The notes under the pieces were generated by a model. That model saw only the letters and a program-made list of their open reading frames with translations. It had not been told where the DNA came from and did not search any database. Source: an uncultured Thalassospiraceae bacterium (GTDB lineage: Bacteria; Pseudomonadota; Alphaproteobacteria; Rhodospirillales; 2-02-FULL-58-16). Taken from it: a DNA stretch of 64,000 bases. A program made the translations under genes and the position numbers. This document shows, piece by piece, positions 1 through 64,000 of this stretch (the first letter of the stretch is position 1; each line of letters begins with the position of its first letter). The DNA lies in the NCBI GenBank assembly GCA_964632795.1, contig CAZWEZ010000005.1:314-64313 (forward strand). The letters are read 5' to 3'.

Positions 1-865
1 CGAGGCGCGCCGCGATGACCTCGCCGACACCGACCTCGATGCCCGCCTGATGGAGGAGGCGCTCGACGTCACCCTGCCGGTCCGCCCCGAAGGCAGCGGG
101 CGCGTCCACCCCATCAGCCAGACCATCGACGAGGTGGTCGCCATCTGCGGCGAGATGGGCTTCACCGTCGCCGAGGGCCCCGACATCGAGGACGACTGGT
201 ACAACTTCACCGCCCTCAATATCCCGCCCGAGCACCCGGCGCGCCAGGAACACGACACCTTTTATTTGCCCGGCGGCGAGGACGGGAACCGCAAGGTGCT
301 GCGCACCCATACCTCGCCGGTGCAGATCCGGACCATGCTCGAGGTCAAGCCGCCGATCCGCATCATCGTCCCCGGGCGCACCTTCCGCTGCGACTACGAC
401 GCCACCCATTCGCCGATGTTCCACCAGGTGGAAGGCCTGGTGGTCGACAAGACCACCCACATGGGCCACCTCAAGGGCTGCCTGATCGACTTCTGCCGCG
501 CCTTCTTCGGGGTCGACGACCTGCCGGTCCGCTTCCGGCCCAGCTACTTCCCGTTCACCGAGCCCTCGGCCGAGGTCGACATCGGCTGTACGCGCGAAGG
601 CGGCACGCTGCGCATCGGCCACGGCGAGGATTGGCTGGAGATCCTCGGCAGCGGCATGGTCAACCCCCGGGTGCTGGACAACTGCGGCATCGATTCCACC
701 GTTTATCAGGGCTTCGCCTTCGGCATGGGGGTCGAGCGCATGGCGATGCTCAAGTACGGCATCCCTGACCTGCGCACCTTCTTCGAGTCCGATCTGCGTT
801 GGCTGCGCCACTACGGCTTCGCGGCGCTCGACGTGCCGAGCATGGTCGGGGGGCTGAACCCGTGA
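1..865 (+). CDS. pheS: Phenylalanine--tRNA ligase alpha subunit (C-terminal part; 5' end lies upstream of the window)
   Basis: The reading frame is open from nt 2 with no upstream stop. Class II aaRS core motifs are present ([32 protein letters not shown]). The stop overlaps the pheT start (GTGA at 862-865). Confidence 0.95.
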
Positions 866-3264
866 AGTTCACCTTCGCCTGGCTCAAGGAGCACCTGGAG
901 ACCGAGGCCCCGCTGGCCGAGATCGTCGAGCGGCTGACCATGATCGGCCTCGAGGTGGACTCGGTGAGCGACCGCGCCGAGGGGCTGGAGGAGTTCGTCG
1001 CCGCCCGGGTGCTCGAGGCCAAACCCCACCCCAACGCCGACCGGCTCAAGGTGTGCCGGGTCGATACCGGCTCGGGGACCTTCGAGATCGTCTGCGGGGC
1101 GCCCAACGCGCGGACCGGCATGATGGGGGTGTTCGCGGCCACCGGCGCCTACATCCCGGGCATCGGCCTCGAGCTCAAGAAGGCCAGCATCCGTGGGGTG
1201 GAGAGCAACGGCATGCTGCTTTCGGAACGCGAGATGGGGCTGTCCGACGAACACCAGGGAATCGTCGAATTGCCCGAGGACACGCCGCTCGGCGCCTCGG
1301 CGGTGGCGGTGATGGGGCTGGATGACGCCGTCATCGACGTCGAGGTGACCCCCAACCGGGGCGACTGCCTGGGGGTGCGCGGGATCGCCCGGGACCTGGC
1401 GGCGGCCGGCCTGGGGACGCTCAAGCCGGTCGACGCGACGCCGCTCGAGGGCACCTTCGACAGCCCGCTCGCCGTCCATCTCGACTTCACGCCGGAGACC
1501 GCCGACGCCTGCCCCTACTTCGTCGGCCGCTACATCCGCGGGGTGCGCAACGTCGAAAGCCCCGGCTGGCTCAAGGACAGGCTGCTGGCCGTCGGCTTGC
1601 GGCCGATCACCGCCCTGGTCGATATCACCAACCTGCTGACCATCGGGCTGTGTCGTCCGCTGCACGTGTTCGACGCCGACAAGGTCAACGGCGACATCCA
1701 CGTCCGCCTGGCAAGGTCCGGCGAGATGTTGCCGGCGCTCAACGGCAAGGTCTACGAGCTCGACGCCGAGATGACGGTGATCGCCGACGACCACGAGGCC
1801 GAGGCGCTGGGCGGGGTGATGGGCGGCGAGCGCACCGGATGCACCGAGAACACCGTCAACGTGTTCCTCGAATCGGCGCTGTTCGACCCGCTCCGCACGG
1901 CGGCCACCGGACGGCGGCTCAACCTGCAGTCGGACGCCCGCTTCCGCTTCGAGCGCGGCATCGACCCGGCGTTCCTGGTCGACGGCATGGAGATCGGCTC
2001 GCGCCTGATCGTCGAGATGTGCGGCGGCGAGCCGTCCCGTCCGGTGATCGCCGGCGTCGAGCCCGACTGGAAGCGCGAGGTCGCGTTGCGTCCCGACCGG
2101 GTCCGCGCCCTGGGCGGCGTCGAGGTGTCGGCCGAGGAGACCGGACGCATCCTTTCGACCCTCGGTTTCGAGGCTGTCGGCGGAAAGCGGTATCGGTATT
2201 GCGTCCCGTCGTGGCGCAACGACATCGTCGGCGAGGCCGACCTGGTCGAGGAGGTCACCCGCATCCACGGCTTCGACCGCATCGAACCGGTGTCGCTCGA
2301 GCGCGACGCGGCGTTGCCCCATCCGGCCCTGAACGCGCTTCAGCGGCGCCGCGCCGACGCCCGCCGGGCGCTGGCCGGACGCGGCATGGTCGAGGCGGTG
2401 ACCCTGTCGTTCCTGGCCGCCGACCACGCCGCGCTGTTCGGCGGGGTGGCCGACGCCGTGCGCCTGGTCAACCCGATCAGCAGCGACCTCGACGTCATGC
2501 GCCCCTCGCCGCTTCCCAACCTGATCGCGGCGTGTGGGCGCAACGCCGACCGCGGGATTGCGGACGGCGCCTTGTTCGAGATCGGCCCCCGCTACGCCGG
2601 CGACGCGCCCGAGGACCAGGACACGGTGGCCGCCGGCGTGCGCTCGGGGAGCGCCGGCGAACGCAACTGGGCGCAGCCGCCGCGCCCGGTGGACGTCTTC
2701 GACGCCAAGGCCGACGCGATCGCCGTTCTGGCCCGCCTCGGCCTGCCCGCCGACAGCCTGCAGGTCGCCCCCGAGGCTCCCTCCTGGTACCACCCGGGGC
2801 GCTCGGGCAGCCTGCGGCTCGGCCCCAAGACGGTGCTCGCCGAGTTCGGCGAGATCCACCCCCGGGTGCTGCGGCGGATGGGCGTCAAGGGGCCGGTCGC
2901 CGGCTTCGAGGTGCTCCTCGACCGGCTGCCCAAGCCCAAGCCGAGAAAGAACGCCGCCAAGCCGCACCTCGATCTGTCCTCCCTGCAACCGGTGGAGCGC
3001 GACTTCGCCTTCGTGCTCGACGACGCGGTGCCGGCGGCGGCGGTCCTGCGCGCCGCCCGGGGGGCGGACAGGAAGCTGATCGCCGGGGTCGGCGTGTTCG
3101 ACGTCTTCGGCGGCGGCTCCCTGGGCGCCGGCAAGAAGTCGCTGGCCATCAGCGTCACCCTGCAACCGACCGGCAAGACCCTGACCGACGCCGAGATCGA
3201 GGCGGTCGCCGAACGGGTGGTGGCCGCCGTCGAAAAAGCGACGGGCGGCGTCCTCAGGACGTAG
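862..3264 (+). CDS. pheT: Phenylalanine--tRNA ligase beta subunit
   Basis: GTG at 862 gives [16 protein letters not shown], the canonical PheT N-terminus. The product is ~800 aa and sits immediately after pheS with a 4-nt overlap. The upstream part of ORF 799..3264 overlaps the pheS coding frame. Confidence 0.95.
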
Positions 3265-3265
3265 A

Positions 3266-3325
3266 GTCGATAGTCGGGATCGGGCCCACCACCGCCAGGG
3301 GCCGATTCTGCTCGACGTTTTTTTT
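3266..3325 (+). terminator. Putative intrinsic terminator after pheT
   Basis: An imperfect long hairpin has a base pairing of gtcga (3266-3270) with tcgac (3312-3316) and inner ggccc/gggcc pairing. It is followed by g plus a run of eight T (3318-3325). Confidence 0.4.
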
Positions 3326-3350
3326 CCGGCGGGACGAGGAGATGGAGACC

Positions 3351-5183
3351 ATGGGATGGCAAGGTAGGGTTCTGCGCGTCAACCTGAGCGAGGGCACCTG
3401 CGAGGGCGAGGACCTGAACCGCGAATGGGCCGAACAGTACCTGGGCCAGCGCGGCCTGGGCAGCCGCTACTTCACCGCCGAGGTCGAGCCCAAGGTCGAT
3501 CCCCTGTCGCCGGACAACAAGCTGGTCTACGCCACCGGCCCGCTGACCGGCACCATGGCGCCGACCGGAGCCCGTTTCTCGGTGGTCACCAAGGGGGCGC
3601 TGACCAACATCATCGCCGCCTCCAACTCGGGCGGCCACTTCGGGGCCGAGCTCAAGGCTGCCGGCTGGGACGTGCTGATCGTCGAGGGCAAGGCCAAGAG
3701 CCCGCTCTACCTGTACGTCCGCGACGACCACGCCGAGCTGTTGGCGGCCGACGACCTGTGGGGACGCTCGGTGTGGGAATGCGAACCGGCGCTCAAGGCC
3801 CGCCACATGGACCCCCTGATCAAGGTCTCCTCGATCGGCCGGGCCGGCGAGATCGGGGTCAGGTTCGCCGGCATCGTCAACGACCTCGACCGGGCCGCCG
3901 GGCGCTCCGGGGTCGGCGCCGTGATGGGGTCGAAGAACCTCAAGGCGATCGCCGTGCGCGGCACCACCGGGATCGCGGTCAACGACCCCGAGGCCTTCCG
4001 GGCGGCGGTCGACAACGCCCGGCGAATCCTCGACCCGAGTGCGCCCAGGGCCCGCTACGAGAACATCGGCACCCACGGCATGATGGACGTCACCCAGAAC
4101 TTCGGCGCCCTGCCGGCGTACAACTGCCACGACGTCCAGTTCGACGGCACGCCCAGGATCAACGCCGCGGCGATGCAGAAGAGGCGCCTCACCGACGGCC
4201 GCTCAACCTTGCAGACCAACAAGGCCTGCTTCGGCTGCACCATCGGCTGCGGCCGGGTCTCCAAGCTCGACCCGACCCACTTCTCGGTGGCCGGCAAGCA
4301 GGGCCGCGAGGTCTATCTCGAATCCCAGGGCGGGCTGGAATACGAATCCGCCTTCTCACTGGGCGCCATGACCGGCATCGACGACCGCGAGGCGATGACC
4401 TACGCCAACTACATCTGCAACCAACAGGGGATGGACCCGATCTCCTTCGGAGTCACCGTGGCGGCGGCGATGGAACTCTACGAGGTCGGGGCGATCACCG
4501 ACGCCGACACCGGCGGGATCGCGCTCGACTTCGGCTCCGCCGAGGGCCTGGTGGCGATGGCCGAACTGACCGCCCTCGGCGAGGGCCTGGGCAAGGACAT
4601 CGGGATGGGCTCCAAGGGGCTGTGCGAGAAGTACGGCCACCCCGAGTTCGCGATGCAGGTCAAGGGCCAGGAGATCGCCGGCTACGACCCCCGCGCCATG
4701 CAGGGGATGGGGCTGGCCTATGCGACCAGCAACCGCGGCGCCTGCCACATCCGCTCGCGGCCCTTCGTCGACGACTTCTCGCGCGTCGAGACCGAGGGCA
4801 AGGCGAAGATCGTCAAGGACACCCAGGACGAGGTGGCGGCGATCGATTCGACGGGCCTGTGCGTCTTCGCCTACAACGCCTGGAGCATGGACGACATCGC
4901 GGCCATGGTCGAGGGCGCCTGCGGCGGCGGCTGGACCGCCGAACGGATGTGCCTGACCGGCGAGCGGGTGTGGAACCTGGAGCGCAAGTTCAACCTCGAG
5001 GCCGGCCTGACGGCGGCCGACGACACCCTGCCCCGGCGCCTGCTCGAGGAGGCCGCCAAGCGGGGCACCGCCAGGGGCCATGTCTGCGGGCTGGATGCGA
5101 TGCTGCCCGAATACTACCGGCTGCGCGGTTGGGACGCCGGCGGCGTGCCCACCGCCGAGACGGTCAAACGTCTGAGGATTTGA
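3351..5183 (+). CDS. Aldehyde:ferredoxin oxidoreductase (tungstopterin AOR family)
   Basis: The translation MGWQGRVLRVNLSEGT...VYATGPLTGTMAPTGARFSVVTKGALTN...KACFGCTIGCGR...ATSNRGACHIRS is typical of the AOR family. ATG 3351 lies ~10 nt after GAGGAG (3335-3340); ATG 3342 is an alternative. The upstream 567 codons of ORF 1650..5183 are an Arg/Pro-rich artefact antisense or out of frame to pheT. Confidence 0.85.
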   Translation: MGWQGRVLRVNLSEGTCEGEDLNREWAEQYLGQRGLGSRYFTAEVEPKVDPLSPDNKLVYATGPLTGTMAPTGARFSVVTKGALTNIIAASNSGGHFGAELKAAGWDVLIVEGKAKSPLYLYVRDDHAELLAADDLWGRSVWECEPALKARHMDPLIKVSSIGRAGEIGVRFAGIVNDLDRAAGRSGVGAVMGSKNLKAIAVRGTTGIAVNDPEAFRAAVDNARRILDPSAPRARYENIGTHGMMDVTQNFGALPAYNCHDVQFDGTPRINAAAMQKRRLTDGRSTLQTNKACFGCTIGCGRVSKLDPTHFSVAGKQGREVYLESQGGLEYESAFSLGAMTGIDDREAMTYANYICNQQGMDPISFGVTVAAAMELYEVGAITDADTGGIALDFGSAEGLVAMAELTALGEGLGKDIGMGSKGLCEKYGHPEFAMQVKGQEIAGYDPRAMQGMGLAYATSNRGACHIRSRPFVDDFSRVETEGKAKIVKDTQDEVAAIDSTGLCVFAYNAWSMDDIAAMVEGACGGGWTAERMCLTGERVWNLERKFNLEAGLTAADDTLPRRLLEEAAKRGTARGHVCGLDAMLPEYYRLRGWDAGGVPTAETVKRLRI

Positions 5184-6033
5184 GCCCCTTCAACACTTCC
5201 AACGTCCGCACGCGGTCCTTGACCTGGTGCCAGTGGCGTTCGCTGACGCCGGCGATCAGGGCCTCGACCAGGGTCAGGATCACGGCCGCCGAATCCCACC
5301 TCGAGGGAACGTCGATCCGCACCGGGAAGGTGTGCTTGGCGAGGCGCGAGATGGGCGACAGCCATTGGTCGGTGAACAGGACGACCGTGGCGCCGCGCCC
5401 GGCGGCCTGTTCGGCGAACCGAACCACCTCGCCCTGATAGCGGCGAATGTCGAAGACCGCGAGGACGTCGCGGCGGCCCATGTCCAGGATGTCTTCGCGC
5501 CAGGTGGCGCTGTGCCCCTCGACCAGATGGACGTTGGGCCGCAGCACGCGAAGATGGGCGTAGAGATAGGCGGCGATGGCGCCGGTGAAACGGCCGCCGA
5601 GGACATGGACCGTCCGCTTGCGGTCGGCCAATAGCCGGATCGCGGCTTCGAACTCCGAGCCCGGCAGCGACTTCAGCGATTCCTCGATATTGTCGCGCAC
5701 CGCGGCGGCGAAACGTCCCAGGAAGTCCTTGTTCCCCTTTCCCGCCGCCTCCTTGCCGTACGTCTTGGCGAGCGGGGATTGGAGCCGCACCTCCAGTTCC
5801 TCCCTCAGGGCACGCTGGAAATCGGCGTAGCCGGAGAACCCCAGCTTGCCGACCAGACGCAGGATCGTCGGCCCGCTGACCCCGGACTGGCTGGCGAATT
5901 TGGCCACCGTATCCAGCCCCGCCAGCGGGTAGTTGACGAGAAGGGCCTGGGCCGGCTTGCGCTCGGTGGGCGTCAGGCGGTCGAAGATCCGGCGGATCTC
6001 CTCGGCGATCGTCCTCGGGGGCTGACTGGTCAT
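5164..6033 (-). CDS. RpiR/MurR-family transcriptional regulator (HTH + SIS domain)
   Basis: There is an N-terminal HTH (TVAKFASQSGVSGPTILRLVGKLGFSGYADF) and a C-terminal SIS-like region (VHVLGGRFTGAIAAYLY). The 3' end overlaps the convergent AOR gene by 20 nt. Confidence 0.85.
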   Translation of the reverse strand: MTSQPPRTIAEEIRRIFDRLTPTERKPAQALLVNYPLAGLDTVAKFASQSGVSGPTILRLVGKLGFSGYADFQRALREELEVRLQSPLAKTYGKEAAGKGNKDFLGRFAAAVRDNIEESLKSLPGSEFEAAIRLLADRKRTVHVLGGRFTGAIAAYLYAHLRVLRPNVHLVEGHSATWREDILDMGRRDVLAVFDIRRYQGEVVRFAEQAAGRGATVVLFTDQWLSPISRLAKHTFPVRIDVPSRWDSAAVILTLVEALIAGVSERHWHQVKDRVRTLEVLKGLKSSDV

Positions 6034-6072
6034 GATCCCTCAGGATACAGCCGAATAACAAAAATTTCAAAT

Positions 6073-6100
6073 TTGACAGCCAATGGCAAAACTGTAATAT
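6073..6100 (+). promoter_or_regulatory. Putative sigma70-type promoter for the 6158 gene
   Basis: TTGACA (6073-6078), a 16-nt spacer, then TAATAT (6095-6100). It lies in a strikingly AT-rich divergent intergenic region, ~58 nt upstream of ATG 6158. Confidence 0.35.
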
Positions 6101-6157
6101 CTCGTTCAACAATACAAAACGAAAAAATGCGACGGCGCAGGGTTCGGCTTCTCAGGC

Positions 6158-6976
<819 letters not shown>

Positions 6977-7056
6977 TGCCCGACCGTCGGGGCTCTCTTG
7001 CCTAACCTGAGACGCCCACTGAACTAAGGACCATTGCTTCAATGAAAACCAGGTAA

Positions 7057-7611
7057 ATGCCGAAAGCAATAATACAATACGTGCGATATGTAGATGCCGT
7101 TAACCGGGTCGTCGGCCGGTTCGCGATGTATCTGGTCTTCGCCATGATAGGCGTGCTGCTCTATTCCTCCATCGCCAAGACATTCTTCCTGCCGCCCTTG
7201 TGGACGTTCGAAATGGCCCAGTTCCTGATGGCCGCCTACTACATTCTGGGCGGCGGCTATTCCATGCAACTGGACGCTCACGTGCGGATGGACCTTCTCT
7301 ATAGCCGTTGGTCGCCACAGAGAATGGCCTTCGTCGATACCCTGACTTCGGTGGCGCTGATTACCTATCTGGTGCTCCTGCTTTACGGCAGCGTCTCCAG
7401 CACCGAGTACGCGTTGAAGTACGGCGAGACGAGCTACTCGTCCTGGTCGCCCTACATGGCGCCGATCAAGCTCATCATGACCTTCGGGATCGTTCTCATG
7501 CTTCTGCAGGCCATCGCCTTCTTCTTCAAGGATCTGGCCACGGCGCGGGGGCGGACCATCGACGGACGTCTCCTGGCGGACGTCGAACAGGCAGGGGGGT
7601 CGTCATCATGA
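7057..7611 (+). CDS. TRAP transporter small permease (DctQ-like)
   Basis: A 184-aa product with four predicted TM helices. Its stop overlaps the start of the large permease (ATGA at 7608-7611). Confidence 0.8.
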   Translation: MPKAIIQYVRYVDAVNRVVGRFAMYLVFAMIGVLLYSSIAKTFFLPPLWTFEMAQFLMAAYYILGGGYSMQLDAHVRMDLLYSRWSPQRMAFVDTLTSVALITYLVLLLYGSVSSTEYALKYGETSYSSWSPYMAPIKLIMTFGIVLMLLQAIAFFFKDLATARGRTIDGRLLADVEQAGGSSS

Positions 7612-8930
7612 GCTACGAGATGATCGCCCTGCTGATGTTTTCGTCGATGATGATCATGCTGCTGACCGGACAGCGCGTGTACGGCGCCATTGGCTTCGTC
7701 GCCGCTTTCGCGGCCTTGATGTTGTGGGGCGACGGCGGCTCCGAGATGGCGTTCACCGCCGCCATGAAGTTGATGAAGTGGTATCCGCTGCTGACCCTGC
7801 CGCTGTTCATCTACATGGGCTACATGCTCTCGGAATCGAAAATCGCCGATGATCTTTACAAGATGTTCCATGTCTGGATGGGCCCTCTCAACGGCGGCCT
7901 GGCGATCGGCACCATCGGCCTGATGGTGGTCATTTCGGCGATGAACGGCTTGAGCGTCGCGGGCATGGCCATCGGCGCCACCATCGCCCTGCCGGAATTG
8001 CTCAAGCGCGGCTACGACAAGGTCATGGTCACCGGCGTCATCCAGGCCGGCAGTTCGTTGGGCATCCTGGTGCCCCCCAGCGTGGTGCTGGTGCTCTACG
8101 GCATGATCGCCCGCCAACCGGTGGGCCAGCTGTGGCTCGCCGGGGTGTTTCCCGGTCTCATGATGGCCTCGCTGTTCGTGATCTACATCGTCGTGCGCTG
8201 CAAGATTCAGCCCCATTTAGGGCCGGCCCTGCCCAAGGAGGAACGCCAGGTCGGGTGGGGCGAGAAATTCCGCCTGCTCCGGGCCGGCATCCTGCCGTTG
8301 GCCATTTTCTTCTCGATGACGGGCCTGTTCCTGATGGGGTTCACCAGTCTGGTGGAAAGTTCCGCCGTCGGCGCGACGGCAGCCACGGTCGGGGCGTTGG
8401 TCAAGGGCCGCCTGAATCGCCACGTCATCGAAGAGACCATCCGCAAGACCCTGGCCGTGAGCTGCATGTTCATGTGGATCATTCTGGCGGCGATGTGTTT
8501 CGGCGCGGTTTTCGACGGCCTGGGCGCGGTCAAGGCGATCGAGTTCTTCTTTGTCGAAAAGATGGGATTGGGGCCCTGGCAAATCCTCATCATGATGCAG
8601 TTGTCCTACCTCCTGATGGGCATGTTCCTGGATGACACCGCCATGCTGGTGATCGTCGCGCCTCTTTATGTGCCGCTGGTCGGGTTATTGGGTTTCGACC
8701 TGGTATGGTACGGCGTGCTCTACACCATCACCTGTCAGATCGCCTACATGACACCGCCGTTTGGCTACAATCTGTTCCTGATGCGGGCGATGGCGCCCCC
8801 GGAAGTGACGCTGAGCGACATTTACCATTCGATCACCCCGTTCGTGCTGGTCATGATCTTCGGTCTCATCCTTGTCATGATATTCCCCGATATCGCCCTG
8901 TGGCTGCCCCATTGGCATTATGGAAAGTGA
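7608..8930 (+). CDS. TRAP transporter large permease (DctM-like)
   Basis: The start MSYEMIALLMFSSMMIMLLTGQRVYG at ATG 7608 is in frame with ORF 7308..8930. The product is a polytopic ~440-aa membrane protein typical of DctM. Confidence 0.9.
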   Translation: MSYEMIALLMFSSMMIMLLTGQRVYGAIGFVAAFAALMLWGDGGSEMAFTAAMKLMKWYPLLTLPLFIYMGYMLSESKIADDLYKMFHVWMGPLNGGLAIGTIGLMVVISAMNGLSVAGMAIGATIALPELLKRGYDKVMVTGVIQAGSSLGILVPPSVVLVLYGMIARQPVGQLWLAGVFPGLMMASLFVIYIVVRCKIQPHLGPALPKEERQVGWGEKFRLLRAGILPLAIFFSMTGLFLMGFTSLVESSAVGATAATVGALVKGRLNRHVIEETIRKTLAVSCMFMWIILAAMCFGAVFDGLGAVKAIEFFFVEKMGLGPWQILIMMQLSYLLMGMFLDDTAMLVIVAPLYVPLVGLLGFDLVWYGVLYTITCQIAYMTPPFGYNLFLMRAMAPPEVTLSDIYHSITPFVLVMIFGLILVMIFPDIALWLPHWHYGK

Positions 8931-9039
8931 GACCTGAAATATGGATTAAGTAATAATGAGTTCCCCCACACAGGGGGACACAGACATGGCAAAGAGTAAC
9001 GTTGGATTTACAGTAACCAAGGTAAAGGAGACAGGGAAG

Positions 9040-10092
9040 ATGAAAAGACGCAATTTCCTCAAGAAAGCAGGTGTCGCGACAGCAGGCGCGGTGGCAGCGA
9101 CAGCCCTCAGCGCGCCGTTTGTCAAGACGCAGGCGAAAACGACCATCAAGTGGCGGCTTCAAACCTATGCCGGCCCGGCCCTGGGCGCGCATGTCATCAA
9201 ACCGTCGATCGACGCCTTCAACAAAGTCGCCGGCAGCGACATGAACATCGAGCTGTATTTCTCCGACCAGTTGGTGCCTACCGGCGAGCTGTTCCGGGCG
9301 ATGCAGAAAGGGACCATCGACGCCGTCCAGAGCGACGACGACTCGATCGCGGCGCCGGTGGATGTTTCCGTGTTCGGCGGCTACTTCCCGTTCGCCACCC
9401 GCTACAGCCTGGACGTCCCGGTGCTGTTCAACCAGTACGGCCTGAAGGAAATCTGGGAGGAGGCCTACGGCGAGGTGGAAGGCGTCACCTGGCTCAGCGC
9501 CGGCGCCTGGGACCCCTGCCACTTCAACACCGTCGACCCCATCTACAGCCTTGCCGATCTCAAGGGCAAGCGGGTGTTCACCTTCCCCACCGCCGGAAAA
9601 TTCCTGACGCGCTTCGGCGTCGTTCCGGTGACGCTTCCCTGGGAGGACATCGAGGTCGCCGTTCAAACCGGCGAGTTGGACGGCATCGCCTGGTCCGGCA
9701 TCACAGAGGACTACACCGTCGGCTGGGCCGATGTGACCAACTACTTCCTGACCAACAACATCTCCGGCGCCTGGATCGGGTCGTATTTCGCCAATTCCAA
9801 CAGCTGGGACGCCCTGCCCGAAAACCTGCAGACCCTGTTCAGACTGTGCATGGACAGCTCGCACTACTACAGGCAGTACTGGTACTGGGGCGGCGAAGCC
9901 GAACTCCGCACCAAGGGCACCAAACTGAAACTGACCTCGATCCCCGACGAAGAGTGGGCGACCGTCGAGCAAGAGGCGTACAAGTTCTGGGATGAGATTG
10001 CCGCCAAGAGCCCGAGGAGCGCCAAGGTGGTGCAGATCATCAAGGACTACGCCAAAACCATGACGGACGCCGGTCCTCCGTACCGGTACTAA
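9040..10092 (+). CDS. TRAP transporter periplasmic solute-binding protein (Tat-signal, COG4663-like)
   Basis: AAGGAG (9025-9030) precedes ATG 9040. The twin-arginine signal is MKRRNFLKKAGVATAGAVAATALSAPF. The mature part resembles the mannitol/chloroaromatic-type DctP family. Confidence 0.85.
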   Translation: MKRRNFLKKAGVATAGAVAATALSAPFVKTQAKTTIKWRLQTYAGPALGAHVIKPSIDAFNKVAGSDMNIELYFSDQLVPTGELFRAMQKGTIDAVQSDDDSIAAPVDVSVFGGYFPFATRYSLDVPVLFNQYGLKEIWEEAYGEVEGVTWLSAGAWDPCHFNTVDPIYSLADLKGKRVFTFPTAGKFLTRFGVVPVTLPWEDIEVAVQTGELDGIAWSGITEDYTVGWADVTNYFLTNNISGAWIGSYFANSNSWDALPENLQTLFRLCMDSSHYYRQYWYWGGEAELRTKGTKLKLTSIPDEEWATVEQEAYKFWDEIAAKSPRSAKVVQIIKDYAKTMTDAGPPYRY

Positions 10093-10129
10093 GGCACAGC
10101 CCCCGAAACGATGGGGGGGAATGACTAGG

Positions 10130-10168
10130 GCTAGCCGGCGGCGGGAACGCCCCGGCTAGCTTTATTTT
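10130..10168 (+). terminator. Rho-independent terminator after the TRAP operon
   Basis: A perfect 9-bp stem pairs gctagccgg (10130-10138) with ccggctagc (10152-10160). It is followed by tttatttt (10161-10168). Confidence 0.6.
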
Positions 10169-10182
10169 GAAAAGGTATTTCG

Positions 10183-10590
10183 ATGAACCCGTGAAGCGTC
10201 GAGACCGCCGCCGACGCCCGCAAGATCGTCGAGGAACGCAAGCTCGACCACGTCAAGGTAGGCGTCATCGACATCGACGGGGTGCTGCGCGGCAAGTACA
10301 TGTCGCGGGATGACAACGCGACCTACACCGGATGGCACACGGGCTATCCCGACGCCCCGGTAAGGATCCTCCCCGGAAGCTGCCGGGACATCCCGTGGGA
10401 GGACGGCATACCGTTGTTCCTCGGCGAGTTCACCGAGGCGGCCGAGAATATCTGCCCCCACGGCATCCTGCGCCGGGTGCTGGACAAGGCCCGCACCATG
10501 GGCTTTGAGGTCCTGGCCGGGTTCGAGTACGAGTTCTTCATCTTCGAGGACCCCCCCCATACGGCGCGCCAGAAGCACTACCGCGACCTT
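10183..10590 (+). pseudogene. Glutamine synthetase-like (GlnA/PuuA-type) gene remnant: N-terminal ~135 codons only, with an in-frame TGA at codon 4
   Basis: ATG AAC CCG TGA occupies 10183-10194. The same frame then reads SVETAADARKIVEERKLDHVKVGVIDIDGVLRGKYM...GFEVLAGFEYEFFIFED...HYRDL, a GS N-terminal beta-grasp plus the start of the catalytic domain. Similarity stops at ~10590, exactly at the stop codon of the convergent gene. Confidence 0.7.
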
Positions 10591-11638
10591 ATACCAAGGG
10601 GTTGTTGCCCCGCATCCCGGGGCCCCAGATGTCGCTCAGGGTGAAGCCCTCGGGGAAGGGGTCCTCAGGGTCGAGGCCGAACTCGTGGGTCGCGAAGATC
10701 CAGGCGCTCCCGGTGATCCGCGGCACGATGGCCGGGCGCCCGGCGACCTCGGCGGTCCGCGCCACCCGGGCCGCGAAGCGGGTGCCGATCACCGATTCGA
10801 AGGTCAGGGTTTGGCCCGCCGCCACCTCGCCCCGGACGCTCATCGCCGCCAGCCGGGCGCTGATCCCGGTGCCGCAGGGGCAGCGGTCGAGGCGTCCCGG
10901 CGAGATCACCACGGCGTTGCGCCGCGCGCCGTCGGTCGCCGACGGCGGGCCGGCGAACTGGGCGAAGGTGACGTCGCGGATGTCCGGGTTGTCGGGGTGG
11001 CGGACGTCGTAGCGCTGGCCCGCCGCGGCCTTGATCCGCTCGCCCATGTCGACCATGTCGCGGGCCTCGTCGGGAGTCATCGCGAAGCCCAGCGACGGCC
11101 CGTCGACGGTGGCGAAGAAGGCCCCGCCGTAGGCGATGTTGATCGCCATCGTGGGCTGGTCGGCGACCTCGAGGGGGGCCTCCAGGCGGTCGACGAACGA
11201 CGGCACGTTGTCGAGCGTCACGCTCTCGCAGCGGCCGTCGCGGCAGGCGGCGAGGACCGACACCAGGCCGGCCGGGGTGTCGAGCACGAGACGGGTCTCG
11301 GGCTCCTCCATGGGCAGGATGCCGGTCTCCAGCAGGACCGTGGTCACGCACATGACGTTGGAGCCCGACATCGCCGGATAGTCGGTCGATTCCATGACGA
11401 TCATCCCGGCGTCGGCCTCGGGCACACTCGGCGGCAGGATCAGGTTGACCGACACCCCGGGGCCGCCCCGGGGCTCGAACAGGATGAAGCGGCGCAGCGA
11501 ATCGTCGTTGTTCTGGAGGTGCTGGCGCTTGTCGAACATGGTGCGCCCGGGGACCTCGAGCACGCCCCCGGTGATGACCCGGCCGTTCTCGCCCTCGGCG
11601 TGGGCGTCGACCACGGTTATCCTGCGTTTCCAGCGCAT
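10589..11638 (-). CDS. Proline racemase superfamily protein (4-hydroxyproline epimerase / hydroxyproline dehydratase-like)
   Basis: The start MRWKRRITVVDAHAEGENGRVITGG is at CAT 11636-11638. The family motif DRCPCGTGISARLA is present. The position of the first catalytic Cys reads AMSGSN, which is Ser. Confidence 0.85.
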   Translation of the reverse strand: MRWKRRITVVDAHAEGENGRVITGGVLEVPGRTMFDKRQHLQNNDDSLRRFILFEPRGGPGVSVNLILPPSVPEADAGMIVMESTDYPAMSGSNVMCVTTVLLETGILPMEEPETRLVLDTPAGLVSVLAACRDGRCESVTLDNVPSFVDRLEAPLEVADQPTMAINIAYGGAFFATVDGPSLGFAMTPDEARDMVDMGERIKAAAGQRYDVRHPDNPDIRDVTFAQFAGPPSATDGARRNAVVISPGRLDRCPCGTGISARLAAMSVRGEVAAGQTLTFESVIGTRFAARVARTAEVAGRPAIVPRITGSAWIFATHEFGLDPEDPFPEGFTLSDIWGPGMRGNNPLV

Positions 11639-11989
11639 CGCCCCTCCCCTTCCCGGCGCTCCCGGAGGGCCCCGGAAGGGACATCGCCATTGCCTCCCTG
11701 TACCATGGGCCGGAAACCTGTTGTACAGGGAAATGAGTTCAACCCACAATGAAACGGGACGGGATGAGGGACATCGGGAGCATTACGGGACTTTGCGGAG
11801 ATCGAGAGCCCCCGGGAATCGCTCCCAGACCCTCGAAAATTAGAATCATCTTGATTTACCCTCGGGCCCATCGCTAGGCTACGACCGCTACGGAGTGGAA
11901 CAGGTGGGCGTCGAGACCGAACATAAGGCCTTGAAAACCCTTCCGAATATGATCAGGGACGGAACCAGGCAAGGGGCAGGGGCGAGAAA

Positions 11990-12094
11990 TCAAAAGACGT
12001 AGAATGACAGGATCAGAACGATCACGATCGCGTTGACGACCATTCCCGTGAAAATCACGATGTCGGCCGGGGAGATTTTCTTGGTGAACCTCAT
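11990..12094 (-). CDS. Possible 34-aa hydrophobic peptide (MRFTKKISPADIVIFTGMVVNAIVIVLILSFYVF)
   Basis: An ATG..TGA ORF below the 60-aa track cut-off with one clear TM segment. It has no convincing Shine-Dalgarno sequence and is divergent from the 12169 operon. Confidence 0.2.
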   Translation of the reverse strand: MRFTKKISPADIVIFTGMVVNAIVIVLILSFYVF

Positions 12095-12168
12095 GGGGTG
12101 GACGCTAGGTTATCCGGGTTGGCGTTGTCAATCCGCAGTGAGGGACTGAACAAGGGGAAACCGCGAAG

Positions 12169-12276
12169 ATGAACGGCGAAGGAAACGAAGACTCGAAATA
12201 TCCATGGGCGGGACCGGTTCTGTTCGGCGTCGTCCTGGTCGCCGTGATCGCCTTCTTCTGGTGGTTCCTCGGCTGA
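12169..12276 (+). CDS. Mini membrane protein, 35 aa (MNGEGNEDSKYPWAGPVLFGVVLVAVIAFFWWFLG)
   Basis: An ORF found by hand, below the track cut-off. It has a single TM helix and is first in a chain of closely spaced co-directional genes. Confidence 0.45.
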   Translation: MNGEGNEDSKYPWAGPVLFGVVLVAVIAFFWWFLG

Positions 12277-12296
12277 CGGAGAGGGAGGAGACCGAG

Positions 12297-12413
12297 ATGA
12301 AAGGGTACGCGGTGCCGTTCGCCATCGCCTTCGTGGTCTGCGGGGCGGCCTTCTTCGTCATGGACTACGCGGTGATGAACGTCCAGGGGCTGTCCCTGTT
12401 CTTTGAAAACTGA
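12297..12413 (+). CDS. Mini membrane protein, 38 aa (MKGYAVPFAIAFVVCGAAFFVMDYAVMNVQGLSLFFEN)
   Basis: GAGGGAGGAG (12281-12290) lies 6 nt upstream of ATG 12297. The product has a single TM helix and ends 28 nt before the CydA-like gene. Confidence 0.55.
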   Translation: MKGYAVPFAIAFVVCGAAFFVMDYAVMNVQGLSLFFEN

Positions 12414-12441
12414 CGCCATCTCGAGAGGAAGGCAAACTGAG

Positions 12442-14250
12442 ATGAGGGATCGTCTGGCGAAAACCGGCTGGCTGGCGTTGGCGTTGGTCCTGGCCGTGCT
12501 GGTGTTGGGCGGCGGCATCGAAGCCGTCGCCGCCGAGTCGGCCGCCGAGACGGTGGCCGAAGCCGAAGCGCCGCCCCTCTACGCCCCCGCGCCCCGGTTG
12601 AGCGTGGCCGACTACCCGACCATCGCCGGCGTCAATTCGCGGGTCGTGGTGTGGCTGGTCGCCCAGTTGCACCTGTGGTTCGCAGCCTTCGTGCTGGCGG
12701 TGCCGATCTTCGTCTTCATCATCGAGGCGATCGGCATGAAGACCCGGGACAAGCGCTTCGACGACATGGCCTACGAGTTCATCAAGGTCTCGATCACCGC
12801 CTATTCGCTGACCGCGATCTCGGGCGGTCTGCTGGTCTTCTCGCTGCTGATCTTCTATCCCCACCTGTTCCTCTACCTGTCGACGATCTTCAAGGAGACG
12901 ATGTTCTACTACGCGATCCTGTTCTTCGCCGAGAGCGCCTTCCTCTACATCTACTACTACGGTTGGCACTGGCTGCAGGGGGGATTCCGCAAGTGGGTGC
13001 ACCTGACCCTGGGGCTGCTGCTCAACGCCGTCGGCACGTTGCTGATGTTCCTGGCCAACGCCTGGCTGACCTTCATGATGAGCCCGGCCGGGGTCGATGC
13101 GGCCGGGGTCTTCGGCGGCGACACCATGGTTTCGATCCACAACTACCTGTGGAACCCCTTCAACCTTCACCGGTTCATCGCCAACATCGCCTACGGCGGC
13201 TCCATCGTCGGCGCCTACGCCGCCTTCAGGTTCCTGAGCGCGACGGCGCGCGACCAGAAGGCCCACTACGACTGGATGGGCTACAACGCCAACTTCATCG
13301 CCATCTCGGCGCTGTTGCCGCTGCCGTTCGCCGGTTATTACCTGTCGGCCGAGTTCTACGCCTACAGCCAGCAGATGGGGATCACCCTGATGGGCGGCAT
13401 CTTCGCCTGGATGTTCATCATCCAGGCGGTGCTGATCGGCGCCCTGTTCCTGTCGGCCAACTATTACCTGTGGTGCGGGATGGGGCGCAGCGACGGGGCG
13501 GTCCGCTACAACAAGTACATCAAGTACATCGCGGTGGTGATCGTGGCCTCGTTCCTGGTCTGGTTCACCCCCCACACCCTGGTCCTGACGAATGAGGAAC
13601 TGAAGGCGCTGGGCGGGCCGTATCACAAGTACATCGGCCCGCTGGGCATCATGCCGGCCAAGAACACGGCGGTGAACCTGATGATCCTGTTCACCTTCGT
13701 CAGCTTCGTGATCTACCGGCGCTGCAACAAGGTCGCCACGGTGTCGTGGGTCAAGGCCGGCAACGCCTTCCTTGTGGCGCTGTTCGCCACCGGCATCATC
13801 AACCTGTTCATCCTCGGCATCTACCACGGCTACTTCACCAACACCGTCTACAAGGTCGCGTCCTCCTGGCCACAGGTCGTCACCACCCTGATCATCATCG
13901 TCGTCACCGTCGTCGTCGACAACCTGATGTACAAGGGGGCCAGGGAGGTCGCTCCCCTCCAGTGGGGCCGGGTTCCCGCGCGCTCGCAGTACGCCCTGTT
14001 CCTGCTGGCGGTGGCCTTCACCTGGCTGATGGGGCTGATGGGGTATGTCCGCTCGGGCATCCGCCAGCACTGGCACGTGGTCGACATCATGCGCGACAAC
14101 TCGACCGAAGCCTTCACCCCGACCATAAGGTACGCGACCAACGTGGTTTCGGTGGGCACGGTCATCTTCATGGCCCTGGTCATCTTCGTGTTCTGGCTGA
14201 GCCAGGTCGGCGGCCGCAAGACGGTTCCCGCCGGCTACTGGAAGGAATAG
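12442..14250 (+). CDS. Cytochrome bd subunit I-like (CydA-like) polytopic membrane protein, orphan (no CydB partner)
   Basis: ATG 12442 follows GAGAGGAAGG. Helix-1 has a His motif (VAQLHLWFAAFVLAVPIF). An FFAESAFLYIYYYGW segment resembles the CydA FFLE..F..FGW segment. ANAWLTFMMSPAG resembles NSWMQ.P.G, and NPFNLHRFIANIAYGG is also present. The product is ~602 aa. The next ORF is a cytochrome c, not cydB. Confidence 0.75.
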   Translation: MRDRLAKTGWLALALVLAVLVLGGGIEAVAAESAAETVAEAEAPPLYAPAPRLSVADYPTIAGVNSRVVVWLVAQLHLWFAAFVLAVPIFVFIIEAIGMKTRDKRFDDMAYEFIKVSITAYSLTAISGGLLVFSLLIFYPHLFLYLSTIFKETMFYYAILFFAESAFLYIYYYGWHWLQGGFRKWVHLTLGLLLNAVGTLLMFLANAWLTFMMSPAGVDAAGVFGGDTMVSIHNYLWNPFNLHRFIANIAYGGSIVGAYAAFRFLSATARDQKAHYDWMGYNANFIAISALLPLPFAGYYLSAEFYAYSQQMGITLMGGIFAWMFIIQAVLIGALFLSANYYLWCGMGRSDGAVRYNKYIKYIAVVIVASFLVWFTPHTLVLTNEELKALGGPYHKYIGPLGIMPAKNTAVNLMILFTFVSFVIYRRCNKVATVSWVKAGNAFLVALFATGIINLFILGIYHGYFTNTVYKVASSWPQVVTTLIIIVVTVVVDNLMYKGAREVAPLQWGRVPARSQYALFLLAVAFTWLMGLMGYVRSGIRQHWHVVDIMRDNSTEAFTPTIRYATNVVSVGTVIFMALVIFVFWLSQVGGRKTVPAGYWKE

Positions 14251-14256
14251 GGGGCG

Positions 14257-15084
14257 ATGGGAAACTTCCTCAGGGTGGTCGTCTTCAGCCTCATCACCAT
14301 CGTCTTGTTCGCCGGCTATTCCGGGTGGGGGATCCCGCAGATCAAACCGGCGCCCCCGCCCAAGGAGGAAAAGCTGGACCTCGGCGCCATGACCATGGAC
14401 CGCTTCATCGCCCTGGGGGAGAAGATCTACAAGGGCAAGGGGACCTGCACGCTGTGCCACAACGAGCTGGGCCGGGCGCCGATGCTGGACAATGCCGCCG
14501 CGACCGCCGCCGAGCGGCTGGCCGATCCCGGATACCAGGGCACGGCCGAAACCGTCGAGGAATTCCTTTACGAGTCCATGGTCGATCCCACGGCCTACGT
14601 GGTCGCCGGCTTCGGCAAGAAGGGCACCAACGACACGGTCAGCCCGATGACAGACGTGTCGGCCGGCAGCACCCGGCTGTCGGAGGCCGAAATCAGCGCC
14701 CTCATCGCCTACCTCCAGGACCTGGCCGGGGCCGAGGTGACGGTGGAGATTCCGACCGGCGTCGCCGAAGACGACGGCGAGGAAGACGGCGAGGAGGGCG
14801 AGGCCAGGGCGCCCCTCGAGAGCGCCGAGGAGGTGATCGAGGAATTCGCCTGCGGCATTTGCCACGTCATCGCTGGCGAGGAAGGGGAGTTGGGTCCCGA
14901 CCTGTCGAAGATCGGCGCCGACAGGGACCGCGACTTCCTGCGCCGCTCCATCCTCGACCCCAACGCCGAGCTCACCGAGGGCTTCGAGGAGGATATGATG
15001 CCCCCCGACTACGGCGAACAGATGTACGCCAAGGAACTGGAAATGCTGCTGGATTACATGGCCGGGTTGAAAGAGGGGGAATGA
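14257..15084 (+). CDS. Membrane-anchored dihaem cytochrome c with acidic linker
   Basis: There is an N-terminal TM anchor, two CXXCH motifs (CTLCH, CGICH) and an EDDGEEDGEEGE linker. The stop overlaps the next start (ATGA at 15081-15084). Confidence 0.85.
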   Translation: MGNFLRVVVFSLITIVLFAGYSGWGIPQIKPAPPPKEEKLDLGAMTMDRFIALGEKIYKGKGTCTLCHNELGRAPMLDNAAATAAERLADPGYQGTAETVEEFLYESMVDPTAYVVAGFGKKGTNDTVSPMTDVSAGSTRLSEAEISALIAYLQDLAGAEVTVEIPTGVAEDDGEEDGEEGEARAPLESAEEVIEEFACGICHVIAGEEGELGPDLSKIGADRDRDFLRRSILDPNAELTEGFEEDMMPPDYGEQMYAKELEMLLDYMAGLKEGE

Positions 15085-15875
15085 GGACGATGTGGATTCT
15101 CAGCTTGTTCCGGGCCAGGTTGCTCCAGGCGATCCTGGTCCTGGTCGGGATTTACGTCGCCTTCATCGTCGTCTTCGATTATCTGCTCGGCGAGGTGATC
15201 CCCTCCAGCCTGCTGAACATGTACATGTTCTTCGCGGCGGCCGGGGTGTTCATGGTCTTCACCTTCACCGAGGAGGGGGCCCGCGAGATGGTGGCGCCGA
15301 TCAAGGCGCTGGTCGAGGATTCGTCCCGGAAGGTGATCCGCAACGTGGTTTTCGCGATCGTCCCCCTGGTGGCCGGGGCTTACGCCTACATGCAGATGCT
15401 GCCCGGCCTGGAGGCGCCGCTCGAGCTGCGCTCCATCCATCCGGCGCCGCCGACGACGGCCAAGATGTTCGGCAAGCGTTTCGACCTGCAGACCCTGGAG
15501 AACCCGTACCGCAAGTTCGAGAAGGAGGACCCGGAGAAGTTCCGCCAGCTGGTCGCCGCGGGGGCCGAGGTGTACATCGAGAACTGCCACTTCTGCCATG
15601 GCGACAAGCTCGACGGCAAGGGTCCCTACGCGGCGGGTCTGAACCCGATCCCTCTCAGTTTCCAGGACATCGGGACCATCGCCCAGTTGCAGGAATCCTA
15701 CCTCTTCTGGCGGATCACCACCGGCGGCCCCGGCCTGCCCGAGGAGGCGGCGCCGTGGATTTCGTCGATGCCGATCTGGGAGGACTTCCTGAGCGAGGAT
15801 GAGATCTGGAAGGTGATCCTGTTCCTCTACGACTACACCGGCCACCGGCCGCGGGCCTGGGGGGAGCACGAGTGA
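15081..15875 (+). CDS. Three-TM membrane protein with C-terminal monohaem cytochrome c domain
   Basis: The start is MRTMWILSLFRARLLQAILVLVGIYVAF. There is one CXXCH (CHFCH) followed by LFWRITTGGPG...MPIW. The upstream part of ORF 13746..15875 is an artefact. Confidence 0.8.
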   Translation: MRTMWILSLFRARLLQAILVLVGIYVAFIVVFDYLLGEVIPSSLLNMYMFFAAAGVFMVFTFTEEGAREMVAPIKALVEDSSRKVIRNVVFAIVPLVAGAYAYMQMLPGLEAPLELRSIHPAPPTTAKMFGKRFDLQTLENPYRKFEKEDPEKFRQLVAAGAEVYIENCHFCHGDKLDGKGPYAAGLNPIPLSFQDIGTIAQLQESYLFWRITTGGPGLPEEAAPWISSMPIWEDFLSEDEIWKVILFLYDYTGHRPRAWGEHE

Positions 15876-17398
15876 TGGTTGCCAGACGCTTTGCGTGGAT
15901 GATCACGGCGGCCCTGCTGGCGGGGGCGCCGGCTCATGGGGCGCCGGGCGACGCCGAGCGGGGAGAGGAGATCTACGTCAAGCGGTGCATGAACTGCCAC
16001 GGCGAGGAGGGCGACGGCCTGGGCCCGGGCGCCGAGCGGCTCAACCCGCCGCCCCGGGACTTCACGCTGGGCCTGTACAAGATCAAGACCACCGGCTTCG
16101 ACGATCCGGTGCCCAACGACGCCGACATCTACCGGATGATCGAGGTCGGCATGCCGGGGACCTCGATGCCCGGCTGGGGCGACGTGCTGTCCGAACAGGA
16201 GATATTGGACCTGGTCGCCTACCTCAAGGTATTCGCCGAACTGGAGGAGGAGGAACCCACCGAGCAGCTCGACTACGGCACCGCCGTAGCCTCTTCGGCC
16301 GACAGCATCGAGATCGGCCGCAAGCTGTTCCTGGACGGCGATCGGTGCTCCGAATGCCACGGCGTGGACGGCCGGGGAGACGCCATCAAGAAGCTCAAGG
16401 ACGACAACGGTGAGAGGACCTGGCCGCGCAACCTGACCAAGCCCTGGACCTTCATCGCCGGCAACGATCCCAAGGAGATCTTCGCCCGCATCTCGGTCGG
16501 CATCCCGGGCACCCAGATGCCGTCCTTCGCCGACCCCAAGAGCAAGAAGAAGCTGAGCGTCGAGGAGCGCTGGCACATCGCCAACTTCACCGCCTCGCTG
16601 GCCGACCCCGCCAAGACGGTACGGGCCGAGAAGACGGTGATCAAGGCGGCCAAGATCGACGGCGAGCTGCCCTCCGGACCCGAGGACCCCGCGTGGGCGG
16701 CGATCGAGGCGGTGAACTTCTTCATGGTCCCCCAGATGTTCCTCGAGGAACGGTTCTTCACCCCGTCCAACGACACCGTCTCGGCGCGCGCCCTCTACAA
16801 CGACCGGGCCATCGCCTTCCTGCTCGAATGGGACGACCGCACCCGGAGCACGCCCGGCGACGCGGCGGCGGAGAAGATCGCCGACCCCGGGATCGCCGAG
16901 GACGGGATCGCCATCCAACTGCCGGTGAGCATTCCCGAGGACATGGAGAAGCCCTATTTCGTGATGGGCGACGCCGCCGACCCGGTCAATTTCTGGCACT
17001 GGCGCGGGGGCACCGCCGAGGAGCCCGAGAGCGTCGCCCTGTACAACGCCAGAGGTCTCGCCGAGGTCGAGGAACGGGACGCCGCGGCGGCCGGCATCGC
17101 CGCCAAGGGAGCCTACAAGGCCGGCACCTGGCGGGTGATGATGACCAGGGAGCTGACCACCTCCGATGCCGAGAACGACCTCCAGTTCGAGGAGGGCCGG
17201 TTCATCCCCATCGCCTTTTCCGCCTGGGACGGCTCCAACAGCGAACGGGGCTCCAGGCGCACCGTGTCCACCTGGTACTGGCTGCTTCTCGAACCGTCGG
17301 TCGGCTCCAAGCCGATCGTCGCCGCGCTGATCGTCATCGTCCTGCTGCTCGGCGCCGAGCTGTGGTGGGCCCGCAGCGCGACGCGCAAAGGGACCTGA
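15875..17398 (+). CDS. Dihaem cytochrome c fused to an EB_dh (ethylbenzene-dehydrogenase gamma / DOMON-like haem-binding) domain, with C-terminal TM anchor
   Basis: A signal peptide is present. The haem motifs are CMNCH and CSECH. The C-terminal half (FFMVPQMFLEERFFTP...LLEWDD...IAIQLP...NFWHWRGG...GTWRVMMTREL...FSAWDGSNSERGSRRTVSTWYWL) matches my recollection of the EB_dh family. The start is GTG 15872 or ATG 15875, overlapping the upstream stop. Confidence 0.8.
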   Translation: MVARRFAWMITAALLAGAPAHGAPGDAERGEEIYVKRCMNCHGEEGDGLGPGAERLNPPPRDFTLGLYKIKTTGFDDPVPNDADIYRMIEVGMPGTSMPGWGDVLSEQEILDLVAYLKVFAELEEEEPTEQLDYGTAVASSADSIEIGRKLFLDGDRCSECHGVDGRGDAIKKLKDDNGERTWPRNLTKPWTFIAGNDPKEIFARISVGIPGTQMPSFADPKSKKKLSVEERWHIANFTASLADPAKTVRAEKTVIKAAKIDGELPSGPEDPAWAAIEAVNFFMVPQMFLEERFFTPSNDTVSARALYNDRAIAFLLEWDDRTRSTPGDAAAEKIADPGIAEDGIAIQLPVSIPEDMEKPYFVMGDAADPVNFWHWRGGTAEEPESVALYNARGLAEVEERDAAAAGIAAKGAYKAGTWRVMMTRELTTSDAENDLQFEEGRFIPIAFSAWDGSNSERGSRRTVSTWYWLLLEPSVGSKPIVAALIVIVLLLGAELWWARSATRKGT

Positions 17399-17446
17399 GC
17401 AGGAGACCGGACGATGGCCGAAGACCAACCCAGGAAAGGGGTCAAG

Positions 17447-17617
17447 ATGCGCATCTTCGGGGTCATCCTGATCTTCGTCGGGGTGCTCGACGGGATGCTG
17501 GCGTGGCGCGGCGGCTTCCAGCTCAGCGGCTTCTACGTGGTGCTGTTCGCCTCCGGGGTCCTGCTGTTCGCGCTGGGCGCCGTCAGGGGCCGGCGGCGGC
17601 CGGAGGAGTCCCGGTGA
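17447..17617 (+). CDS. Small two-TM membrane protein (56 aa from ATG 17447; 67 aa if ATG 17414)
   Basis: The product begins MRIFGVILIFVGVLDGMLAWRGG...VVLFASGVLLFALGAV. The stop overlaps the GTG start of the next gene (GTGA at 17614-17617). Confidence 0.5.
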   Translation: MRIFGVILIFVGVLDGMLAWRGGFQLSGFYVVLFASGVLLFALGAVRGRRRPEESR

Positions 17618-19266
17618 GCGAGGTCCCCCGGACCGAGGAGACCCCGGAGCGGTGGACGGCGCCCTGCCGGCGCATCCTGGTGGCACTCGACAATTCCGAC
17701 CACGCCGGGCGGGCGCTCGCCGAATCGATCCGCCTGGCCGGCTTCGCCGGGGGCACCGTGACCGGCATCCACGCCTACGCCGCCCGCCTCCACGACCGCC
17801 GTTTCCGGCAGATGGAGGGCGGGCTGCCGGCGCGCTACCTGGCCGAGGCCGAGATGTCGCACCAGCGCGAGGTCCACGACGACCTGATCACCCGCGGCCT
17901 CGACATCATCAGCGACAGCTACCACGACGTCGCCGAGAAGTCCTGCCGGCAGGCCGACGTCCCCTACCGCCGCCTCAGCCCGGAGGGCAAGAACTACCGG
18001 CGCATCGTCGAGGCCGTCGGGAGCGGCGACTTCGACCTTCTGGTCCTCGGCGCGCTGGGGGTCGGCGCGGTGCCCGGGGGCACCGTCGGCACCGTCTGCG
18101 AGCGGGTGGTCCGGCGCAGCCCGATCGACGTCCTGGTCGTCCGCGACCCCGCCCGGGCCCTCGACGCGGGGCCGATCGTGGTCGGCCTGGACGGCTCGCC
18201 GCGTTCCTTCGGCGCCCTGCTTGGCGCCCTCGACCTGGGGCGCCGGCTGGGCGCCGTGGTCCACGCCGTGGCCGCCTACGACCCCTACTACCACTACGTC
18301 GCCTTCAGGCGCATCTCCGGGGTGCTGAGCGAGGAGGCGGGCAAGGTGTTCCGCTTCAAGGAGCAGGAGCAGCTCCACGAGGAGCTGATCGACGAGGGCA
18401 TCGCCCGCATCTACCGCTCCCACCTCGAAGTGGCCGCCAGGATCGCCGGCGAGGACGGCGTCGAGCTGGTCACCGAGCTGCTGGACGGCAAGCCCTACCG
18501 GACCATCCTCGGCTACCTGGAGAAGGTCGGCGCCGGCCTGCTGATGGTGGGGCGGACCGGCATCCACGCCGATTCCGCCCTCGACATCGGCGGCAACGCC
18601 GAGAACCTGCTGCGCCTGGCGCCGTGCCACGTGTGGTTCGTCGCGGCGTCCTACGAGCCGCCCCTGGAGATGGTCGCCGCCGAAACCGTCGCCTGGAGCC
18701 CCGAGGCCGAGGAGTTGCTGTCCAGGGCCCCCGAGTTCGCCCGCGACATGGCCCGTCAGGCGGTGCTGCGCCACGCCCACGAACAGGGCCACACCTTCAT
18801 CACCACCGACATCGTCGGGGAGGTGGCCAACCGGCTGATGCCGGGGCGCGGCGAGGCCGCCTGCCCCCACGGCGCGGCGGAGCCGGCATGGAGCGCCGAG
18901 GCAAGCGCCCTGATCGAGGGCCTCGACAATCCCGCCCTGGCCGCCAACGTCCGCCTGCGGGCCGAGAAGCTGGCCCGCCGCGAAGGCGCGGAAACGGTCC
19001 TGGCGTCCCACCTCCGGCCCTTCATCGACGATCCCGGAGAAGGCGACTTAGCGCCGTGGTCGGCGGCGGCGCTGGCCTGCCTGGCCCGGGTCCCCGAGGC
19101 CGTGCGCGAGCGCGTCCGGGCCCGTGTCGAGACGGTGGCCCGCAACCGGGGGGCCGGCGAGGTGACGCCCGAGATCGTCGAGGCCGGGTTCGCCGAGGCG
19201 CGCCAGGCGATGCACCGGGCGATGCTGGACGGCGGCCACAAGCGGACCGTCGACGACGGGGAATAG
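17614..19266 (+). CDS. Tandem universal-stress-protein (USP) domains fused to three PCP_red-like (ChlB/BchB C-terminal type) repeats
   Basis: GGAGGAG (17602-17608) precedes GTG 17614. There are two USP-like halves (ILVALDNSDH...LLVLGALG; IVVGLDGSPRS...LLMVGRTG). Three repeats follow of the pattern W(S/T)xEAxxxLxxxPxxxRxxxR...G...(V/I)Txxxx, at roughly 18694-18816, 18889-19014 and 19057-19188. Confidence 0.75.
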   Translation: MSEVPRTEETPERWTAPCRRILVALDNSDHAGRALAESIRLAGFAGGTVTGIHAYAARLHDRRFRQMEGGLPARYLAEAEMSHQREVHDDLITRGLDIISDSYHDVAEKSCRQADVPYRRLSPEGKNYRRIVEAVGSGDFDLLVLGALGVGAVPGGTVGTVCERVVRRSPIDVLVVRDPARALDAGPIVVGLDGSPRSFGALLGALDLGRRLGAVVHAVAAYDPYYHYVAFRRISGVLSEEAGKVFRFKEQEQLHEELIDEGIARIYRSHLEVAARIAGEDGVELVTELLDGKPYRTILGYLEKVGAGLLMVGRTGIHADSALDIGGNAENLLRLAPCHVWFVAASYEPPLEMVAAETVAWSPEAEELLSRAPEFARDMARQAVLRHAHEQGHTFITTDIVGEVANRLMPGRGEAACPHGAAEPAWSAEASALIEGLDNPALAANVRLRAEKLARREGAETVLASHLRPFIDDPGEGDLAPWSAAALACLARVPEAVRERVRARVETVARNRGAGEVTPEIVEAGFAEARQAMHRAMLDGGHKRTVDDGE

Positions 19267-19269
19267 GCC

Positions 19270-20526
19270 ATGGCCTCCACCGTCCAGCCGCCGTACCTGG
19301 TCGCCCTCAACCTGACCCGACGCTGCAACCTCCGTTGCGCCCACTGCTACCTGGACGCCGGCACCCGGGCCGGGGGCGGAGCCGGCGCCGGAGAAGAACT
19401 ATCCACCGCCGAGGTCGAAACCCTGCTCGAGGGGATCGCCGCGCTGAACGGCGAGGCGATGGTGGTGCTGACCGGCGGCGAGCCGCTGCTGCGCCCCGAC
19501 CTCGAGGCGATCGCCCGCCACGGCTCCGGCCTCGGGCTGATGATGGTGCTCGGCACCAACGGCACCCTGCTCGACGCGCGGCGGGTCGCCGGCCTGATCG
19601 CCGCCGGGGTGCGGGGCGCCGGGATCAGCCTGGATTCCCTGGATGCGGACTATCACGACGGTTTCCGGGGCGTGGCCGGCTGCTGGGAGAAGACCATGGC
19701 GGCCATCGACGCCTGCCGGCGGGGCGGGCTCGGCTTCCAGATCCACTTCTCGGTGAGCGACGACAACGCCGACCAGTTGGACGACATGATCGCCTTCGCC
19801 CGCTCGGCCGGGGCGCTGGTGCTCAACGTCTTCTTCCTGGTCTGCACCGGGCGCGGCGAGCAGCTGTCCAACGTCTCCGCGGCGACTTTCGAAGACGTCC
19901 TGGGCCGCATCGCCCGGGCCGCCCACGCCGAGAGCGGATTGCTGATCAGGGCCAAGTGCGCCCCCCACTTCAAACGCCTGGCCATGGAGCTCGACCCGTC
20001 GTGGCCGATCACCCTGGCCCACGGCTACGAGGCCGGCGGCTGCCTGGCCGGCAGCCGCTACTGCCGGGTGACCCCGGAAGGCGAGGTCACGGCCTGTCCC
20101 TACATGGAGCCGTCCGCCGGTTCGATCCGCGAGCGCCCGTTGGCCGACATCTGGCGCGAGGCGCCGCAGTTCGCCCAACTCCGGGCGCCGGTTCTGGAGG
20201 GCCGCTGCGGGGAGTGCGAGTACCGCCGGATCTGCGGCGGCTGCCGGGCCCGTCCCCTGGCCAGGAGCGGCGACCTGATGGGCGAGGACTTCCTGTGCGG
20301 CTACCAGCCCCGGGGCGGGGCGGTGATCGAGCCCCTGAGGCCGGCGGCGGGGACCGTCTCGTGGACCCAGGAGGCCGAACAGCGGCTGCTCCGGGCGCCC
20401 GCCTTCCTGCGCCGGATGGTCCGCGGGCGGGCCGAGGAGTACGTCCGCGGCCGCGGCCGCAGCCGGGTCACCGCCGACGACATGCGAATCCTCGGCCAGC
20501 GGCGTTTCGGGGAGGACCGGCGATGA
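19270..20526 (+). CDS. Radical SAM/SPASM enzyme (AhbD/NirJ-like) with C-terminal PCP_red-like domain
   Basis: The CxxxCxxC motif is RRCNLRCAHCY (19324-19347). SPASM-type Cys clusters are present (CLAGSRYCRVTPEGEVTACPY; CGECEYRRICGGCRARP). The C-terminal WTQEAEQRLLRAPAFLRRMVRGRAEEYVRGRGRSRVTADDM lies at ~20362-20484. Confidence 0.85.
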   Translation: MASTVQPPYLVALNLTRRCNLRCAHCYLDAGTRAGGGAGAGEELSTAEVETLLEGIAALNGEAMVVLTGGEPLLRPDLEAIARHGSGLGLMMVLGTNGTLLDARRVAGLIAAGVRGAGISLDSLDADYHDGFRGVAGCWEKTMAAIDACRRGGLGFQIHFSVSDDNADQLDDMIAFARSAGALVLNVFFLVCTGRGEQLSNVSAATFEDVLGRIARAAHAESGLLIRAKCAPHFKRLAMELDPSWPITLAHGYEAGGCLAGSRYCRVTPEGEVTACPYMEPSAGSIRERPLADIWREAPQFAQLRAPVLEGRCGECEYRRICGGCRARPLARSGDLMGEDFLCGYQPRGGAVIEPLRPAAGTVSWTQEAEQRLLRAPAFLRRMVRGRAEEYVRGRGRSRVTADDMRILGQRRFGEDRR

Positions 20527-21935
20527 GGTTCGACGTGGCGATCGTCGGGGGCGGGATTTCGGGGCTGGCGACGGCCTACGAACTGGTCCGCCGGGGCCGC
20601 CGGGTGGTGGTCCTGGAGCGCCAGGTGCGGCCCGGCGGGACCGCCGTCTCCGAGCGCCTCGGCGGTTTCCTGATGGAGCACGGGCCGAGCACCCTCAACG
20701 GCGCTTCGGAGGCGGCGCTGGGCCTGTCCCGGGCGCTCGGCCTGGAGGGCGCGCGGTGCGAACTCGGCGACCGGGTGCGACGGCGCTACCTGGTCGACGG
20801 CGGAGGCCTGCACGGCATCTCGACCCATCCCCTGGGGTTCCTGGTCTCCGGCTACCTGTCGCCGGGGGCGCGGCTGCGGCTGCTGGCCGAGGCCGTGGTG
20901 CCGCGCCGCGCCGAAGACGGCGACGAGGAGACGATCGAGGACTTCTGCCGGCGCCGCTTCGGGGCCGAGTTCGCCGAGCGGGTGATCGACCCCCTGGTCG
21001 CCGGCATCTACGCCGCCCGGGCCGGCGAGGCGTCGGTGTCGGCGCTGTTCCCGACCCTGGTCGAGATGGAACGCCGCCACGGTTCGGTGTGCCGGGGGCT
21101 GGCCCGCCGCCGCCGGGGCGGGCGGATGCCGGGCAGCCGGCTGTTCTCGTTCGCCGGCGGCCTGGGCAGCCTGCCCCGGGCCCTGGCCGGGGCCCTCGGC
21201 GGGGTGGTGCGGAGCGGCATCGCGGTGCGCCGGGTGCGCCCGGCGGCCGGCGGTTATTCCATCGAGGCGGAGGCGGCAGGAAGCATCGAGGCGCGCTCGG
21301 TGGTGCTGGCCACCCAGCCCCACGTCACGGCGCGGCTGCTCGACGGCCTCGACGAGGCGGGCGCCGAGGCGGCCTCGGCCATCGCCGCGCCGCCGCTGGC
21401 GGTGGTCTTCCTCGGCTACCCCCGGCGCCGGGTCGCCCATCCCCTGGACGGCCTCGGCTTCCTCGGCGCCGAGGCCGAGGGGCGGGCGCTCAACGGCGCC
21501 CAGTTCTGCTCGACCATGTTCCCGGGCCGGGCGCCCGAGGGCCACGTGGCGGTGGCCGGCTACATCGGCGGGGCGCGGGCTCCGGAGCTGGCCCGGCTCG
21601 GCGAGGACGAGTTGATCTCCATCGCCCGCGAGGAGTTCGCCGACCTCATCGGGGCGCGGGGCGAACCGGTGGTGGCCCGGGTCCGCCACTGGCCGGTGGG
21701 GTTGCCCCAGTACCGGCTCGGCCACGCCTTACGCGCCGCCGCGCTGAGCGGCCTGGCCGAGCGCCGGCCCGGCCTCTATGCGACCGGCAACTATCTGCGC
21801 GGCCCCTCGGTGGCGGCCTGCCTGGCCCTGGCCCTGGAGACCGCCGCCGAAGCCGACGCCCACCTCGCCGCGAGCGCCGCCGAGGCGCCGCCCATCCGCC
21901 GTCACCGGCTTGCCCGGCCTGCCGCGGGAAGGTAG
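20523..21935 (+). CDS. FAD-dependent protoporphyrinogen/coproporphyrinogen oxidase (HemY/CgoX-type)
   Basis: ATG 20523 overlaps the upstream stop (ATGA). The dinucleotide-binding motif is MRFDVAIVGGGISGLATAYEL...LERQVRPGG. The family-typical tail is HWPVGLPQYRLGH...LYATGNYLRGPSV. The upstream 957 codons of ORF 17652..21935 are an artefact. Confidence 0.8.
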   Translation: MRFDVAIVGGGISGLATAYELVRRGRRVVVLERQVRPGGTAVSERLGGFLMEHGPSTLNGASEAALGLSRALGLEGARCELGDRVRRRYLVDGGGLHGISTHPLGFLVSGYLSPGARLRLLAEAVVPRRAEDGDEETIEDFCRRRFGAEFAERVIDPLVAGIYAARAGEASVSALFPTLVEMERRHGSVCRGLARRRRGGRMPGSRLFSFAGGLGSLPRALAGALGGVVRSGIAVRRVRPAAGGYSIEAEAAGSIEARSVVLATQPHVTARLLDGLDEAGAEAASAIAAPPLAVVFLGYPRRRVAHPLDGLGFLGAEAEGRALNGAQFCSTMFPGRAPEGHVAVAGYIGGARAPELARLGEDELISIAREEFADLIGARGEPVVARVRHWPVGLPQYRLGHALRAAALSGLAERRPGLYATGNYLRGPSVAACLALALETAAEADAHLAASAAEAPPIRRHRLARPAAGR

Positions 21936-22000
21936 CCTCGGGGAAGATCCCAAGAGGGGATGGCATGCGCCTTGGCGCCCGCGTCCTCGTCGGCTTGTTG

Positions 22001-22930
22001 CTAGCCGCGCAGCAGGTCGTGGGACGCCACCACGGCGCCGCCGGCGATCAGCAGGCAGGCGGCGGCCACCGCCCACGTCGCCTCGGCCTGGCCGAAGGCG
22101 ATCAGGAGCGCGGTCGAGAGCAGCGGGGCGCTGTAGGAGAAGGCGCCCAGCGCCCGGATGTCGCCGTGCTTGACGCCGTGGTCCCAGACGAAGAAGGCGG
22201 CCCCCACCGGCCCCAGCCCGAGGCCCAGCACGGCCAGCCACTGGCCGCTATTTTGAGGCCATGCGGTGGTCTCGAAGGCCAGGTGGAAGAGCACGGCGAG
22301 CACCGCCGTGGCCCCGCAGAAGCCGCCCACCGCGTCGCTGGGGACGTCGGCGAAGCGGCGGCTGAGCACCGAGTACACCGCCCACGTGACGGCGCCCAGG
22401 AGGGCCAGCGCGTAGCCCAGCCAGAACTCGGCCTTGAAACCCAGGGCGCCGCCGCCGGTGACCAGCAGGACGGTCCCGGCGAACCCGGCCAGGGTGCCCG
22501 CCAGGTGCCACCAGCGCAGCCGCTCGCCGGGCAGCAGCGCCGACAGGACGACGATCAGCAGCGGCCACAGGTAGGCGATCAGGCTGGCCTCGACGGGCGG
22601 CGCGTTGCGCAGCGCCATGAAGTAGAAGAAGTGGTAGCCGAACAGCCCGCCGATGCCGAGCAGCCACACCCTGGCCGGCCAGCGCAGGTGATCGAGGATG
22701 GTGTCGCCGCCGAGCAGCCACTTGCCAAGCGCCAGCACGAAGGCCACCGAGAAGGCCATGGCGATGAGCTGGAACGGCGGCACCGGCCCGCTCAGCGTGG
22801 TCAGCAGGGCCAGCGTCGACCACATCAGCACCGCCGTGCCGCCGATCGCCGTGGCGCGGAGCTTGCGGTGGTGGGGGGACTGGACGATGGGGTTCACGGG
22901 AAAAAACCGGATCTGGGATGTCCGTCCCAT
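22001..22930 (-). CDS. DMT-superfamily (EamA-like) transporter
   Basis: The product is ~10 TM helices in two EamA-like halves. The start is uncertain, and an internal Met further in is possible. Confidence 0.8.
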   Translation of the reverse strand: MGRTSQIRFFPVNPIVQSPHHRKLRATAIGGTAVLMWSTLALLTTLSGPVPPFQLIAMAFSVAFVLALGKWLLGGDTILDHLRWPARVWLLGIGGLFGYHFFYFMALRNAPPVEASLIAYLWPLLIVVLSALLPGERLRWWHLAGTLAGFAGTVLLVTGGGALGFKAEFWLGYALALLGAVTWAVYSVLSRRFADVPSDAVGGFCGATAVLAVLFHLAFETTAWPQNSGQWLAVLGLGLGPVGAAFFVWDHGVKHGDIRALGAFSYSAPLLSTALLIAFGQAEATWAVAAACLLIAGGAVVASHDLLRG

Positions 22931-22976
22931 AGCAGATTATCGAAACCCGTGCCAGGACATGGACTCGCCAACCGGC

Positions 22977-23160
22977 GGCAATAATACCAGCGGCCAGAGA
23001 CACTGACCTGCGGGTATCCTTCGACACGCGAGCTTCGCTCGCTGCTCAGGATGAGGCATCTCTTTATTTTTCAACAAAAACCTCATCCTGAGCAGCCGCG
23101 CAAGCGGCGTGTCGAAGGATGGTCGGGGGAGTCAGTGATTATGGCCGCTGGTATAATACC
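22977..23160. repeat. 184-bp imperfect palindromic element (long hairpin / MITE-like)
   Basis: The arms pair block-wise. ataccagcggcca, cactgac and atccttcgacacg pair with their complements. A perfect 16-bp inner stem pairs gctgctcaggatgagg (23041-23056) with cctcatcctgagcagc (23081-23096) around a 24-nt AT-rich loop. Confidence 0.7.
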
Positions 23161-23196
23161 ATTTCGTTTTCAATGGCCGAGCCGGGGGAAAACGGT

Positions 23197-23236
23197 GGCA
23201 AGGGGTCAAGACGGGGGGGTGTCTTGACCCCTTGCC
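23197..23236 (-). terminator. Putative terminator downstream of gdhA
   Basis: A perfect 16-bp stem pairs ggcaaggggtcaagac (23197-23212) with gtcttgaccccttgcc (23221-23236) around an 8-nt loop. On the minus strand it is followed by ACCGTTTTCC. It lies ~60 nt after the gdhA stop. Confidence 0.5.
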
Positions 23237-23297
23237 GACCCCCTCCCGCCCACGGGGGGCGGACGGTGGGGGGGGAAACCCGCGCCGTCCCGAGGCC

Positions 23298-24563
23298 TCA
23301 GGAGCGGCGGAAGAAGGCCCGCGAGCCGCGCGCCGTGATCGCCTCTCCGATACGTTGCAGGGCCAGCACGTAGGCCGCGGTCCGCATGTCGATCCCCTTC
23401 TCGTTCATCATGTTCCAGATCAGCGTCGCCTGGGGCTCGATGAACTTGTGCAACCTGGCATGAACTTCTTCCAGGGTCCAATTCCATCCGGCCCGGTTCT
23501 GGGCCCACTCGAAGTAGGAGACCGTGACCCCCCCGGCGTTGGCCAGGATGTCGGGAACGACCAGGATGCCCTTGGAATTGAGGATGTCGTCGGCCAGCGG
23601 GGTTATCGGGCCGTTGGCCAGTTCGAGAATCACCGGGGCCTTGATGTTGCCGGCGTTCTGGTCGGTGATCACGTTCTCCAGGGCGCCGGGGACCAGCAAC
23701 TCGCACTCCAGTTCCAACAGCTCGGCGTTGGAAATCTCCTTGGCCTTGCCCTTGGTCGGGGCGCCGGCGACCGTCTTTTTCTTTTTCTTGTATTCGAGGA
23801 CCTCGTAGGGGTTCATGCCGTCGGGATCGTAGATCCCCGACTTCGAATCCGAGACCGCGATGATCTTGAAGCCATCGTCATGCATCAGCCGGGCGCAATG
23901 GTACGAGGCGTTGCCGAACCCCTGGAGCACCACCCGGGTCTTCTCCGGAGGCAGCTTGAGCTCCTCCTCGAGATGGCGGCAGATGTAATAGCCGCCGCGC
24001 GCGGTGGCATCGTCGCGGCCCAGCGAACCGCCGAGCACGATCGGCTTGCCGGTGATCACCGCCGGCGAGGAGTGACCGACCATGTTGGCGTACTCGTTGG
24101 CCATCCAGCCCATCACCGTGGCGTCGGTGTAGACGTCGGGCGCCGGGATGTCGCGGTCGGGGCCGATGAAGTGGGGCAGGGCGCGGACGTAGGCCCGGCT
24201 CAGCCGCTCCAACTCGGCGTGGGACAGCTTGCGCGGATCGACGGCGACGCCGCCCTTGGCGCCGCCGTAGGGCAGGTTGACGACGGCGCACTTGAAGGTC
24301 ATCCAGAAGGCCAGCGAGATCACCTCGTCAAGGTTGACCTTGGGATGGAACCGGATGCCGCCCTTGGTCGGCCCCCGGGTGTCGTCGTAGCGGCAGCGAA
24401 AGGCGCTAAACGCGCGCAGCGACCCGTCATCCATGCGAACCATCAGGCTGGCGAGCAGGGTTTCCTGGGGGTTCTTGAGTTTCTCCATGACGTCGGGGTC
24501 GACGGGGATGTGCTTGGCGGCTTCGCGCAACCGCTTCCGGGCCTTTGAAAACAGTGTTGACAC
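23298..24563 (-). CDS. gdhA: Glutamate dehydrogenase (Glu/Leu/Phe/Val dehydrogenase family)
   Basis: The 421-aa product carries KGGIRFHP, NLPYGGAKGGV and the GFGNASYH NAD(P)-binding region. Confidence 0.95.
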   Translation of the reverse strand: MSTLFSKARKRLREAAKHIPVDPDVMEKLKNPQETLLASLMVRMDDGSLRAFSAFRCRYDDTRGPTKGGIRFHPKVNLDEVISLAFWMTFKCAVVNLPYGGAKGGVAVDPRKLSHAELERLSRAYVRALPHFIGPDRDIPAPDVYTDATVMGWMANEYANMVGHSSPAVITGKPIVLGGSLGRDDATARGGYYICRHLEEELKLPPEKTRVVLQGFGNASYHCARLMHDDGFKIIAVSDSKSGIYDPDGMNPYEVLEYKKKKKTVAGAPTKGKAKEISNAELLELECELLVPGALENVITDQNAGNIKAPVILELANGPITPLADDILNSKGILVVPDILANAGGVTVSYFEWAQNRAGWNWTLEEVHARLHKFIEPQATLIWNMMNEKGIDMRTAAYVLALQRIGEAITARGSRAFFRRS

Positions 24564-24808
24564 TTAGAAGACTCCTGCGTTGGGGGGCTTGATGTCGACG
24601 GTCGAGTGTTTAGGCGAATGCAAAATAATTTCACGTGAGTAAAAATTATCCCGACCGGTGTGGGAAATCAACCGTTCAATTCGATCCGGCGCCCGGCGGA
24701 GAGCAAGAAATGATGATATCATGAAATCGGGAGGTTCCAACGGATGACCCGATCATGAGCCCGAAGACCTTCGTGGGGACGCCGATGAAGGTCGGCGAGC
24801 GGATTTTA

Positions 24809-24819
24809 TTGCAATGCAA
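24809..24819. promoter_or_regulatory. Palindrome TTGCA-A-TGCAA upstream of phaR (possible PhaR operator)
   Basis: A perfect 5+1+5 palindrome lies 67 nt upstream of ATG 24886. As I recall, PhaR-type repressors bind TGC-rich dyads in their own promoters. This is a weak, sequence-only call. Confidence 0.2.
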
Positions 24820-24885
24820 CATTTTCCGGCCGGCGGTTTTGTGCTATCACTCGACGGAGACATCAAGCTCTCAGAGTCACCGACC

Positions 24886-25470
24886 ATGAGCGACGATCCG
24901 GACTCCGCAAAAAAGCCCCCGGTCACGATCAAGAAGTACGCCAACCGCCGCCTCTACAACACGGCGACCAGCAGCTACGTGACCCTCGACCACCTGGCGC
25001 GGATGGTCAAGGAGGGCACCGACTTCGTGGTCCACGACGCCAAGAGCAGCGAGGACATCACCCGCCAGGTGCTGACCCACATCATCGTCGAGGAGGAATC
25101 GAAGGGCCACAACCTGCTGCCGATCGGTTTCCTCAGGCAACTGATCGGCCTCTACGGCGACAGCCTGCAGACCATCGTCCCCGGCTTCCTCGAACACAGC
25201 ATGCGGACCTTCGCCACCAACCAGGAGCGGATGCGCCACGCCATGAACGACTCTCAGGGTGGGTTGTCGCCCTTGGCCCAGCTCGAGGAGATGGGCAAGC
25301 AGAACCTGGCCATGTTCGAGAGCGCGATGCACATGTTCTCGCCCTTCCCCGAGCCCGATCCCGAGCCCGAGCCCGCCGCCGCCGATGAACAGCTCGCGGA
25401 CCTGCGCCACAAGCTCGAGCGGATGCAGCGACAACTGGACCGGCTGACCGGAAACGGCGGCCGATCCTGA
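24886..25470 (+). CDS. phaR: Polyhydroxyalkanoate synthesis repressor PhaR
   Basis: MSDDPDSAKKPPVTIKKYANRRLYNTATSSYVTLDHLARMVKEG is the characteristic PhaR N-terminus. Confidence 0.9.
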   Translation: MSDDPDSAKKPPVTIKKYANRRLYNTATSSYVTLDHLARMVKEGTDFVVHDAKSSEDITRQVLTHIIVEEESKGHNLLPIGFLRQLIGLYGDSLQTIVPGFLEHSMRTFATNQERMRHAMNDSQGGLSPLAQLEEMGKQNLAMFESAMHMFSPFPEPDPEPEPAAADEQLADLRHKLERMQRQLDRLTGNGGRS

Positions 25471-25777
25471 TTTCGGGACAACTCGAACGCCAAGTCGCGC
25501 ATCTCGCGGCGTCGCCGGGGCTGCATCTCATGGGCCGAGTATGCTACGTCCACTGTCGGAGGAAGGCCGAACTTGGGGCGCTGGCAGCGACAACGACCGG
25601 GATCGACCCGAGGCAGTCTTTTGGGGCCATCAATGGGTTTCGGCTACTTTCGGCCACGTCCTGCCATTCTTACTGCCGGTTCCATTCGCCGGGAACCGGA
25701 CACTGATCCGTGGTAGACTGATCCGCAATAGCCCTTCTGGTAACAGAAGCCGCATTCTTGCTGGCGAGGGAGAAACG

Positions 25778-27208
25778 ATGGCGGCGGATGAACTCGCATA
25801 TCTCGATGCTACATCATTGGCCGAACTCGTAAGACGTCGAGAAGTCAAGCCGATTGAACTGGTGGAGTCGGCCATTGAACGTGTAGAGCGTCTTAATGGG
25901 GTGCTGAACGCGGTGATAACACCCATGTTCGAGCTTGCGCGTGAAGCGGCGGCAGACCGAGACAACGATGGGCCATTCAATGGTGTTCCATTTCTGCTGA
26001 AGGATTTAGTAGCCGAATACGCCGGTGTTCGATTCTCGGAAGGCTCCGCCTATTTGGCGGATTTCACACCCAAGCAAGATAGTGAGTTAGTCATTCGGCT
26101 CAAGAATTCCGGTTTGATCATAATCGGCAAATCCAACACATGTGAGTTTGGTCTCCTGAATACGACGGAGCCGAGTTTCTTCGGCCCGACGAGAAATCCT
26201 TGGGACGTGGAGCGAACGCCTGGAGGGTCGAGCGGTGGCTCGGCTGCTGCCGTGGCTGCCGGTCTGGTACCCATGGCCCATGGCAATGACGGAGGCGGGT
26301 CGATTCGGATACCCGCGTCTTGCTGTGGCGTTTTCGGTCTGAAACCCTCACGAGGGCGAAATCCACTCGGGCCATTGTTCGGAGACGCCTTGAGCGGGCT
26401 GGTTGCAGAACACGCTTTAACTCGGTCTGTACGGGACAGCGCAGCACTTCTAGATGCGACAAGTGGACCAGATTTGGGTGATCCATACTGGGCACCGACA
26501 CCCTCGCGTCCTTTTCTTCACGAGGTCAACACCGCTCCAGGGAACTTGCTGATCGCCTACACGACAAAAGCTCCGGGGGGAGCGAAGGTTGCGCCGGAAT
26601 GCATCGAAGCTGCCACTGACGCGGCAAAATTGTGCGAGGAGCTAGGCCACACCGTTGAAATCTCAGACACGGCCCTGAATCATGACATCCCGAATGATGC
26701 GCTCGATGTCCTCTGGTGCGGTTATGCAGCGTGGGTCGCCGAGCATTGGAATAGGAGAACGGGCCGACCACCAACATCAGAGAATGTAGAACCACTTACG
26801 TGGACGCTTATGGAGAAGGGGCGCCAATACAGCGCGGGCGACTACTTGCAGGCCGTCGAGGATCTTCAGAGATTTGCCCGTGAGGCGGCACAACGGTTCG
26901 ATCCCTACGACATGGTGCTCCGTCCGACATTGGCCGAACCGCCCATCCCCCTGGGAAGCATGGAGTGCACGCCCGATGAACCGCTACGCGGTTGGATTCG
27001 CGCGGACGATTTTGCCCCCTTTTCGAGTATCGAGAACATCACGGGCCAACCGGCAATGTCCGTACCTCTTTATTGGAGCAATGAAGGCTTGCCCATCGGA
27101 AGTCAGTTCAGTGCGAAATATGGCGATGAGGCTACGCTGTTTCGCCTCGCTGGTCAGCTCGAAGAAGCAAGACCGTGGATACATCGACGTCCTCCAGTAA
27201 CTGCGTAA
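25778..27208 (+). CDS. Amidase (amidase-signature family)
   Basis: GAGGGAGAA precedes ATG 25778. The amidase signature is [45 protein letters not shown]. The gene looks clearly less GC-rich than its neighbours. Confidence 0.9.
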
Positions 27209-27385
27209 AAGGCCGCCTCTGGCTAATCCCGGTCCTGACACTCCCTCTGGCCAAACGTCGGTTCCCGAGGGGTATGCTGACATTACACGTTGGTGGCCCG
27301 TTATGTCCGCTTCGCTCACGCGCGGACATCCCCAAGCAAAGCCATGACCCGACCGGAAGGCTTCGGTTGAGACCTCGCCCCCCTT

Positions 27386-28192
27386 TCAGGGCAGGTCGCG
27401 GAGCACGCGCAGGCCGATGCCGTAGCTTCTGACCCGGGCGTCGATCTTGAAGCGCCAGGCGGAGCGGACGTTCTTGGAGAAATAGTACCACGAGCCGCTG
27501 CGCGTGAGGCGCAGCGCGCAGTCGCCCTCCAGCCGCGCCGAGCCGTCGGTCGGGGCGTCGACGTGGTTGGGGTTCCAGCAGTCCTCGGTCCATTCCCAGA
27601 TGTTGCCGTGCATGTCGTAGAGGCCGAACGGGTTGGCCTCGAACGAGCCCACCGGGGCCGAGCCCTTCTTGCTCCATTTGCTGCCGCAGTCGCGGCAGTT
27701 GGCGCGGTTCACCCCCACCTCGTCGCCCCACCAGTAGGCGGTGGTGGTGCCGGCCCGCGCCGCGTACTCCCATTCGGCCTCGCTGGGCAGGCGGTAGGGC
27801 TGGCCGGTCTCGGCGCCGAGCCAGGCGGCGTAGTCCCTGGCTTCCCGCCAGTCGATGTTGATCACCGGCCGCCGCCCGCGGCCCCAGGTGTGATCGTCGG
27901 GCATCCGGGCGCAGCCCCCGCCATCGACGCAGGCCTGCCATTCGTCGAAGGTGACCTCGTACCTGCCGATGGCGAAGGGCTTGGCGATGGCCACCCGGTG
28001 GGCCGGGCGTTCGTACTTGTGGCGGCCGTCGCTGCCCATGACGTAGCTCCCGGCGGGCACCACCACCATTTCCGGGCACCGGGGACAGTCCCGGAACGCC
28101 TCTCCGGGCCGCGGCTCGCCGCCCCGGGCGGGGGCGGCGGAAAGGACGAGGAGGAACCCCAGGGCGAAACCGCGTATCCATCGAGCGTTCAT
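27386..28192 (-). CDS. Secreted formylglycine-generating-enzyme (FGE/SUMF1, DUF323) family protein, NirV-like
   Basis: The start at CAT 28190-28192 gives the signal peptide MNARWIRGFALGFLLVLSAAPARG. Motifs are RLPSEAEWEYAARAG, HGNIWEWTEDCW and RSGSWY. The upstream 640 codons of ORF 27386..30112 are an artefact. Confidence 0.85.
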   Translation of the reverse strand: MNARWIRGFALGFLLVLSAAPARGGEPRPGEAFRDCPRCPEMVVVPAGSYVMGSDGRHKYERPAHRVAIAKPFAIGRYEVTFDEWQACVDGGGCARMPDDHTWGRGRRPVINIDWREARDYAAWLGAETGQPYRLPSEAEWEYAARAGTTTAYWWGDEVGVNRANCRDCGSKWSKKGSAPVGSFEANPFGLYDMHGNIWEWTEDCWNPNHVDAPTDGSARLEGDCALRLTRSGSWYYFSKNVRSAWRFKIDARVRSYGIGLRVLRDLP

Positions 28193-28252
28193 GGTCCAAA
28201 GACAGGTAGCTACCACGGCCCGATCCGTCAAGCGTCCCGGATAGCCTGGGGA

Positions 28253-28266
28253 TTGACCCCCATCAA
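28253..28266. promoter_or_regulatory. FNR/Dnr/NnrR-type box TTGAC-CCCC-ATCAA
   Basis: The site matches TTGAT-N4-ATCAA at 9 of 10 positions. Its centre lies ~31-36 nt upstream of a TAATAT hexamer (28290-28295) and 80 nt upstream of the nnrS ATG. It is also 67 nt upstream of the divergent FGE-like gene. Confidence 0.5.
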
Positions 28267-28339
28267 GACACGGCGCCCGGACAACTGCTAATATCCCGTT
28301 CCGAACTTTCCGCCGACTCCTGCCGGAGCGCCGATTCGG

Positions 28340-29515
28340 ATGCCCCAACCGATCACCATCCTGGCCTATGGTTTCCGCCCCTTCTTCCTCCTCGCGGGCC
28401 TCTACGGGGTGTTGTCCATGGCCTTCTGGCTGTTGGTCCTCGCGGGCGGGCCGGACGTTTCGCCGACCATCGCGCCGCAGCTCTGGCACGGCCACGAGAT
28501 GCTGTTCGGCTTCGCCGCCGCGGCGGTCAGCGGTTTTCTGTTGACGTCGGTCCCCAGTTGGACCAACTCGCCCCCGGCAACCGGCCCCTGGCTGGCCCTG
28601 CCGGTGGTCCTGTGGATTGCCGGGCGGGCCGCCATGTGGCTGGCCGGTGTGCTTCCCCCGGTGGTGACGGCTGTCGCCGATTTGTCCCTGATCCCGGTCC
28701 TGTTCCTGATGGTGGGGCCCCGGATCCTGGGCTGCGGACAGCGCCGGAACTACATCTTCCTGGTCCTTCTGGGGGTGCTGTTCGCGGCCAACCTGCTGTT
28801 CCACCTGGAGGCCCTGGGGGTGAGCGGGGATACGGCGCGCGGCGGTCTCAAGCTGGCGGTCTACGGCTACATCCTGATGCTGTCGGTGGTCGCCGGACGG
28901 ATCATACCCTTCTTCACCGCCAACGCCCTCAAGGGACAGGGCGAGGACGTCGAGATCCGCCCCAACCCGGTCCTCGAAATCCTGGCCCTGGTGGTGATGG
29001 CCGCCTACATGGCCAGCGACCTGGCCGAGGTCGCCGAATCGATCCGTGGCGGGCTGGCCTTCGCCACCCTGCCGATCCTGCTGCTGCGGATGGCCAATTG
29101 GCGAACCGCGAAGACGCTGGGCATCCCGATCCTGTGGATCATCCACCTCGGCTACCTGTGGCTGCCGGTGGGGTTCGCCAGCCTCGGGGCGGCCCACCTG
29201 GGCGCCGCCGTGCCCATCACCATGGGACTTCACGCGCTGACCACCGGCGCCGTCGGGACCATCGTCATGGCGGTGATGACGCGCGCCGGGCTGGGCCATA
29301 CCGGGCGCCCGCTGGTGGTCCCGTGGCCGATCGTCGCGGCCTATCTGCTGGTCACCCTGGCCGCCCTGTTCCGCACCGCAGCACCGTTGAGCGATGCCGG
29401 CTACGACATCCTGATCATCGCCGCCGGCGGCGCGTGGTCGGCGGCCTATGGGGTGTTCACGGTGGTCTACTGGCCGCTCCTGACCCGTCCGCGCATCGAC
29501 GGCAAGCCCGGTTGA
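28340..29515 (+). CDS. nnrS: NnrS family haem/copper membrane protein (NO-response)
   Basis: The product begins MPQPITILAYGFRPFFLLAGLYGVLSMAFWL...LWHGHEMLFGFAAAAVSGFLLTSVPSWT. It is a 391-aa polytopic protein. Confidence 0.9.
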   Translation: MPQPITILAYGFRPFFLLAGLYGVLSMAFWLLVLAGGPDVSPTIAPQLWHGHEMLFGFAAAAVSGFLLTSVPSWTNSPPATGPWLALPVVLWIAGRAAMWLAGVLPPVVTAVADLSLIPVLFLMVGPRILGCGQRRNYIFLVLLGVLFAANLLFHLEALGVSGDTARGGLKLAVYGYILMLSVVAGRIIPFFTANALKGQGEDVEIRPNPVLEILALVVMAAYMASDLAEVAESIRGGLAFATLPILLLRMANWRTAKTLGIPILWIIHLGYLWLPVGFASLGAAHLGAAVPITMGLHALTTGAVGTIVMAVMTRAGLGHTGRPLVVPWPIVAAYLLVTLAALFRTAAPLSDAGYDILIIAAGGAWSAAYGVFTVVYWPLLTRPRIDGKPG

Positions 29516-29526
29516 TACCAAGGGCG

Positions 29527-30222
29527 CTAACCGGCGTCGTTGCCCAGGCAGTAGCGTTGCAGGTCGGCGATGTCGTGGAGTTCGACCTGGTGGCCGTGGG
29601 TGGAGACGCCGTATTTCCTGAGCTTGGCCAGGGCCCGCGAAAGGCTTTCCGGTTTCATCCCCAGGCGGGCGGCGACCAGGGTCTTGTCGTAGGGGAGCCG
29701 GACCACCGCCTTGCCGTCCTTGGCGCCGCTGAGCTCGAGCAGGAACTCGCCCAGGCGCTGGGGCGTCGAGCGGGCCTGCAACTGTTCGATATGCAGGACC
29801 AGCCCCCGGAGCCTGAGCGACAGCGAGCCTATCATCTTGAGGCACAGATCGCCGTCCCGGCGCAGCAGGGAGAGGAACGCCGCCGCCGGGATCTCCAGCA
29901 ACCGGGCGTCTTCCACCACCTCGGCGCTGGCCGGGAAGTCCTTGCCCAGGAAGATCGCCGCCTCGGCCACGGTCTCCCCGGGCTTGAGGATGGCGATCAC
30001 CGTCTGCTCGCCCTCGGCGGTGTCGCGGAATATCTTCAGCCAGCCCGCGAGCAGCAGGTAGAAGCGGTCGGCGGGCTCGCCGCGCACGAACAGCAGCTTG
30101 CCCCGGGGGCATTCGATGACCCGCGCCTCGGCGAACAGGCTGCCCAGGACGTCCTCGGCCAGACCCGCGAACATCGGCGCGTTGCGGACGACCTTCAAGT
30201 CCTTGGCGTCGAACGACTTCAT
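29527..30222 (-). CDS. Crp/Fnr-family regulator, Dnr/NnrR-type (no N-terminal Cys cluster)
   Basis: There is a cNMP-binding-like fold (RGEPADRFYLLLAGWLKIF) and an HTH with the E--SR recognition motif (MKPESLSRALAKL). The FNR-type N-terminal Cys cluster is absent. The start is CAT 30220-30222. Confidence 0.9.
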   Translation of the reverse strand: MKSFDAKDLKVVRNAPMFAGLAEDVLGSLFAEARVIECPRGKLLFVRGEPADRFYLLLAGWLKIFRDTAEGEQTVIAILKPGETVAEAAIFLGKDFPASAEVVEDARLLEIPAAAFLSLLRRDGDLCLKMIGSLSLRLRGLVLHIEQLQARSTPQRLGEFLLELSGAKDGKAVVRLPYDKTLVAARLGMKPESLSRALAKLRKYGVSTHGHQVELHDIADLQRYCLGNDAG

Positions 30223-30287
30223 GGAACCGCGTACCGCCGGGGCATTTCCAGTTGGGCTTCGCGGGACATCATAGACCCTCGAGCGTC

Positions 30288-31127
30288 CTACAAGGAGAAT
30301 TGCATCTCGATGTCGGCCAGGCCGGCCTTGGCTCCCTGGGGCACGTGGTAGGGCGGACGCTGGCCCAGATAGAGGATGCCCAGGTTGAACCCGTCGTCGC
30401 CCATCAGGCGCTTGCCGGCCCGCTCCGGGTCGCTGGTCGGTTCGACCGGCGCCTTGCGGACGGCGTTCTTCCAATCGCGCTGTTCGGGGCGGTAGGTCAC
30501 GCACGGGGTCAGAATCTGGATGAACGAGAAACCGGGATGGCGGACCGCATCGACGATCAGCTTGGCGACGCCGTTGGGATCGCCGGAGAAGCCGCGGGCG
30601 ATGAAGTTGGCGCCCGCCGCCAGGGCCACGCCCAGGGGCTGGAACGGATTGATCCCGGTGCCGTGCGGGGTCAGCTTGCTGCCTTCCCACTCGGGCGCGG
30701 TGGTCGGCGAGGCCTGGCCCTTGGTCATCCCGTAGACCTGGTTGTCCATGACGATGTAGGTCAGGTCGACGTTGCGCCGGCAGGCGTGGAGGAAGTGGTT
30801 GCCGCCGATCGAGAAGCCGTCGCCGTCGCCCCCCGTGACCAGCACCGTCAGTTCGGGCCGGGCCAGCTTGAGGCCGGCGGCCAGGGCCAGCGAACGGCCG
30901 TGGACGCCGTGGAACCCGTAGACGTTGGTGTAGGCGGGGATGCGCGACGAACAGCCGATCCCCGAGATCACCGCCGCCTCCTCGCGGCCGATACCCAGCA
31001 CCGACAACGCCTTGGTGATCGAGGACAGGACCGAGAAATCGCCGCATCCGGGACACCAGATGGGCTTGTATTCGGACTTGAAGTCCTTGGCGGTGAGGGA
31101 TTGGGTTTGCGGTGAGGCTTTTTCCAT
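30288..31127 (-). CDS. korB: 2-oxoacid:ferredoxin oxidoreductase beta (TPP-binding) subunit
   Basis: Motifs are WCPGCGDFSVL, GGDGDGFSIGGNHF and MDNQVYGMTKGQ. The 2-oxoglutarate specificity implied by the symbol is not proven. Confidence 0.9.
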   Translation of the reverse strand: MEKASPQTQSLTAKDFKSEYKPIWCPGCGDFSVLSSITKALSVLGIGREEAAVISGIGCSSRIPAYTNVYGFHGVHGRSLALAAGLKLARPELTVLVTGGDGDGFSIGGNHFLHACRRNVDLTYIVMDNQVYGMTKGQASPTTAPEWEGSKLTPHGTGINPFQPLGVALAAGANFIARGFSGDPNGVAKLIVDAVRHPGFSFIQILTPCVTYRPEQRDWKNAVRKAPVEPTSDPERAGKRLMGDDGFNLGILYLGQRPPYHVPQGAKAGLADIEMQFSL

Positions 31128-31132
31128 CCGAT

Positions 31133-32866
31133 TCAGCTCCAGTTGACCAGCGCCTCGAGGACCTGCCCCGGGCGGATCGGCAGGGGTCCCGGCTGGTTGA
31201 AGACCTTGACCTCGGCGGGCAGGTCGTAGTGGGCCCGCAGGTAGCGGAAAAACTGCCGGGAGTGGCTCTGCTCGACCACCAGCACCCGCTCGACGCCCTC
31301 GATCGCCGCCTGGAAGCGCTCGACCTGGGCCGGAGCCAACAGGCGCATCGAGACCAGCCGGGCGTCGAGGCCCTGGTCGCGGGCCCGGTCCCGGGCCTCC
31401 CGTGACGGCCCGGTGGAGGACCCCCAGGTGACGATGGCCACCTCGCCGTCCCCCGAAACGTCGGCCCAGTGGTCGCCGTAGTCGTGGTTGTCCAGCTTGC
31501 GCTGGCGCTTCTCAAGCTGCTCCAGGTGATCCTCGGACTGGCTGGACGGCCTGCCGTTGGGGGTGTGCTCGAGGCCGTCGGCGACGTATTCGCCGCCCGG
31601 CGTCCCGGGGATCGCCATCGGCGAGACTCCCGAATCGGTCACCGCGTAGCGGCGGTAGCCGGTGACCCCGGCGGCGGCGATTTCGCGCTTGCCCGCGAAG
31701 GCGAGGTCCGCCGGACGCTCGAAGACCGTCCGCGTCTGGCCCAGCGACTGGTCGGTGAGGAAGATGGCCGGGGTCTGCAGGACCTCTGCCAGATGCACCG
31801 ACCAGTGGGCGGTGAACAGGCAGTCCTCGACCGAATTCGCCGCCGTCACCAGGTGCGGGGCGTCGCCGTGCAGGCCGTACAGGGCGATGTTGAGGTCGCT
31901 CTGTTCCGACTTGGTCGGAATCCCGGTCGACGGGCCGCCGCGCATCACGTTGACGATGACCACCGGAACCTCCGAGGCCACCGCCAGGCCGATGCTCTCC
32001 ATCATCAGGGCCAGTCCCGGGCCCGAGGTGGCGGTCAGCGACGGCACGCCGCCGAAGGAACCGCCGATGATCATGTTGATCGAGGCCAGCTCGTCCTCGG
32101 CCTGGACCAGGACGCCGCCCAGCTTCTCGAGGTTGGGGGCCAGCCATTCCAGGACTTCGGTGGCCGGGGTGATGGGATAGGCGGCGACGAACCGCAGGCC
32201 GCCCCTGATGGCGCCGAGACCGGTGGCTTCGTTGCCGCTGATGTTCCAGCGTTCTCCATCGAGGGTCGAGGCGGGTACCTTGAACGAACACCGGACCCCC
32301 GATTCCCCGAGCGCCGCGCTGCCGGCGCGGATACAGACGATACCGGACTCGACGGCCTCCCTGCCCTTCCTCCCGAGCGCCTTGTCCAGGGTCGCGGCCA
32401 TGGTTTCCAGCGGCAACCCGATCAACGCCGCGACGGCGCCCAGGCCGATCATGTTGGGCCTTCCCCCGGGGATCTCCTTGGCCATCTTCTTGAGCGGTAT
32501 TTCGACGATCCTGGCCCCGGTCGAGGTGATCACCTCGGGCACCTCGCCGGCCGCCGGGTCGCAGATCACCAGGCTGCCGCCATCCAGGGGAAGCTCGGCG
32601 GCGAAGCGTTCGATGTTGGCCCAGTCGAAGGCGACGTGGATCTCGTAGGTGTCGTCCTGGGACATCACCGGGCGGGTGCCGAGGCGGATGTAGGCCGCCG
32701 ATTCGCCGCCCCGGATCTGGGGACCGGCGGCGCGCGCCATCTGGCCGAAGAGGCCGGCCGCGGCGGCGGTCTCGAGAAGGATCTGGCCGGCCGTCACGAC
32801 GCCGGCCCCGCCGGCGCCGGTCATGGCGATGGTTACCGTCTCGGGCGGCGTTCGCTCAACAGCCAT
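31133..32866 (-). CDS. korA: 2-oxoacid:ferredoxin oxidoreductase alpha subunit (fused gamma-alpha type)
   Basis: The start MAVERTPPETVTIAMTGAGGAGVVTAG is at CAT 32864-32866, with an alternative 10 codons upstream. The gene sits 5 nt upstream of korB. Confidence 0.9.
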   Translation of the reverse strand: MAVERTPPETVTIAMTGAGGAGVVTAGQILLETAAAAGLFGQMARAAGPQIRGGESAAYIRLGTRPVMSQDDTYEIHVAFDWANIERFAAELPLDGGSLVICDPAAGEVPEVITSTGARIVEIPLKKMAKEIPGGRPNMIGLGAVAALIGLPLETMAATLDKALGRKGREAVESGIVCIRAGSAALGESGVRCSFKVPASTLDGERWNISGNEATGLGAIRGGLRFVAAYPITPATEVLEWLAPNLEKLGGVLVQAEDELASINMIIGGSFGGVPSLTATSGPGLALMMESIGLAVASEVPVVIVNVMRGGPSTGIPTKSEQSDLNIALYGLHGDAPHLVTAANSVEDCLFTAHWSVHLAEVLQTPAIFLTDQSLGQTRTVFERPADLAFAGKREIAAAGVTGYRRYAVTDSGVSPMAIPGTPGGEYVADGLEHTPNGRPSSQSEDHLEQLEKRQRKLDNHDYGDHWADVSGDGEVAIVTWGSSTGPSREARDRARDQGLDARLVSMRLLAPAQVERFQAAIEGVERVLVVEQSHSRQFFRYLRAHYDLPAEVKVFNQPGPLPIRPGQVLEALVNWS

Positions 32867-32970
32867 CCCTTCGCATTCTCCTCTCGACGCATACATGTTC
32901 GACCCCGGCGTGTCCGTGGACCGGGATATCCCGGTCCATGGGCACGCTGGTCACACCATCTATGAAGTTA

Positions 32971-33297
32971 ATACCAAGGTTCCTATGTATTGACCCTCTG
33001 TGATCGCTTTTCCCGTCCTCCCGGCAGGAGGCGGTGCGCCGGCGATGCGGTGCCATCGTCAAGCGCCGCCGACGCCCCGGGAGGGCGGGAAAAGCGACCC
33101 TCCGGGCGGCTTTCCGAGGCCCCTGGGGGCCGCGCGGGGGCGTCCCCCACATTTGGAATCGGGGGGACACCCCCCGGGGGCCCCCCGGGCTGCGTTGCGG
33201 GCCGCTTGTGATGCGCCGGCATCACGGCGCGACCCGCGCCTGGCCGGATGACCTCGCGACGCCGTCACAGAGGGTCAATACATAGGAACCTTGGTAT
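32971..33297. repeat. 327-bp element bounded by perfect 33-bp terminal inverted repeats (MITE-like / highly structured)
   Basis: ataccaaggttcctatgtattgaccctctgtga (32971-33003) is the exact reverse complement of 33265-33297. A nested 21-bp stem pairs 33004-33024 with 33077-33097 (20/21). The interior is very GC-rich with G/C homopolymer runs and shows no credible coding frame. Confidence 0.85.
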
Positions 33298-33427
33298 GAG
33301 CGCATGATCGGCCGTGTCCGGCACTCGCAGTCTGCCTGTGGCCCTAAAGCTCCGATGTCCCTAACTTAATCGTCCGGGACGATTTGGCAACAGTAAAAAA
33401 GGCTTTTTCCTACCCGAAAGGGGGGGG

Positions 33428-37024
<3,597 letters not shown>

Positions 37025-37316
37025 TGCCGGAGTTCCTTTTCTGCTTGCCGGGAAAGACTTCCGCCGGCCCCGCGAAACGGGCCGGCGAGGTTTTCGCATG
37101 ATATCATATCGCGGCGCGGAATTGAGCGCGAAAATAAGAGAAGGACGCCCGTGCGGCAAGCCCAAAAGGAACGACTCCATGGCTGAACAATTGAAACGCG
37201 TCTCATAAGTCAAAGAAAACTCAAGTCACCAGCTGAACGAACTTCAGGCAATGAAATCAGTGCTAACCACACTGGTCTAACACGTGGCCATCGCTATGGC
37301 ATGGCAGGATCAGGCA

Positions 37317-40300
37317 TTATTTTTTATTAGGCGGCTTGCTGGAACGAGTCTTCTTGCGGGTAGGCCGTTTCGTTTTACTGGTTAAATGGCCATCCACCAT
37401 CGTCAGTCCAAGGCGGGAAGCCTCTTTTTCTCTGAACCGCGAAATCAGACCAAAGTCGGCCATCGTTAACTCTGTCACTGGAGCTTTTAAAGCGTTTGGT
37501 AGATCAGGGATTTCGTTCCAGCCATGCTGATAATTATTAAAAGAGTCAAGGGAAGTTAAGGTGTGACAGATGGCATCTCTCACAAAACTAGTCAAGTTCT
37601 CTATCCTTGAAGCCAAAATTGGGATATCGCCATCATTGAAAGCGGTGATGACTTTAACGATCCATCCACCGACTGGATGTTCGAGGGAAATGATGGCGAC
37701 ATGTTCTAACAAACCGACTCTGGAATATTTGAATGCAAATGTCGTAGAACGAGGTAATTTCTCAGCAATATATATCGGTTTATTGTTCTTAGTTCGTATT
37801 ATTGAAGATGTGTGATCTTGCTTTTGCCAGTAAATTGCCAGATAAATCTCGTCGATCCATTCGATTTTTTGAATCTGTCGATCAGAAAATAGTTTTTTCG
37901 TGAATTTTTCACACATTCTGAGACGGTCATCTGGATTTATCGCCGCCTCGATAGCTTTGAACAATCTATCATCGGTCTTGCCAAGATTTTTTGGAGATTC
38001 GAAAAATATTAAGTCATGAAGCCCTTCTTGCCTTGAGTCTAATATCTCCACAACCACCGAAATTTCACAAGCCTGTTGCAGAGAAATCAGTTTTCTTTTA
38101 CCGCGCCTTACAATCGGTACAGTCTTCGGTTGGGCAACCCAAAAGTCTTCGATATCAAAAATCTCCGAAAGACGCTGTTTATAAGCCCAACCATCCTGGC
38201 CCTTAGCTATTGCCGTCACAGATAAATGGTTTGAAAGTATATCCACCCACCGATCAGTCACAACACTGGGATCGAATTGCACTCGTGGTGTATAGTGCAT
38301 GTAGTCAATCGAACGACGCGACAATGGTGGTCTAAACGTGTCATCACGGATGTCAATTCTATGAATCTTATTGCCTTTGTAACCTACAAAACCTCCCAAA
38401 TGCATGACAACTCCATGGAAATACAGCATAGCTTTCGGTATTTCTGGGCTTTCTACCTGCGGAAAATCTATTTTATAATAGTAAATATAGTTGTTAATTT
38501 TGCTCCAATCTTCATTACCAGACGCATCTACGTGACAAAGAACATATAAATCACCCTCTATACCGCACCATTCTTGATTTTTTTTAACTACGGGAAAGGA
38601 CTTAAGAACAAACCGACAGTCTTTCGTGCGAATATCTTCGACATCGAAGGTAAACTCTTCGCCTCTTTCCGCTGTGATCTCACAGACCTGCCCAAAATCG
38701 TCGACTTCGATCGTGAATTCGACACGCCGGCACAATTCGCGGACATAGGCCGTCAATTGTCCGGAATTGAGGGCGCTGTCGGGTCTTAGCAGAACCTCGA
38801 TCCGGGTTCCTGGCTCCGTGCGGTCGCCATCTTCGACCACTAAATAACCACGGGGACCGTTGAGAGTAAGTTTAACCGGGTTATCACCCGATTCGGAGGA
38901 CGGTTTGAAGGTCTCAACGGTAACATGGTTCGATACGCCGAATACGGACAGAAAACCGACCCCAAATCGACTAGTCGGGGTAAAGGCGTAACGTTGGCGG
39001 AAGTCTTCCGTCGTGTAATATGATAGGCCGATCTGAAGCAGATGGTGCGATATCACCTGCTCGTCCATGCCGATCCCACAGTCATCAATCACAAGGACTC
39101 GCTGTTCCTCACCATTTCCATTTCCGTCGGTTTCACCGGAACCGCCCGTAATCGAAAGGCGAAGGCGATATCTTTCTCTGACTTCAGCGGGAACCAGTGT
39201 CGGAGACCGTGGCGTTGGTTTACCGGCTTCCTTCAAGTCCTCGTACATCCGGCATCGCATGGCATCCAAGGCGTTCTGAATGAGTTCGCGCACAAAATCC
39301 TTCTCATCTTCGTAGGCATCGAAGATAAGCCGGTTCATCACTTCGGTTTCATCCAGTTGAAATCGCCAATCTTTGATTTGGTATGTTGCGTCAGGCGCTG
39401 AAACGATCTTGATGGTTGGATCGCTACCAGCCATCCGCGCTACCGGAGGTTCCCACACTTTTCGCTCGCTTGGATCGGCAAGCAAATTCGGGATGGCTTC
39501 CACTTCGTTCACGATCCATTGACACCAATCCCGAAGAACCCGGTGTTCCTCCGGATTGCCACATTCCGCATTAACTTCGATTTTCTCCGGCGTCACGGCT
39601 CGATGGCTTATGCTCCGATATTTGGTCCAATGTGCATAACTGTCGTCCGGCAAGGGACAGGCGGCATTCAATAGAAGCGGGCAGGCCCGGTCGGTCCCCA
39701 TGTCGAGCAGGTCGCCCAACCGAAGCAAAATCGCCATAAGCCTGGTATTGACGTTCTCGCCACGTATCTGGGTAAGGATGGGAAACCGAGTCCGGTCATC
39801 GAGTCCATCCGGTGGGAGCCCATGCGCGATGCATACGTTCGCGATGGTCCTTTCCAATTGCGGATCATCGTAGGCGAAACGACCAAGGGCGGATTGATGT
39901 TGGGAAATGACGTCTCCGGCACGCTCATGATGACGCCGACGAACGAAGTCCGCGATCATGAAACGGACTTCCCTATCGGCGATGAAATTTCTTATGACTT
40001 GATTGTCAGGCTCATCACTGTCTCGCATTTCCTTGATTTCGCGCCAGCGCTGTGTACCGCCACCGTCCTGTCCGGTCCATTTTTTCCAGCCGTCAGATTC
40101 CAGGATTTTCTGTTTTTCCTCGTCGGAAGCAACCATACCGCTGTCGTGAAGGTAGGCAGCGACAATAAGAATATAGACTTCGACGGAAGAGAGATTGACG
40201 GTAGGAGTTAGCGAATCGGGAGGGAAAAGCAGATGTGATAGCTGCGTAATTATTGCTTCGCTATGGCCTATTGTGTGTCGGGTGTAATGCGGAAAGGTCT

Positions 40301-40421
40301 CGGGAATATATTCAAGCCATCCTTTAATCACTTCCCGTTGTTCGTCAATCTTTCCGTAGTAGGCTTTATCTTTCTCTACGAGAAAGCGAAATAAGGCCGT
40401 GTCAGTGATCTCGCTAACCAT
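37317..40421 (-). CDS. 1034-aa HD-domain + GHKL (Hsp90/MORC/sacsin-like) ATPase protein with unassigned C-terminal half
   Basis: The HD signature is HTIGH (aa 49-53) plus LHD (aa 91-93, nt ~40143-40151). The Bergerat-fold boxes are ELIQNALD (nt 39264-39287), DDCGIGM (39066-39086) and SRFGVGF (38952-38972). There is a Lys/Arg-rich tail. GC is low: a hand count of line 38401-38460 gives 27/60, against 47/60 in nifJ line 36001-36060. Confidence 0.8.
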   Translation of the reverse strand: MVSEITDTALFRFLVEKDKAYYGKIDEQREVIKGWLEYIPETFPHYTRHTIGHSEAIITQLSHLLFPPDSLTPTVNLSSVEVYILIVAAYLHDSGMVASDEEKQKILESDGWKKWTGQDGGGTQRWREIKEMRDSDEPDNQVIRNFIADREVRFMIADFVRRRHHERAGDVISQHQSALGRFAYDDPQLERTIANVCIAHGLPPDGLDDRTRFPILTQIRGENVNTRLMAILLRLGDLLDMGTDRACPLLLNAACPLPDDSYAHWTKYRSISHRAVTPEKIEVNAECGNPEEHRVLRDWCQWIVNEVEAIPNLLADPSERKVWEPPVARMAGSDPTIKIVSAPDATYQIKDWRFQLDETEVMNRLIFDAYEDEKDFVRELIQNALDAMRCRMYEDLKEAGKPTPRSPTLVPAEVRERYRLRLSITGGSGETDGNGNGEEQRVLVIDDCGIGMDEQVISHHLLQIGLSYYTTEDFRQRYAFTPTSRFGVGFLSVFGVSNHVTVETFKPSSESGDNPVKLTLNGPRGYLVVEDGDRTEPGTRIEVLLRPDSALNSGQLTAYVRELCRRVEFTIEVDDFGQVCEITAERGEEFTFDVEDIRTKDCRFVLKSFPVVKKNQEWCGIEGDLYVLCHVDASGNEDWSKINNYIYYYKIDFPQVESPEIPKAMLYFHGVVMHLGGFVGYKGNKIHRIDIRDDTFRPPLSRRSIDYMHYTPRVQFDPSVVTDRWVDILSNHLSVTAIAKGQDGWAYKQRLSEIFDIEDFWVAQPKTVPIVRRGKRKLISLQQACEISVVVEILDSRQEGLHDLIFFESPKNLGKTDDRLFKAIEAAINPDDRLRMCEKFTKKLFSDRQIQKIEWIDEIYLAIYWQKQDHTSSIIRTKNNKPIYIAEKLPRSTTFAFKYSRVGLLEHVAIISLEHPVGGWIVKVITAFNDGDIPILASRIENLTSFVRDAICHTLTSLDSFNNYQHGWNEIPDLPNALKAPVTELTMADFGLISRFREKEASRLGLTMVDGHLTSKTKRPTRKKTRSSKPPNKK

Positions 40422-40609
40422 GGTTGGAACTCACGGAGCAATGATCGGGTTTAACATCCGCTGAGTAAGGTAGCCGATTGGTTGATAGTGTGACAAGCCC
40501 AACAGGCAGCGGAGCTAATTGAGCCGTTTGCCCGGGCCGCCGACCGTGTTGCCAGGCCCCGTCGATCCGGCCTACGCTGGATGCGGACTCAGCCGCGGGA
40601 GCCGACGAC

Positions 40610-42019
40610 ATGTCCGATCTCGAACTCGCCTACACGCCGGCCGCCGAGGTGGCCCGCATGATCCGCGATCGTGAGGTGTCGCCGGTCGAGGTGGTGAACA
40701 ACGCGCTTGAGCGCATAGACGAGGTAAACCCCGTCCTCAACTGCTTCTGCTTCACCTACCCCGAAGAGGCGCTGGAGAAGGCGCGGGTGGCGGAACGCGC
40801 GGTTAGCGCCGGGGGCGACCTCGGAGCGCTGCACGGGGTGCCGGTGGCGATCAAGGACTTCACGCCGACCAAGGGCAAGACCACGACCCTGGGCTCGCGT
40901 CTGTACCGGGACTGGGTGCCGGACTGGGACCCGGTCATCGTGCGGCGCCTGGAGGCGGCGGGGGCGATCATGCTCGGCAAGACGACGACCCCCGAATTCG
41001 CCCACTCCAGCTTCACCGAGAGCCCGCTGTGGGGGGTGACCCGCAACCCCTGGAACCGCGAGCGCACGCCGGGCGGCTCCTCGGGCGGCTCGGCGGGCGC
41101 CGTCGCCACCGGCTGCGTGGCGCTGGCCGAGGGCACCGACATGGGCGGCTCGGTGCGCATCCCGGCGGCGCTGAGCGGGATCGTCGGGCTCAAGCCCTCT
41201 CTCGGCCGCATCCCCATGGACATCGTCAAGACGGTTTATGATTCCATATCCCACTTCGGACCGCTGGCGCGCACCGTCGAAGACGCGGCACTGTTCCTCG
41301 ACGTGGTCCAGGGGCCGGACAACCGCGACATCCAGTCCCTGCCCCGCTGCGACATCCCCCGTCCGCTGTCGGGCGACGTCGCGAACCTGAGGTTGGCGCT
41401 GTCCATCGACCTCGGCTTCTACGCCGTCGATCCGGAAGTCGAGGCCAACACCAGGGCCGCGGCCGGGGCCCTGGTCGGGGCCGGGGCGACGCTCGAGGAG
41501 ATCGACCTCGGCTGGCGGCGCCAGATCAACGACGCCTGGTACGCCTACTGGGGGGTGTTCCTGGCCGCCTGCTTCGGCGACCACTTCGAGGCCCAGCGCG
41601 CCGAGATGGACGACGAGGTGGTCAGGTTGATCGAGGCCGGCCTGGCCATGGACGCCGTCGCCTTCAAGAAGCTGGAGTTCGTGCGCACCGAACACTGGCT
41701 CAAGCTGGCCGCGGTGCTCGACGACTTCGATGCCCTGCTGTGCCCGACCATGGCCCTACCGGCCCCGGAGATCGGCGGCGCCGACAGCCTCTACGAAGGG
41801 GAGGACGAGGAGGGCCGCTACCACGGGCTGGACATGACCTGCGGGTTCAACTTCACCGCCCAGTGCCCGGCCTTCTCGGTGCCTTCGGGGTTCACCGCCG
41901 CCGGCCTGCCGACGGGGTTGCAGATCGTCGGCCGGCGGTTCGACGACCCGGGGGTGCTCAACATCGGCGCGGCGCTGCAGAAAGCCCGCCCGTGGACCGC
42001 CAGGCGGCCCGAAATCTAG
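40610..42019 (+). CDS. Amidase (amidase-signature family), second copy
   Basis: The motif is [45 protein letters not shown]. The product is 469 aa with GC typical of the host. Confidence 0.9.
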   Translation: MSDLELAYTPAAEVARMIRDREVSPVEVVNNALERIDEVNPVLNCFCFTYPEEALEKARVAERAVSAGGDLGALHGVPVAIKDFTPTKGKTTTLGSRLYRDWVPDWDPVIVRRLEAAGAIMLGKTTTPEFAHSSFTESPLWGVTRNPWNRERTPGGSSGGSAGAVATGCVALAEGTDMGGSVRIPAALSGIVGLKPSLGRIPMDIVKTVYDSISHFGPLARTVEDAALFLDVVQGPDNRDIQSLPRCDIPRPLSGDVANLRLALSIDLGFYAVDPEVEANTRAAAGALVGAGATLEEIDLGWRRQINDAWYAYWGVFLAACFGDHFEAQRAEMDDEVVRLIEAGLAMDAVAFKKLEFVRTEHWLKLAAVLDDFDALLCPTMALPAPEIGGADSLYEGEDEEGRYHGLDMTCGFNFTAQCPAFSVPSGFTAAGLPTGLQIVGRRFDDPGVLNIGAALQKARPWTARRPEI

Positions 42020-42044
42020 TAGCCGGCGTCGAGATAAATCCTCC

Positions 42045-43238
42045 TTGAACGGGACTCGCCGATTCGCCACTATCGATTCGGCGCACGCCAACGGTTATCG
42101 ACAACATGTGCGTCACGCCAGGGTGGTGGGGAACGTGAGCGGAGATAATCGGGCGATCGATATCGTTGGGATTACCAAGGTCTTCGGTGAAGGGACCGCC
42201 CACGCCGTCACCGCGCTCGACGACGTAAGCCTGCAAATCCGCGACAACGAGTTCTTCACCCTGCTCGGCCCCTCGGGGTGCGGCAAGACCACGCTGTTGC
42301 GCCTGATCGCCGGTTTCGAGCAACCGAGCCGGGGCAAGGTGATGCTGTTCGGCGAACACCTGGAGGGCCTGCCGCCCAACAAGCGTCCGGTCAACACGGT
42401 GTTCCAGCACTACTCGCTGTTCCCCCACATGACGGTGGCCCAGAACGTCGCCTTCGGGCTCAAGATGCTAAGGCTGGACAAGACCGAGATCGAGCGCGTC
42501 GTCGCCGACATGCTGGACCTCGTCCGGATGAGCCACCTCGGCGGACGTAAGCCGGACCAGCTCTCCGGCGGTCAGCAGCAGCGGGTCGCCCTGGCCCGGG
42601 CGCTGGCCACCCAGCCCAAGGTGCTGTTGCTGGACGAGCCGCTGTCGGCGCTCGACCGCAAGCTGCGCCAGGACATGCGCATCGAGCTCAAGAACCTCCA
42701 GCGCGAGACCGGGATCACCTTCATCTTCGTCACCCACGACCAGGAAGAGGCGCTGACCATGTCCGACCGCATCGCGGTGATCTCCGAGGGTGCGGTTCAG
42801 CAGGTCGGCGATCCCCACGAGGTCTACGAGCGCCCGGCCAAGCATTTCGTCGCCGGCTTCATCGGCGAGATCAACTTCCTCGAGGCGACGGTGGCCGCGA
42901 TCGAGGGCGGGGAGGCCCTGTGCCGGCTCGACTTCGGGGCCGAAATCCGGGTCGCCCGGGTCGGCGAGGTGGCGGAAGGCGACCGGGCCAGCCTGGCGCT
43001 GAGGCCCGAGAAGATCATCCTCGAAAGACCCGGCGCCGACGGCTCGGGAACGGTGCCGGGACGAATCGAGACCTGCGTCTACCTGGGTACCGACACCACT
43101 TACCACGTGGCCGTCGACAACGACTCCCGGCTCATGGTCCGCGGCCAGAACGACCTCGCCGGGCGAGCCCAGTTCGCGGCCGGTGACGAGGTGACATTGA
43201 GGATCGTCCCCGGGGCGGCACGGATGTTGGTGGACTGA
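42045..43238 (+). CDS. potA: Polyamine ABC transporter ATP-binding protein
   Basis: It has Walker A GPSGCGKTT, the signature LSGGQQQRVALARAL and Walker B LLLDEPLSALD. The true start may be GTG 42135. Confidence 0.9.
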   Translation: MNGTRRFATIDSAHANGYRQHVRHARVVGNVSGDNRAIDIVGITKVFGEGTAHAVTALDDVSLQIRDNEFFTLLGPSGCGKTTLLRLIAGFEQPSRGKVMLFGEHLEGLPPNKRPVNTVFQHYSLFPHMTVAQNVAFGLKMLRLDKTEIERVVADMLDLVRMSHLGGRKPDQLSGGQQQRVALARALATQPKVLLLDEPLSALDRKLRQDMRIELKNLQRETGITFIFVTHDQEEALTMSDRIAVISEGAVQQVGDPHEVYERPAKHFVAGFIGEINFLEATVAAIEGGEALCRLDFGAEIRVARVGEVAEGDRASLALRPEKIILERPGADGSGTVPGRIETCVYLGTDTTYHVAVDNDSRLMVRGQNDLAGRAQFAAGDEVTLRIVPGAARMLVD

Positions 43239-44137
43239 TGGACCGAACCGGATCCTCGACCGTTCTTCGCAAGGGACTGCTGCTGAGCCCGGCGGTGCTG
43301 ACCATCGGCGGTTTCCTGATCGCGCCGCTGTTCATCATCCTGGTCTATTCGTTCCTGACCCCGGGGACCTACGGCGGTGTGATATGGGAAGGCACCTTCG
43401 ACGCCTACATCCAGTTCCTGTTCGAGCGCGACCTCTTCGACGAGTCGCTGGTCTTCTCGACCGCCTACCTGGAGATTTACAGCCGCTCGTTCGTCCAGGC
43501 CCTGGTGGCGACGGTGGTCTGTTTCCTGATCGGCTTCCCGACCGCCTATTTCATCGCCACCCGGCCCGCGGCCCAGAGGAACATGTGGATTCTGCTGATC
43601 ACCGTGCCCTACTGGGTCAACCTGCTGATCCGGACCATCGCCATGCTGTTCCTGATCCGCGACAAGGGGCCGCTCAACCACGCCCTGATCTCCATGGGCC
43701 TCATCGAGACGCCGATCCATATCGCCTACACCAACTTCGGGGTTGGCATCGGGCTGGTCTACAGTTACCTGCCGTTCATGGTGCTGCCGTTGTACGCCAC
43801 CATCGAACGCTTCGATTTCCGCCTCGTCGAGGCGGCCTACGATCTCTACGCCGACCGCTGGACGGTGCTGGGCCGGATCATCCTCCCGGTGTGCCTGCCC
43901 GGCGTCGTCGCCGGATCGCTGTTGGTGTTCATCCCCAGCCTCGGCGCCTTCATCGCGCCCGACCTCCTGGGGGGCGGGCGGAACCTGATGATCGGCAACC
44001 TGATAGCACTCCAGTTCCAGGGCTCGCGCAACTGGCCGTTCGGCTCGGCGGCGGCGATGATCCTGATGAGCGTCGTCATGGTGGCGCTGATCGTCTACAC
44101 CCGCCAGCAGTTGAAGTCCAAGGTCCGGGCCCACTGA
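43238..44137 (+). CDS. potB: Polyamine ABC transporter permease
   Basis: ATG overlaps the potA stop (TGATG at 43236-43240). It is a six-TM BPD-type permease. Confidence 0.85.
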   Translation: MDRTGSSTVLRKGLLLSPAVLTIGGFLIAPLFIILVYSFLTPGTYGGVIWEGTFDAYIQFLFERDLFDESLVFSTAYLEIYSRSFVQALVATVVCFLIGFPTAYFIATRPAAQRNMWILLITVPYWVNLLIRTIAMLFLIRDKGPLNHALISMGLIETPIHIAYTNFGVGIGLVYSYLPFMVLPLYATIERFDFRLVEAAYDLYADRWTVLGRIILPVCLPGVVAGSLLVFIPSLGAFIAPDLLGGGRNLMIGNLIALQFQGSRNWPFGSAAAMILMSVVMVALIVYTRQQLKSKVRAH

Positions 44138-44145
44138 GGGAAACC

Positions 44146-44952
44146 ATGAGCAAGACGGCGTCGGAGAAACACGACCTGAGGCGCTATCCCGGTTTCCGGG
44201 GGATCACCTGGGCGTGCATGGTCTTCCTCTACGGGCCGATCATCGTCATCGCCGTTTACTCGTTCAACGAGATCCGCTCGATCACGGTGTGGGGCGGGTT
44301 CAGCCTGGACTGGTACATCAAGGCGTTCAACAACGCCCTCATCCAGCGCGCCACCATGAACTCGCTGATCATCGCCGTCTCGGCGGCGACCATCGCCACC
44401 TTGTTCGCGACCTCCGCCGCGCTGGCCCTGCGGGGCCGCAGGTTCCGGGGCAAGGAGGCCGCCTTCGGGGTCATCAACCTGCCGCTGATCGTGCCCGAGA
44501 TCGTCTCGGCGATCGCCTCGCTGGTGTTCTTCGTGCTGGTCGGGATTCCACTCGGGCTGGGCAGCATCATGCTCGCCCACACGGTGTTCTGCATCCCCTT
44601 CGCCTTCCTGCCGATCAACGCCCGCCTGGAAGGCATCGAGGCCCACTACGAGGAAGCCGCGCGCGACCTCTACGCCGACGGCTGGCAGGCCTTCCGTCAC
44701 GTCATATTGCCGATGATGATGCCCGGCATCCTGGCCGGGTTCATGCTCGCCTTCATCATCTCGCTGGACGACTTCATCATCACCAACTTCGTCGCCGGCC
44801 CCGGGTCGACGACGTTGCCGCTAGCCATCTACGGGTTGGTCCGCACCGGCCTCACTCCGGAGATCAACGCCATCTCGACGATGCTGTTGGGGATTTCGAT
44901 CTTCTTCGTTACACTGTCCTTCCTGATCGGGCGTAGACAATCCAGGGGTTGA
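44146..44952 (+). CDS. potC: Polyamine ABC transporter permease
   Basis: The start is MSKTASEKHDLRRYPGFRGITWACMVFLYGPIIV at ATG 44146. It is a BPD-type permease. Confidence 0.85.
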   Translation: MSKTASEKHDLRRYPGFRGITWACMVFLYGPIIVIAVYSFNEIRSITVWGGFSLDWYIKAFNNALIQRATMNSLIIAVSAATIATLFATSAALALRGRRFRGKEAAFGVINLPLIVPEIVSAIASLVFFVLVGIPLGLGSIMLAHTVFCIPFAFLPINARLEGIEAHYEEAARDLYADGWQAFRHVILPMMMPGILAGFMLAFIISLDDFIITNFVAGPGSTTLPLAIYGLVRTGLTPEINAISTMLLGISIFFVTLSFLIGRRQSRG

Positions 44953-44997
44953 TAATAGCAACCGATTTCAACAACTGGGAAAGACTAAGGAGGAGAC

Positions 44998-46035
44998 ATG
45001 AAATCCAGGATAACGGCCGTTTTAACGGCATTGATCTGGGGGGTGCTGGTGCTGTCGGCTCCCGCCCAGGCGGCGGGCAAGCTGAACATCTATAACTGGT
45101 TCGACTATCTGCCCCAGGAACTGATCGACAAGTTCACCGCCGAGTACGACGTCGAAGTCACCATGGACACCTACGACTCCAACGAATCCCTGCTGGCCCG
45201 CTTGAAGGCCGGCGTCACCGGTTACGACATCGGCGTGCCGGGCGACTACATGGTGGCGATTCTGATCAAGGAAGGGATGCTCGAGAAGATCCACGCCAAC
45301 AAGTTGGAGAACTTCAAGAACATGGTTCCCAAGTGGATCGATGTCTATTTCGATCCCGGCCGCGAGTATTCTGTGCCCTACCAGTGGGGAACGACCAGCT
45401 TCATGGTCGATACCGAGACCTACTCGGGCGACATCGACACCCTGGCCATCCTGTTCGATCCGCCGGCCAAGTTGCAGGGTAAGATCAACATGCTCAAGGA
45501 CGTCAACGACGTCCTCAACGCGGGCCTGCGCTATCTCGGCTTCCCGCGCTGCAACGACAACCCCGAGCAGTTGAAGAAGCTCAACGACCTGATGGTCAAC
45601 GCCAAGAAGCACTGGATCAGCTTCAACTCCGACGGCGCCAAGGAAGTGCTGGTGTCGGGTGACGCCGCGGCCGGCATGATCTGGAACGGCTTCGGGATGC
45701 GGGCGCGGATGGAGAAGGGCTCGCTCAAGTACGCCTACGCCAAGGAAGGGATCACCGCCTGGATGGACAACCTGGTGGTGTTCAAGGGGGCGCCGAACGT
45801 CGAAAACGCCAAGAAGTTCCTCAACTTCATGATGATCCCCGAGAACGCCGCGGCGCTGACCAACTTCGCGCGCTACACCGCCGGCGTGGAGGGAACCGGG
45901 CCATTTCTTGATTCAGAGCTCAAATCGGCTCCCGAAGTGAACCCGCCAGAGGGCGTGAACATGGAGTTCGTGCCGCCGTGCCCGGACAAGGTGATCCGGA
46001 AGTACGACCGGATCTGGACCAACCTTCTGAAGTAA
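44998..46035 (+). CDS. potD: Polyamine (spermidine/putrescine-type) periplasmic binding protein
   Basis: GGAGGAGAC precedes ATG 44998. A signal peptide is present. LNIYNWFDYLPQELIDKFTAEYDVEV is typical of PotD/PotF. Confidence 0.85.
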   Translation: MKSRITAVLTALIWGVLVLSAPAQAAGKLNIYNWFDYLPQELIDKFTAEYDVEVTMDTYDSNESLLARLKAGVTGYDIGVPGDYMVAILIKEGMLEKIHANKLENFKNMVPKWIDVYFDPGREYSVPYQWGTTSFMVDTETYSGDIDTLAILFDPPAKLQGKINMLKDVNDVLNAGLRYLGFPRCNDNPEQLKKLNDLMVNAKKHWISFNSDGAKEVLVSGDAAAGMIWNGFGMRARMEKGSLKYAYAKEGITAWMDNLVVFKGAPNVENAKKFLNFMMIPENAAALTNFARYTAGVEGTGPFLDSELKSAPEVNPPEGVNMEFVPPCPDKVIRKYDRIWTNLLK

Positions 46036-46048
46036 TCGTCGAAGGCGT

Positions 46049-46072
46049 GGGGGCGGCGGCTTAGCCGCCCCC
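46049..46072 (+). terminator. GC hairpin after potD (terminator-like, no U-tract)
   Basis: A perfect 9-bp stem pairs gggggcggc (46049-46057) with gccgccccc (46064-46072) around a 6-nt loop. Confidence 0.35.
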
Positions 46073-46111
46073 TACTCCGGCGAGAGAACGCGGTCTGAAC
46101 CGCGAAGGAAG

Positions 46112-47149
46112 ATGTGCGCCGTGTTGACCATCTATACCGACGACCATCGCCACCAGGACGGGACCTTCGAGTTGATCGACGGCAAGCTGGTCCCGCCCTT
46201 CGAATGCCCCAAGCGGGCCGACACGATCGTTGCCCGGGTCCGCGAGGTCGGTCTCGGCGAGGTCGAGGACCCGAAGGACTTCGGACTCGAACCGATCCTC
46301 GGCGTTCACAGCGCCCAGTTCGTCGAGTTCCTGAGCACCGCCCACGCCGATTGGCGCAAAGTCCACGGCGATTGCGACGCCCTGCCGCTCAACTGGCCGT
46401 GCCGGGGTTTTCGCCAGATCGAGCCGGAATCCATCGACGGCCGGCTGTCCTTCTACTCGTTCGACGCCGGCACGCCGATCACGTCCGGCACCTGGACGGC
46501 GATCACCGGGGCGGTCAACGTGGCGTTGACCGGGCTCGAACACCTCAACGGCGGGATGCGGACGGTGTTCGCGCTGTGCCGGCCGCCGGGCCACCACGCG
46601 GCGCGCGACCTTTATGCCGGTTACTGCTTCTTCAACAACGCGGCAATCGCCGCCCAGGCGGCGCGCGACGGGGGCGCGGGCAAGGTCGCCATTTTGGATG
46701 TGGACTACCACCACGGCAACGGCACCCAGATGATCTTCTACGACCGCGCTGACGTGTTCTATGCCTCGCTGCACGGCCACCCGGCCCAGGAGTACCCGTT
46801 CTTCCTCGGCTACCAGGACGAGACCGGCGAAGGTCCGGGCGAGAGCGCCAATGTCAACTACCCCATGCGCTGGGGGACCGACTGGTCGACCTATGGCAAC
46901 GCTCTCAACGACGCCATCGCCCGCATCCGCGACTACGCGCCCGATATCTTGGTGGTGTCGCTCGGCGTCGACACCTTCGAGAAGGACCCGATCTCCTGCT
47001 TCAAGCTCAAGAGCGACGAGTTCATCGAAATGGGCCGCCGCATCGCCACTCTGAACCTTCCGACCCTGTTCGTCATGGAGGGTGGCTACGCGGTCGAGGA
47101 AGTCGGCGTCAACGCGGTCAACGTGCTGACCGGGTTCGAGGGCGCCTAG
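46112..47149 (+). CDS. Histone-deacetylase-family enzyme (acetylpolyamine amidohydrolase-like)
   Basis: Motifs are RPPGHHA, DVDYHHGNGTQ and VSLGVDTFEKDP. GTG 46121 is an alternative start. Confidence 0.85.
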   Translation: MCAVLTIYTDDHRHQDGTFELIDGKLVPPFECPKRADTIVARVREVGLGEVEDPKDFGLEPILGVHSAQFVEFLSTAHADWRKVHGDCDALPLNWPCRGFRQIEPESIDGRLSFYSFDAGTPITSGTWTAITGAVNVALTGLEHLNGGMRTVFALCRPPGHHAARDLYAGYCFFNNAAIAAQAARDGGAGKVAILDVDYHHGNGTQMIFYDRADVFYASLHGHPAQEYPFFLGYQDETGEGPGESANVNYPMRWGTDWSTYGNALNDAIARIRDYAPDILVVSLGVDTFEKDPISCFKLKSDEFIEMGRRIATLNLPTLFVMEGGYAVEEVGVNAVNVLTGFEGA

Positions 47150-47194
47150 TACTGACTTTCATAATTCCTCGCCCCATGTGACCGCTGTTGATGC

Positions 47195-47277
47195 TGTGGA
47201 CGGCTCCCACCACCGGCATCGCGATGTGCCACACTGCGGGATCTGTTAAAGAACCGCTAGAATGGGAGCCGTCCACA
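47195..47277. repeat. Perfect 15-bp inverted repeat separated by 53 nt
   Basis: tgtggacggctccca (47195-47209) pairs with tgggagccgtccaca (47263-47277). It lies in the intergenic region between the deacetylase-like gene and a LysR remnant. Confidence 0.6.
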
Positions 47278-47341
47278 CATGGCTACAAGCATACCTCTCC
47301 GAGCCAAGCCCGATCCTCCTTGATGGGGGGACGTCCCGAAT

Positions 47342-47690
47342 TTACAGTCCGTCCTCGGCGATGCGGCGGATCAGGAAGTCGCGGAAGACGCCGATCCGCT
47401 CGGAATGGAGCAGTTCCTCGGGGTAGACGAAGAAGGCGTCGAAGCTGGGCCCGGGCAGCTCGGGCAGAACCTCCACCAGGTTGCCCGATTCGTGGCTCAT
47501 GTAGTCGGGCAGGCCGCCGATGCCGAGCCCGCTCTGGACCGCCCGGAAGATGCCATAGATGCTGTTGACCTTGAGCACCGCGCGGCGCCGGGCGCCCGAC
47601 TTGACGCCGGCCTCGAAAGTGAAATCGTGGATGCCGACCCGCCTGCTGCAGGAAAGCGGCCAGTGCGGGTGAGGACCTCTCAGCCGACCC
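47342..47690 (-). pseudogene. LysR-family regulator remnant (C-terminal ~115 codons only)
   Basis: The frame reads ...VGIHDFTFEAGVKSGARRRAVLKVNSIYGIFRAVQSGLGIGGLPDYM...LVEVLPELP...FFVYPEEL. This is the typical C-terminal effector-domain end of a LysR regulator. No HTH-encoding 5' part exists; the frame runs into the 3' end of the 47680..48396 gene. Confidence 0.6.
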
Positions 47691-48396
47691 TGCCGGGATA
47701 GAGGACGTACAGCATCGCGTAGGTGAGGCTTCCGGTCACGAACAAGGCACCGTAGATCCAGAGGGTGAGGCGGCCCAGAACCCTATGTCGCCGCGCGCCG
47801 CTCGGCCAGACGCGCTGGATCACGACCTCGAGCGCGAACACGAGGGCGATCACAAGCAGGAGGCCGAGGTAGACGGCAAGTTTCCGCAGGGAGAACTCCG
47901 AGCCGATCGTCCGGACCGCGAACAGCAGAACCACCGCGGCGGCGATCCACCCGAAACGCAGCGCTATCCGGGCCCACGACGCGACCAGGGGACCCTCCCG
48001 CAGAAAGCGCCGCCCCGCGGACAGGCCCTGCGCCCGAAATCCAAGAACGATCATGTACACCGCCATGACCAGCCCCAGGATCACCAGGCCGATGTGAACG
48101 CTCAAGAGCGGCACGAACAGGCGTTCGTACAGCTCTTGGGGTCCGCCGAAGCCCTCCTTGCCTTCGAGCGCCAGCACGCCCAACTGGCGGAACAAGTAAT
48201 AGCTGGTGAAAAACGCGATCATGGCCAGCATGCCGCCGAGCATCAGCCAGTGATGGCGGTGTCCCTGATGGCGCCGCGCCTGGAACCATCCGATGACGAA
48301 CAGCGCCGGGAACAGCGTCGCCATGATCTGACTGAGATCCGCCCCGATCATGGCGTGGGTCCCGAACAACCCCGGTTCCTTGAGCCACTCCGCCAT
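47680..48396 (-). CDS. Polytopic membrane protein (DUF420-like by recollection)
   Basis: A 238-aa product with ~6 TM helices and conserved-looking His residues (RRHQGHRHHWLMLGGM, LLSVHIGLV). The family assignment is tentative. Confidence 0.5.
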   Translation of the reverse strand: MAEWLKEPGLFGTHAMIGADLSQIMATLFPALFVIGWFQARRHQGHRHHWLMLGGMLAMIAFFTSYYLFRQLGVLALEGKEGFGGPQELYERLFVPLLSVHIGLVILGLVMAVYMIVLGFRAQGLSAGRRFLREGPLVASWARIALRFGWIAAAVVLLFAVRTIGSEFSLRKLAVYLGLLLVIALVFALEVVIQRVWPSGARRHRVLGRLTLWIYGALFVTGSLTYAMLYVLYPGRVG

Positions 48397-48554
48397 CTGC
48401 GCCTGCTCTATTCGCCGCGTTGCGTGTCTCGGGGCCTGGACCCGAAGGGATATCTACCGCCTCTCCCCATGGGATGACGCTACACCGCCTCGTCAGAAAG
48501 AAGAAGCCCCGCCGCTGGTTGGTCAGCTATGGTGCTGGCAGCGGACGTAACGGC

Positions 48555-48586
48555 GGGGTGGGCTGAACCGCCGCTGATAGCCAACA
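48555..48586 (+). repeat. Direct repeat copy 1 (ggggtgggctgaaccgccgctgatagccaaca)
   Basis: It matches 49491-49523 in 28 of 33 aligned columns. The core gaaccgccgctga[t/c]agccaa is 19/20 identical. Confidence 0.4.
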
Positions 48587-48760
48587 GGAGAAGTTTGCGA
48601 TGCCGGTGGAGGAAGCTGTCTGGAGCATGGTTGATACGTCACGTTTCAGCTGAGGCTCAAGGTTTCTGGCGTAGATCTCCGTCCACGCAACATATCCAGT
48701 TGTAAATTGGTCACATATCAGTTATTGTGGTTGAATAAGTGGACAATTGGGATGTTTGTC

Positions 48761-49165
48761 ATGAGTTCGAGTTGGTTGAAGGGACGTTTCTGTTACTCGC
48801 TGTCTGTCGCTCTTGCGGCGGTAGCTGCCCTGGTCATGGTTACAACTACGGAATTGGCTGCCGCTGAATGGCAAACTGCCGATGAAATCCGCGCTCAGCT
48901 TATCGGTAATGGCGCCAAGCTGAAGGGATACGAAGATGGAGTCTGGTGGATTGAAGAGTATATGGAGGACGGCGAAATCAAAGGGATGTGGGGCACCGAC
49001 CTTTACAAGGGTAAATGGTCGTTCGACGGCGATTTGATGTGCTTCGACTATAAAGGCACCGTAGATGACGAATGCTGGTACCTCGCCATCGATGGCAAAA
49101 AGGTGATGTGGTGGGATCCCGACGGTAAGTTCGCCCCCCCCGTCGACAAATACCTGGCGCCCTGA
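48761..49165 (+). CDS. Small secreted hypothetical protein
   Basis: The signal peptide is MSSSWLKGRFCYSLSVALAAVAALVMVTTTELAAAEW. The mature part is Trp/Asp/Gly-rich and the gene is low in GC. Alternative starts are 48707 and 48752. Confidence 0.5.
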   Translation: MSSSWLKGRFCYSLSVALAAVAALVMVTTTELAAAEWQTADEIRAQLIGNGAKLKGYEDGVWWIEEYMEDGEIKGMWGTDLYKGKWSFDGDLMCFDYKGTVDDECWYLAIDGKKVMWWDPDGKFAPPVDKYLAP

Positions 49166-49490
49166 TCACCCGCCAATCGCGCAGGAACCGATGCTTGAGG
49201 TGGTTGCGGTGTGAGCCATTATCTTTCTTCGGGATCATGACCGTGAAGGCGCAGTTATCGTCCTTCTGTGTTTTGCCACGCTCACGGTTGCACCAAGCCC
49301 TGTGAACCGGTGATATCTGGATAACTTGTTGCGGCGGATTGAAGTTGAATAATGGCCGCTTAGGGTCATCTGCGGCCCAAACCGTGCCCTCCAAATGAGG
49401 TCCGCAGCCAGAGGTCAAGCTGACGAAACTCGGTGGATAGCTGACCTTCGGGCTGAACGTCGGCTTGCTGTAGGAAAGCGGTCGTGGTCT

Positions 49491-49523
49491 GGGGTAGCCT
49501 GGAACCGCCGCTGACAGCCAAAA
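49491..49523 (+). repeat. Direct repeat copy 2 (ggggtagcctggaaccgccgctgacagccaaaa)
   Basis: See copy 1. Together the two copies bracket the 48761..49165 gene. Confidence 0.4.
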
Positions 49524-49588
49524 CTCGGACATCAGCCAGTCGCAACAAGTGCCGCGAACCGGCCTTCGCGCCAAACGGAAATGCTGTT

Positions 49589-51313
49589 TTATTGCTCGGT
49601 TAGTCCGGCTTTGTGGAGGCCGTCCAGCAACGAGTCCAGATAATCCTTGGGGACGCTTGGAATGTGACTGCGGATGAAGTCCAGGGTGATGCCAGGACGC
49701 TTCTTCTCCAAATCTTCGCGGGCGTGCCGCGCCTCTTCGGTACGCCCAAGATGGCCGAGCGCGGCGATCATGTAGGTGTACCCGGGCCAGGGGACGGTCT
49801 TTCGAATTCCGATCCGGCCCTTCTCCACCGTCTGGTCGTATTGCCCGAGATAGAAATGGGCAGCCGACAAGCGGGCATAGAACGGTCCGATCCCGGGGTC
49901 GGCGGGGCTCAATTGGATAGCCTCCTCCATATGGGGGATCGCTTCCTCCGCCCGTCCCGAGCGGGTGAGGGACATCCCCAGCAAACTGTGCGCAAGCGCG
50001 CAGCTTGGATTGATGCGGATCGCCTCGCGGTAGGCCGCAATGGCGTCGTCGTTCTGCCGTTCGGGCGGCAGCGTCTGGCCAATGGCGATATGCGCGAAAT
50101 GATCCCTGTCGTCCAGTGACACTGCGGTTTCCGCAGCCCGGAGCGCGGTCTCGCGGTCGGCATCGGTGAGGTCGAGGATCGAGTCCTGGGCATAGGTCCA
50201 AGCCTTGCCGGCGTGGGCGCTGGAGAAATTGGGATCCCGCTCGATTGCTTGTTCGAACAGCCTGCGCGCCTCAAGAACGTCCTCCTTGGTGCGCCGGAAG
50301 ATGTGGGCAATTCCCCGGTGAAAAAGCTCCCAGGCATCCAGATTCTCGGTCGGCTCGGTCTTCACACGTTCGTATTCCGCCCGCCCCAGTTCGGGTTCCA
50401 TCTGGGCGACGATCATTCCGGTGATTTCATCCTGCAGCGCGAACAGATCCTCGAACTTTCGGTCGTACCGTTCCGCCCAAACATGGTTACCGCTCGCCCC
50501 ATCGATCAATTGCGCGGTGATGCGGATGCGTTCGCCAGCCTTGCGCACGCTGCCTTCGAGCACGTAGCGCACGCCCAATTCGTTCGCCACCTGGCGAATG
50601 TCCGGCGAGGTTCCCTTGTAGTGGAAGGTGGAATTGCGGGCGATCACGAAGAAGGTGCGAATGCGCGACAGGGACGTGATGATGTCCTCGACCAGGCCGT
50701 CTCCAATGAAGTCCTGGTCCGTGTCACCCGAGAGATTGTCGAACGGCAAGACGGCAATGGAGGGCTTGTCGGGCGTGGGCGAGTGAATGTCGGGCTTCGT
50801 ACCCTTGGCCCCCGGGGAGATGGCATAGACCCGGACCGGATGGGTGACATGTTTGACCGATTGTTCGCCCAAATCCTGGAACGGCACGTCTATGCGGTTT
50901 CGCACCAGGGCGTGCGTCTCGCCGGAGATGCAGATGCCGCCAGGTTCGGCTAATCCTTCGAGCCGTGCCGCCACGTTGACACCCTCGCCGTGAATGTCCT
51001 CGCCGTCATCAACGATGTCGCCGAGATTAACTCCCATTCGAAATTCTAGGCTGTTCGAGGTCAGGCCTTCCTGCATGGCGATGGCGCAGTTGACCGCGTC
51101 CTGCACCGAAGGAAATTCTACAAGAAACCCATCTCCGGTGAGCTTGACGATTTTGCCGGAATGGGCTCCGACCTGAGGCTTGATCACGTCCTCGCGTGCG
51201 GCTTTCCACGCGGCGACCGTGCCGTCGGTGTCCTCTTCCATGAGGCGCGTGTAACCCGCCACATCAGCGGCCAGGATGGCTGCAAGCCTACGCTGGACCG
51301 GTTGTTCCCTCAC
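49589..51313 (-). CDS. Class III adenylate/guanylate cyclase with C-terminal TPR repeats
   Basis: Cyclase motifs are ILAADVAGYTRLM, KLTGDGFLVEF and GEGVNVAARLE. TPR-like repeats occupy the C-terminal half. Confidence 0.9.
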   Translation of the reverse strand: MREQPVQRRLAAILAADVAGYTRLMEEDTDGTVAAWKAAREDVIKPQVGAHSGKIVKLTGDGFLVEFPSVQDAVNCAIAMQEGLTSNSLEFRMGVNLGDIVDDGEDIHGEGVNVAARLEGLAEPGGICISGETHALVRNRIDVPFQDLGEQSVKHVTHPVRVYAISPGAKGTKPDIHSPTPDKPSIAVLPFDNLSGDTDQDFIGDGLVEDIITSLSRIRTFFVIARNSTFHYKGTSPDIRQVANELGVRYVLEGSVRKAGERIRITAQLIDGASGNHVWAERYDRKFEDLFALQDEITGMIVAQMEPELGRAEYERVKTEPTENLDAWELFHRGIAHIFRRTKEDVLEARRLFEQAIERDPNFSSAHAGKAWTYAQDSILDLTDADRETALRAAETAVSLDDRDHFAHIAIGQTLPPERQNDDAIAAYREAIRINPSCALAHSLLGMSLTRSGRAEEAIPHMEEAIQLSPADPGIGPFYARLSAAHFYLGQYDQTVEKGRIGIRKTVPWPGYTYMIAALGHLGRTEEARHAREDLEKKRPGITLDFIRSHIPSVPKDYLDSLLDGLHKAGLTEQ

Positions 51314-51490
51314 GGCTTTCCCATAGAGCGATTATTCGTCCGCATTCTATGGCAAAAAAGGGGGATTGCAATCAGCAATGAGGAACTGCTGAACTTCCCC
51401 TTTCGGGTCACAAGCGGTACTCCGCGACGGGGGCTCCAGTGGTCTTCCATGTGGCCGCAAGCGGACCCTCGGTTTTTATGAGCACGCACC

Positions 51491-52662
<1,172 letters not shown>

Positions 52663-52664
<2 letters not shown>

Positions 52665-53277
52665 AGGTCGTATCCAGACCCAATATCTTGATTATGGGTT
52701 TGAAGCTCCTCCGGTGGTGGGGCGTCACCCCGAGCCGTTCCAGGGCTTGGCGGTGCTCGGCGGTGCCGTAGCCGGCGTTGCGTTCCCAGCCGTAGCCGGG
52801 GCACTCGGCGGCCAGTCCGGCCATGATCGCATCGCGGGCCACCTTGGCGACCACCGAGGCGGCGGCGATCGACAGGCTGCGCCCGTCGCCCTTGACCACG
52901 CACCGGCACGGACACGGCAAGTCGGGAGCGTGGGTGCCGTCGATCAGCGCCAGGTCGGGGACCGCCCCCAGGTCGTCCACCGCGCGCTCCATCGCCAGCA
53001 GGGCCGCCCGGAGGACGTTCAGGGAGTCGATCTCGGCCACCTCGGCGCGGCCGACGCCGATCCTGGCATGGCCGGCCAGCATCGCCAACAGCGCCCGGCG
53101 GCGGGCGGGGCGAAGTTTCTTCGAATCGTCCAGCCCGTCGCGCAATTCCGCCGGCAGGGTTTGGGCATCGAGGATCACCGCCGCCGCCACCACCGGCCCG
53201 GCCCACGGCCCCCGCCCCGCCTCGTCGATCCCGGCGACGACGCCGCCCGCCTGCCGTTCGATGCTGAAATCCGGCAT
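52663..53277 (-). CDS. rnhB: Ribonuclease HII
   Basis: The [19 protein letters not shown] motif is present. The product is 204 aa. Confidence 0.95.
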
Positions 53278-53284
53278 GATCGAT

Positions 53285-54196
53285 TTATGCCTCCCCGGCC
53301 CGCGCCTCGGCCAGGATCCATTCGCGGAAGGCGGCGATCCTGGGCAGCTCGGCGGTGGCCTCGGGGCTGACCAGGTGATAGGCGAAGTTAGTCGGCAGGA
53401 CCAGGGCGAAGGGCCGGACCAGGCGTCCGGCGGCTAGGTCGTCGACGACCAGGCCGCTGTTGACCATGGCCACCCCGTGGCCCTCGATGGCCGCCTGGAC
53501 GGCCAGGCTCTCGATCGAGTACTCGATCCCCCGGCCGACATCGACCCCGGTCACGCCGGCGGTGCGCAGCCACATCTCCCAGTTGGAACCGGATTCGTTC
53601 TGGCGCTCCCAACTGACGTGGATCAGGGTGAAGCGGCGAAGGTCCTCGGGTTGGCGCAGCCCGTCCGCTCCCTCGATCAGGCGCGGAGCGCAGACCGGAA
53701 ACACCTCCTCGCTGAGCAGTTTGTCCGAGCGCAGGCCGGGATAGCTGCCGAGACCGAAACGGATTCCCACATCGACGTTGTCGCGCGCGAAGTCGGCCAA
53801 CTCCAGTGTGGCCTCGATCCTGACGTTGATCTCGGGGTGGGCGGCTTGAAAGCGGCCCAGGCGGCGGACCAGCCACTTGCCGGCGAAGGACGGGGAGGCG
53901 CTGATCGTCAGGGTGTCCGAATCGACGGCCGTGCGCATCGTCGCGGCGGCCTCGGCCAGGCGGTCGAAGCCCTCGCCCAGGGTCGGCAGGGCGGCCTGGC
54001 CGGCGTCGGTCAGCAGCAGGGCCCGGGTCAGGCGGCGGAACAGCGGCTGGCCGCAGTACTCCTCCAGCGCCTTGACCTGGTGGCTGACCGCGGCCGGGGT
54101 GACGTTGAGCTCCTCGGCCGCCTTGGTGAAGCTGAGGTGGCGGGCGGCGGCCTCGAAGGCGCGTAGCGCATTGAGCGGCGGCAGGCGACGAGGCAT
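53285..54196 (-). CDS. LysR-family transcriptional regulator (GcvA-like)
   Basis: [45 protein letters not shown] is present. An ATG three codons upstream (54205) is also possible. Confidence 0.9.
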
Positions 54197-54316
54197 GGCA
54201 TCCATACAATAGTTTTTCTAAAGCATTATATGAGGAATGATCGTTTGTACACAACGAAAAATTGGACTATTCCTCGTCGGCAGATGAATTATTCTTGGCC
54301 TTGAGAGGAGACCGAC

Positions 54317-54475
54317 ATGTTGAACCCCTATGTGATCCTGACCTCGGGCGGCCAGCCCCCCGTCGACGACCGGGATAACGCCGGCGACACCTTCGGCGAT
54401 CTGATCAGCACCTCCGTTTACCACGGCGTCGGCGCCATCGAACGCCTGATCCGCCGGCTGTCCTCGATCTCCTGA
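54317..54475 (+). CDS. Possible 52-aa protein (MLNPYVILTSGGQPPVDDRDNAGDTFGDLISTSVYHGVGAIERLIRRLSSIS)
   Basis: An ORF found by hand, below the track cut-off. GAGAGGAGA (54303-54311) lies 5 nt before ATG 54317. It is divergent from the LysR gene. Confidence 0.35.
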   Translation: MLNPYVILTSGGQPPVDDRDNAGDTFGDLISTSVYHGVGAIERLIRRLSSIS

Positions 54476-54524
54476 CGCGGTCCCCGGCGGCGAAACGGCG
54501 GCGGCCCGGTGTGGTCCGCCGCCG

Positions 54525-55241
54525 TTGGTGTATGATGGCTGCATCGCCTCGACCGTCGGGACATCCGCCGTGCTCAGCATCGTCATCCCCACCCTGCGGG
54601 CCGCCGCCACCCTCGAGCGGACGCTTGGCGCCGTCGCCGGCGCCGGCATCGTCCACGAGGTCGTCGTCGCCGACGCCGCCAGCACCGACGCCACCCGCCA
54701 GACGGCGGCGCGCGGCGGGGCGCGGGTCATCGAGGCGCCCCGCGGACGCGGCCTCCAGCTCGCCGCCGGGGCCGCCGCCACGGCCGGGGAGTGGCTGCTG
54801 TTCCTGCACGCCGACACCGTGCCCGGAACGGGATGGGCCGAGGCGGTGTCACGCTTCACCGCCGAGCCGGCCAACCGGCGCCGCGCCGCCGTGTTCCGCC
54901 TGGCGCTCGACGATCCGGACCCCCGGGCGCGCCGCCTGGAGCGCCTGGTCGCCTGGCGGACCACCGTCCTCGGCCTGCCTTACGGCGACCAGGGGCTGCT
55001 CATCGCGCGGGCCTTCTACGAGGAGCTCGGCGGCTTCAGGGCGATCGAGCTGATGGAGGACGTGGACATGGTCAGGCGCATCGGCCGGCGCTCCATCACC
55101 GTCCTCGACGCCGTGGCGACGACCTCGGCGGTGCGCTACCGCAAGGACGGCTACTTCGTCCGGGGGCTGCGCAACATCGCCTGCCTGGGCCTGTATTTCC
55201 TCGGCGTGCCGCCGCGTCTGATCGTCCGCCTCTACCGATGA
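54525..55241 (+). CDS. Family 2 glycosyltransferase (TIGR04283-like)
   Basis: LSIVIPTLRAAATLERTL...VVVADAASTDAT...LFLHADT is present. The gene is coupled to the next gene (ATGA at 55238-55241). Confidence 0.8.
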   Translation: MVYDGCIASTVGTSAVLSIVIPTLRAAATLERTLGAVAGAGIVHEVVVADAASTDATRQTAARGGARVIEAPRGRGLQLAAGAAATAGEWLLFLHADTVPGTGWAEAVSRFTAEPANRRRAAVFRLALDDPDPRARRLERLVAWRTTVLGLPYGDQGLLIARAFYEELGGFRAIELMEDVDMVRRIGRRSITVLDAVATTSAVRYRKDGYFVRGLRNIACLGLYFLGVPPRLIVRLYR

Positions 55242-55849
55242 GCCCCGACAACCACCTGGTGGTGTTCGCCAAGACGCCCCGCCTGGGCCGGGTCAAGAGC
55301 CGGCTGGCCGCCGACGTCGGGGCTCTCGCCGCCTGGGCCTTCTACCGCCGCACCGTCGCCGCCGTCCTCGCCCGCCTGGCCGGCGATGGCCGCTGGCGGT
55401 GCTGGCTGGCGGTGACCCCGGACCGCGACCGCCACGACGGCGCCCTGTGGCCGCCGGGGATCCGGCGCCTCGGCCAGGGGAGCGGCGATTTGGGCCGGCG
55501 CATGGCCCGCTGCCTGGCGGCGCTGCCCCCGGGGCCGGCGGTGATCGTCGGCACCGACCTTCCCGACCTCGGCGCCGGCCACGTCGCCCGGGCCTTCCGG
55601 GCGCTGGGGCGCTTTGATGCGGTGTTCGGGCCGGCCGCCGACGGCGGCTACTGGCTGGTCGGCTTGAGGCGGCGGCCGTGCACGCCGGCGCTCTTCGAGG
55701 GTGTGCGCTGGAGCGGCCCCGACGCCCTCGCCGACACCCTCGCCAACCTCGGGGGCGGGAGAAGCGCGGCGATGCTGGAAACCCTGGAGGACATCGACGA
55801 CGGCCCCGCCCTCGAGCGCTGGCGGGCCGGGCGGAGGACGGTCGGCTAG
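55238..55849 (+). CDS. DUF2064 / TIGR04282-family nucleotidyltransferase-like protein
   Basis: The sequence is MSPDNHLVVFAKTPRLGRVKSRLA...IVGTDLPDL...GPAADGGYWLVGL. By recollection this is the usual partner of the preceding GT2. Confidence 0.8.
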   Translation: MSPDNHLVVFAKTPRLGRVKSRLAADVGALAAWAFYRRTVAAVLARLAGDGRWRCWLAVTPDRDRHDGALWPPGIRRLGQGSGDLGRRMARCLAALPPGPAVIVGTDLPDLGAGHVARAFRALGRFDAVFGPAADGGYWLVGLRRRPCTPALFEGVRWSGPDALADTLANLGGGRSAAMLETLEDIDDGPALERWRAGRRTVG

Positions 55850-56035
55850 CGCCCGCTTCTTCCCGCCAAGCGGTCACCCGGCAACAGGCCGCCGAACTTC
55901 GCCTCGCAACCCTTTGCAGACAATCCGATTCGACCTCCGCTCGGTCCAACCCAAAAAGTGGTATAGTTCGTGGGCACGTGTCATTCGCGCTGGATAAACG
56001 ATTCCTGCAACACGCCCAGAGGAGAGGAGGGAAAA

Positions 56036-56296
56036 ATGAAAACGTTATCTCAAGTTTCGTTTTGGCTGGGAATTTTCTGTATCCCGCTTGCGTGGCTGTT
56101 TTGGTACTTCGGGACAGAAATCGAAATCATAAGACCGGTTCTTGGCGGTATTGACGATCCCGCGTTAAGAGCGGTCTTACAAGAAGCTCATGCAGAACGG
56201 TTGGGAACATGGGTAGGTATTTGGCCAGTAACTCTTCTGATATTGAGCCATATCTTTGAAATGAAAGTGCAGGAACACTCCAAGACGACGCCTTAG
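56036..56296 (+). CDS. Small membrane protein (86 aa)
   Basis: GGAGAGGAGGG precedes ATG 56036. The product has two TM helices and the gene is low in GC. Confidence 0.45.
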   Translation: MKTLSQVSFWLGIFCIPLAWLFWYFGTEIEIIRPVLGGIDDPALRAVLQEAHAERLGTWVGIWPVTLLILSHIFEMKVQEHSKTTP

Positions 56297-56518
56297 TGAC
56301 GGGGTTTCCGGACAGCCCATTCTTGGAGAATCTCGGACTTCCGGCACTCGTCCTTAGGCCCGGTTATGGCTAAACTCGGCTGTTCCAGGCTACCTCGGAG
56401 TACGACCGCTCTCCTGCACCAAGCCGGCGTTCGAGCTTGAATGTCGGCTTTCTCGCCGGTTTGGTCATCTTCAGGATGGTCGGCAGTCCTGGCGGTGGTG
56501 AGGCTGTCACCGCTGGCA

Positions 56519-57316
56519 TCAACCCTGTTTCCGGAACACGAGCGTGTAGCTCATCGGCAACCGGGGGCCCTGCTTTTCCACATTCCACCAGGCGTTGGAA
56601 ATGTGATCGGGCAGTTCTTCGAAGTACTCCACGGCCATCCCCGAGCGGATGCCGGCCATGATGATCTCCGACATCGGATGGAGAAAAGATGTGGCCGGCT
56701 TGGCGTCATAGGGTTCGCCGCCATAGTAATCCAACCCCTTCTTTTCCACATAAGGCTCCTTGTCGAAATAGGACAGCTCCCAATCCACGGGGTCGTCCGC
56801 TCCACCGGGCGACATCATCTCGAGAACGGGGTGCTGCTCGTAAATAAAAACAGCGCCGCCGGGGCGAACGAGACGGGTAGTGGAATCGAAGAATCCCTGC
56901 AGGTCCGGCATCCAGCCCAGAACACCGATGGTAATGGTTACCACATCGAAACAGCCGTGGTAGCGCGGGTCGATGCGATAAATGTCGGTGCGGATGAATT
57001 CGCAATCGGCATCCGCCGCCCGGGCCAGTTCACGGGCCTGTTCGACAAATCCCCGAGCCCCGTCGAAGCCGACGCAGCGGGCGGCCCCCATGCGTTTCAC
57101 GCAAATGAGTTCCCGCCCGTTATTGCAGCACACTTGCGCCACATCCTTATCGCGGATGCCGATTGCCTCGAGGCGGGCGGTTTCAATGTCATTGAGCAAC
57201 GAGAAACCCGGATCGCGGAAGGATGCGAGCAGGTTTTGCTGATTGTGCGCCCCATGACGCGGCGCCACTTCTTCCCAGGCTTCGCGGTTCGCTTCGGTAA
57301 TTTCCCTGGTCCCCAT
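56519..57316 (-). CDS. Class I SAM-dependent methyltransferase
   Basis: The start MGTREITEANREAWEEVAP is at CAT 57314-57316 after GGGAGAGGGAG. Motif I is like VAQVCCNNGRE, and LVRPGGAVFIYEQHP is present. Confidence 0.75.
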   Translation of the reverse strand: MGTREITEANREAWEEVAPRHGAHNQQNLLASFRDPGFSLLNDIETARLEAIGIRDKDVAQVCCNNGRELICVKRMGAARCVGFDGARGFVEQARELARAADADCEFIRTDIYRIDPRYHGCFDVVTITIGVLGWMPDLQGFFDSTTRLVRPGGAVFIYEQHPVLEMMSPGGADDPVDWELSYFDKEPYVEKKGLDYYGGEPYDAKPATSFLHPMSEIIMAGIRSGMAVEYFEELPDHISNAWWNVEKQGPRLPMSYTLVFRKQG

Positions 57317-57450
57317 CTCCCTCTCCCGACTTATACCAAGGGGCACTGATAATGACCCATAGAGACGGCAACATGCACTACAAGTGCCAGTGATAGGCCC
57401 CCGGCGGCGCCCTCTCGTAGCGTTTCGTGGAGAAAGTTTAGCGGCCGCTA

Positions 57451-57987
57451 TCAGCCCAGGTGCTCCCTGAGGCGGGGCATCAGTTCGACGAAGTTGCACG
57501 GCCTGTGGCGGCTGTCGAGCTGGTGGACCAGGATATCGTCCCAGGCGTCCTTGCAGGCCCCGGTGGAGCCGGGAATCCCGAACAGGTAGGTGCCCTCGGC
57601 GACCCCGGCGGTGGCCCGGGACTGGATCGCCGCGGTCTTGATCTTGTCGTAGCTGAGCATCCGGAACAGCTCGCCGAAACCTGGGATCTCCTTGTCGTAG
57701 ACCTCCTGGAAGGCTTCGGGCGTGATGTCGCGCCCGGTGATCCCGGTGCCCCCGGTGGCGATCACCGCATCGACCCCCGGATCGGCGATCCAGCCCTTCA
57801 AGGCGGCGACGATGAGGTCCTTGTCGTCGCTCACGATCCGCCGGTCGGCGACCTTGTGGCCGGCCCCCTCGATGCGATCGACCAGGGTCTGGCCCGAGGT
57901 GTCGGTCTCCAGCGTGCGGCTGTCGGAGACCGTCAGCACCGCGATGTTGACGGGAAGAAACGCGCGTTCACCTTCGATCTTGCTCAT
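57451..57987 (-). CDS. moaB: Molybdenum cofactor biosynthesis protein B
   Basis: It has the MoaB/Mog fold signature [15 protein letters not shown]. Confidence 0.9.
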
Positions 57988-59797
57988 CTTGCGCCACCAT
58001 CATCGGTTCGCGATCCAATGGTATATAGGTCGGCCAGTCGCCGGCGGCAATGGCGTCCAGTGACGGCGCCGGCTGACCCAGGCGGTTGCGGTAGATCCAA
58101 AGGTTGGTCAACACCCGCTCGATGAAGATGCGGGTCTCGCGCGTGGGCAGGCTCTCGATGAAGAACAGCGGATCGTCCATGTGCTTGATCTCGCGCCGCC
58201 ACTTGTTGAGGTTGCCGGGGCCGCCGTTCCAGGCCGCGGCGAGCAGGAACAAATCGCCCCTGATCTTTTTGTCGGCGAGCAGCATCGAGACGTACTTCTG
58301 GCCCAGGCCGAGGTTGACCACGGGTTCGAACAGGGTCCGCCGCTTGGTGGTCCTGAGCCGCTTGTCGCGGGCGACGAAGCTGGCGGTGCGCGGCATCAGC
58401 TGCATCAGGCCGCTGGCCCCGGCGTAGCTCTTGGCCTTGGGGTTGAAGCGGGATTCCTGACGGACCAGCGCGTAGATCAGCGCCCGGTCGATTCGGAACC
58501 CGCCGTCGGGGCGCCACCCCGGGACCGGGTAGGCGGCGCCGTCGTAACCGCCGCCGTCGGGGAACAGGCGCTCGTTGAGGCGCACCGCCAGGGCCGGCAT
58601 GTCGGCGCGGCTGGCCAGGGCCAGGACGCCGCGTATCAACGCCGGGCCGCCCGAGGCGGCCACGGCGCGCAGTTCCCGTTCGGCCCGCCGGTCGCGGCCG
58701 ACGCGGATCAGGGCCAGCGCGCGGCGCCCTTCCGGGACCGCCTCCAGAGCCTCCACCGCCGCCGTCGCCAGCTCGGGCGTCGCCCAGTCGAACCTGGTCG
58801 GCAAGGCCAGCAGGCGGCGCGCCAGCAGACCGTAGAAGGTGCGCGGATGGGCCGCCGCCTTGGCCAGCAGGGGGGTGACCCTGGCCGGCCGGCGGTCGAC
58901 CAGATGGCTGCGCGCCGCCCAGAAGGCGGCCGCCGAGATCAGCCACGGCGAGTTGGCCTCGCTCGCCACCGCCTCGAAGTGGCGCCCGGCATCGGCGAAG
59001 CGGCCCAGCCGCCAGGCCGCCAGGCCCGCCGTCCAGTTGGCCTCGGGGACAAAGGTTCCCGAACGCCCGGCCGCCCGCCCGGCCCATTGCAGCGCCCATT
59101 CGTCGCGCCCGGCGGCGAAGTAGCCGGCGCCGAGCCCGGCCTGGGCGCTGTCGTATTCGAAAGCGGTGAACAGGTGCTTGACCTTGTCCTCGCGCAACAG
59201 CTTCTTGACCGCCAGGGTCCAGCCTTTCCTCAGGTACCAGCGGATCTTCCGCTGGTAGGCGCGGACCTGCAGGCGTTCATCCTTGGAGCGGCGCTTGGTC
59301 GCCGGCATTGCCGGACCCCGCTTGGCGGCCTCGGCGACGACGGCGGCCGGGCGCCGGGAGAGCGGCGGTTGGGGGGCCTTCCAGTTCTCGGGCCGGCGGC
59401 GAAGGGCCAGCTTGTAGATGCGCCGGGCGTCGGGATGGTCGGCATACAGCGCCATCCAGTCCTTCAGCTCCTTGTAGCGGGAGCGGTACTTGGTCGGATG
59501 CAGGTAGCGCTGGGCCATCACGTGGCCCATAAGAAGGCGGTCGGCGAGTCGGGCGATGAGGCGGTCGGCGGCCTTCCAGTCGCCGTCTTCCTGGACCTCG
59601 AAAATCCGCCGGTAAAGGTCGGCGTCGTCATCGCCGAGGACCCGGGGCAGGACCGCCGCCGCCGCGGGGTCGTCGCCGCCGGGCTCCAGCAACGCCGTCT
59701 CGACGGCATCCGGCACCCGATCGTCGGCCGTCGCCGGCCACCAAACGAGGCCGGAAAAAGCCAACAAGCAAATAATGGAGCGGGAGAATGAGGTCAT
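57968..59797 (-). CDS. slt: Soluble lytic murein transglycosylase (Slt family)
   Basis: A signal peptide is present. The SLT catalytic motif is [25 protein letters not shown]. The 3' end overlaps moaB by 20 nt. Confidence 0.9.
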
Positions 59798-59967
59798 ATG
59801 AATAAACGAACTCTTGAGCCAACTAACGATCCGTAATCTCTATAAAGCACCTCCACGGGGAGGACAACCGTTTGGGCGGCTACAAATTCACACATTTTGT
59901 GGAATAGATCAATATCATATCTATATTTGGTGAATGCATGGAGTCGCCCGCCGTTTTCCGGTCTCCC

Positions 59968-60510
59968 TCAGGGAGCCGCGCGGCAGGCGATCAGGTTGAC
60001 CGCGGACATGCTCATCGCCACCACGCGGTCCTGGTTCAGGACCTCGATCAGGGAGCGCACCACGCCGCGGTCCGGCTTGGAGGCCGAACGCCTGGCCTCG
60101 AGGATCGTGACCCGCACCGACAGGGTGTCGCCGGGGCGCACCGGAGCCCGCCAGCGCAGCTCGTCGATCCCCGGCGAACCCAGGCTCGAGGCGTTCGACA
60201 GGTAGTGGCGGACGTACAGCCGCATGGTCATGGCGGCGGTATGCCAGCCGCTGGCGATGAGGCCGCCGAAGGCCCCGGCGCGGGCCTTTTCGGGGTCGGT
60301 GTGCATGTCCTGGGGGTCGTAGCGGCGCGCGAAGTCGAGGACCTCGGCCTCCTCGACGACGAGCGAGCCAAGCTCGTGGACGTCTCCCGTCACGTAGTCC
60401 TCGAAATAACGATCCGCATCGGGTGCGGTGAACGGCTGCCTGCTCAAGGTGCGCCTCGTCCCTTCGGTTTCACGGACAGCTCCCTTGCCACCGGCCCGAC
60501 CCGCTGTCAA
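59968..60510 (-). CDS. MaoC-like (hot-dog) dehydratase
   Basis: DFARRYDPQDMHTDPEKARAGAFGGLIASGWHT is present. The start is uncertain, and the listed ORF is probably N-terminally too long. Confidence 0.8.
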   Translation of the reverse strand: MTAGRAGGKGAVRETEGTRRTLSRQPFTAPDADRYFEDYVTGDVHELGSLVVEEAEVLDFARRYDPQDMHTDPEKARAGAFGGLIASGWHTAAMTMRLYVRHYLSNASSLGSPGIDELRWRAPVRPGDTLSVRVTILEARRSASKPDRGVVRSLIEVLNQDRVVAMSMSAVNLIACRAAP

Positions 60511-60516
60511 GCCCGG

Positions 60517-60525
60517 CGAAAATTA
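60517..60525. repeat. 9-bp direct repeat CGAAAATTA (left target-site duplication)
   Basis: It is identical to 63405-63413 and lies immediately outside the left inverted repeat. Confidence 0.6.
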
Positions 60526-60534
60526 GGCACTGTC

Positions 60535-61476
60535 TCACTTTGAAATTCTTTTGTAAGGCCCGCGTTTCCTGGGCTCCGGGGCATCATCATCGACCAGCTT
60601 CACGATGTCCTCCATTGACCACAACGTGCTCGTGATGCCAGCCGCCATCGCGGGGGAAGTCTTAACGGCGCTGTTGATCCTAGCAAAGTTGTACCAGACC
60701 GTATAGAGCGCCACCATGTGACAGTGGTTCTCAAATTTCTTGCTGTGGGCATTGGTCAGCCGCGTGAAGCGGCGCATGTGCATCCGCATTGAGAGGTTCT
60801 GGCGCTCGACGTAAGACGTTGAAACGTGCTTAGGGTCGGGCTTCCCCTCAAACCGTTCCTTGCGGGCTCCTACACACCTACCAGAGCTATAGCGGGCTTC
60901 CGGGGTGCTAGATTTATGGGCAACCCCATACAGCTTGATAAGCTGGGCAAAATCAACGTCGGCCCCAAATGCCCCTTCAACAGCGTCCAGGTAGGGGTTA
61001 TGGCCATCGGTCGTAAGCTGGACCCGGTTGGCAAGCCTTGAAGCCACGTCCTGCATGAACTCGTTTGCGTACTCGGCATCCCGACCGCCGACCAGCCAGC
61101 CGACGATCAGCTTGCTATCGGCATCTAAGGCCGTCCAGGTCCACACGTCGCCAGCGCCGTCAGGAGCCTTCTTTGCAGTCGGGACGTTCTTGGCCTTGGC
61201 GTAACAGAAGCTCCAAATTTCGTCGCACTGGACGCGCTGCGCTCTGACCCCGCGCACATTGTCGTCATGGAACCGCGCACAGACCAGCCCGGCATCCACC
61301 AGCAGCTTTGTCACGGTGTTGATCGACACGTCCACCACGCGGCTGATAGATCGCATAGAAGACCCCTCGCAGAGCATGGAGAGGATTTGGACGCGCTTCT
61401 CGGGGGGCAATTTGTTCATGCCCACATTATATGAACTTATATGCTTGGCGTCAAGTAGTTTTTTCAGTTCACGCAA
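60535..61476 (-). CDS. IS1-family-like DDE transposase (single ORF with N-terminal HTH)
   Basis: The sequence is MNKLPPEKRVQILSMLCEGSSMRSISRVVDVSINTVTKLL...VQCDEIWSFCYAKAKNV...WTWTALDADSKLIVGWLVGGRD...YVERQNLSMRMHMRRFTRLTNAHSKK. This resembles the IS1-type D..E.W / W.w.a.d / G.R pattern by recollection. The likely start is MNKL at 61419. The stop codon lies inside the left IR. Confidence 0.7.
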   Translation of the reverse strand: MRELKKLLDAKHISSYNVGMNKLPPEKRVQILSMLCEGSSMRSISRVVDVSINTVTKLLVDAGLVCARFHDDNVRGVRAQRVQCDEIWSFCYAKAKNVPTAKKAPDGAGDVWTWTALDADSKLIVGWLVGGRDAEYANEFMQDVASRLANRVQLTTDGHNPYLDAVEGAFGADVDFAQLIKLYGVAHKSSTPEARYSSGRCVGARKERFEGKPDPKHVSTSYVERQNLSMRMHMRRFTRLTNAHSKKFENHCHMVALYTVWYNFARINSAVKTSPAMAAGITSTLWSMEDIVKLVDDDAPEPRKRGPYKRISK

Positions 61477-61579
61477 GCGCCGGGCATGGGCCAGCCATCA
61501 TATTTTATAAAATGGCTTGCTATTTTGTGATTGTAGCGCGTATTTTGTGGATGTGATTAGGTGAAACACGGGCCATAAA

Positions 61580-62815
61580 ATGGCAAGACCGAAAGACGAT
61601 GAAGGTTGGTTGGCGCTTCGACATGAGGTTAACGAGGCGTTCAGCCCGGGTTCTCCTATTAGGGCACTCACGGAATTGGCGGGGCGCACAGAACAACGTC
61701 AGCGTCTCTGCGATATCATGCTCAGAGCGGGCGAGCATGCAATAATTTTCGGAGAGCGTGGCGTAGGCAAAACCTCACTTGCCCGAACATTTCACGCGAT
61801 CCTAAATACGGACACGCGTCAAGTTCAAGAATGTCCCATCAATTGCGTGGAAGCGGATACATATACAGCTCTTTGGCGGAGAGTTTTCAAGAGGCTTGGC
61901 TATAAAGGAGATAACGCCAGCATCGACCAGCATTACAATGAGGAAATTACACCAGATGACGTTCTTTTAGAACTTGACCGCTTTTCTTTGAATGACATGC
62001 CTATTATAATATTTGATGAATTTGATCGTCTTTCTGCTGAAGAAGCAAAGAACTTAATGACTGACACAGTTAAGTTGTTATCAGACGATCGATCCCACGC
62101 AAAACTCTTATTTGTTGGCATTGCCGATGATGTTAGTGAACTTATCAGCCGGCATAGATCTCTTTCGAGAAACCTGAAACAAGTTCATATGCCGCGACTA
62201 AGTCTTAACGAAGCGGAAGGAATAGTTAGAATAAGATTAAAAAAATGTGGGATGAGTATTGAAGATGACGCTTCTTTCCAGATTGCCTTTCTGTCACGCG
62301 GGCTTCCCTACTTTTCTCACTTAGTTGGGCAGTATGCTGCGTTGAGCGCGATCAACAATTTGCACATGAATGTTACCGAGGCCGATGTTTTTACTGGCTT
62401 GGAGACGGCATTACAAGATGTGGATCAAACAATTACAGAAGCCTATTTGAAGGCGGTTGTTAGTCAACGCCCGGATGAAACCCTCTATGAACCGGTTCTA
62501 ATAGCTTGTGCGCTCGCTGATCCAGACGAATTGGGCAGATTCCAGCAGACCGCAGTAACCGATCCATTGTCCGAAATAATCCCAAGGACCCCCCTCTACA
62601 CACCAAGCACGTTCGCATTTCACATGAACAAGTTTTGCGACAACAAGCGCGGCCAAATTCTTACAAAAACTGGGGAAGCGAGAAACTATAGATATTATTT
62701 TACTGATCCAATGATGCAGCCTTATATAATACTGCGCGCGCTGGAAGCGAAAAGAATAAGCAATGAGATGCTTGAGCGGTTTATTGCTCGGCGTCAACGG
62801 CGGCTTTCCATCTAG
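61580..62815 (+). CDS. AAA+ (ORC/Cdc6- or TniB-like) P-loop ATPase, 411 aa
   Basis: Walker A is GERGVGKTS and Walker B is IIIFDEFD. A sensor-like FVGIADD is present. The C-terminal ~150 aa are possibly winged-helix. Confidence 0.8.
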   Translation: MARPKDDEGWLALRHEVNEAFSPGSPIRALTELAGRTEQRQRLCDIMLRAGEHAIIFGERGVGKTSLARTFHAILNTDTRQVQECPINCVEADTYTALWRRVFKRLGYKGDNASIDQHYNEEITPDDVLLELDRFSLNDMPIIIFDEFDRLSAEEAKNLMTDTVKLLSDDRSHAKLLFVGIADDVSELISRHRSLSRNLKQVHMPRLSLNEAEGIVRIRLKKCGMSIEDDASFQIAFLSRGLPYFSHLVGQYAALSAINNLHMNVTEADVFTGLETALQDVDQTITEAYLKAVVSQRPDETLYEPVLIACALADPDELGRFQQTAVTDPLSEIIPRTPLYTPSTFAFHMNKFCDNKRGQILTKTGEARNYRYYFTDPMMQPYIILRALEAKRISNEMLERFIARRQRRLSI

Positions 62816-63029
62816 CTCTTGCCGCCTTTCTCGCAATTTCTCGCCGCCTCTGCGGGCTAAGTTTTTCGGCACGCGCCGCGCCTCCCTTCCGGCCAAGCGC
62901 CTGGGCGGCCTTGTTCTTGCCGTCGTCGGTGTATTCTTCCTCGGCCTCGCCCGTCGCGATCTTCATCACCTTGACGGCGGCGCCGATCACGTCAGCGGGG
63001 CGCTTCTCTCCTTTAGGGCCTCTAGGCAT
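62781..63029 (-). CDS. Small basic protein, 82 aa (MPRGPKGEKRPADVIGAAVKVMKIATGE...)
   Basis: The start is at CAT 63027-63029. The Lys/Arg-rich C-terminus is GRKGGAARAEKLSPQRRREIARKAARARW. The 3' end overlaps the convergent ATPase gene by 35 nt. Confidence 0.5.
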   Translation of the reverse strand: MPRGPKGEKRPADVIGAAVKVMKIATGEAEEEYTDDGKNKAAQALGRKGGAARAEKLSPQRRREIARKAARARWKAAVDAEQ

Positions 63030-63309
63030 CCTTGTTACCAGCCTTCCGTTCGTCATACTTCCCAATGTTGGAGAACACATAACCGACTAGTGCGCCTAAC
63101 AGAGCCCCAATCGCACTACTCTCCAACAGTCCTTCGAGACCCAAGATTAGCACCAGGGCCGGTATGGTCCCCATGGCCAAGAACTGGATAGACCTTACGC
63201 CTGGGCTCCTGTCCCGCACTATGCGGTGGATCATGATTAACAGGACTGTAAGAGGTATAGTCGCTACCGCAATGATCTCAATCCACAGTCGCGCTTCGAG
63301 CTGTTCCAT
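63022..63309 (-). CDS. Small membrane protein, 95 aa
   Basis: The start MEQLEARLWIEIIAVATIPLTVLLIMI is at CAT 63307-63309. The product has ~3 TM helices. It overlaps the downstream small basic gene by 8 nt. Confidence 0.45.
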   Translation of the reverse strand: MEQLEARLWIEIIAVATIPLTVLLIMIHRIVRDRSPGVRSIQFLAMGTIPALVLILGLEGLLESSAIGALLGALVGYVFSNIGKYDERKAGNKDA

Positions 63310-63404
63310 GTCTCGGATTCCTGTGCTTTCCGCTAAGCATACAGGATGTAGAGAGGTTCCGCCACCATCTGTCAAGGGGCTGAGATTTCAAACTGAGACA
63401 CTAC

Positions 63405-63413
63405 CGAAAATTA
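63405..63413. repeat. 9-bp direct repeat CGAAAATTA (right target-site duplication)
   Basis: It is identical to 60517-60525 and lies immediately outside the right inverted repeat. Confidence 0.6.
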
Positions 63414-63464
63414 CAGCGCAAGAAGCGGAGTGCGCGGGCCGCGAGACTGTTCTAGATTCGATTC

Positions 63465-64000
63465 ATGAAAACGGACCACCCCCCCTACGCCACCGACGCC
63501 AGCCGCTGGGCCGCGATCGCCGGGCGCGACCAGAAGGCCGACGGCGCCTTCCTCGTCGCCGTCCGGACGACCGGCGTCTACTGCCGCCCGGACTGTCCGT
63601 CGCGGATGCCCAAGCGCCGGAATGTGGTGTTCTTCGACACCCGGGCGGCTGCCGAGGCGGCCGGCTACCGGCCCTGCAAGCGCTGCCGGCCGGACGCCGA
63701 GTCGCCGCGCCGGGCCCGGGCCCGGCTGATCGCCGGCGCCTGCCGGAGCATCGAGGAGGCCGAGCAACCGCCGCCGCTGAAGGAACTGGCCGCCGCCGCT
63801 GAAGGAACTGGCCGCCGCCGCCGGCTTGAGCCCCTGGTACTTCCAGCGGCAGTTCAAGGAGATCGTCGGCGTCAGTCCGAAACGCTACGCCGCCGCGCAG
63901 CGCGACCGCCGCTTCCGGGACCGGCTGGGCGCCGCAGGGTCGGTGACCGAGGCGATCTACGACGCCGGCTTCGGCTCCGCCAGCCGGGCCTACGACGGCG
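63465..64000 (+). pseudogene. ada: Ada-type methylphosphotriester-DNA methyltransferase / AraC-family regulator, frameshifted by a 22-bp duplication (3' end outside window)
   Basis: The Ada Zn-finger is [22 protein letters not shown]...[10 protein letters not shown]. After the duplication at 63776-63819 the frame becomes Arg-rich nonsense. Removing one copy restores [30 protein letters not shown], an AraC-type HTH. Confidence 0.75.
63776..63819 (+). repeat. Perfect 22-bp tandem duplication (gctgaaggaactggccgccgcc x2)
   Basis: Copy 1 is 63776-63797 and copy 2 is 63798-63819. Both junctions sit in ccgccgcc microhomology. The unit length is not a multiple of three. Confidence 0.95.

Follow-up and report, generated by a model that had tools for sequence, protein, structure and literature searches.

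The closest described relatives of the locus reported here are the OR-N2 enzymes (Murali, Gennis & Hemp 2021), exemplified by the NIDE0901-like protein of Nitrospira and by TO_1 of Ca. Manganitrophus. Their published description comprises an operon with several c-type cytochromes and an EbdC homologue, no CydB and often no second CydA. The signature of the subfamily retains H19, E107, H126, H186 and W441, carries an M430/N434 pair, replaces E99 by Tyr, S140 by Leu and E445 by Ser, and places two tyrosines at F114/F116 (Murali, Gennis & Hemp). In nitrite-oxidising bacteria, the OR-N2 type is the presumed oxygen reductase. No OR-N member has been purified, and oxygen reduction is a hypothesis of the literature.

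The window, a stretch of 64,000 nucleotides from an uncultured Thalassospiraceae bacterium, contains at 12169-21935 ten same-strand genes (g1 to g10), tiled with gaps of -4 to +28 nt. Neighbouring genes overlap in ATGA at 15081-15084 (g4/g5), GTGATG at 15872-15877 (g5/g6), GTGA at 17614-17617 (g7/g8) and ATGA at 20523-20526 (g9/g10). Gaps of 6 and 3 nt separate g3 from g4 (14250/14257) and g8 from g9 (19266/19270), respectively, and the remaining junctions measure 15-28 nt. We thus recovered all ten co-directional ORFs and junctions of a preliminary description of this DNA. GC3 (0.75-0.96) exceeds GC2 (0.33-0.58) in all ten ORFs, so that all of them look coding, and a purine-rich, Shine-Dalgarno-like stretch precedes each start. 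Long minus-strand ORFs over the block were rejected as genes, since their GC1 exceeds GC3, which marks them as shadow frames. Public protein collections hold the products of g3, g8, g9 and g10 with identical boundaries. The operon is flanked by oppositely oriented genes, for a proline racemase upstream and EamA downstream. The sole long non-coding gap adjoining the block is the upstream intergenic region (11750..12168, no strand assigned), the presumed promoter region, which contains a divergent mini-gene, g0. A simple scan of this region found no sigma-70 consensus, and Rfam gave no match for it. The window also holds an NnrS gene, 6 kb from the operon.

The putative catalytic subunit is the CydA-like membrane protein encoded by g3 (12442..14250, plus strand; 602 aa, ~14 helices). 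It matches Pfam Cyt_bd_oxida_I with 48.5 bits (cut-off 26.2), and a Foldseek search with its AF2 model (pLDDT 75) returned CydA chains for all ten best PDB matches (E 1e-7 to 2e-4). In the Pfam and PDB alignments, H77 falls at E. coli H19 and Y157/E164 at E99/E107. Together with Y171/Y173, H187, L201, H243, M404/N408, S538 and W544, these residues correspond to the published OR-N2 row, with the same spacings as the reference. The equivalents of H19 and H186 are therefore kept, alongside the M404/N408 pair and the exchange of E99 for Tyr. The AF2 model contains 14-15 long helices, and hydrophobic helices rather than a hydrophilic loop occupy the stretch from the H243 helix to M404, leaving no Q-loop. 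g3 shares 51-54% identity with Nitrospirales homologues that have the same synteny. An assignment to OR-N1 was rejected because its pattern (Y/G, T, T) is unmatched, and the haem-c-fused OR-C type because g3, with just 2 Cys, lacks a CxxCH motif.

We found no CydB. The tiled genes leave no room for it within the block, and it is absent among the window ORFs that reach 200 aa or more and have 5 or more TM-like segments, which comprise DctM, g3, EamA, NnrS, DUF420, a BPD_transp_1 permease and a shadow frame over the permease region. A canonical CydAB quinol oxidase was rejected on these grounds and by the missing Q-loop, the Tyr at E99 and the Ser at E445, in agreement with the preliminary description, which had also reported no cydB in the window. 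Its view of the CydA-like protein as an orphan is not sustained, as all OR-N2 signature residues are matched. Judged by these residues, g3 matches the OR-N2 subfamily (NIDE0901/TO_1 type), and the first six genes appear to be of a known kind; the presence of g4, g5 and g6 without CydB corresponds to the published operon content.

The three genes following g3 encode c-type cytochromes. The product of g4 (14257..15084, plus strand) is a membrane-anchored dihaem cytochrome c of 275 aa that combines an N-terminal TM segment with two CxxCH motifs; it matches Cytochrom_C and Cytochrome_CBB3, and the gene comes after g3 in nearly all loci of sufficient length. The 264-aa product of g5 (15081..15875, plus strand), which also matches Cytochrome_CBB3, has one CxxCH and three TM-like segments. 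Its synteny is conserved, and in locus L071 it is apparently fused to g6, a single 795-aa ORF spanning both matches. Gene g6 (15872..17398, plus strand) encodes a protein of 508 aa, in which Pfam and NCBIfam identify a dihaem cytochrome c and an EB_dh (EbdC/NxrC-like) haem-b domain, followed by a C-terminal TM anchor; an alternative start at ATG 15875 is possible. The EB_dh match scores 95 bits, and the PDB matches are 6H5L_B for the dihaem part (150 bits) and EbdC, 2IVF_C, for the EB_dh part (55 bits). Of the 78 homologues, essentially all keep both CxxCH motifs (77 keep the first). The haem-ligand-equivalent positions of g6 in the window are Met365 and Arg463, and it carries an Arg where its closest relatives have a putative haem-ligand His. 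The CxxCH counts had been given correctly before, and HMM searches reproduced every domain call of the preliminary description (CydA-like, c-cytochromes, EB_dh, Usp, PCP_red, radical SAM/SPASM and HemY).

Small membrane peptides accompany these subunits. The two mini-TM peptides described earlier are both present, the second with its start at 12297, but a further conserved peptide, g0, had been missed. g1 (12169..12276, plus strand) encodes a single-TM peptide of 35 aa, homologues of which occur in 13 loci. L001 likewise has it as a separate peptide, but in L002 a monohaem cytochrome c of 165 aa carries this sequence as its N-terminal anchor. g2 (12297..12413, plus strand; 38 aa, single TM) lies directly 5' of the CydA-like gene and has homologues in 16 loci, its counterparts in L001, L002 and L003 being called as 38-39-aa genes in the same place. 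By analogy with the position of CydX, g2 is a candidate small subunit. The 67-aa product of g7 (17414..17617, plus strand) has two TM-like segments and homologues in 19 loci, and directly follows g6 in the inspected loci L001 and L002. The eleventh conserved gene, g0 (11990..12094, minus strand), is divergently oriented in the window and encodes a 34-aa single-TM peptide (MRFTKKISPADIVIFTGMVVNAIVIVLILSFYVF). Using tblastn, we identified homologues (34-84% identity) in 35 OR-N2 loci, Nitrospirota included, nearly always less than ~1 kb upstream of the CydA-like gene and on either strand; the metagenome loci retrieved with g8 as query yielded none. No description of the g0, g1, g2 and g7 peptides was found in the searched OR-N2 literature.

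The last three genes make up a putative haem module. g8 (17614..19266, plus strand) encodes a 550-aa protein with tandem USP domains (Usp, 109 bits) and PCP_red repeats (90 bits). In BchB, the protochlorophyllide reductase subunit that binds the substrate, PCP_red (Pfam PF08369) forms the C-terminal region. Of the USP-USP-(PCP_red)x3 architecture proposed earlier, the two Usp domains stand, but only two PCP_red units are confident and one is degenerate. The number of repeats in the family ranges from 1 to at least 4, and family motifs, RQMEGGLP and DPYYHYVAF among them, are strongly conserved. The first USP domain contains a G-x2-G-x9-G-T motif (GALGVGAVPGGTVGT), the form G-x2-G-x9-G-S/T being the criterion for UspA-type ATP binding. 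The linkers carry a recurrent Cys-Pro motif, ACPHGA in the window and typically GKCPFAH in relatives, which is present in 81 of 100 g8 homologues and occurs 92 times versus 18 expected from composition. We describe g8 as a putative ATP-binding protein for tetrapyrrole or haem hand-off, or for regulation.

Gene g9 (19270..20526, plus strand) encodes an AhbD/NirJ2-like radical-SAM/SPASM enzyme of 418 aa with a CX3CX2C motif and a C-terminal PCP_red domain, supported by Radical_SAM, SPASM and PCP_red matches. Over its full length it scores 287 bits against TIGR04545 and 291 bits against TIGR04055, both below the 500-bit equivalog cut-offs, and it is best described from its sequence as a relative of the AhbD haem b synthase, not a proven equivalog. 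The last gene, g10 (20523..21935, plus strand), encodes a 470-aa FAD porphyrinogen oxidase of the HemY family (TIGR00562, 241.5 bits; cut-off 97.85). Its best PDB match is M. xanthus PgoX, 2IVD (251 bits), with B. subtilis CgoX at 157 bits. The position of the CgoX-specific Phe227 (B. subtilis) is Leu in g10 and its closer relatives and Ala, Ser or Thr in a divergent HemY type. The g10 sequence thus leans towards PgoX rather than CgoX, the Phe227 test being a single-residue criterion from a 74-sequence study. Across loci, two very divergent HemY types are found, with 28-38% versus 47-65% identity to g10; the divergent ones also pass TIGR00562 (209-258 bits). An identity of 28-38% between locus types suggests replacement rather than strict co-evolution. 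No ferrochelatase was present in any inspected locus. By homology, g9 and g10 would act in the terminal steps of the ordinary haem b pathway, further chemistry not being indicated, and ordinary haem b is the likeliest product of the module. The label "tetrapyrrole-modifying" used in the preliminary description was accordingly overstated.

We then considered 83 related loci, counting the module as linked where at least one of g8, g9 and g10 lies within 10 kb of the oxidase genes. The g3-g4-g5-g6 core is adjacent in essentially all of those long enough to show it, and the loci come from Alpha-, Beta-, Gamma-, 'Delta'- and Zetaproteobacteria, Nitrospirota and Nitrospinota. By the above measure the module is linked in 32 of the 83 loci, 18 of which have all three genes within this distance. 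We distinguish four arrangements (downstream on the same strand, downstream on the opposite strand, upstream on the same strand and upstream divergent), which are spread over several proteobacterial classes. The recurrence of the block is thus partial: the core is conserved and the linkage frequent, but no Nitrospirota or Nitrospinota OR-N2 locus has a haem module nearby, and it is also missing from 8 fully flanked loci, proteobacterial or other. In Nitrospirota, the USP/PCP_red and AhbD-like pair adjoins methyl-plastoquinone genes (mpqE). In a reverse search, most g8-g9 pairs had no bd-like gene within 10 kb and adjoined mpqE and a B12 radical-SAM gene, which indicates a wider role for the pair and does not agree with a "dedicated" module. 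A g8-like gene also stands near another CydA-like gene in L149, where cytochrome b and an ABC transporter accompany it (L157 shows a matching layout), and in L113, at a distance of 2.5 kb. The link between oxidase genes and haem module looks new, though it is not exclusive; as the preliminary description had supposed, the searched literature contains no account coupling a bd-like complex to a radical-SAM/HemY/PCP_red module. The linkage is usual in proteobacteria and offers a new handle on how the bd-like complex is built.

The best reading of these observations is a cytochrome-c-fed bd-like reductase with a co-transcribed module for haem supply or hand-off. In its full form, as an OR-N2-type bd-like membrane complex that corresponds in proteobacteria to the putative terminal oxidase NIDE0901/TO_1 and is co-transcribed with a cytoplasmic haem module, we give this proposal an even chance of being right. 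Periplasmic electrons would enter through the five c-haems on the membrane-anchored g4, g5 and g6 and the EbdC-like haem-b domain of g6, and pass to the haems of the 14-helix g3, where His243 and Met404 would form the low-spin site and His77 would hold the active-site haem near a Tyr157/Glu164 channel. O2 would most likely be reduced there, or possibly a related small oxidant, and g0, g1, g2 and g7 may be accessory subunits. In terminal haem b synthesis, g9 is predicted to catalyse propionate-to-vinyl decarboxylation and g10 the six-electron oxidation of the macrocycle. The ATP-binding tandem USP domains, PCP_red repeats and Cys-Pro motif of g8, together with the PCP_red tail of g9, may serve to hold and hand over the tetrapyrrole. 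The module would supply or load a complex whose demand is about eight haems or more, with 5 of c-type, 1 of b-type (EB_dh) and 2-3 in g3.

That the downstream genes serve the cofactor of the complex had been proposed in the preliminary description. Their conserved linkage, in 32 loci and four arrangements, lends this real support, but the g8-g9 pair is also widespread away from bd-like genes (e.g. L106, L115, L117, L118, L121, L123, L138 and L139), as it would be if g8-g10 were an alternative general route to haem b, a low-oxygen or horizontally acquired HemY and AhbD branch transferred and kept by chance beside the oxidase genes and not specifically related to the complex. Recruitment of AhbD into coproporphyrin-dependent pathways is documented for other bacteria (PMC13564367), Nitrospirota are grouped among the CgoX (coproporphyrin-pathway) organisms (PMC10740692), and by homology g9 and g10 make ordinary haem b precursors. 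We nevertheless think such a chance association unlikely: the linkage persists through four rearrangements and large sequence divergence across proteobacterial classes, which is hard to explain without selection for proximity, g8 is translationally coupled to g7 in the window, and g8-like genes stand beside other OR-N-like oxidase genes. HemY and AhbD are normally not needed by Proteobacteria. The module might then make a non-protohaem tetrapyrrole (coprohaem, a monovinyl intermediate or another derivative), a special OR-N active-site cofactor replacing haem d. The divergence of g9 from AhbD, with its sub-equivalog score and extra PCP_red domain, would fit, as would the persistent linkage and the loss in OR-N2 of the canonical CydA E99 and E445, by which the haem environment differs. 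Such a cofactor is nonetheless highly improbable, as no methylase, hydroxylase or chelatase is conserved as an extra modifying enzyme in the proteobacterial loci, Nitrospirota OR-N2 loci lack the module, and no sequence indicates new chemistry.

The preferred reading of an oxygen-reducing complex with a haem hand-off protein has a competitor in each of these two roles. The complex could instead be a cytochrome-c-level electron hub, or a reductase of NO, nitrite or peroxide, serving neighbouring periplasmic enzymes. Its neighbours are variable, with arsenite oxidase and two CCP/MauG peroxidases in the locus of an Aestuariirhabdus isolate, periplasmic nitrate reductase genes in an Arenicellales locus, CCP_MauG near the oxidase genes in 20 loci and NnrS 6 kb off in the window; oxygen-poor waters and sediments are the origin of many of the source MAGs, and OR-N activity has never been measured to date. 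We doubt this alternative, however, since g3 retains the active-site His equivalent to H19 and part of the proton channel, and the family is the conserved candidate terminal oxidase of aerobic nitrite oxidisers, some without other oxidases. As for g8, USP domains are typically nucleotide-binding regulators, its Cys-Pro motif followed by a hydrophobic residue resembles haem regulatory motifs, and it is paired with g9 in very different genomic settings, all consistent with an ATP- and haem-responsive sensor tuning the activity or expression of g9. The protein has no DNA-binding or signalling output domain, though, and its variable number of PCP_red repeats is expected of a carrier or scaffold, which makes a purely regulatory role improbable.

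Compared with known systems, the complex is closest to OR-N2, with which it shares the H19/H186 equivalents, Tyr at E99, E107, the M/N pair, Ser at E445 and Trp at W441, ~14 helices (from the AF2 model here) without a Q-loop, the absence of CydB and of a second CydA, and an operon with several c-cytochromes and an EbdC homologue. It differs in its host, alphaproteobacterium-like rather than Nitrospirota, and in the USP/PCP_red, AhbD-like and HemY module joined to the operon. CydAB(X) resembles it in the fold of subunit I, in the His that ligates the active-site haem, in the low-spin His/Met pair and in a small single-TM peptide gene beside that of subunit I. Here, however, CydB and the hydrophilic Q-loop are absent, Tyr and Ser replace E99 and E445, five extra helices are present, and the presumed donors are c-type cytochromes instead of quinol. 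The cbb3 oxidase (CcoNOQP) likewise combines membrane-anchored mono- and dihaem c subunits, to which weak FixO/CcoP-type matches point, with a tiny TM peptide and cytochrome c as presumed donor, but the catalytic subunit of the present complex is CydA-like, not haem-copper, and CcoN is lacking. Among the module proteins, g9 resembles the radical SAM coprohaem decarboxylases AhbD/NirJ2 in its full-length match to both models, its CX3CX2C motif and its Cys-rich SPASM domain, coprohaem or coproporphyrinogen being candidate substrates; it differs in its scores below the cut-offs, its added PCP_red domain and its constant pairing with a USP/PCP_red protein. g10 has the FAD-binding N-terminus of HemY (M. 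xanthus PgoX, 2IVD; B. subtilis CgoX, 3I6D) and is nearest to PgoX, but is encoded within a respiratory operon. Finally, g8 and g9 share with the C-terminal domain of BchB/ChlB, from the dark protochlorophyllide reductase, the PCP_red domain and its repeated W-S/T-x2-A ... R-x-P-x-F/A-x-R motif. In the present non-phototroph the nitrogenase-like BchN/BchB core is missing, and PCP_red is instead repeated 1-4 times on a USP scaffold and also carried by a radical-SAM enzyme.

Explicit translation of the block at 12169-21935 on the plus strand gave ten uninterrupted frames, here termed g1 to g10, of 35, 38, 602, 275, 264, 508, 67, 550, 418 and 470 aa, with successive spacings of 20, 28, 6, -4, -4, 15, -4, 3 and -4 nt. 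The ten co-directional ORFs of the preliminary description all translate as it proposed, and the ATGA, GTGATG and GTGA overlaps are present exactly where it had placed them. A purine-rich, Shine-Dalgarno-like stretch lies 5' of each of the ten starts. The GC3 of the genes (0.75-0.96) is far above their GC2, as expected at the ~65% G+C of the genome, which argues that they are real genes; the long antisense ORFs across the block have GC1 above GC3, the signature of shadow frames. Products of g3, g8, g9 and g10 with identical ends are present in public protein collections. Since the flanking proline racemase gene (upstream) and EamA transporter gene (downstream) both lie on the minus strand, the block forms a discrete unit. 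A promoter scan gave no match, terminator-like sites did not exceed their frequency in shuffled sequence, and Rfam had no match on the operon block and its leader.

All earlier domain calls were reproduced with Pfam and NCBIfam. The gene at 12442-14250 (g3), which had been taken for a CydA homologue, indeed matches Cyt_bd_oxida_I (Pfam), and the ten best PDB matches of its AlphaFold model (mean pLDDT 75, pTM 0.78, 14-15 long helices) are all CydA chains. Three cytochromes c follow, with two (g4), one (g5) and two (g6, 15872-17398) CxxCH motifs; g6 further carries an EB_dh domain and matches the DMSO-reductase type II gamma subunit model with 119 bits and EbdC (2IVF_C) with 55 bits. Beyond the 2-TM peptide g7 (17414-17617) comes what we call the haem module. 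It comprises g8 (17614-19266), with two Usp domains and PCP_red; g9 (19270-20526), with Radical_SAM, SPASM and PCP_red, which matches the AhbD/NirJ2 models over their full length with 287-291 bits, under the 500-bit cut-offs; and g10 (20523-21935), which passes the protoporphyrinogen-oxidase model TIGR00562 with ~241 bits against a cut-off of ~98. The reported absence of cydB was borne out: a search that included hidden copies found no CydB in the block or among the polytopic ORFs elsewhere in the 64-kb window.

At codons 462-464 of g6 (17255-17263), an Arg codon (CGC), one transition from CAC, occupies the ligand position equivalent to Lys201 of EbdC, where homologues have His (49 of 78) or Met (21 of 78). 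The other haem-ligand position retains Met in the window. Both positions vary across the family, the commonest pairs being His/His, Met/His and Arg/Met.

The phylogenomic study of the bd superfamily alluded to in the preliminary description is that of Murali, Gennis and Hemp (bioRxiv 10.1101/2021.01.16.426971), but its cytochrome-c-associated family does not fit: in OR-C, haem c is fused to CydA, and g3 is not OR-C because it has no CxxCH. A canonical CydAB identity was likewise rejected, given the lack of CydB in the operon and among the polytopic ORFs of the window and the replacement of the glutamates E99 and E445 of E. coli CydA by Y157 and S538. The same study describes an OR-N2 subfamily with 14 helices and no quinol site, and g3 agrees with the published table of OR-N2 signature residues at every position, with the same spacings as the reference, so that the protein is not the orphan it had seemed. 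Of the haem ligands named for inspection, H19, H186 and the M393 region have equivalents in H77, H243 and the M404/N408 pair; the exception is E99. Elsewhere, E107 is retained as E164, H126 corresponds to H187 and W441 to W544, F114/F116 are Y171/Y173, and S140 is L201. Later genome papers assign this type as the NIDE0901-like OR-N2 subunit of a putative Nitrospirales terminal oxidase. Taken with the signature and the model, this assignment means that the first six or seven genes of the operon belong to a type that is known but uncharacterised; phylogenomic work that also covered Proteobacteria has already described the oxidase half.

When species-representative genomes were scanned for relatives of g3, at least 593 candidate stretches among the 600 listed were confirmed, and for comparison we kept 80 loci from the matches listed plus three from contig look-ups. 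Across these 83 loci, homologues of g4, g5 and g6 follow the CydA-like gene in essentially every sufficiently long locus, in Rhodospirillales, Hyphomicrobiales, Parvularculaceae, Burkholderiales, Gallionella, Mariprofundaceae, Sedimenticola, Thiodiazotropha, Thiomargarita, Arenicellales and Acidiferrobacteraceae, as well as in 'Deltaproteobacteria' MAGs, Nitrospirota and Nitrospinota. The small peptides were recovered in fewer loci (g1 in 13, g2 in 16, g7 in 19). An eleventh conserved gene, g0, encodes a 34-aa single-TM peptide on the minus strand at 11990-12094. Its homologues occur in 35 OR-N2 loci, including those of Nitrospirota; 14 loci have the gene on the plus strand and 21 on the minus strand, and in nearly all it lies less than ~1 kb upstream of the CydA-like gene. 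The g0 product is probably a small subunit or assembly factor that had gone unrecognised.

In the window (12169-12276) and in a related locus, L001 (~9120-9216), the g1 peptide stands alone, whereas in an Arenicellales locus (L002, 9287-9784) its sequence makes up the N-terminus of a 165-aa monohaem cytochrome c, which it anchors in the membrane; this means that the cytochrome domain was either gained or lost. Many proteobacterial loci also carry a second, paralogous bd-like cluster directly upstream (L001, 2186-8972; L002 and L003, 2239-9146), with a CydA-like protein of 717-729 aa that is 41-45% identical to g3 and with its own cytochromes c and dihaem-c/EB_dh protein. These side-by-side clusters may represent an OR-N1/OR-N2-style pair; the window has a single cluster only.

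In 32 of the 83 loci the oxidase genes have one or more of g8, g9 and g10 within 10 kb, and in 18 they have all three. The module is found downstream on the same strand (10 loci) or the opposite strand (4 loci), upstream on the same strand (4 loci), or upstream and divergent (14 loci). Linkage that is kept through four arrangements across several proteobacterial classes argues for selection rather than recent common descent. In all arrangements the gene of the oxidase family passes the HemY model (209-258 bits), and two very divergent HemY types occur near the oxidase loci, one 47-65% and the other 28-38% identical to g10. Of the loci without a module gene, eight have complete 10-kb flanks to either side and the others are too short to judge; the OR-N2 loci of Nitrospirota likewise lack the module.

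The reverse search, in which metagenomes were scanned with an alignment of g8 homologues, gave a different picture, as most of the g8-g9 pairs recovered have no bd-like gene nearby. This rejects a module strictly dedicated to the oxidase complex, as the preliminary description had supposed; its view that the downstream genes serve the cofactor of the complex is favoured by the conserved proteobacterial linkage but weakened by this lack of exclusivity. In loci such as L106, L115 and L121 the gene order is UbiE-like methyltransferase, B12 radical-SAM, g8, g9 and DUF4149 membrane protein. With 399 bits, the methyltransferase exceeds the cut-off (335) of the NCBIfam model for MpqE, which methylates methyl-plastoquinone. 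The original methyl-plastoquinone study found the compound only in aerobic Nitrospirota, so the Nitrospirota, the classic hosts of OR-N2, carry the g8-g9 pair too, unlinked to their OR-N2 oxidase. The five-gene block (7363-14222 in L106) recurs in ~40 further metagenome loci on Nitrospirota-type contigs; its g8-like protein has a rubredoxin-like insert, its methyl-plastoquinone genes are mpqE and the B12 radical-SAM gene, a relative of slr0320, and its end gene is DUF4149/CopD-like. We found no description of this conserved block in the literature searched.

Other g8-like genes sit beside transporters. In L149 (2649-10138) the g8-like gene is accompanied by genes for an ABC ATPase, an ABC-2 permease, a short CydA-like protein and a cytochrome b; L157 (4451-9906) has the same layout by gene size and order, with a weak CydA-like match; and in L151 (8476-12368) the neighbour is a fused ABC exporter with the architecture of CydDC. 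These positions hint at a link to haem transport. In L113 the g8-like gene lies ~2.5 kb from a CydA-like gene. The USP/PCP_red and AhbD-like unit is therefore widespread and repeatedly drawn to bd-like oxidase genes without being exclusive to them, and at the bd-like loci of proteobacteria it gains HemY. In the open-access literature, where absence is not proof, we found neither the haem module with its PCP_red proteins nor the small peptides described, nor any linkage between them; the earlier statement that no coupling of a bd-like complex to a radical-SAM/HemY/PCP_red module is known stands to that extent, but the word "dedicated" does not.

By homology, g9 would decarboxylate two propionates to vinyl groups, and the six-electron oxidation of a porphyrinogen would fall to g10. 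These steps could run in a coproporphyrin-type order, with g10 followed by ferrochelatase and then g9, or in a protoporphyrin-type order, in which g9 would act on the porphyrinogen before g10 and a host ferrochelatase. In the PDB, g10 is matched best by Myxococcus xanthus protoporphyrinogen oxidase, which scores 251 bits where B. subtilis CgoX scores 157, and g10 has Leu at the position of a Phe that is strictly conserved in CgoX enzymes. This ranking and the Leu lean towards the protoporphyrin-type order; a purely coproporphyrin-type reading, with g10 as CgoX, is unsupported, as the sole sequence diagnostic and the PDB ranking both point towards PgoX. Haem b is the expected product under either order, and no ferrochelatase or additional modifying enzyme is conserved across the proteobacterial loci. 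The module may make a special cofactor, a reading without positive support in the sequences. PCP_red (Pfam PF08369) corresponds to the C-terminal region of the subunit that binds the substrate in protochlorophyllide reductase, and is here repeated on g8 and appended to g9. A Cys-Pro linker motif occurs in 81 of 100 g8 homologues (92 occurrences against 18 expected), typically as GKCPFAH, as ACPHGA in the window and as a rubredoxin-like CPxC in the Nitrospirota type. We infer that g8 and the PCP_red tail of g9 might hold or hand over a tetrapyrrole, perhaps with the USP domains providing an ATP-dependent gate.

In our working model, periplasmic donors would reduce the c-haems of g4, g5 and g6, from which electrons would reach the CydA-like subunit by way of the EbdC-like haem-b domain, and O2 would probably be reduced at the His77-bound haem of g3. 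Roughly eight or more haems would be expected in such a complex, which offers a plain reason for a linked haem-supply module. The neighbours of the oxidase genes are diverse. Aestuariirhabdus has arsenite oxidase and two CCP/MauG peroxidases, Arenicellales have periplasmic nitrate reductase, and L001 has SCO1 together with a HEAT/PBS-lyase-like repeat protein (a similar HEAT protein occurs in L153); 27 loci encode a CarboxypepD_reg-like protein. Such diversity is in keeping with a general electron sink at the level of cytochrome c and also allows for acceptors other than O2. The HEAT-repeat protein (~800 aa, with PBS-lyase-like repeats of the CpcE/NblB type) occurs in 19 OR-N2 loci; both it and the ~250-aa protein with the CarboxypepD_reg-like C-terminus are absent from the window (coordinates for these neighbours: L153, 6528-8933; L001, 1-1777; L053, 5879-6643; L071, 8670-9407).

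Elsewhere in the window, NnrS, a haem-copper membrane protein of the NO response, is encoded 6 kb downstream of the operon (28340-29515) and a DUF420 membrane protein at 47680-48396; neither is linked to the operon in the other loci. A 1034-aa HD-CE/HATPase-like gene (37317-40421, minus strand) lies in a stretch of low G+C (~0.49-0.57 against ~0.65 for the window) that looks like a horizontally acquired island, and a DNA methylase with a RAMA domain is found at 51491-52573.

The whole system is present in a cultured gammaproteobacterium, Aestuariirhabdus sp. LZHN29 (L071, 3455-20446), a possible experimental model. Its haem module is divergent from the oxidase genes, g5 and g6 are apparently fused in one 795-aa ORF, and the two peroxidases and arsenite oxidase AioBA come after. 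The wide spread of the OR-N2-type complex in proteobacteria, its availability as a compact, translationally coupled operon with its own haem genes, and its occurrence in at least one cultured isolate bring heterologous expression and genetic work on the family within realistic reach. The products of g8, g9 and g10 provide three specific candidate assembly factors, and the USP/PCP_red and AhbD-like pair is in itself a widespread two-gene unit of tetrapyrrole metabolism, undescribed in the literature searched.

Nitrospira, Nitrospina and the manganese-oxidising Nitrospirota are presumed to use OR-N enzymes as their terminal oxidases. These bacteria drive global nitrification, and with no OR-N enzyme purified to date the family forms a long-standing gap in nitrifier bioenergetics. 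We consider it unlikely that g8, the AhbD-like enzyme and HemY constitute an unrecognised cofactor biogenesis for these oxidases, providing either a non-protohaem tetrapyrrole for the active site or an obligatory haem insertion. Were this the case, the system would account for the function of a CydA homologue that lacks both CydB and haem d, and the 11-gene cluster would be the first portable, self-contained version of the Nitrospira-type terminal oxidase.

What the first reader, a model, noticed from the sequence alone, without database searches (positions are those of the whole stretch)
15875..17398. Dihaem cytochrome c fused to an EB_dh (DOMON-like, haem b-type) domain and a C-terminal membrane anchor
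The N-terminal half has two CXXCH motifs (CMNCH, CSECH). The C-terminal half reads FFMVPQMFLEERFFTP..AFLLEWDD..IAIQLP..NFWHWRGG..TWRVMMTREL..AFSAWDGSNSERGSRRTVSTWYWLLLEP. It resembles the haem-binding gamma subunit of ethylbenzene dehydrogenase and NxrC-type proteins, which normally partner molybdoenzymes. No molybdopterin subunit is encoded here; the partner is a bd-like membrane protein. That would make this a three-haem periplasmic wire of unusual composition.
Basis: partly seen in the sequence, partly recalled or inferred. Interest (0 to 1): 0.55.

Follow-up and report, generated by a model that had tools for sequence, protein, structure and literature searches.

The report
Cytochrome subunit of a bd-like oxidase
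This gene encodes a membrane-anchored periplasmic electron-transfer protein (two c-type haems plus an ethylbenzene-dehydrogenase-gamma-like domain) that belongs to a widespread, already catalogued but never purified "cytochrome bd-like" respiratory complex, so it is a new member of a known kind, not a new invention.

Summary
ORF 15875-17398 (+) has a signal peptide, two cytochrome c domains (CMNCH, CSECH), a Pfam EB_dh domain (E 7.9e-27) and a C-terminal transmembrane helix. The AlphaFold model (pLDDT 84.7) superposes on Kuenenia dihaem cytochrome Kustc0457 (TM 0.89) and on EbdC (TM 0.83).

The gene lies in a tightly coupled operon with a 14-helix CydA-like protein, two more cytochromes c and three small membrane peptides. 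No molybdoenzyme is nearby. This is the "OR-N2" bd-like operon type described by Murali, Gennis and Hemp (2021), seen earlier in Nitrospira, Nitrospina and Kuenenia NXR clusters. The core gene order is identical in 60 of 60 related genomes that could be checked. The fusion family has 566 clusters at 50% identity.

The "three-haem" claim is unproven for this protein. The Met ligand is present (M365). The Lys ligand of EbdC/NxrC is Arg here (R463) and His in 113 of 120 close homologues.

The most likely role is electron entry into a cytochrome c-dependent bd-type oxidase; that function is inferred.

One thing may be new: a conserved downstream trio of Usp-PCP_red, an AhbD/NirJ-like radical SAM enzyme with a PCP_red domain, and a HemY-like oxidase. 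It suggests dedicated haem tailoring.

The parts
12169..12276 (+). Small membrane ORF, 35 aa (MNGEGNEDSKYPWAGPVLF...FFWWFLG); probable small subunit of the complex
   Evidence: tblastn E<1e-3 in 62 related loci; in the listed hits it lies just upstream of the cydA-like gene. Sequence read.
12297..12413 (+). Small membrane ORF, 38 aa (MKGYAVPF...MNVQGLSLFFEN); probable CydX-like small subunit
   Evidence: tblastn E<1e-3 in 65 related loci directly upstream of the cydA-like gene. Called as a 38-aa gene in L001, L083 and L084.
12403..14250 (+). CydA-like membrane subunit of OR-N2 type. First in-frame start is TTG at 12403; the public gene call of 602 aa implies a start at about 12442. 14 hydrophobic segments.
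   Evidence: Pfam Cyt_bd_oxida_I 5.4e-13. Aligns to CydA of 9r2g and 5doq over the first helices. Signature residues H90, Y170, E177, Y184, Y186, H200, H256, M417/N421, S551, W557 match the OR-N2 row of Murali Table S6 by constant offset. 14 hydrophobic peaks.
14257..15084 (+). Dihaem cytochrome c subunit, 275 aa, N-terminal hydrophobic segment (CTLCH, CGICH)
   Evidence: Syntenic in all related loci.
15081..15875 (+). Monohaem cytochrome c subunit, 264 aa, three N-terminal hydrophobic segments (CHFCH). Its start overlaps the upstream gene by 4 nt; its stop shares 1 nt with the target's ATG.
15875..17398 (+). THE FINDING: signal peptide + two cytochrome c domains + EB_dh domain + C-terminal TM anchor
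15986..16000 (+). Haem c site 1, CMNCH (aa 39-43); distal Met99
   Evidence: C39/C42/H43 and M99 are invariant in 120 close homologues and in 137-145 of 150 distant representatives.
16346..16360 (+). Haem c site 2, CSECH (aa 159-163); distal Met216
   Evidence: Invariant in 120 of 120 close homologues and 147-149 of 150 distant representatives.
16685..17257 (+). EB_dh (EbdC/NxrC-like, DOMON-superfamily) domain, aa 272-462. M365 (nt 16964-16966) equals EbdC Met108. R463 (nt 17258-17260, CGC) occupies the place of EbdC Lys201 / NxrC Lys305.
   Evidence: Pfam 7.9e-27. PDB alignments. Foldseek 2ivf_C TM 0.83. Codons. Column statistics.
17309..17380 (+). C-terminal transmembrane anchor, aa 480-503
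   Evidence: Hydropathy. Helix 480-504 in the model. W499 invariant.
17414..17617 (+). Small two-helix membrane protein, 67 aa
   Evidence: Two hydrophobic segments. tblastn hits at the same position in nearly all related loci.
17614..19266 (+). Usp + PCP_red repeat protein, 550 aa (accessory; inferred tetrapyrrole handling)
   Evidence: Pfam Usp 2.9e-31, PCP_red 1.1e-25. Present in 44 of 54 loci with at least 5 kb of downstream sequence.
19270..20526 (+). Radical SAM-SPASM-PCP_red protein related to AhbD/NirJ2 (accessory)
   Evidence: TIGR04055 1.5e-86 and TIGR04545 1.7e-85, both below cut-off. Pfam. Present in 42 of 54 loci, directly downstream in 35. Also present in L086 and L087.
20523..21935 (+). 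HemY-like FAD-dependent (copro/proto)porphyrinogen oxidase (accessory)
   Evidence: TIGR00562, 241.5 bits against a cut-off of 97.85. Amino_oxidase 2.2e-54.

Best explanation
The ORF encodes the periplasmic, tail-anchored electron-entry subunit of an OR-N2-type cytochrome bd-like membrane complex. It is exported by a Sec signal peptide, receives two covalently bound c-type haems (His/Met ligated), and stays in the membrane through its C-terminal helix. It sits next to a 14-helix CydA-like subunit that keeps the haem ligands of cytochrome bd. That protein family is reported to lack the quinol-binding loop. Together with a dihaem and a monohaem cytochrome c subunit and three small membrane peptides, it passes electrons from periplasmic donors (soluble cytochromes c fed by lithotrophic or organotrophic oxidation) to the haems of the CydA-like subunit. 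The most likely reaction there is oxygen reduction at low oxygen. The EB_dh domain is either a further redox station (haem b, Met/His in most orthologues) or, in this Arg463 variant, perhaps a haem-poor docking or cap domain. Shown: architecture, fold, operon, family distribution, ligand inventory. Inferred: complex formation, direction of electron flow, oxygen as acceptor, haem b occupancy.
For: Domains and motifs. Model pLDDT 84.7. Foldseek: 6h5l_B TM 0.89 / rmsd 1.9 A; 2ivf_C TM 0.83; 7b04_C TM 0.62; weaker matches to other DOMON-superfamily folds (CBM9, CDH cytochrome domain, dopamine beta-hydroxylase). Gene junctions of -4 to +15 nt from 14250 to 20526 point to one translationally coupled operon. 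Gene order cydA-like / dihaem c / monohaem c / EB_dh fusion was identical in 60 of 60 species-level genomes with enough upstream sequence. It was also present in a cultured isolate, Sulfurivermis fontis AP018724.1, and in a distant Met/Lys-type locus L087, where the monohaem c appears fused into the 751-aa EB_dh protein. The CydA-like protein carries the OR-N2 signature (H19-, E107-, H126-, H186- and M393-equivalents; Y in place of E99) and 14 hydrophobic segments. [quoted passage not shown] The same module sits in NXR clusters. It is called a putative cytochrome c-oxidising O2 reductase in 2024-2025 genomics papers and 'TO_1 ... periplasmic cytochrome b' in Manganitrophus. Hosts include OMZ Rhodospirillales, Gallionella, Ferrigenium, Zetaproteobacteria, Acidiferrobacteraceae, Thiothrix and Woeseia.
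Against: No member of the OR-N family has been purified, so oxygen reduction is an assumption, and the literature says so. Arg463 replaces the Lys/His ligand, so the third haem is doubtful in this protein. Across 150 distant representatives the two EbdC ligand positions are very variable (Met/Lys 18, His/His 11, Met/Arg 9, Met/His 8, Leu/Arg 8, Phe/Arg 7 ...), so haem b may not be a family-wide feature. Physical association of the subunits is inferred from synteny only. Absence of the quinol loop was not tested residue by residue here.
Confidence: 0.7

Rival explanations
1. A three-haem wire exactly as proposed by the first reader: two c haems plus an EbdC-type high-potential haem b with Met/Lys ligation.
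For: EB_dh profile hit and EbdC-like fold. Met365 aligns with EbdC Met108 and with the NxrC Met. Distant family members do have Met/Lys (18 of 150).
Against: The Lys position is Arg463 in this protein. Close homologues have His, not Lys (113 of 120). The E458-to-W468 spacing is fixed at 9 residues in 135 of 150 representatives, so the column is well aligned. A weaker form, haem b held by Met365 alone or with another ligand, remains possible (my estimate about 0.4).
Confidence: 0.1
2. It is the gamma (haem b) subunit of a type II DMSO-reductase-family molybdoenzyme (NXR, EBDH or Ser-like) whose alpha and beta subunits are encoded elsewhere. Several automatic annotations name it this way.
For: JGI names many homologues 'DMSO reductase family type II enzyme heme b subunit'. 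TIGR03477 match E 1.4e-34. In nitrite oxidisers the same module lies in NXR clusters.
Against: TIGR03477 score is 119.3, below its cut-off of 169.85. The EbdC equivalog scores 55 against a cut-off of 400. No molybdopterin protein among the large ORFs of the window or in the +/-10 kb Pfam-annotated flanks of six related loci. Invariant synteny is with the bd-like protein. The N-terminus is a leader whose Arg-Arg pair is not conserved in homologues, and the protein is tail-anchored. The genome outside the window was not seen.
Confidence: 0.05
3. The complex is not an oxidase. It is a cytochrome c:quinone (or quinol:cytochrome c) oxidoreductase, working like an alternative complex III, for example for reverse electron flow in lithotrophs.
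For: This was proposed for the bd-like protein of Nitrospina/Nitrospira. Many hosts are iron or sulfur lithotrophs that need uphill electron transport.
Against: The residues of the bd oxygen-reducing site (H19, E107 and H126 equivalents) are kept. The quinol-binding loop is reported to be absent from the family. Many hosts are heterotroph-like marine Rhodospirillales. None of this is decisive.
Confidence: 0.15
4. The EB_dh domain here is haem-free. It would be a DOMON/CBM9-like structural domain that docks or caps the CydA-like subunit, so the protein is simply a dihaem cytochrome c with a scaffold.
For: Arg463 in this protein. His-to-Arg arose at least three times independently among close orthologues. 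Among distant representatives Arg is the commonest residue at 463 (39 of 150), often paired with non-ligands at 365 (Leu, Phe, Gly). Foldseek also hits sugar-binding CBM9 modules.
Against: Met365 is kept in 110 of 120 close homologues and His463 in 113 of 120. That argues for a functional Met/His haem site in the orthologous group, as in the cellobiose dehydrogenase cytochrome domain (my knowledge; fold hit 4qi3_A). The W-D-G-S-N-x-E motif shared with EbdC is conserved.
Confidence: 0.3

Closest known systems
OR-N2 cytochrome bd-like operon (Murali, Gennis & Hemp 2021). Equivalent to the NIDE0901-type bd-like cluster of Nitrospira/Nitrospina/Kuenenia; probably also 'TO_1' of Ca. Manganitrophus.
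   Same: A 14-helix CydA homologue with the OR-N2 residue pattern, several cytochromes c, and an EbdC homologue in one operon.
   Different: Here the host is a proteobacterial MAG with no NXR nearby. The EbdC-like domain is fused to a dihaem cytochrome c and a tail anchor. The operon also carries three small peptides and a haem-biosynthesis-like trio that I did not find in the papers read or in one keyword search.
EbdC, gamma subunit of ethylbenzene dehydrogenase (PDB 2ivf_C)
   Same: Fold (TM 0.83, rmsd 3.0 A), Pfam family, and the Met ligand position.
   Different: 22-23% identity. Lys201 is replaced by Arg463. No alpha/beta molybdoenzyme partner. Extra dihaem c module and TM anchor. Below the equivalog cut-off.
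NxrC of Kuenenia nitrite oxidoreductase (PDB 7b04_C; haem b Met155/Lys305, PMC8387239)
   Same: EB_dh fold (TM 0.62). The Met aligns. The same kind of module (alternative NxrC + mono- and dihaem c + bd-like) is encoded in NXR clusters.
   Different: Lys305 equivalent is Arg. No NxrAB here.
Kustc0457, dihaem cytochrome c partner of the HAO-like Kustc0458 (PDB 6h5l_B)
   Same: The N-terminal 220 residues: E 9.6e-43, 38% identity, TM 0.89, rmsd 1.9 A, both CXXCH sites.
   Different: Kustc0457 is a 226-residue chain without the EB_dh domain or a tail anchor, and serves an octahaem enzyme. Here the module is fused to EB_dh and a membrane anchor.
Cytochrome domain of cellobiose dehydrogenase (DOMON-type haem b, Met/His; PDB 4qi3_A)
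   Same: DOMON-superfamily beta-sandwich. The Met/His pair predicted for most close orthologues matches the CDH ligand set (fold hit E 7.2e-4; ligand set from my own knowledge).
   Different: Only remote structural similarity (9% identity). Eukaryotic flavocytochrome context.
Canonical cytochrome bd quinol oxidase CydAB(X)
   Same: The N-terminal four-helix haem-binding core of CydA aligns. Small single-helix peptides encoded next to it recall CydX (comparison from my knowledge).
   Different: No CydB. The family is reported to lack the quinol loop. Extra helices. Electron input through cytochromes c.

Membership tests
Pfam EB_dh (PF09459) | Profile score above the gathering threshold | tested here: met
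   95.2 bits against 33.3, E 7.9e-27, profile positions 1-234 of 236.
Type II DMSO reductase gamma subunit (TIGR03477) / EbdC equivalog (NF042980) | Score above the curated cut-off | tested here: not met
   119.3 against 169.85; 55.4 against 400.
EbdC/NxrC-type haem b subunit | Proximal Met ligand (EbdC M108 / NxrC M155) | tested here: met
   M365 aligns in both pairwise alignments. Met in 110 of 120 close homologues.
EbdC/NxrC-type haem b subunit | Distal Lys ligand (EbdC K201 / NxrC K305) | tested here: not met
   R463, codon CGC. His in 113 of 120 close homologues. Lys in only 27 of 150 distant representatives.
EbdC/NxrC-type haem b subunit | Encoded with, and bound to, molybdopterin alpha and Fe-S beta subunits | tested here: not met
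   No such gene in the window's large ORFs or in six annotated related loci. The rest of the genome was not available.
Class I c-type cytochrome (two domains) | CXXCH plus a distal Met in each domain, and an export signal | tested here: met
   C39/C42/H43 + M99 and C159/C162/H163 + M216 are invariant. Hydrophobic leader at aa 7-23.
OR-N2 cytochrome bd-like complex (partner protein 12403-14250) | CydA homologue with about 14 TM helices | tested here: met
   14 hydropathy peaks. Crude method.
OR-N2 cytochrome bd-like complex | Signature residues of Table S6: H19 kept, E99 changed to Y, E107 kept, Y/Y at 114/116, H126, H186, M/N at 393, S at 445, W441 | tested here: met
   H90, Y170, E177, Y184, Y186, H200, H256, M417/N421, S551, W557. 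The offset to the reference numbering is constant at 9-13 residues. H90, Y170 and E177 were also placed by alignment to 5doq_A. The reference sequence itself was not aligned.
OR-N2 cytochrome bd-like complex | Operon with multiple cytochromes c and an EbdC homologue, and no CydB | tested here: met
OR-N2 cytochrome bd-like complex | Absence of the quinol-binding Q-loop | tested here: inconclusive
   PDB alignments cover only the N-terminal part. The literature states that the loop is replaced by extra helices. Not checked residue by residue here.
Terminal oxidase (any) | Catalyses O2 reduction | not testable with these tools
   No member of the OR-N family has been characterised.

The most novel reading that the evidence does not exclude
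The conserved trio after the structural genes may be a private haem-tailoring or haem-delivery system for bd-like (OR-N2) complexes. The trio is Usp-PCP_red, an AhbD/NirJ2-like radical SAM-SPASM enzyme fused to a PCP_red (protochlorophyllide-reductase lid) domain, and a HemY-like porphyrinogen oxidase. If so, the active-site haem would be either a non-standard haem or haem b made by a dedicated coproporphyrin-type branch. The linkage holds in 42 of 54 related genomes, in a cultured isolate (Sulfurivermis fontis), and for the radical SAM gene next to a distant Met/Lys-type module. A keyword search of the held library found no paper on it.
Probability: 0.3. Interest if true: 0.7.

Novelty: new member of a known kind. 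Interest (0 to 1): 0.33.

Why it matters
Bd-like (OR-N) complexes are the presumed main terminal oxidases of Nitrospira, Nitrospina and Manganitrophus, yet none has been purified. This window shows that the same module, complete with its EbdC-like subunit, is common in marine and groundwater Proteobacteria without any nitrite oxidoreductase. The module is therefore a self-contained respiratory unit and not an NXR accessory. It also occurs in a cultured isolate, Sulfurivermis fontis, which may be easier to work with than the nitrite oxidisers. The ligand survey (Met/His, Met/Lys, His/His, x/Arg) warns against annotating these proteins as 'haem b subunits' by homology alone. The linked haem-biosynthesis-like genes give a concrete lead on which cofactor the oxidase uses.

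Tried and rejected
1. The first AlphaFold run with 18 sequences was weak (pLDDT 69.6, low confidence around residues 457-465). I replaced it with a 120-sequence run.
2. The molybdoenzyme-partner idea: Pfam on the large ORFs of the window and annotated flanks of six loci found none.
3. Tat export: the query has Arg-Arg in its leader, but homologues do not, so I rejected it.
4. Sequencing error as the source of Arg463: the same protein appears in an NCBI/ENA contig and in a Logan assembly, and the His-to-Arg change recurs in at least three unrelated orthologues. I treat it as real.
5. The third homologue search, with the CydA-like protein, returned only 75-83% identical proteobacterial relatives. 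It did not link directly to a Nitrospira reference. OR-N2 assignment therefore rests on signature residues and operon content.
6. Literature searches for 'PCP_red' + 'radical SAM' and for 'bd-like' + 'Gallionella' found nothing relevant.
7. The promoter/terminator scan gave no promoter-like sites and terminator-like sites at the level expected by chance.
Full report
**1. The observation**

The ORF on the + strand ends at 17398. It starts at ATG 15875, which is the public gene call P0001 (507 aa, 100% identical). An in-frame GTG at 15872 gives 508 aa, and residue numbers here use that start. The ATG shares its A with the TGA stop of the upstream gene. Codon-position GC is 0.63/0.48/0.93, typical of coding sequence in this genome.

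Pfam gives EB_dh (PF09459) at E 7.9e-27, 95 bits against a gathering score of 33, covering aa 272-462 and nearly the whole profile. It also gives two cytochrome c stretches. A hydrophobic helix at aa 480-503 closes the protein.

**2. Structure**

A first AlphaFold model from 18 sequences was mediocre (pLDDT 69.6). A second from 120 homologues reached pLDDT 84.7 and pTM 0.78. Foldseek against the PDB gives:
- the dihaem cytochrome c Kustc0457 of Kuenenia (6h5l_B, TM 0.89, rmsd 1.9 A, 38% identity) for the N-terminal half;
- EbdC (2ivf_C, TM 0.83, rmsd 3.0 A) and NxrC (7b04_C, TM 0.62) for the C-terminal half;
- weaker hits to CBM9 modules, the cellobiose dehydrogenase cytochrome domain and dopamine beta-hydroxylase, all DOMON-superfamily folds.

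Sequence searches of the PDB agree: 6h5l_B 9.6e-43, 2ivf_C 3.9e-14, 7b04_C 3.6e-8.

**3. Haem inventory**

The two c-haem sites are secure. C39/C42/H43 with Met99, and C159/C162/H163 with Met216, are invariant in 120 close homologues. They are present in 137-149 of 150 representatives of 50%-identity clusters.

The b-haem site is not secure. EbdC binds haem b through Met108 and Lys201 (my knowledge; residue numbers follow the 2ivf_C alignment). NxrC uses Met155 and Lys305 'as in EBDH' (PMC8387239).
- In both pairwise alignments the Met aligns with M365.
- In both, the Lys aligns with R463, encoded by CGC.
- Among 120 close homologues (61-67% identical over the aligned columns), position 365 is Met in 110. 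Position 463 is His in 113, Arg in 4, Gln in 2 and Tyr in 1.
- The orthologous group is therefore predicted to be Met/His, and this protein is a Met/Arg variant.
- The four Arg proteins are not a clade. Their nearest neighbours carry His, so the change arose at least three times.
- In the 150 distant representatives the column is well aligned: exactly nine residues separate E458 and W468 in 135 of them. The ligand pair is nevertheless very variable: Met/Lys 18, His/His 11, Met/Arg 9, Met/His 8, Leu/Arg 8, Phe/Arg 7, Gly/Arg 5, Leu/Met 5 and so on.
- Haem b in the EbdC manner is therefore not a family-wide constant, and for this protein it is an open question.

**4. Neighbourhood**

The gene sits in a run of + strand genes with junctions of -4 to +15 nt:
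- two small membrane ORFs (12169-12276, 35 aa; 12297-12413, 38 aa);
- a CydA-like protein (12403/12442-14250);
- a dihaem cytochrome c (14257-15084);
- a monohaem cytochrome c with three hydrophobic segments (15081-15875);
- the target;
- a 67-aa two-helix protein (17414-17617);
- a Usp-PCP_red protein (17614-19266);
- a radical SAM-SPASM-PCP_red protein (19270-20526);
- a HemY-like oxidase (20523-21935).

Supporting calls are 6, 7, 27, 29, 30, 70 and 71. None of the large ORFs tested in the window is a molybdopterin enzyme. They are PheT, two 2-oxoacid:ferredoxin oxidoreductases, amidases, DctM, an SLT transglycosylase, a TPR-cyclase and an HD-CE protein; one 670-aa ORF (3425-5437) gave no Pfam hit.

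**5. The membrane partner**

The CydA-like protein matches Pfam Cyt_bd_oxida_I only weakly (5.4e-13). It aligns to solved CydA chains over the N-terminal helices. It has 14 hydrophobic segments.

Its residues H90, Y170, E177, Y184, Y186, H200, H256, M417/N421, S551 and W557 reproduce the OR-N2 row of Supplementary Table 6 of Murali, Gennis and Hemp 2021. That row reads H99, Y183, E190, Y197, Y199, H213, H269, M430/N434, S563, W569, so the offset is constant at 9-13 residues. OR-N1 has Gly in place of the E107 equivalent, so N2 fits better.

**6. Comparison with relatives**

The fusion protein has more than 1,476 database homologues, and the best 120 all share the three-domain architecture. An exhaustive search of 1.84 billion cluster representatives gave 566 clusters at E<=1e-30, most of them covering the full length.

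In one genome per species (GTDB), 203 stretches encode relatives. The best 80 are all MAGs of marine oxygen-minimum-zone Rhodospirillales and other Alpha- and Gammaproteobacteria. They also include iron and sulfur lithotrophs: Gallionella, Ca. Ferrigenium, Zetaproteobacteria/Mariprofundaceae, Acidiferrobacteraceae, Thiothrix, Sulfuricella, Woeseia.

In all 60 loci with enough upstream sequence, the order cydA-like / dihaem c / monohaem c / fusion is identical. The two upstream peptides are found in 62 and 65 loci. Some genomes carry two such modules in tandem.

A distant Met/Lys-type branch of the same fusion occurs in Methylomirabilota/Rokubacteria and in a hydrothermal-vent metagenome bin labelled Nitrospinae. 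The cultured Sulfurivermis fontis also carries the fusion, again next to a CydA-like gene. A locus of that distant branch shows the same pairing. No molybdoenzyme appears in any annotated flank.

**7. What is known**

The supplement of Murali et al. [quoted passage not shown] It adds that the electron donor is unclear but may be cytochrome c.

Lucker et al. 2013 had already noted that the NXR clusters of Nitrospina, Nitrospira and Kuenenia encode an alternative NxrC, one mono- and one dihaem cytochrome c, and a 14-helix bd-like protein in which extra helices replace the Q-loop. They proposed either an oxidase or an ACIII-like role.

Papers from 2022-2025 still call these complexes putative, uncharacterised terminal oxidases. 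The PDB holds no such complex.

The finding is therefore a new proteobacterial member of a catalogued but biochemically unknown kind. It is not a novel architecture.

**8. Mechanism**

Most likely (0.7 for the overall picture), the protein is the tail-anchored periplasmic electron-entry subunit of this complex. Electrons would pass from soluble donors through up to five c haems on three subunits, possibly through a haem b in the EB_dh domain, and on to the haems of the CydA-like subunit. Oxygen is the probable acceptor there.

Architecture, fold, synteny and ligand inventory are shown. Complex formation, direction of flow, the acceptor and haem b occupancy are inferred.

The rivals are listed separately:
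- a true Met/Lys three-haem wire;
- a gamma subunit of a distant molybdoenzyme;
- an ACIII-like cytochrome c:quinone oxidoreductase;
- a haem-free scaffold domain.

**9. A lead beyond the finding**

The three genes downstream all point to tetrapyrroles.
- The radical SAM protein is closest to NirJ2/AhbD (1.5e-86 and 1.7e-85, both below cut-off) and carries a PCP_red domain.
- The Usp protein carries two PCP_red stretches.
- The last gene passes the protoporphyrinogen oxidase model (241 bits against 98).

Of the 54 related loci with at least 5 kb downstream, 42 have the radical SAM gene within the stored flank, 35 of them directly downstream. Forty-four have the Usp-PCP_red gene.

The pair also follows the module in Sulfurivermis fontis, there after an SCO1/AhpC protein. 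The radical SAM-PCP_red gene lies near the distant module in L087.

A keyword search of the held library found no paper on this linkage. It suggests dedicated haem supply or tailoring for the bd-like oxidase. I give this 0.3.

**10. Verdict**

Novelty: new member of a known kind. Interest is modest at 0.33. It rises above routine because the family is uncharacterised, because the ligand survey changes how these proteins should be annotated, and because of the accessory-gene lead.

Noticed in passing
window 12169-12276 (+) and 12297-12413 (+): Two unannotated-looking small membrane ORFs (35 and 38 aa) directly upstream of the cydA-like gene. They are conserved in 62 and 65 related loci, in the listed hits at the same position. 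They are probably CydX-like small subunits, and the operon starts here, upstream of 12403.
   Followed up: partly
window 17614-21935 (+): A Usp-PCP_red protein, an AhbD/NirJ2-like radical SAM-SPASM-PCP_red protein and a HemY-like porphyrinogen oxidase follow the structural genes with overlapping junctions. The radical SAM gene is present near the module in 42 of 54 related genomes. The Usp and radical SAM pair follows the module in Sulfurivermis fontis, and the radical SAM gene lies near a distant module. A keyword search of the held library found no paper on this.
   Followed up: partly
L001 5733-6443; L086 11488-12411; protein P0181: SCO1/SenC (copper chaperone-like, sometimes with AhpC-TSA) recurs beside the module, and in P0181 it is fused to the EB_dh cytochrome. 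This hints at a copper or thiol-redox requirement of the complex. There is no such gene in this window's operon.
   Followed up: no
L001 1-5545, L083 1-5223, L084 10-3174: Several genomes carry a second, paralogous module immediately upstream: a larger CydA-like protein of about 724-739 aa, two cytochromes c, a 537-548 aa EB_dh fusion, plus FixO-like and small cytochromes c. This window has only one module.
   Followed up: partly
window 37317-40421 (-): A 1033-aa protein with an N-terminal HD-CE domain (E 1.9e-50) lies in a patch of low GC (about 50-57% against about 65% elsewhere; GC3 0.49). It may be horizontally acquired.
   Followed up: no
window 33428-37213 (-) and 31133-32896 (-): A 1260-aa pyruvate:ferredoxin oxidoreductase and a second 2-oxoacid:ferredoxin oxidoreductase subunit. 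These are oxygen-sensitive enzymes (my knowledge) in the same genome as the putative high-affinity oxidase, which fits a microaerobic lifestyle.
   Followed up: no
window 12403-14250 and homologues P0391, P0397, P0405 etc.: Public annotations call the CydA-like protein 'cytochrome ubiquinol oxidase subunit I' and the target 'DMSO reductase family type II enzyme heme b subunit'. Both names are probably misleading for this family.
   Followed up: partly
window 17258-17260 (codon CGC, R463): The residue at the EbdC Lys ligand position is one transition away from the His (CAC) found in 113 of 120 close homologues. The His-to-Arg change recurs independently at least three times in the family.
   Followed up: yes

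What the first reader, a model, noticed from the sequence alone, without database searches (positions are those of the whole stretch)
17614..19266. Tandem USP protein carrying three copies of the ChlB/BchB C-terminal (PCP_red-like) module
Residues ~361-525 contain three ~42-aa repeats:
- WSPEAEELLSRAPEFARDMARQAVLRHAHEQGHTFITTDIV
- WSAEASALIEGLDNPALAANVRLRAEKLARREGAETVLASHL
- WSAAALACLARVPEAVRERVRARVETVARNRGAGEVTPEIV

They follow the pattern of the C-terminal helical domain of the protochlorophyllide reductase B subunit (W-T-x-E-A-E..L..IP.FVR...R...E..A...G...IT). In DPOR, as I recall, that domain closes over the tetrapyrrole substrate. A fourth copy ends the adjacent radical SAM enzyme. A non-photosynthetic context with four such modules next to a HemY-type oxidase suggests a tetrapyrrole-binding or hand-off role. 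The USP (nucleotide-binding) domains may regulate it. This is inference.
Basis: partly seen in the sequence, partly recalled or inferred. Interest (0 to 1): 0.55.

Follow-up and report, generated by a model that had tools for sequence, protein, structure and literature searches.

The report
Haem-enzyme partner protein with PCP_red repeats
This gene encodes an uncharacterised protein (two nucleotide-binding USP domains plus three small 'PCP_red' modules) that nearly always sits next to a haem-synthase-like radical SAM enzyme carrying the same module, usually beside an unusual cytochrome bd-like oxidase. It is probably a helper subunit for making or delivering that oxidase's haem.

Summary
Gene 17614..19266 encodes a 550-aa tandem-USP protein with three PCP_red (PF08369) repeats. 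The next gene is an AhbD/NirJ2-like radical SAM/SPASM enzyme ending in a fourth copy, and a HemY-type oxidase follows. The three genes close a tightly coupled operon that starts with a non-canonical cytochrome bd-like oxidase.

In DPOR the helix that covers the pigment is BchB 398-420. PCP_red maps about 55-65 residues further on (474-518 or 485-527), so it is not the 'lid'.

A tetrapyrrole role is still likely, for three reasons:
- The USP-PCP_red/rSAM-PCP_red pair is adjacent in 72 of 73 testable alphaproteobacterial loci. It recurs in a Nitrosomonadales genome and in other distant metagenomic lineages.
- The pair recurs beside bd-like oxidase clusters.
- The flexible linkers between repeats carry Cys-Pro(-His) motifs, which are the signature of haem-regulatory motifs. 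They occur in 98 of 120 relatives against about 7 expected.

My best reading is a nucleotide-binding accessory subunit. It would dock to the rSAM enzyme through PCP_red modules and hold haem or coprohaem transiently on its linkers. I found no published description. All evidence is computational.

The parts
12403..14250 (+). Non-canonical cytochrome bd-like oxidase subunit I (615 aa). It has no CxxCH motif and at least 11 hydrophobic segments, which fits the OR-N type. It is the first gene of the operon.
   Evidence: Pfam Cyt_bd_oxida_I scores 48.7 bits against a cut-off of 26.2. No NCBIfam family matches. The family description comes from the bd-superfamily preprint.
14257..15084 (+). Dihaem cytochrome c with an N-terminal membrane anchor.
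   Evidence: Pfam Cytochrom_C. There are two CxxCH motifs.
15081..15875 (+). Membrane-anchored monohaem cytochrome c. Its ATG overlaps the previous stop codon (ATGA).
   Evidence: One CxxCH motif and three hydrophobic segments. It is conserved in related loci.
15872..17398 (+). Dihaem cytochrome c fused to an EB_dh (ethylbenzene-dehydrogenase gamma-like, haem b) domain, with a C-terminal anchor. Its GTG overlaps the previous stop codon.
   Evidence: Pfam EB_dh 95.2 bits, Cytochrom_C 73 bits. NCBIfam DMSO_red_II_gam 119 bits.
17414..17617 (+). Small 67-aa hydrophobic ORF. Its stop codon overlaps the GTG start of the USP gene (GTGA).
   Evidence: Sequence. A gene of the same size is called at this position in public assemblies (67 aa in L092; 69 aa in L001).
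17614..19266 (+). The finding: a 550-aa protein made of a tandem USP followed by three PCP_red repeats.
17668..18144 (+). USP domain 1 (aa 19-177). It has the motif G146-x2-G149-x9-G159-T160 and a long alpha2 hairpin (aa 57-113) that carries the invariant residues H53, H60 and H88.
   Evidence: Pfam Usp. Conservation across representatives at 40-66% identity. AF2 secondary structure. Foldseek hits to ATP-binding tandem USPs 3CIS and 3AB8.
18169..18642 (+). USP domain 2 (aa 186-343). It has the motif G313-x2-G316-x9-G326 and a second long hairpin (aa 224-280) that carries the invariant residues H227 and H255.
18694..18819 (+). PCP_red repeat 1 (aa 361-402).
   Evidence: 46.0 bits on its own.
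18865..18873 (+). Cys418-Pro419-His420 in the flexible linker between repeats 1 and 2. This is a haem-regulatory-type CP motif.
   Evidence: The linker at aa 412-421 has pLDDT below 50. CP motifs occur in linkers of 98 of 120 relatives against 7.3 expected, and never inside a repeat. Motif definition: PMC10377097 and PMC11442138.
18889..19011 (+). PCP_red repeat 2 (aa 426-466), the most divergent copy.
   Evidence: 21.5 bits, E 2.5e-4, over the full model length. It is conserved in a position-specific way in orthologues.
19057..19185 (+). PCP_red repeat 3 (aa 482-524). It is followed by a tail containing A-M-H534 and G-G-H542.
   Evidence: 48.6 bits.
19270..20526 (+). AhbD/NirJ2-like radical SAM/SPASM enzyme (418 aa) with a C-terminal PCP_red copy (aa 365-406, nt 20362..20487).
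   Evidence: Pfam Radical_SAM, SPASM and PCP_red. NCBIfam NirJ2 291 bits and AhbD 287 bits. C19x3C23x2C26 and the auxiliary-cluster motif CX2CX5CX2CX17C are present (sequence; motif from PMC10114771). AF2 and Foldseek give a SPASM rSAM fold.
20523..21935 (+). HemY-type FAD porphyrinogen oxidase (470 aa). Its ATG overlaps the rSAM stop codon (ATGA).
   Evidence: TIGR00562 scores 241 bits against a cut-off of 97.85. PDB sequence matches: 2IVD 251 bits, 3I6D 157 bits. Gene boundary.

Best explanation
The 550-aa protein is the dedicated accessory subunit of the AhbD-like radical SAM enzyme encoded immediately downstream. Together with the HemY-type oxidase, where one is present, they form a tetrapyrrole (haem) finishing and delivery module. 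This module serves the haem-rich cytochrome bd-like oxidase complex encoded upstream in the same operon.

Proposed mechanism. All steps are inferred unless marked as shown.
1. The PCP_red modules are small helix-helix-strand-helix units joined by flexible linkers (shown by the model). They act as protein-protein docking elements that tie the USP protein to the single, strongly basic PCP_red module on the rSAM enzyme. They are not pigment lids.
2. The flexible linkers and tail carry Cys-Pro(-His), Met-Pro and Met-His/Gly-Gly-His motifs (shown). These bind the iron tetrapyrrole transiently, either the coprohaem substrate or the haem product. The protein would therefore accept or present the tetrapyrrole at the rSAM active site and pass it on towards the oxidase subunits.
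3. The tandem USP core keeps both G-2x-G-9x-G nucleotide-binding motifs, plus a family-specific set of invariant histidines on two long helical hairpins (shown). It binds an adenine nucleotide and gates or regulates this hand-off according to energy or haem status.
4. The rSAM enzyme performs an AhbD-type, oxygen-independent side-chain reaction. The most likely reaction is coprohaem to haem b. Alternatives are a CgdH-like step on coproporphyrinogen or a further modification of haem.
5. The HemY-type enzyme supplies the porphyrin-level oxidation in hosts whose housekeeping pathway does not provide it.
For: Partnership:
- The rSAM-PCP_red gene lies directly downstream in 72 of 73 testable alphaproteobacterial loci, and HemY follows in 57 of 58.
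- Start and stop codons overlap or nearly abut (GTGA, a 3-nt gap, ATGA).
- The same pair recurs at 40-50% identity in distant lineages with different repeat numbers:
  - a Nitrosomonadales MAG with USP-PCP, then rSAM with three PCP_red, then HemY-like;
  - L087;
  - L089 and L090;
  - L091, where the gene order is reversed.

Link to bd-like oxidases:
- A bd-like subunit I lies in the locus in 40 of 54 testable alphaproteobacterial loci. In 6-7 more, the EB_dh cytochrome is cut by the locus edge.
- The link recurs in L089 (cupredoxins, Cyt_bd_oxida_I, cytochrome c) and in L091 (Cyt_bd_oxida_I fused to cytochrome c).

Tetrapyrrole chemistry:
- The rSAM matches the AhbD and NirJ2 models end to end (E 1e-85 to 1e-86). 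These scores are far above those for peptide maturases.
- It has the AhbD auxiliary-cluster Cys motif.
- Some sources name relatives 'AdoMet-dependent heme synthase'.

Haem-binding hint:
- CP motifs occur in 98 of 120 close relatives against 7.3 expected. All 108 motifs lie in linkers.
- They occur in 30 of 49 USP-type and 25 of 94 PCP-only representatives at 50% identity, against 6.6 and 9.6 expected.
- The window protein has C418-P419-H420 in a linker with pLDDT below 50.
- CP motifs bind haem transiently, typically from loops, and can pass it to a nearby His (PMC10377097). The alphaproteobacterial regulator Irr has G-C-P-W-H-D (PMC11442138).

Docking role of PCP_red:
- The module is shared by both partners, and its copy number varies: 3 or 5 in the USP protein, 1 or 3 in the rSAM.
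- Charges are complementary: the rSAM copy is +7, the USP repeats are -3, -2 and 0.
- In BchB the module lies away from the substrate helix.
- There is a weak resemblance to the dimerising helix-strand-helix half of the histone fold.

Nucleotide binding:
- Both glycine motifs and the D-x-S motifs are invariant down to 40% identity.
- The closest folds are the ATP-binding tandem USPs Rv2623 and TTHA0350.
Against: - Nothing is experimental.
- CP motifs are not universal. 22 of 120 close relatives lack them, and linker 1 then has Met-Pro. The motifs are absent from rSAM-borne PCP_red arrays. A lone Cys in a linker could instead serve redox or metal binding.
- The rSAM scores below the AhbD and NirJ2 equivalog cut-offs (287-291 against 500), so its substrate may differ.
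- The HemY protein looks more like a protoporphyrinogen oxidase (2IVD) than the Bacillus coproporphyrinogen oxidase. This fits a coprohaem route poorly.
- HemY is missing from several distant loci and is replaced by SCO1/SenC in L084.
- About 8 of 54 loci show no bd-like gene within 10 kb.
- The histone-fold resemblance is inconclusive (hhalign probability 43%).
Confidence: 0.42

Rival explanations
1. The PCP_red modules themselves bind the tetrapyrrole, as a cap or carrier. The three copies, plus the one on the rSAM, form a substrate-holding or hand-off array.
For: - The module occurs in DPOR subunit B and in an AhbD-like enzyme, both of which handle tetrapyrroles.
- Conserved Arg residues in the second helix could pair with propionate groups.
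- The gene neighbourhood is tetrapyrrole-related.
Against: - In DPOR the substrate-contacting helix is BchB 398-420, whereas PCP_red lies at 474-527. The papers I read describe no pigment contact for it.
- PCP_red also occurs in many repeat-only proteins and in fusions with rubredoxin-like domains. That fits a generic docking unit.
- The motifs that look like haem ligands lie outside the fold.
Confidence: 0.18
2. An electron-transfer adaptor. The USP-PCP_red protein recruits or forms part of the redox chain that reduces the rSAM cluster, or that takes the electron released in the oxidative decarboxylation. The PCP_red modules are the docking sites for the redox partner.
For: - 23 of 118 multi-copy PCP_red representatives carry rubredoxin-like (RUBY_RBDX) CxxC...CxxC inserts between repeats. 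These include USP-type homologues that sit next to rSAM-PCP_red genes.
- AhbD needs an electron acceptor that has not been identified (PMC10114771).
- DPOR is also an electron-transfer complex.
Against: - The window protein and all 120 close relatives lack the rubredoxin-like insert and have no other Cys cluster.
- USP domains are not known redox carriers.
- The rubredoxin-like inserts could be structural zinc ribbons.
Confidence: 0.13
3. A haem- and nucleotide-sensing feedback regulator rather than a carrier. The protein binds to the rSAM enzyme (or to HemY) and switches it off or on when free haem occupies the CP motifs or when ATP is low.
For: - CP motifs are classically regulatory and of low affinity.
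- USP proteins are commonly nucleotide-dependent regulators. Foldseek hits include Rv2623 and a cAMP-binding USP.
- Irr senses haem at the ferrochelatase.
Against: - Gene order and translational coupling that are this invariant suggest a stoichiometric subunit.
- The number of repeats and motifs varies (3 or 5 repeats). That is easier to reconcile with a multivalent scaffold than with a simple switch.
- Sequence alone cannot distinguish this model from the best explanation.
Confidence: 0.15
4. The USP-PCP_red protein, or the small PCP_red-only proteins, is the substrate of a protein-modifying SPASM radical SAM enzyme. The enzyme's own PCP_red copy would act as a recognition element.
For: - Most SPASM enzymes modify peptides or proteins. 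The closest solved folds are PqqE, SkfB, SuiB and anSME.
- In L087 a PCP_red-only gene follows the rSAM.
- An FGE-sulfatase gene neighbours the trio in L083.
Against: - The NCBIfam scores for AhbD and NirJ2 (287-291 bits, end to end) far exceed those for peptide maturases (at most 115 bits).
- No AhbD structure exists, so the fold hits default to peptide maturases.
- The frequent HemY neighbour has no role in this model.
Confidence: 0.06
5. An ordinary stress protein. The tandem USP gene lies here by chance, and the repeats are a passive tail.
For: Databases name it only 'universal stress protein'.
Against: - Synteny with the rSAM gene holds in 72 of 73 loci and across distant lineages.
- The repeats are conserved in a position-specific way.
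- Residues are invariant down to 40% identity.
Confidence: 0.02

Closest known systems
AhbD, the radical SAM haem b synthase (NirJ2/AhbD clade; TIGR04545 and TIGR04055). This is the closest known relative of the partner enzyme.
   Same: - It has a radical SAM core with CX3CX2C.
- It has a SPASM domain with the CX2CX5CX2CX17C auxiliary-cluster motif.
- It aligns with the family models end to end.
- AhbD is known to occur outside the full Ahb pathway, as an oxygen-independent coprohaem decarboxylase (PMC13564367).
   Different: - It scores below the equivalog cut-offs (287-291 against 500).
- It carries an extra C-terminal PCP_red module.
- It has an obligate USP-PCP_red neighbour.
- It occurs in Alphaproteobacteria next to a PgoX-like HemY and bd-like oxidases.
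- The substrate is unknown.
The C-terminal PCP_red domain of DPOR subunit BchB/ChlB, and the stand-alone PCP_red proteins 2KRU and 2L09.
   Same: It is the same module of about 45 residues (W-x-x-E-A...P-x-F-x-R...G...V-T). The profile E-values are 1e-11 to 4e-5.
   Different: - There is no nitrogenase-like body. The BchB equivalog models score 49-53 bits against cut-offs of 490-509.
- Here the module is present in three copies and is fused to USP domains.
- The role of the module in DPOR is itself undefined. It is not the substrate-capping helix at residues 398-420.
Tandem-type universal stress proteins (M. tuberculosis Rv2623, T. thermophilus TTHA0350, E. coli UspE).
   Same: It has a two-USP-domain fold (Foldseek E 1e-13, TM relative to target 0.64-0.81) and G-2x-G-9x-G(S/T) ATP-type motifs.
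   Different: - Both alpha2 regions are expanded into helical hairpins of about 55 residues, with invariant His, Gln, Arg and Phe residues.
- The C-terminal PCP_red array and the CP-motif linkers have no counterpart.
Proteins with haem-regulatory (Cys-Pro) motifs, for example Bradyrhizobium Irr and haem oxygenase-2.
   Same: Cys-Pro occurs in flexible loops, often with His within 1-3 residues, and often after Gly or Lys and before Phe or Val.
   Different: There is no homology, only a shared short motif. Haem binding has not been tested here.
HemW (a radical-SAM-family haem chaperone), and hemN genes placed next to cbb3 oxidase operons.
   Same: These are functional analogies: a radical-SAM-type protein that hands haem to respiratory enzymes (PMC10114771), and an oxygen-independent haem-synthesis isoenzyme encoded beside a high-affinity oxidase (the latter from my own knowledge of Pseudomonas and Rhodobacter loci).
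   Different: The protein families are different (HemN/CgdH clade against AhbD clade). No USP or PCP_red partner is known for them.

Membership tests
Pfam PCP_red (PF08369) | Profile score above the gathering score (32.5 bits). | tested here: met
   The whole protein scores 89.8 bits. R1 scores 46.0, R3 48.6 and the rSAM copy 54.0. R2 alone scores 21.5 bits (E 2.5e-4), below the cut-off but over the full model length.
DPOR subunit B (BchB/ChlB; TIGR01278, NF002789) | A nitrogenase-like three-domain body that reaches the equivalog cut-off. | tested here: not met
   It scores 49.5 and 53.3 bits against cut-offs of 490 and 509. Only the last ~50 model positions match.
Universal stress protein family (PF00582), ATP-binding subclass | USP fold plus the G-2x-G-9x-G(S/T) motif. 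| tested here: met
   Usp scores 109.3 bits in two domains. Domain 1 has G146-x2-G149-x9-G159-T160. Domain 2 has G313-x2-G316-x9-G326-G327. The glycines are invariant down to 40% identity. Foldseek hits ATP-bound tandem USPs. Nucleotide binding itself was not tested.
AhbD haem b synthase (TIGR04545) / NirJ2 (TIGR04055), for the partner enzyme | Equivalog score of at least 500 bits. | tested here: not met
   It scores 287.4 and 290.9 bits, with alignments covering model positions 1-339 of 339 and 1-325 of 326. It is a relative, not a certified equivalog.
AhbD haem b synthase, for the partner enzyme | CX3CX2C radical SAM motif and the CX2CX5CX2CX17C auxiliary-cluster motif. | tested here: met
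   C19-N-L-R-C23-A-H-C26 and CGECEYRRICGGC-x17-C are present in the translated sequence. The motif is as given in PMC10114771. The cysteines are invariant in 76 homologues.
AhbD haem b synthase, for the partner enzyme | Converts coprohaem to haem b. | not testable with these tools
   This needs an anaerobic enzyme assay.
HemY-type porphyrinogen oxidase (TIGR00562), for the neighbour | Equivalog score at or above the cut-off, and an FAD amine-oxidase fold. | tested here: met
   It scores 241.2 bits against a cut-off of 97.85. Pfam Amino_oxidase scores 185.9 bits. PDB 2IVD scores 250.8 bits. Whether the substrate is coproporphyrinogen or protoporphyrinogen was not tested.
Haem-regulatory (CP) motif proteins | A Cys-Pro dipeptide in an exposed, flexible segment. 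| tested here: met
   C418-P419-H420 lies in a linker with pLDDT below 50. The family-wide enrichment is 98 of 120 against 7.3 expected, and every motif lies in a linker.
Haem-regulatory (CP) motif proteins | Reversible haem binding through the Cys thiolate. | not testable with these tools
   This needs spectroscopy on purified protein.
Cytochrome bd superfamily subunit I, for the operon's first gene | A Cyt_bd_oxida_I profile match. The OR-N type lacks the quinol site and haem c motifs. | tested here: inconclusive
   PF01654 scores 48.7 bits against a cut-off of 26.2. There is no CxxCH motif. The haem ligands, the quinol site and the subfamily placement were not examined.

The most novel reading that the evidence does not exclude
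The USP-PCP_red/rSAM-PCP_red pair is a dedicated cofactor-maturation machine for the non-canonical (OR-N/OR-C) cytochrome bd-like oxidases. In this reading the AhbD-like enzyme does not merely duplicate haem b synthesis. It makes a modified active-site haem for these oxidases. The USP-PCP_red protein is an ATP-gated chaperone that carries this haem on its Cys-Pro/His linkers to the apo-oxidase. PCP_red would then be a general docking module for handing tetrapyrroles between enzymes, which would also explain its unexplained presence at the end of BchB/ChlB.
Probability: 0.15. Interest if true: 0.85.

Novelty: new variant of a known kind. Interest (0 to 1): 0.6.

Why it matters
If the reading is right, four things follow.
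1. It defines a partner subunit and a possible haem hand-off route for an AhbD-type radical SAM enzyme. The electron acceptor and product release of that enzyme class are still unresolved.
2. It gives a first functional handle on the PCP_red module, which has two solved NMR structures and sits on every DPOR B subunit. I found no described role for it.
3. It links cofactor supply to the poorly understood bd-like oxidases. Many of the related genomes are MAGs whose isolate labels point to oxygen-minimum-zone sample sets. The haem complement and assembly of those oxidases are unknown.
4. It would extend Cys-Pro haem-regulatory motifs to a widespread bacterial family.

The family is large: more than 3,700 sequence clusters and 169 species-level genomes. 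Every genome in the 80 loci listed is an uncultured MAG, which may explain why it has escaped study.

Tried and rejected
- Literature searches for 'PF08369' and 'PCP_red' gave nothing relevant.
- The bd-superfamily preprint and a Nitrospinota genome paper do not mention rSAM, USP or HemY neighbours.
- A search combining bd-like, radical SAM and protoporphyrinogen found no paper that links them.
- The Moser 2013 DPOR complex paper is not held. I therefore could not check whether PCP_red is ordered in 2YNM. Foldseek lists 488 modelled residues against 530 in the sequence, which is only a hint.
- AF2 models were obtained, but neither coordinates nor PAE are exposed. Domain contacts and the spatial clustering of the invariant histidines could not be examined, and no multimer prediction was possible.
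- Foldseek with the whole USP model returns only USP folds. The PCP_red part is swamped.
- The resemblance to the histone fold (HMMER E 5e-4; hhalign probability 43%) is too weak to use as proof.
- The promoter and terminator scan was uninformative.
- There are no tRNA or Rfam hits in the window.
- The apparent counter-example L031, which has no rSAM downstream, is a gene at a contig end. L059 shows only a 33-residue rSAM match, which I did not examine further.
- I considered and rejected filing the protein as a ChlB/BchB relative, because it fails the equivalog test, and as a generic stress protein, because of the synteny.


Full report
**Observation**

The ORF at 17614..19266 (+) starts with GTG and encodes 550 residues. 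Its start overlaps the stop codon of a small 67-aa hydrophobic ORF (GTGA). Public assemblies call exactly the same product.

Pfam finds two USP domains (109.3 bits) and PCP_red (89.8 bits; gathering score 32.5). Scored separately, the repeats give the following:
- The repeat starting at W361 scores 46.0 bits.
- The repeat starting at W426 scores 21.5 bits (E 2.5e-4, full model length, below the gathering score on its own).
- The repeat starting at W482 scores 48.6 bits.
- The C-terminal copy on the next protein scores 54.0 bits.

A six-frame scan finds no further copy in the 64 kb.

The next gene (19270..20526) carries Radical_SAM, SPASM and PCP_red. Its best NCBIfam matches are NirJ2 (291 bits) and AhbD, the haem b synthase (287 bits). 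Both alignments run end to end, and both scores fall below the 500-bit equivalog cut-offs. The protein has the CX3CX2C motif and exactly the AhbD auxiliary-cluster motif CX2CX5CX2CX17C described in PMC10114771.

The third gene (20523..21935; its ATG overlaps the rSAM stop codon) passes the protoporphyrinogen-oxidase equivalog (241 bits against 97.85). It is closer to Myxococcus PPO 2IVD (251 bits) than to Bacillus HemY 3I6D (157 bits).

**Surroundings**

Genes from 12403 to 21935 are packed with overlaps or gaps of a few bases, which indicates one operon. In order, they encode:
- a cytochrome bd-like subunit I (PF01654, 48.7 bits; no CxxCH motif; many hydrophobic segments);
- a dihaem cytochrome c;
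- a membrane-anchored monohaem cytochrome c;
- a dihaem cytochrome c fused to an EB_dh haem b domain;
- the small ORF;
- the USP-PCP_red protein;
- the rSAM enzyme;
- HemY.

This oxidase type corresponds to the 'OR-N' class in the bd-superfamily preprint. That preprint does not mention rSAM, USP or HemY neighbours.

The flanks are unrelated. Upstream lie PheST, a TRAP transporter and a proline-racemase-like gene, identified by reading the translations rather than by profile search. Downstream lie an EamA-type transporter, glutamate dehydrogenase and PhaR, also identified by reading. Further along the window there are NnrS, a PFOR and an OFOR, which are oxygen-sensitive enzymes, and amidases. 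There are no DPOR genes and no other haem-synthesis genes among the ORFs I scanned, and no RNA genes.

**Family and synteny**

The protein belongs to a large family that carries no name beyond 'universal stress protein'.
- More than 3,751 clusters at 90% identity match it. The listed top 120 all carry Usp and PCP_red.
- In one-genome-per-species GTDB contigs, 169 stretches encode a relative. The 80 loci listed are all MAGs. Nearly all are labelled Alphaproteobacteria (Rhodospirillales, Kiloniellales, Hyphomicrobiales). Many isolate labels point to oxygen-minimum-zone sample sets.

Across 81 of these loci:
- The rSAM-PCP_red gene is directly downstream in 72 of 73 testable cases. The single exception is a gene at a contig end.
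- HemY follows in 57 of 58 testable cases.
- A bd-like subunit I lies within the locus in 40 of 54 cases, and directly upstream on the same strand in 32.
- In 6-7 further loci, the EB_dh cytochrome is cut by the locus edge.

In some genomes a cluster of CCP_MauG, Rieske and molybdopterin-enzyme genes is inserted between the oxidase genes and the trio. In L084, SCO1/SenC replaces HemY.

A full-library profile search with the PCP_red repeats found only 1,697 representative clusters among 1.84 billion. The top 150 each hold 2-6 copies. Of 118 scanned with Pfam:
- 43 have Usp;
- 23 have a rubredoxin-like insert;
- 5-7 have Radical_SAM or SPASM;
- most of the rest are repeat-only proteins.

Family-specific HMMs show the same tandem-USP core with 2-5 repeats, and the same AhbD-like core with 1 or 3 repeats. 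Among close relatives the USP protein has 3 repeats (77 proteins) or 5 repeats (43 proteins), and the rSAM always has 1.

Genomic look-ups of distant representatives again show the pair side by side:
- A Nitrosomonadales MAG has cytochrome c, USP-PCP, rSAM with three PCP_red, and a HemY-like gene.
- L087 has USP-PCP with a rubredoxin-like insert, rSAM-PCP, and a PCP-only protein.
- L089 and L090 have two cupredoxins, Cyt_bd_oxida_I, cytochrome c, a two-component system, USP-PCP and rSAM-PCP.
- L091 has Cyt_bd_oxida_I fused to cytochrome c, several cytochromes c, c2-EB_dh, rSAM-PCP and a 1,147-aa USP-PCP.

The conserved core is therefore the USP-PCP_red/rSAM-PCP_red pair. The link to non-canonical bd-like oxidases is recurrent across distant lineages. 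HemY is frequent but optional.

**What PCP_red is in DPOR**

[quoted passage not shown] The cryo-EM study of Rhodobacter DPOR places that trans-acting helix at BchB residues 398-420, with His413 near the Mg (PMC12022308).

A profile of the PCP_red copies maps elsewhere in the solved BchB/ChlB chains:
- 474-518 of 525 in 3AEK_B;
- 485-527 of 536 in 8VQI_B;
- 460-504 of 511 in 2XDQ_B;
- 479-520 of 530 in 2YNM_D.

PCP_red is thus a separate terminal module, 55-65 residues beyond the capping helix. It also exists as stand-alone proteins with solved structures (2KRU, 2L09). I found no description of its function.

**Anatomy of the protein**

The AF2 model has mean pLDDT 77 and pTM 0.63.
- It shows a tandem USP core. 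Foldseek matches the ATP-binding tandem USPs Rv2623 and TTHA0350 at E about 1e-13.
- Three small modules follow. Each is a short strand at the Trp, an 8-residue helix, a 17-residue helix, a 2-residue strand and a 10-residue helix.
- The modules are joined by low-confidence linkers (aa 412-421 and 475-478).

Across 28 representatives at 40-66% identity, the invariant residues include:
- both D-x-S motifs;
- both G-2x-G-9x-G motifs;
- a pseudo-symmetric set on the two expanded alpha2 hairpins: H53, H60, R63, F64, E68, Q84, R85 and H88 on the first; H227, F231, F246, Q251 and H255 on the second.

This argues for nucleotide binding in both domains and for a second, family-specific ligand or interaction site. 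I could not characterise that site without coordinates.

Each repeat position (R1, R2, R3) is conserved in its own way across orthologues, so the copies are not interchangeable. The rSAM-borne copy is strongly basic (+7), while the USP-borne copies are neutral to acidic.

The PCP_red profile shows a weak resemblance to the alpha2-L2-alpha3 half of archaeal histones (HMMER E 5e-4; hhalign probability 43%). That would fit a pairing module, but it is inconclusive.

**A new observation: Cys-Pro motifs in the linkers**

- In 98 of 120 close relatives there is at least one Cys-Pro in the PCP_red region, against 7.3 expected from shuffles.
- All 108 motifs lie in the linkers: 60 after R1 and 48 after R3. 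None lies inside a repeat.
- Typical contexts are PKGCPAHRA, RFCPERGG, KAMCPVP and GGCPFA.
- The window protein has EAACPHGAA (C418-P419-H420) in the disordered linker.
- 119 of 120 relatives have Cys-Pro or Met-Pro at the start of linker 1.
- Where the 5-repeat forms have A-M-C-P after R3, the window protein has A-M-H534. In addition, 74 of 77 three-repeat forms end with G-G-H.
- The enrichment holds in representatives at 50% identity: 30 of 49 USP-type against 6.6 expected, and 25 of 94 PCP-only against 9.6 expected. The consensus is [G/K]-C-P-[F/V].
- rSAM-borne PCP_red arrays lack the motif.

Cys-Pro in flexible loops, often with a nearby His, is the defining feature of haem-regulatory motifs. 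These bind haem transiently and can hand it to a neighbouring His (PMC10377097). The alphaproteobacterial regulator Irr uses G-C-P-W-H-D (PMC11442138). This is independent, though only sequence-level, support for haem binding. It places the binding in the linkers rather than in the PCP_red fold.

**Best explanation**

I read the protein as the accessory subunit of the AhbD-like rSAM enzyme.
- PCP_red modules mediate docking between the two proteins.
- The linker and tail Cys/Met/His motifs hold the iron tetrapyrrole transiently.
- The nucleotide-binding USP core gates this.
- The whole module finishes and delivers haem for the bd-like oxidase complex encoded in the same operon.

Shown: the domain content, the synteny, the motif enrichment, the conserved nucleotide motifs and the AhbD-type cluster motifs.

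Inferred: the physical complex, haem binding, the direction of transfer and the reaction catalysed.

The chemistry has three open options:
- Coprohaem to haem b. This is the AhbD reaction, and AhbD is known to operate outside the full Ahb pathway (PMC13564367).
- A CgdH-like step that feeds the PgoX-like HemY.
- A modification of haem for the oxidase.

The PgoX-like character of HemY, and its absence from several distant loci, argue against a simple coprohaem bypass but do not exclude it. I put about 0.4 on the accessory-subunit or hand-off model.

**Rivals**

- A haem- and ATP-sensing feedback regulator: 0.15.
- An electron-transfer adaptor, suggested by the rubredoxin-like inserts in relatives and by AhbD's unidentified electron acceptor: 0.13.
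- A protein substrate of a SPASM maturase: 0.06.

**Comparison and novelty**

The parts belong to known families: USP, PCP_red, the AhbD/NirJ clade and HemY. The protein is not a ChlB/BchB, because the equivalog test fails. The partner enzyme is not a certified AhbD. I found no published description of the following:
- the obligate USP-PCP_red/rSAM-PCP_red pairing;
- its association with bd-like oxidases;
- the linker CP motifs.

I rate it a new variant of a known kind, namely an AhbD-type tetrapyrrole enzyme system with a new accessory subunit. It is of moderate to high interest, and it rests entirely on computational evidence.

Noticed in passing
window 18865..18873 (C418-P419-H420), and the inter-repeat linkers of family members P0001-P0120 and P0241-P0390: Cys-Pro motifs of the haem-regulatory type are strongly enriched. 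They occur only in the flexible linkers between PCP_red repeats: 98 of 120 relatives have one, against about 7 expected.
   Followed up: yes
window 17614..18660 (aa 53, 60, 88, 227, 255, 318): A pseudo-symmetric set of invariant His, Gln, Arg and Phe residues sits on two expanded helical hairpins of the USP domains. It is conserved down to 40% identity. It may be a second ligand site, for a metal or haem, but its spatial arrangement could not be checked.
   Followed up: partly
L001 10001..12088 and 43 of 120 close relatives: The family comes in 3-repeat and 5-repeat forms. The two extra C-terminal repeats resemble the stand-alone two-repeat proteins of about 130 aa (for example P0343) and end in G-x-F-H.
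   Followed up: partly
L085, L087 and L091 (distant relatives P0241, P0258, P0253): Rubredoxin-like CxxC-x12-CxxC inserts (Pfam RUBY_RBDX) lie between PCP_red repeats in many distant USP-type and repeat-only proteins (23 of 118). This hints at a redox or zinc-ribbon element that the window protein lacks.
   Followed up: partly
window 17414..17617: A small 67-aa hydrophobic ORF is translationally coupled (GTGA) to the USP gene. A gene of the same size is called at this position in related loci (L001, L092). Its function is unknown.
   Followed up: partly
window 12403..17398: This is a non-canonical cytochrome bd-like oxidase cluster. Subunit I has no haem c motif. Two membrane-anchored cytochromes c follow, then a dihaem c fused to an EB_dh haem b domain. 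In L001 a second set of cytochrome c/EB_dh genes sits upstream of it.
   Followed up: partly
L083 366..9970 and L084 15505..21644: In some relatives, a cluster sits next to the pair. It encodes two CCP_MauG peroxidases, a Rieske protein, an arsenite-oxidase-like Rieske_3/molybdopterin enzyme, and HEAT-repeat, CarboxypepD_reg and FGE-sulfatase proteins. In L084, SCO1/SenC takes the place of HemY.
   Followed up: no
L059 12178..12276: In this locus only a 33-residue fragment of the rSAM gene is detected between the USP gene and HemY. It may be a deletion, a pseudogene or an assembly gap.
   Followed up: no
window 38001..40000: G+C drops to 0.495, against about 0.65 elsewhere. Candidate ORFs there have low GC3 (0.62-0.63). 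This may be foreign or non-coding DNA.
   Followed up: no
window 28340..37213: NnrS (a haem-copper membrane protein of the NO response), a two-subunit 2-oxoacid:ferredoxin oxidoreductase and a 1,260-aa PFOR are encoded nearby. These oxygen-sensitive enzymes fit a low-oxygen lifestyle.
   Followed up: partly
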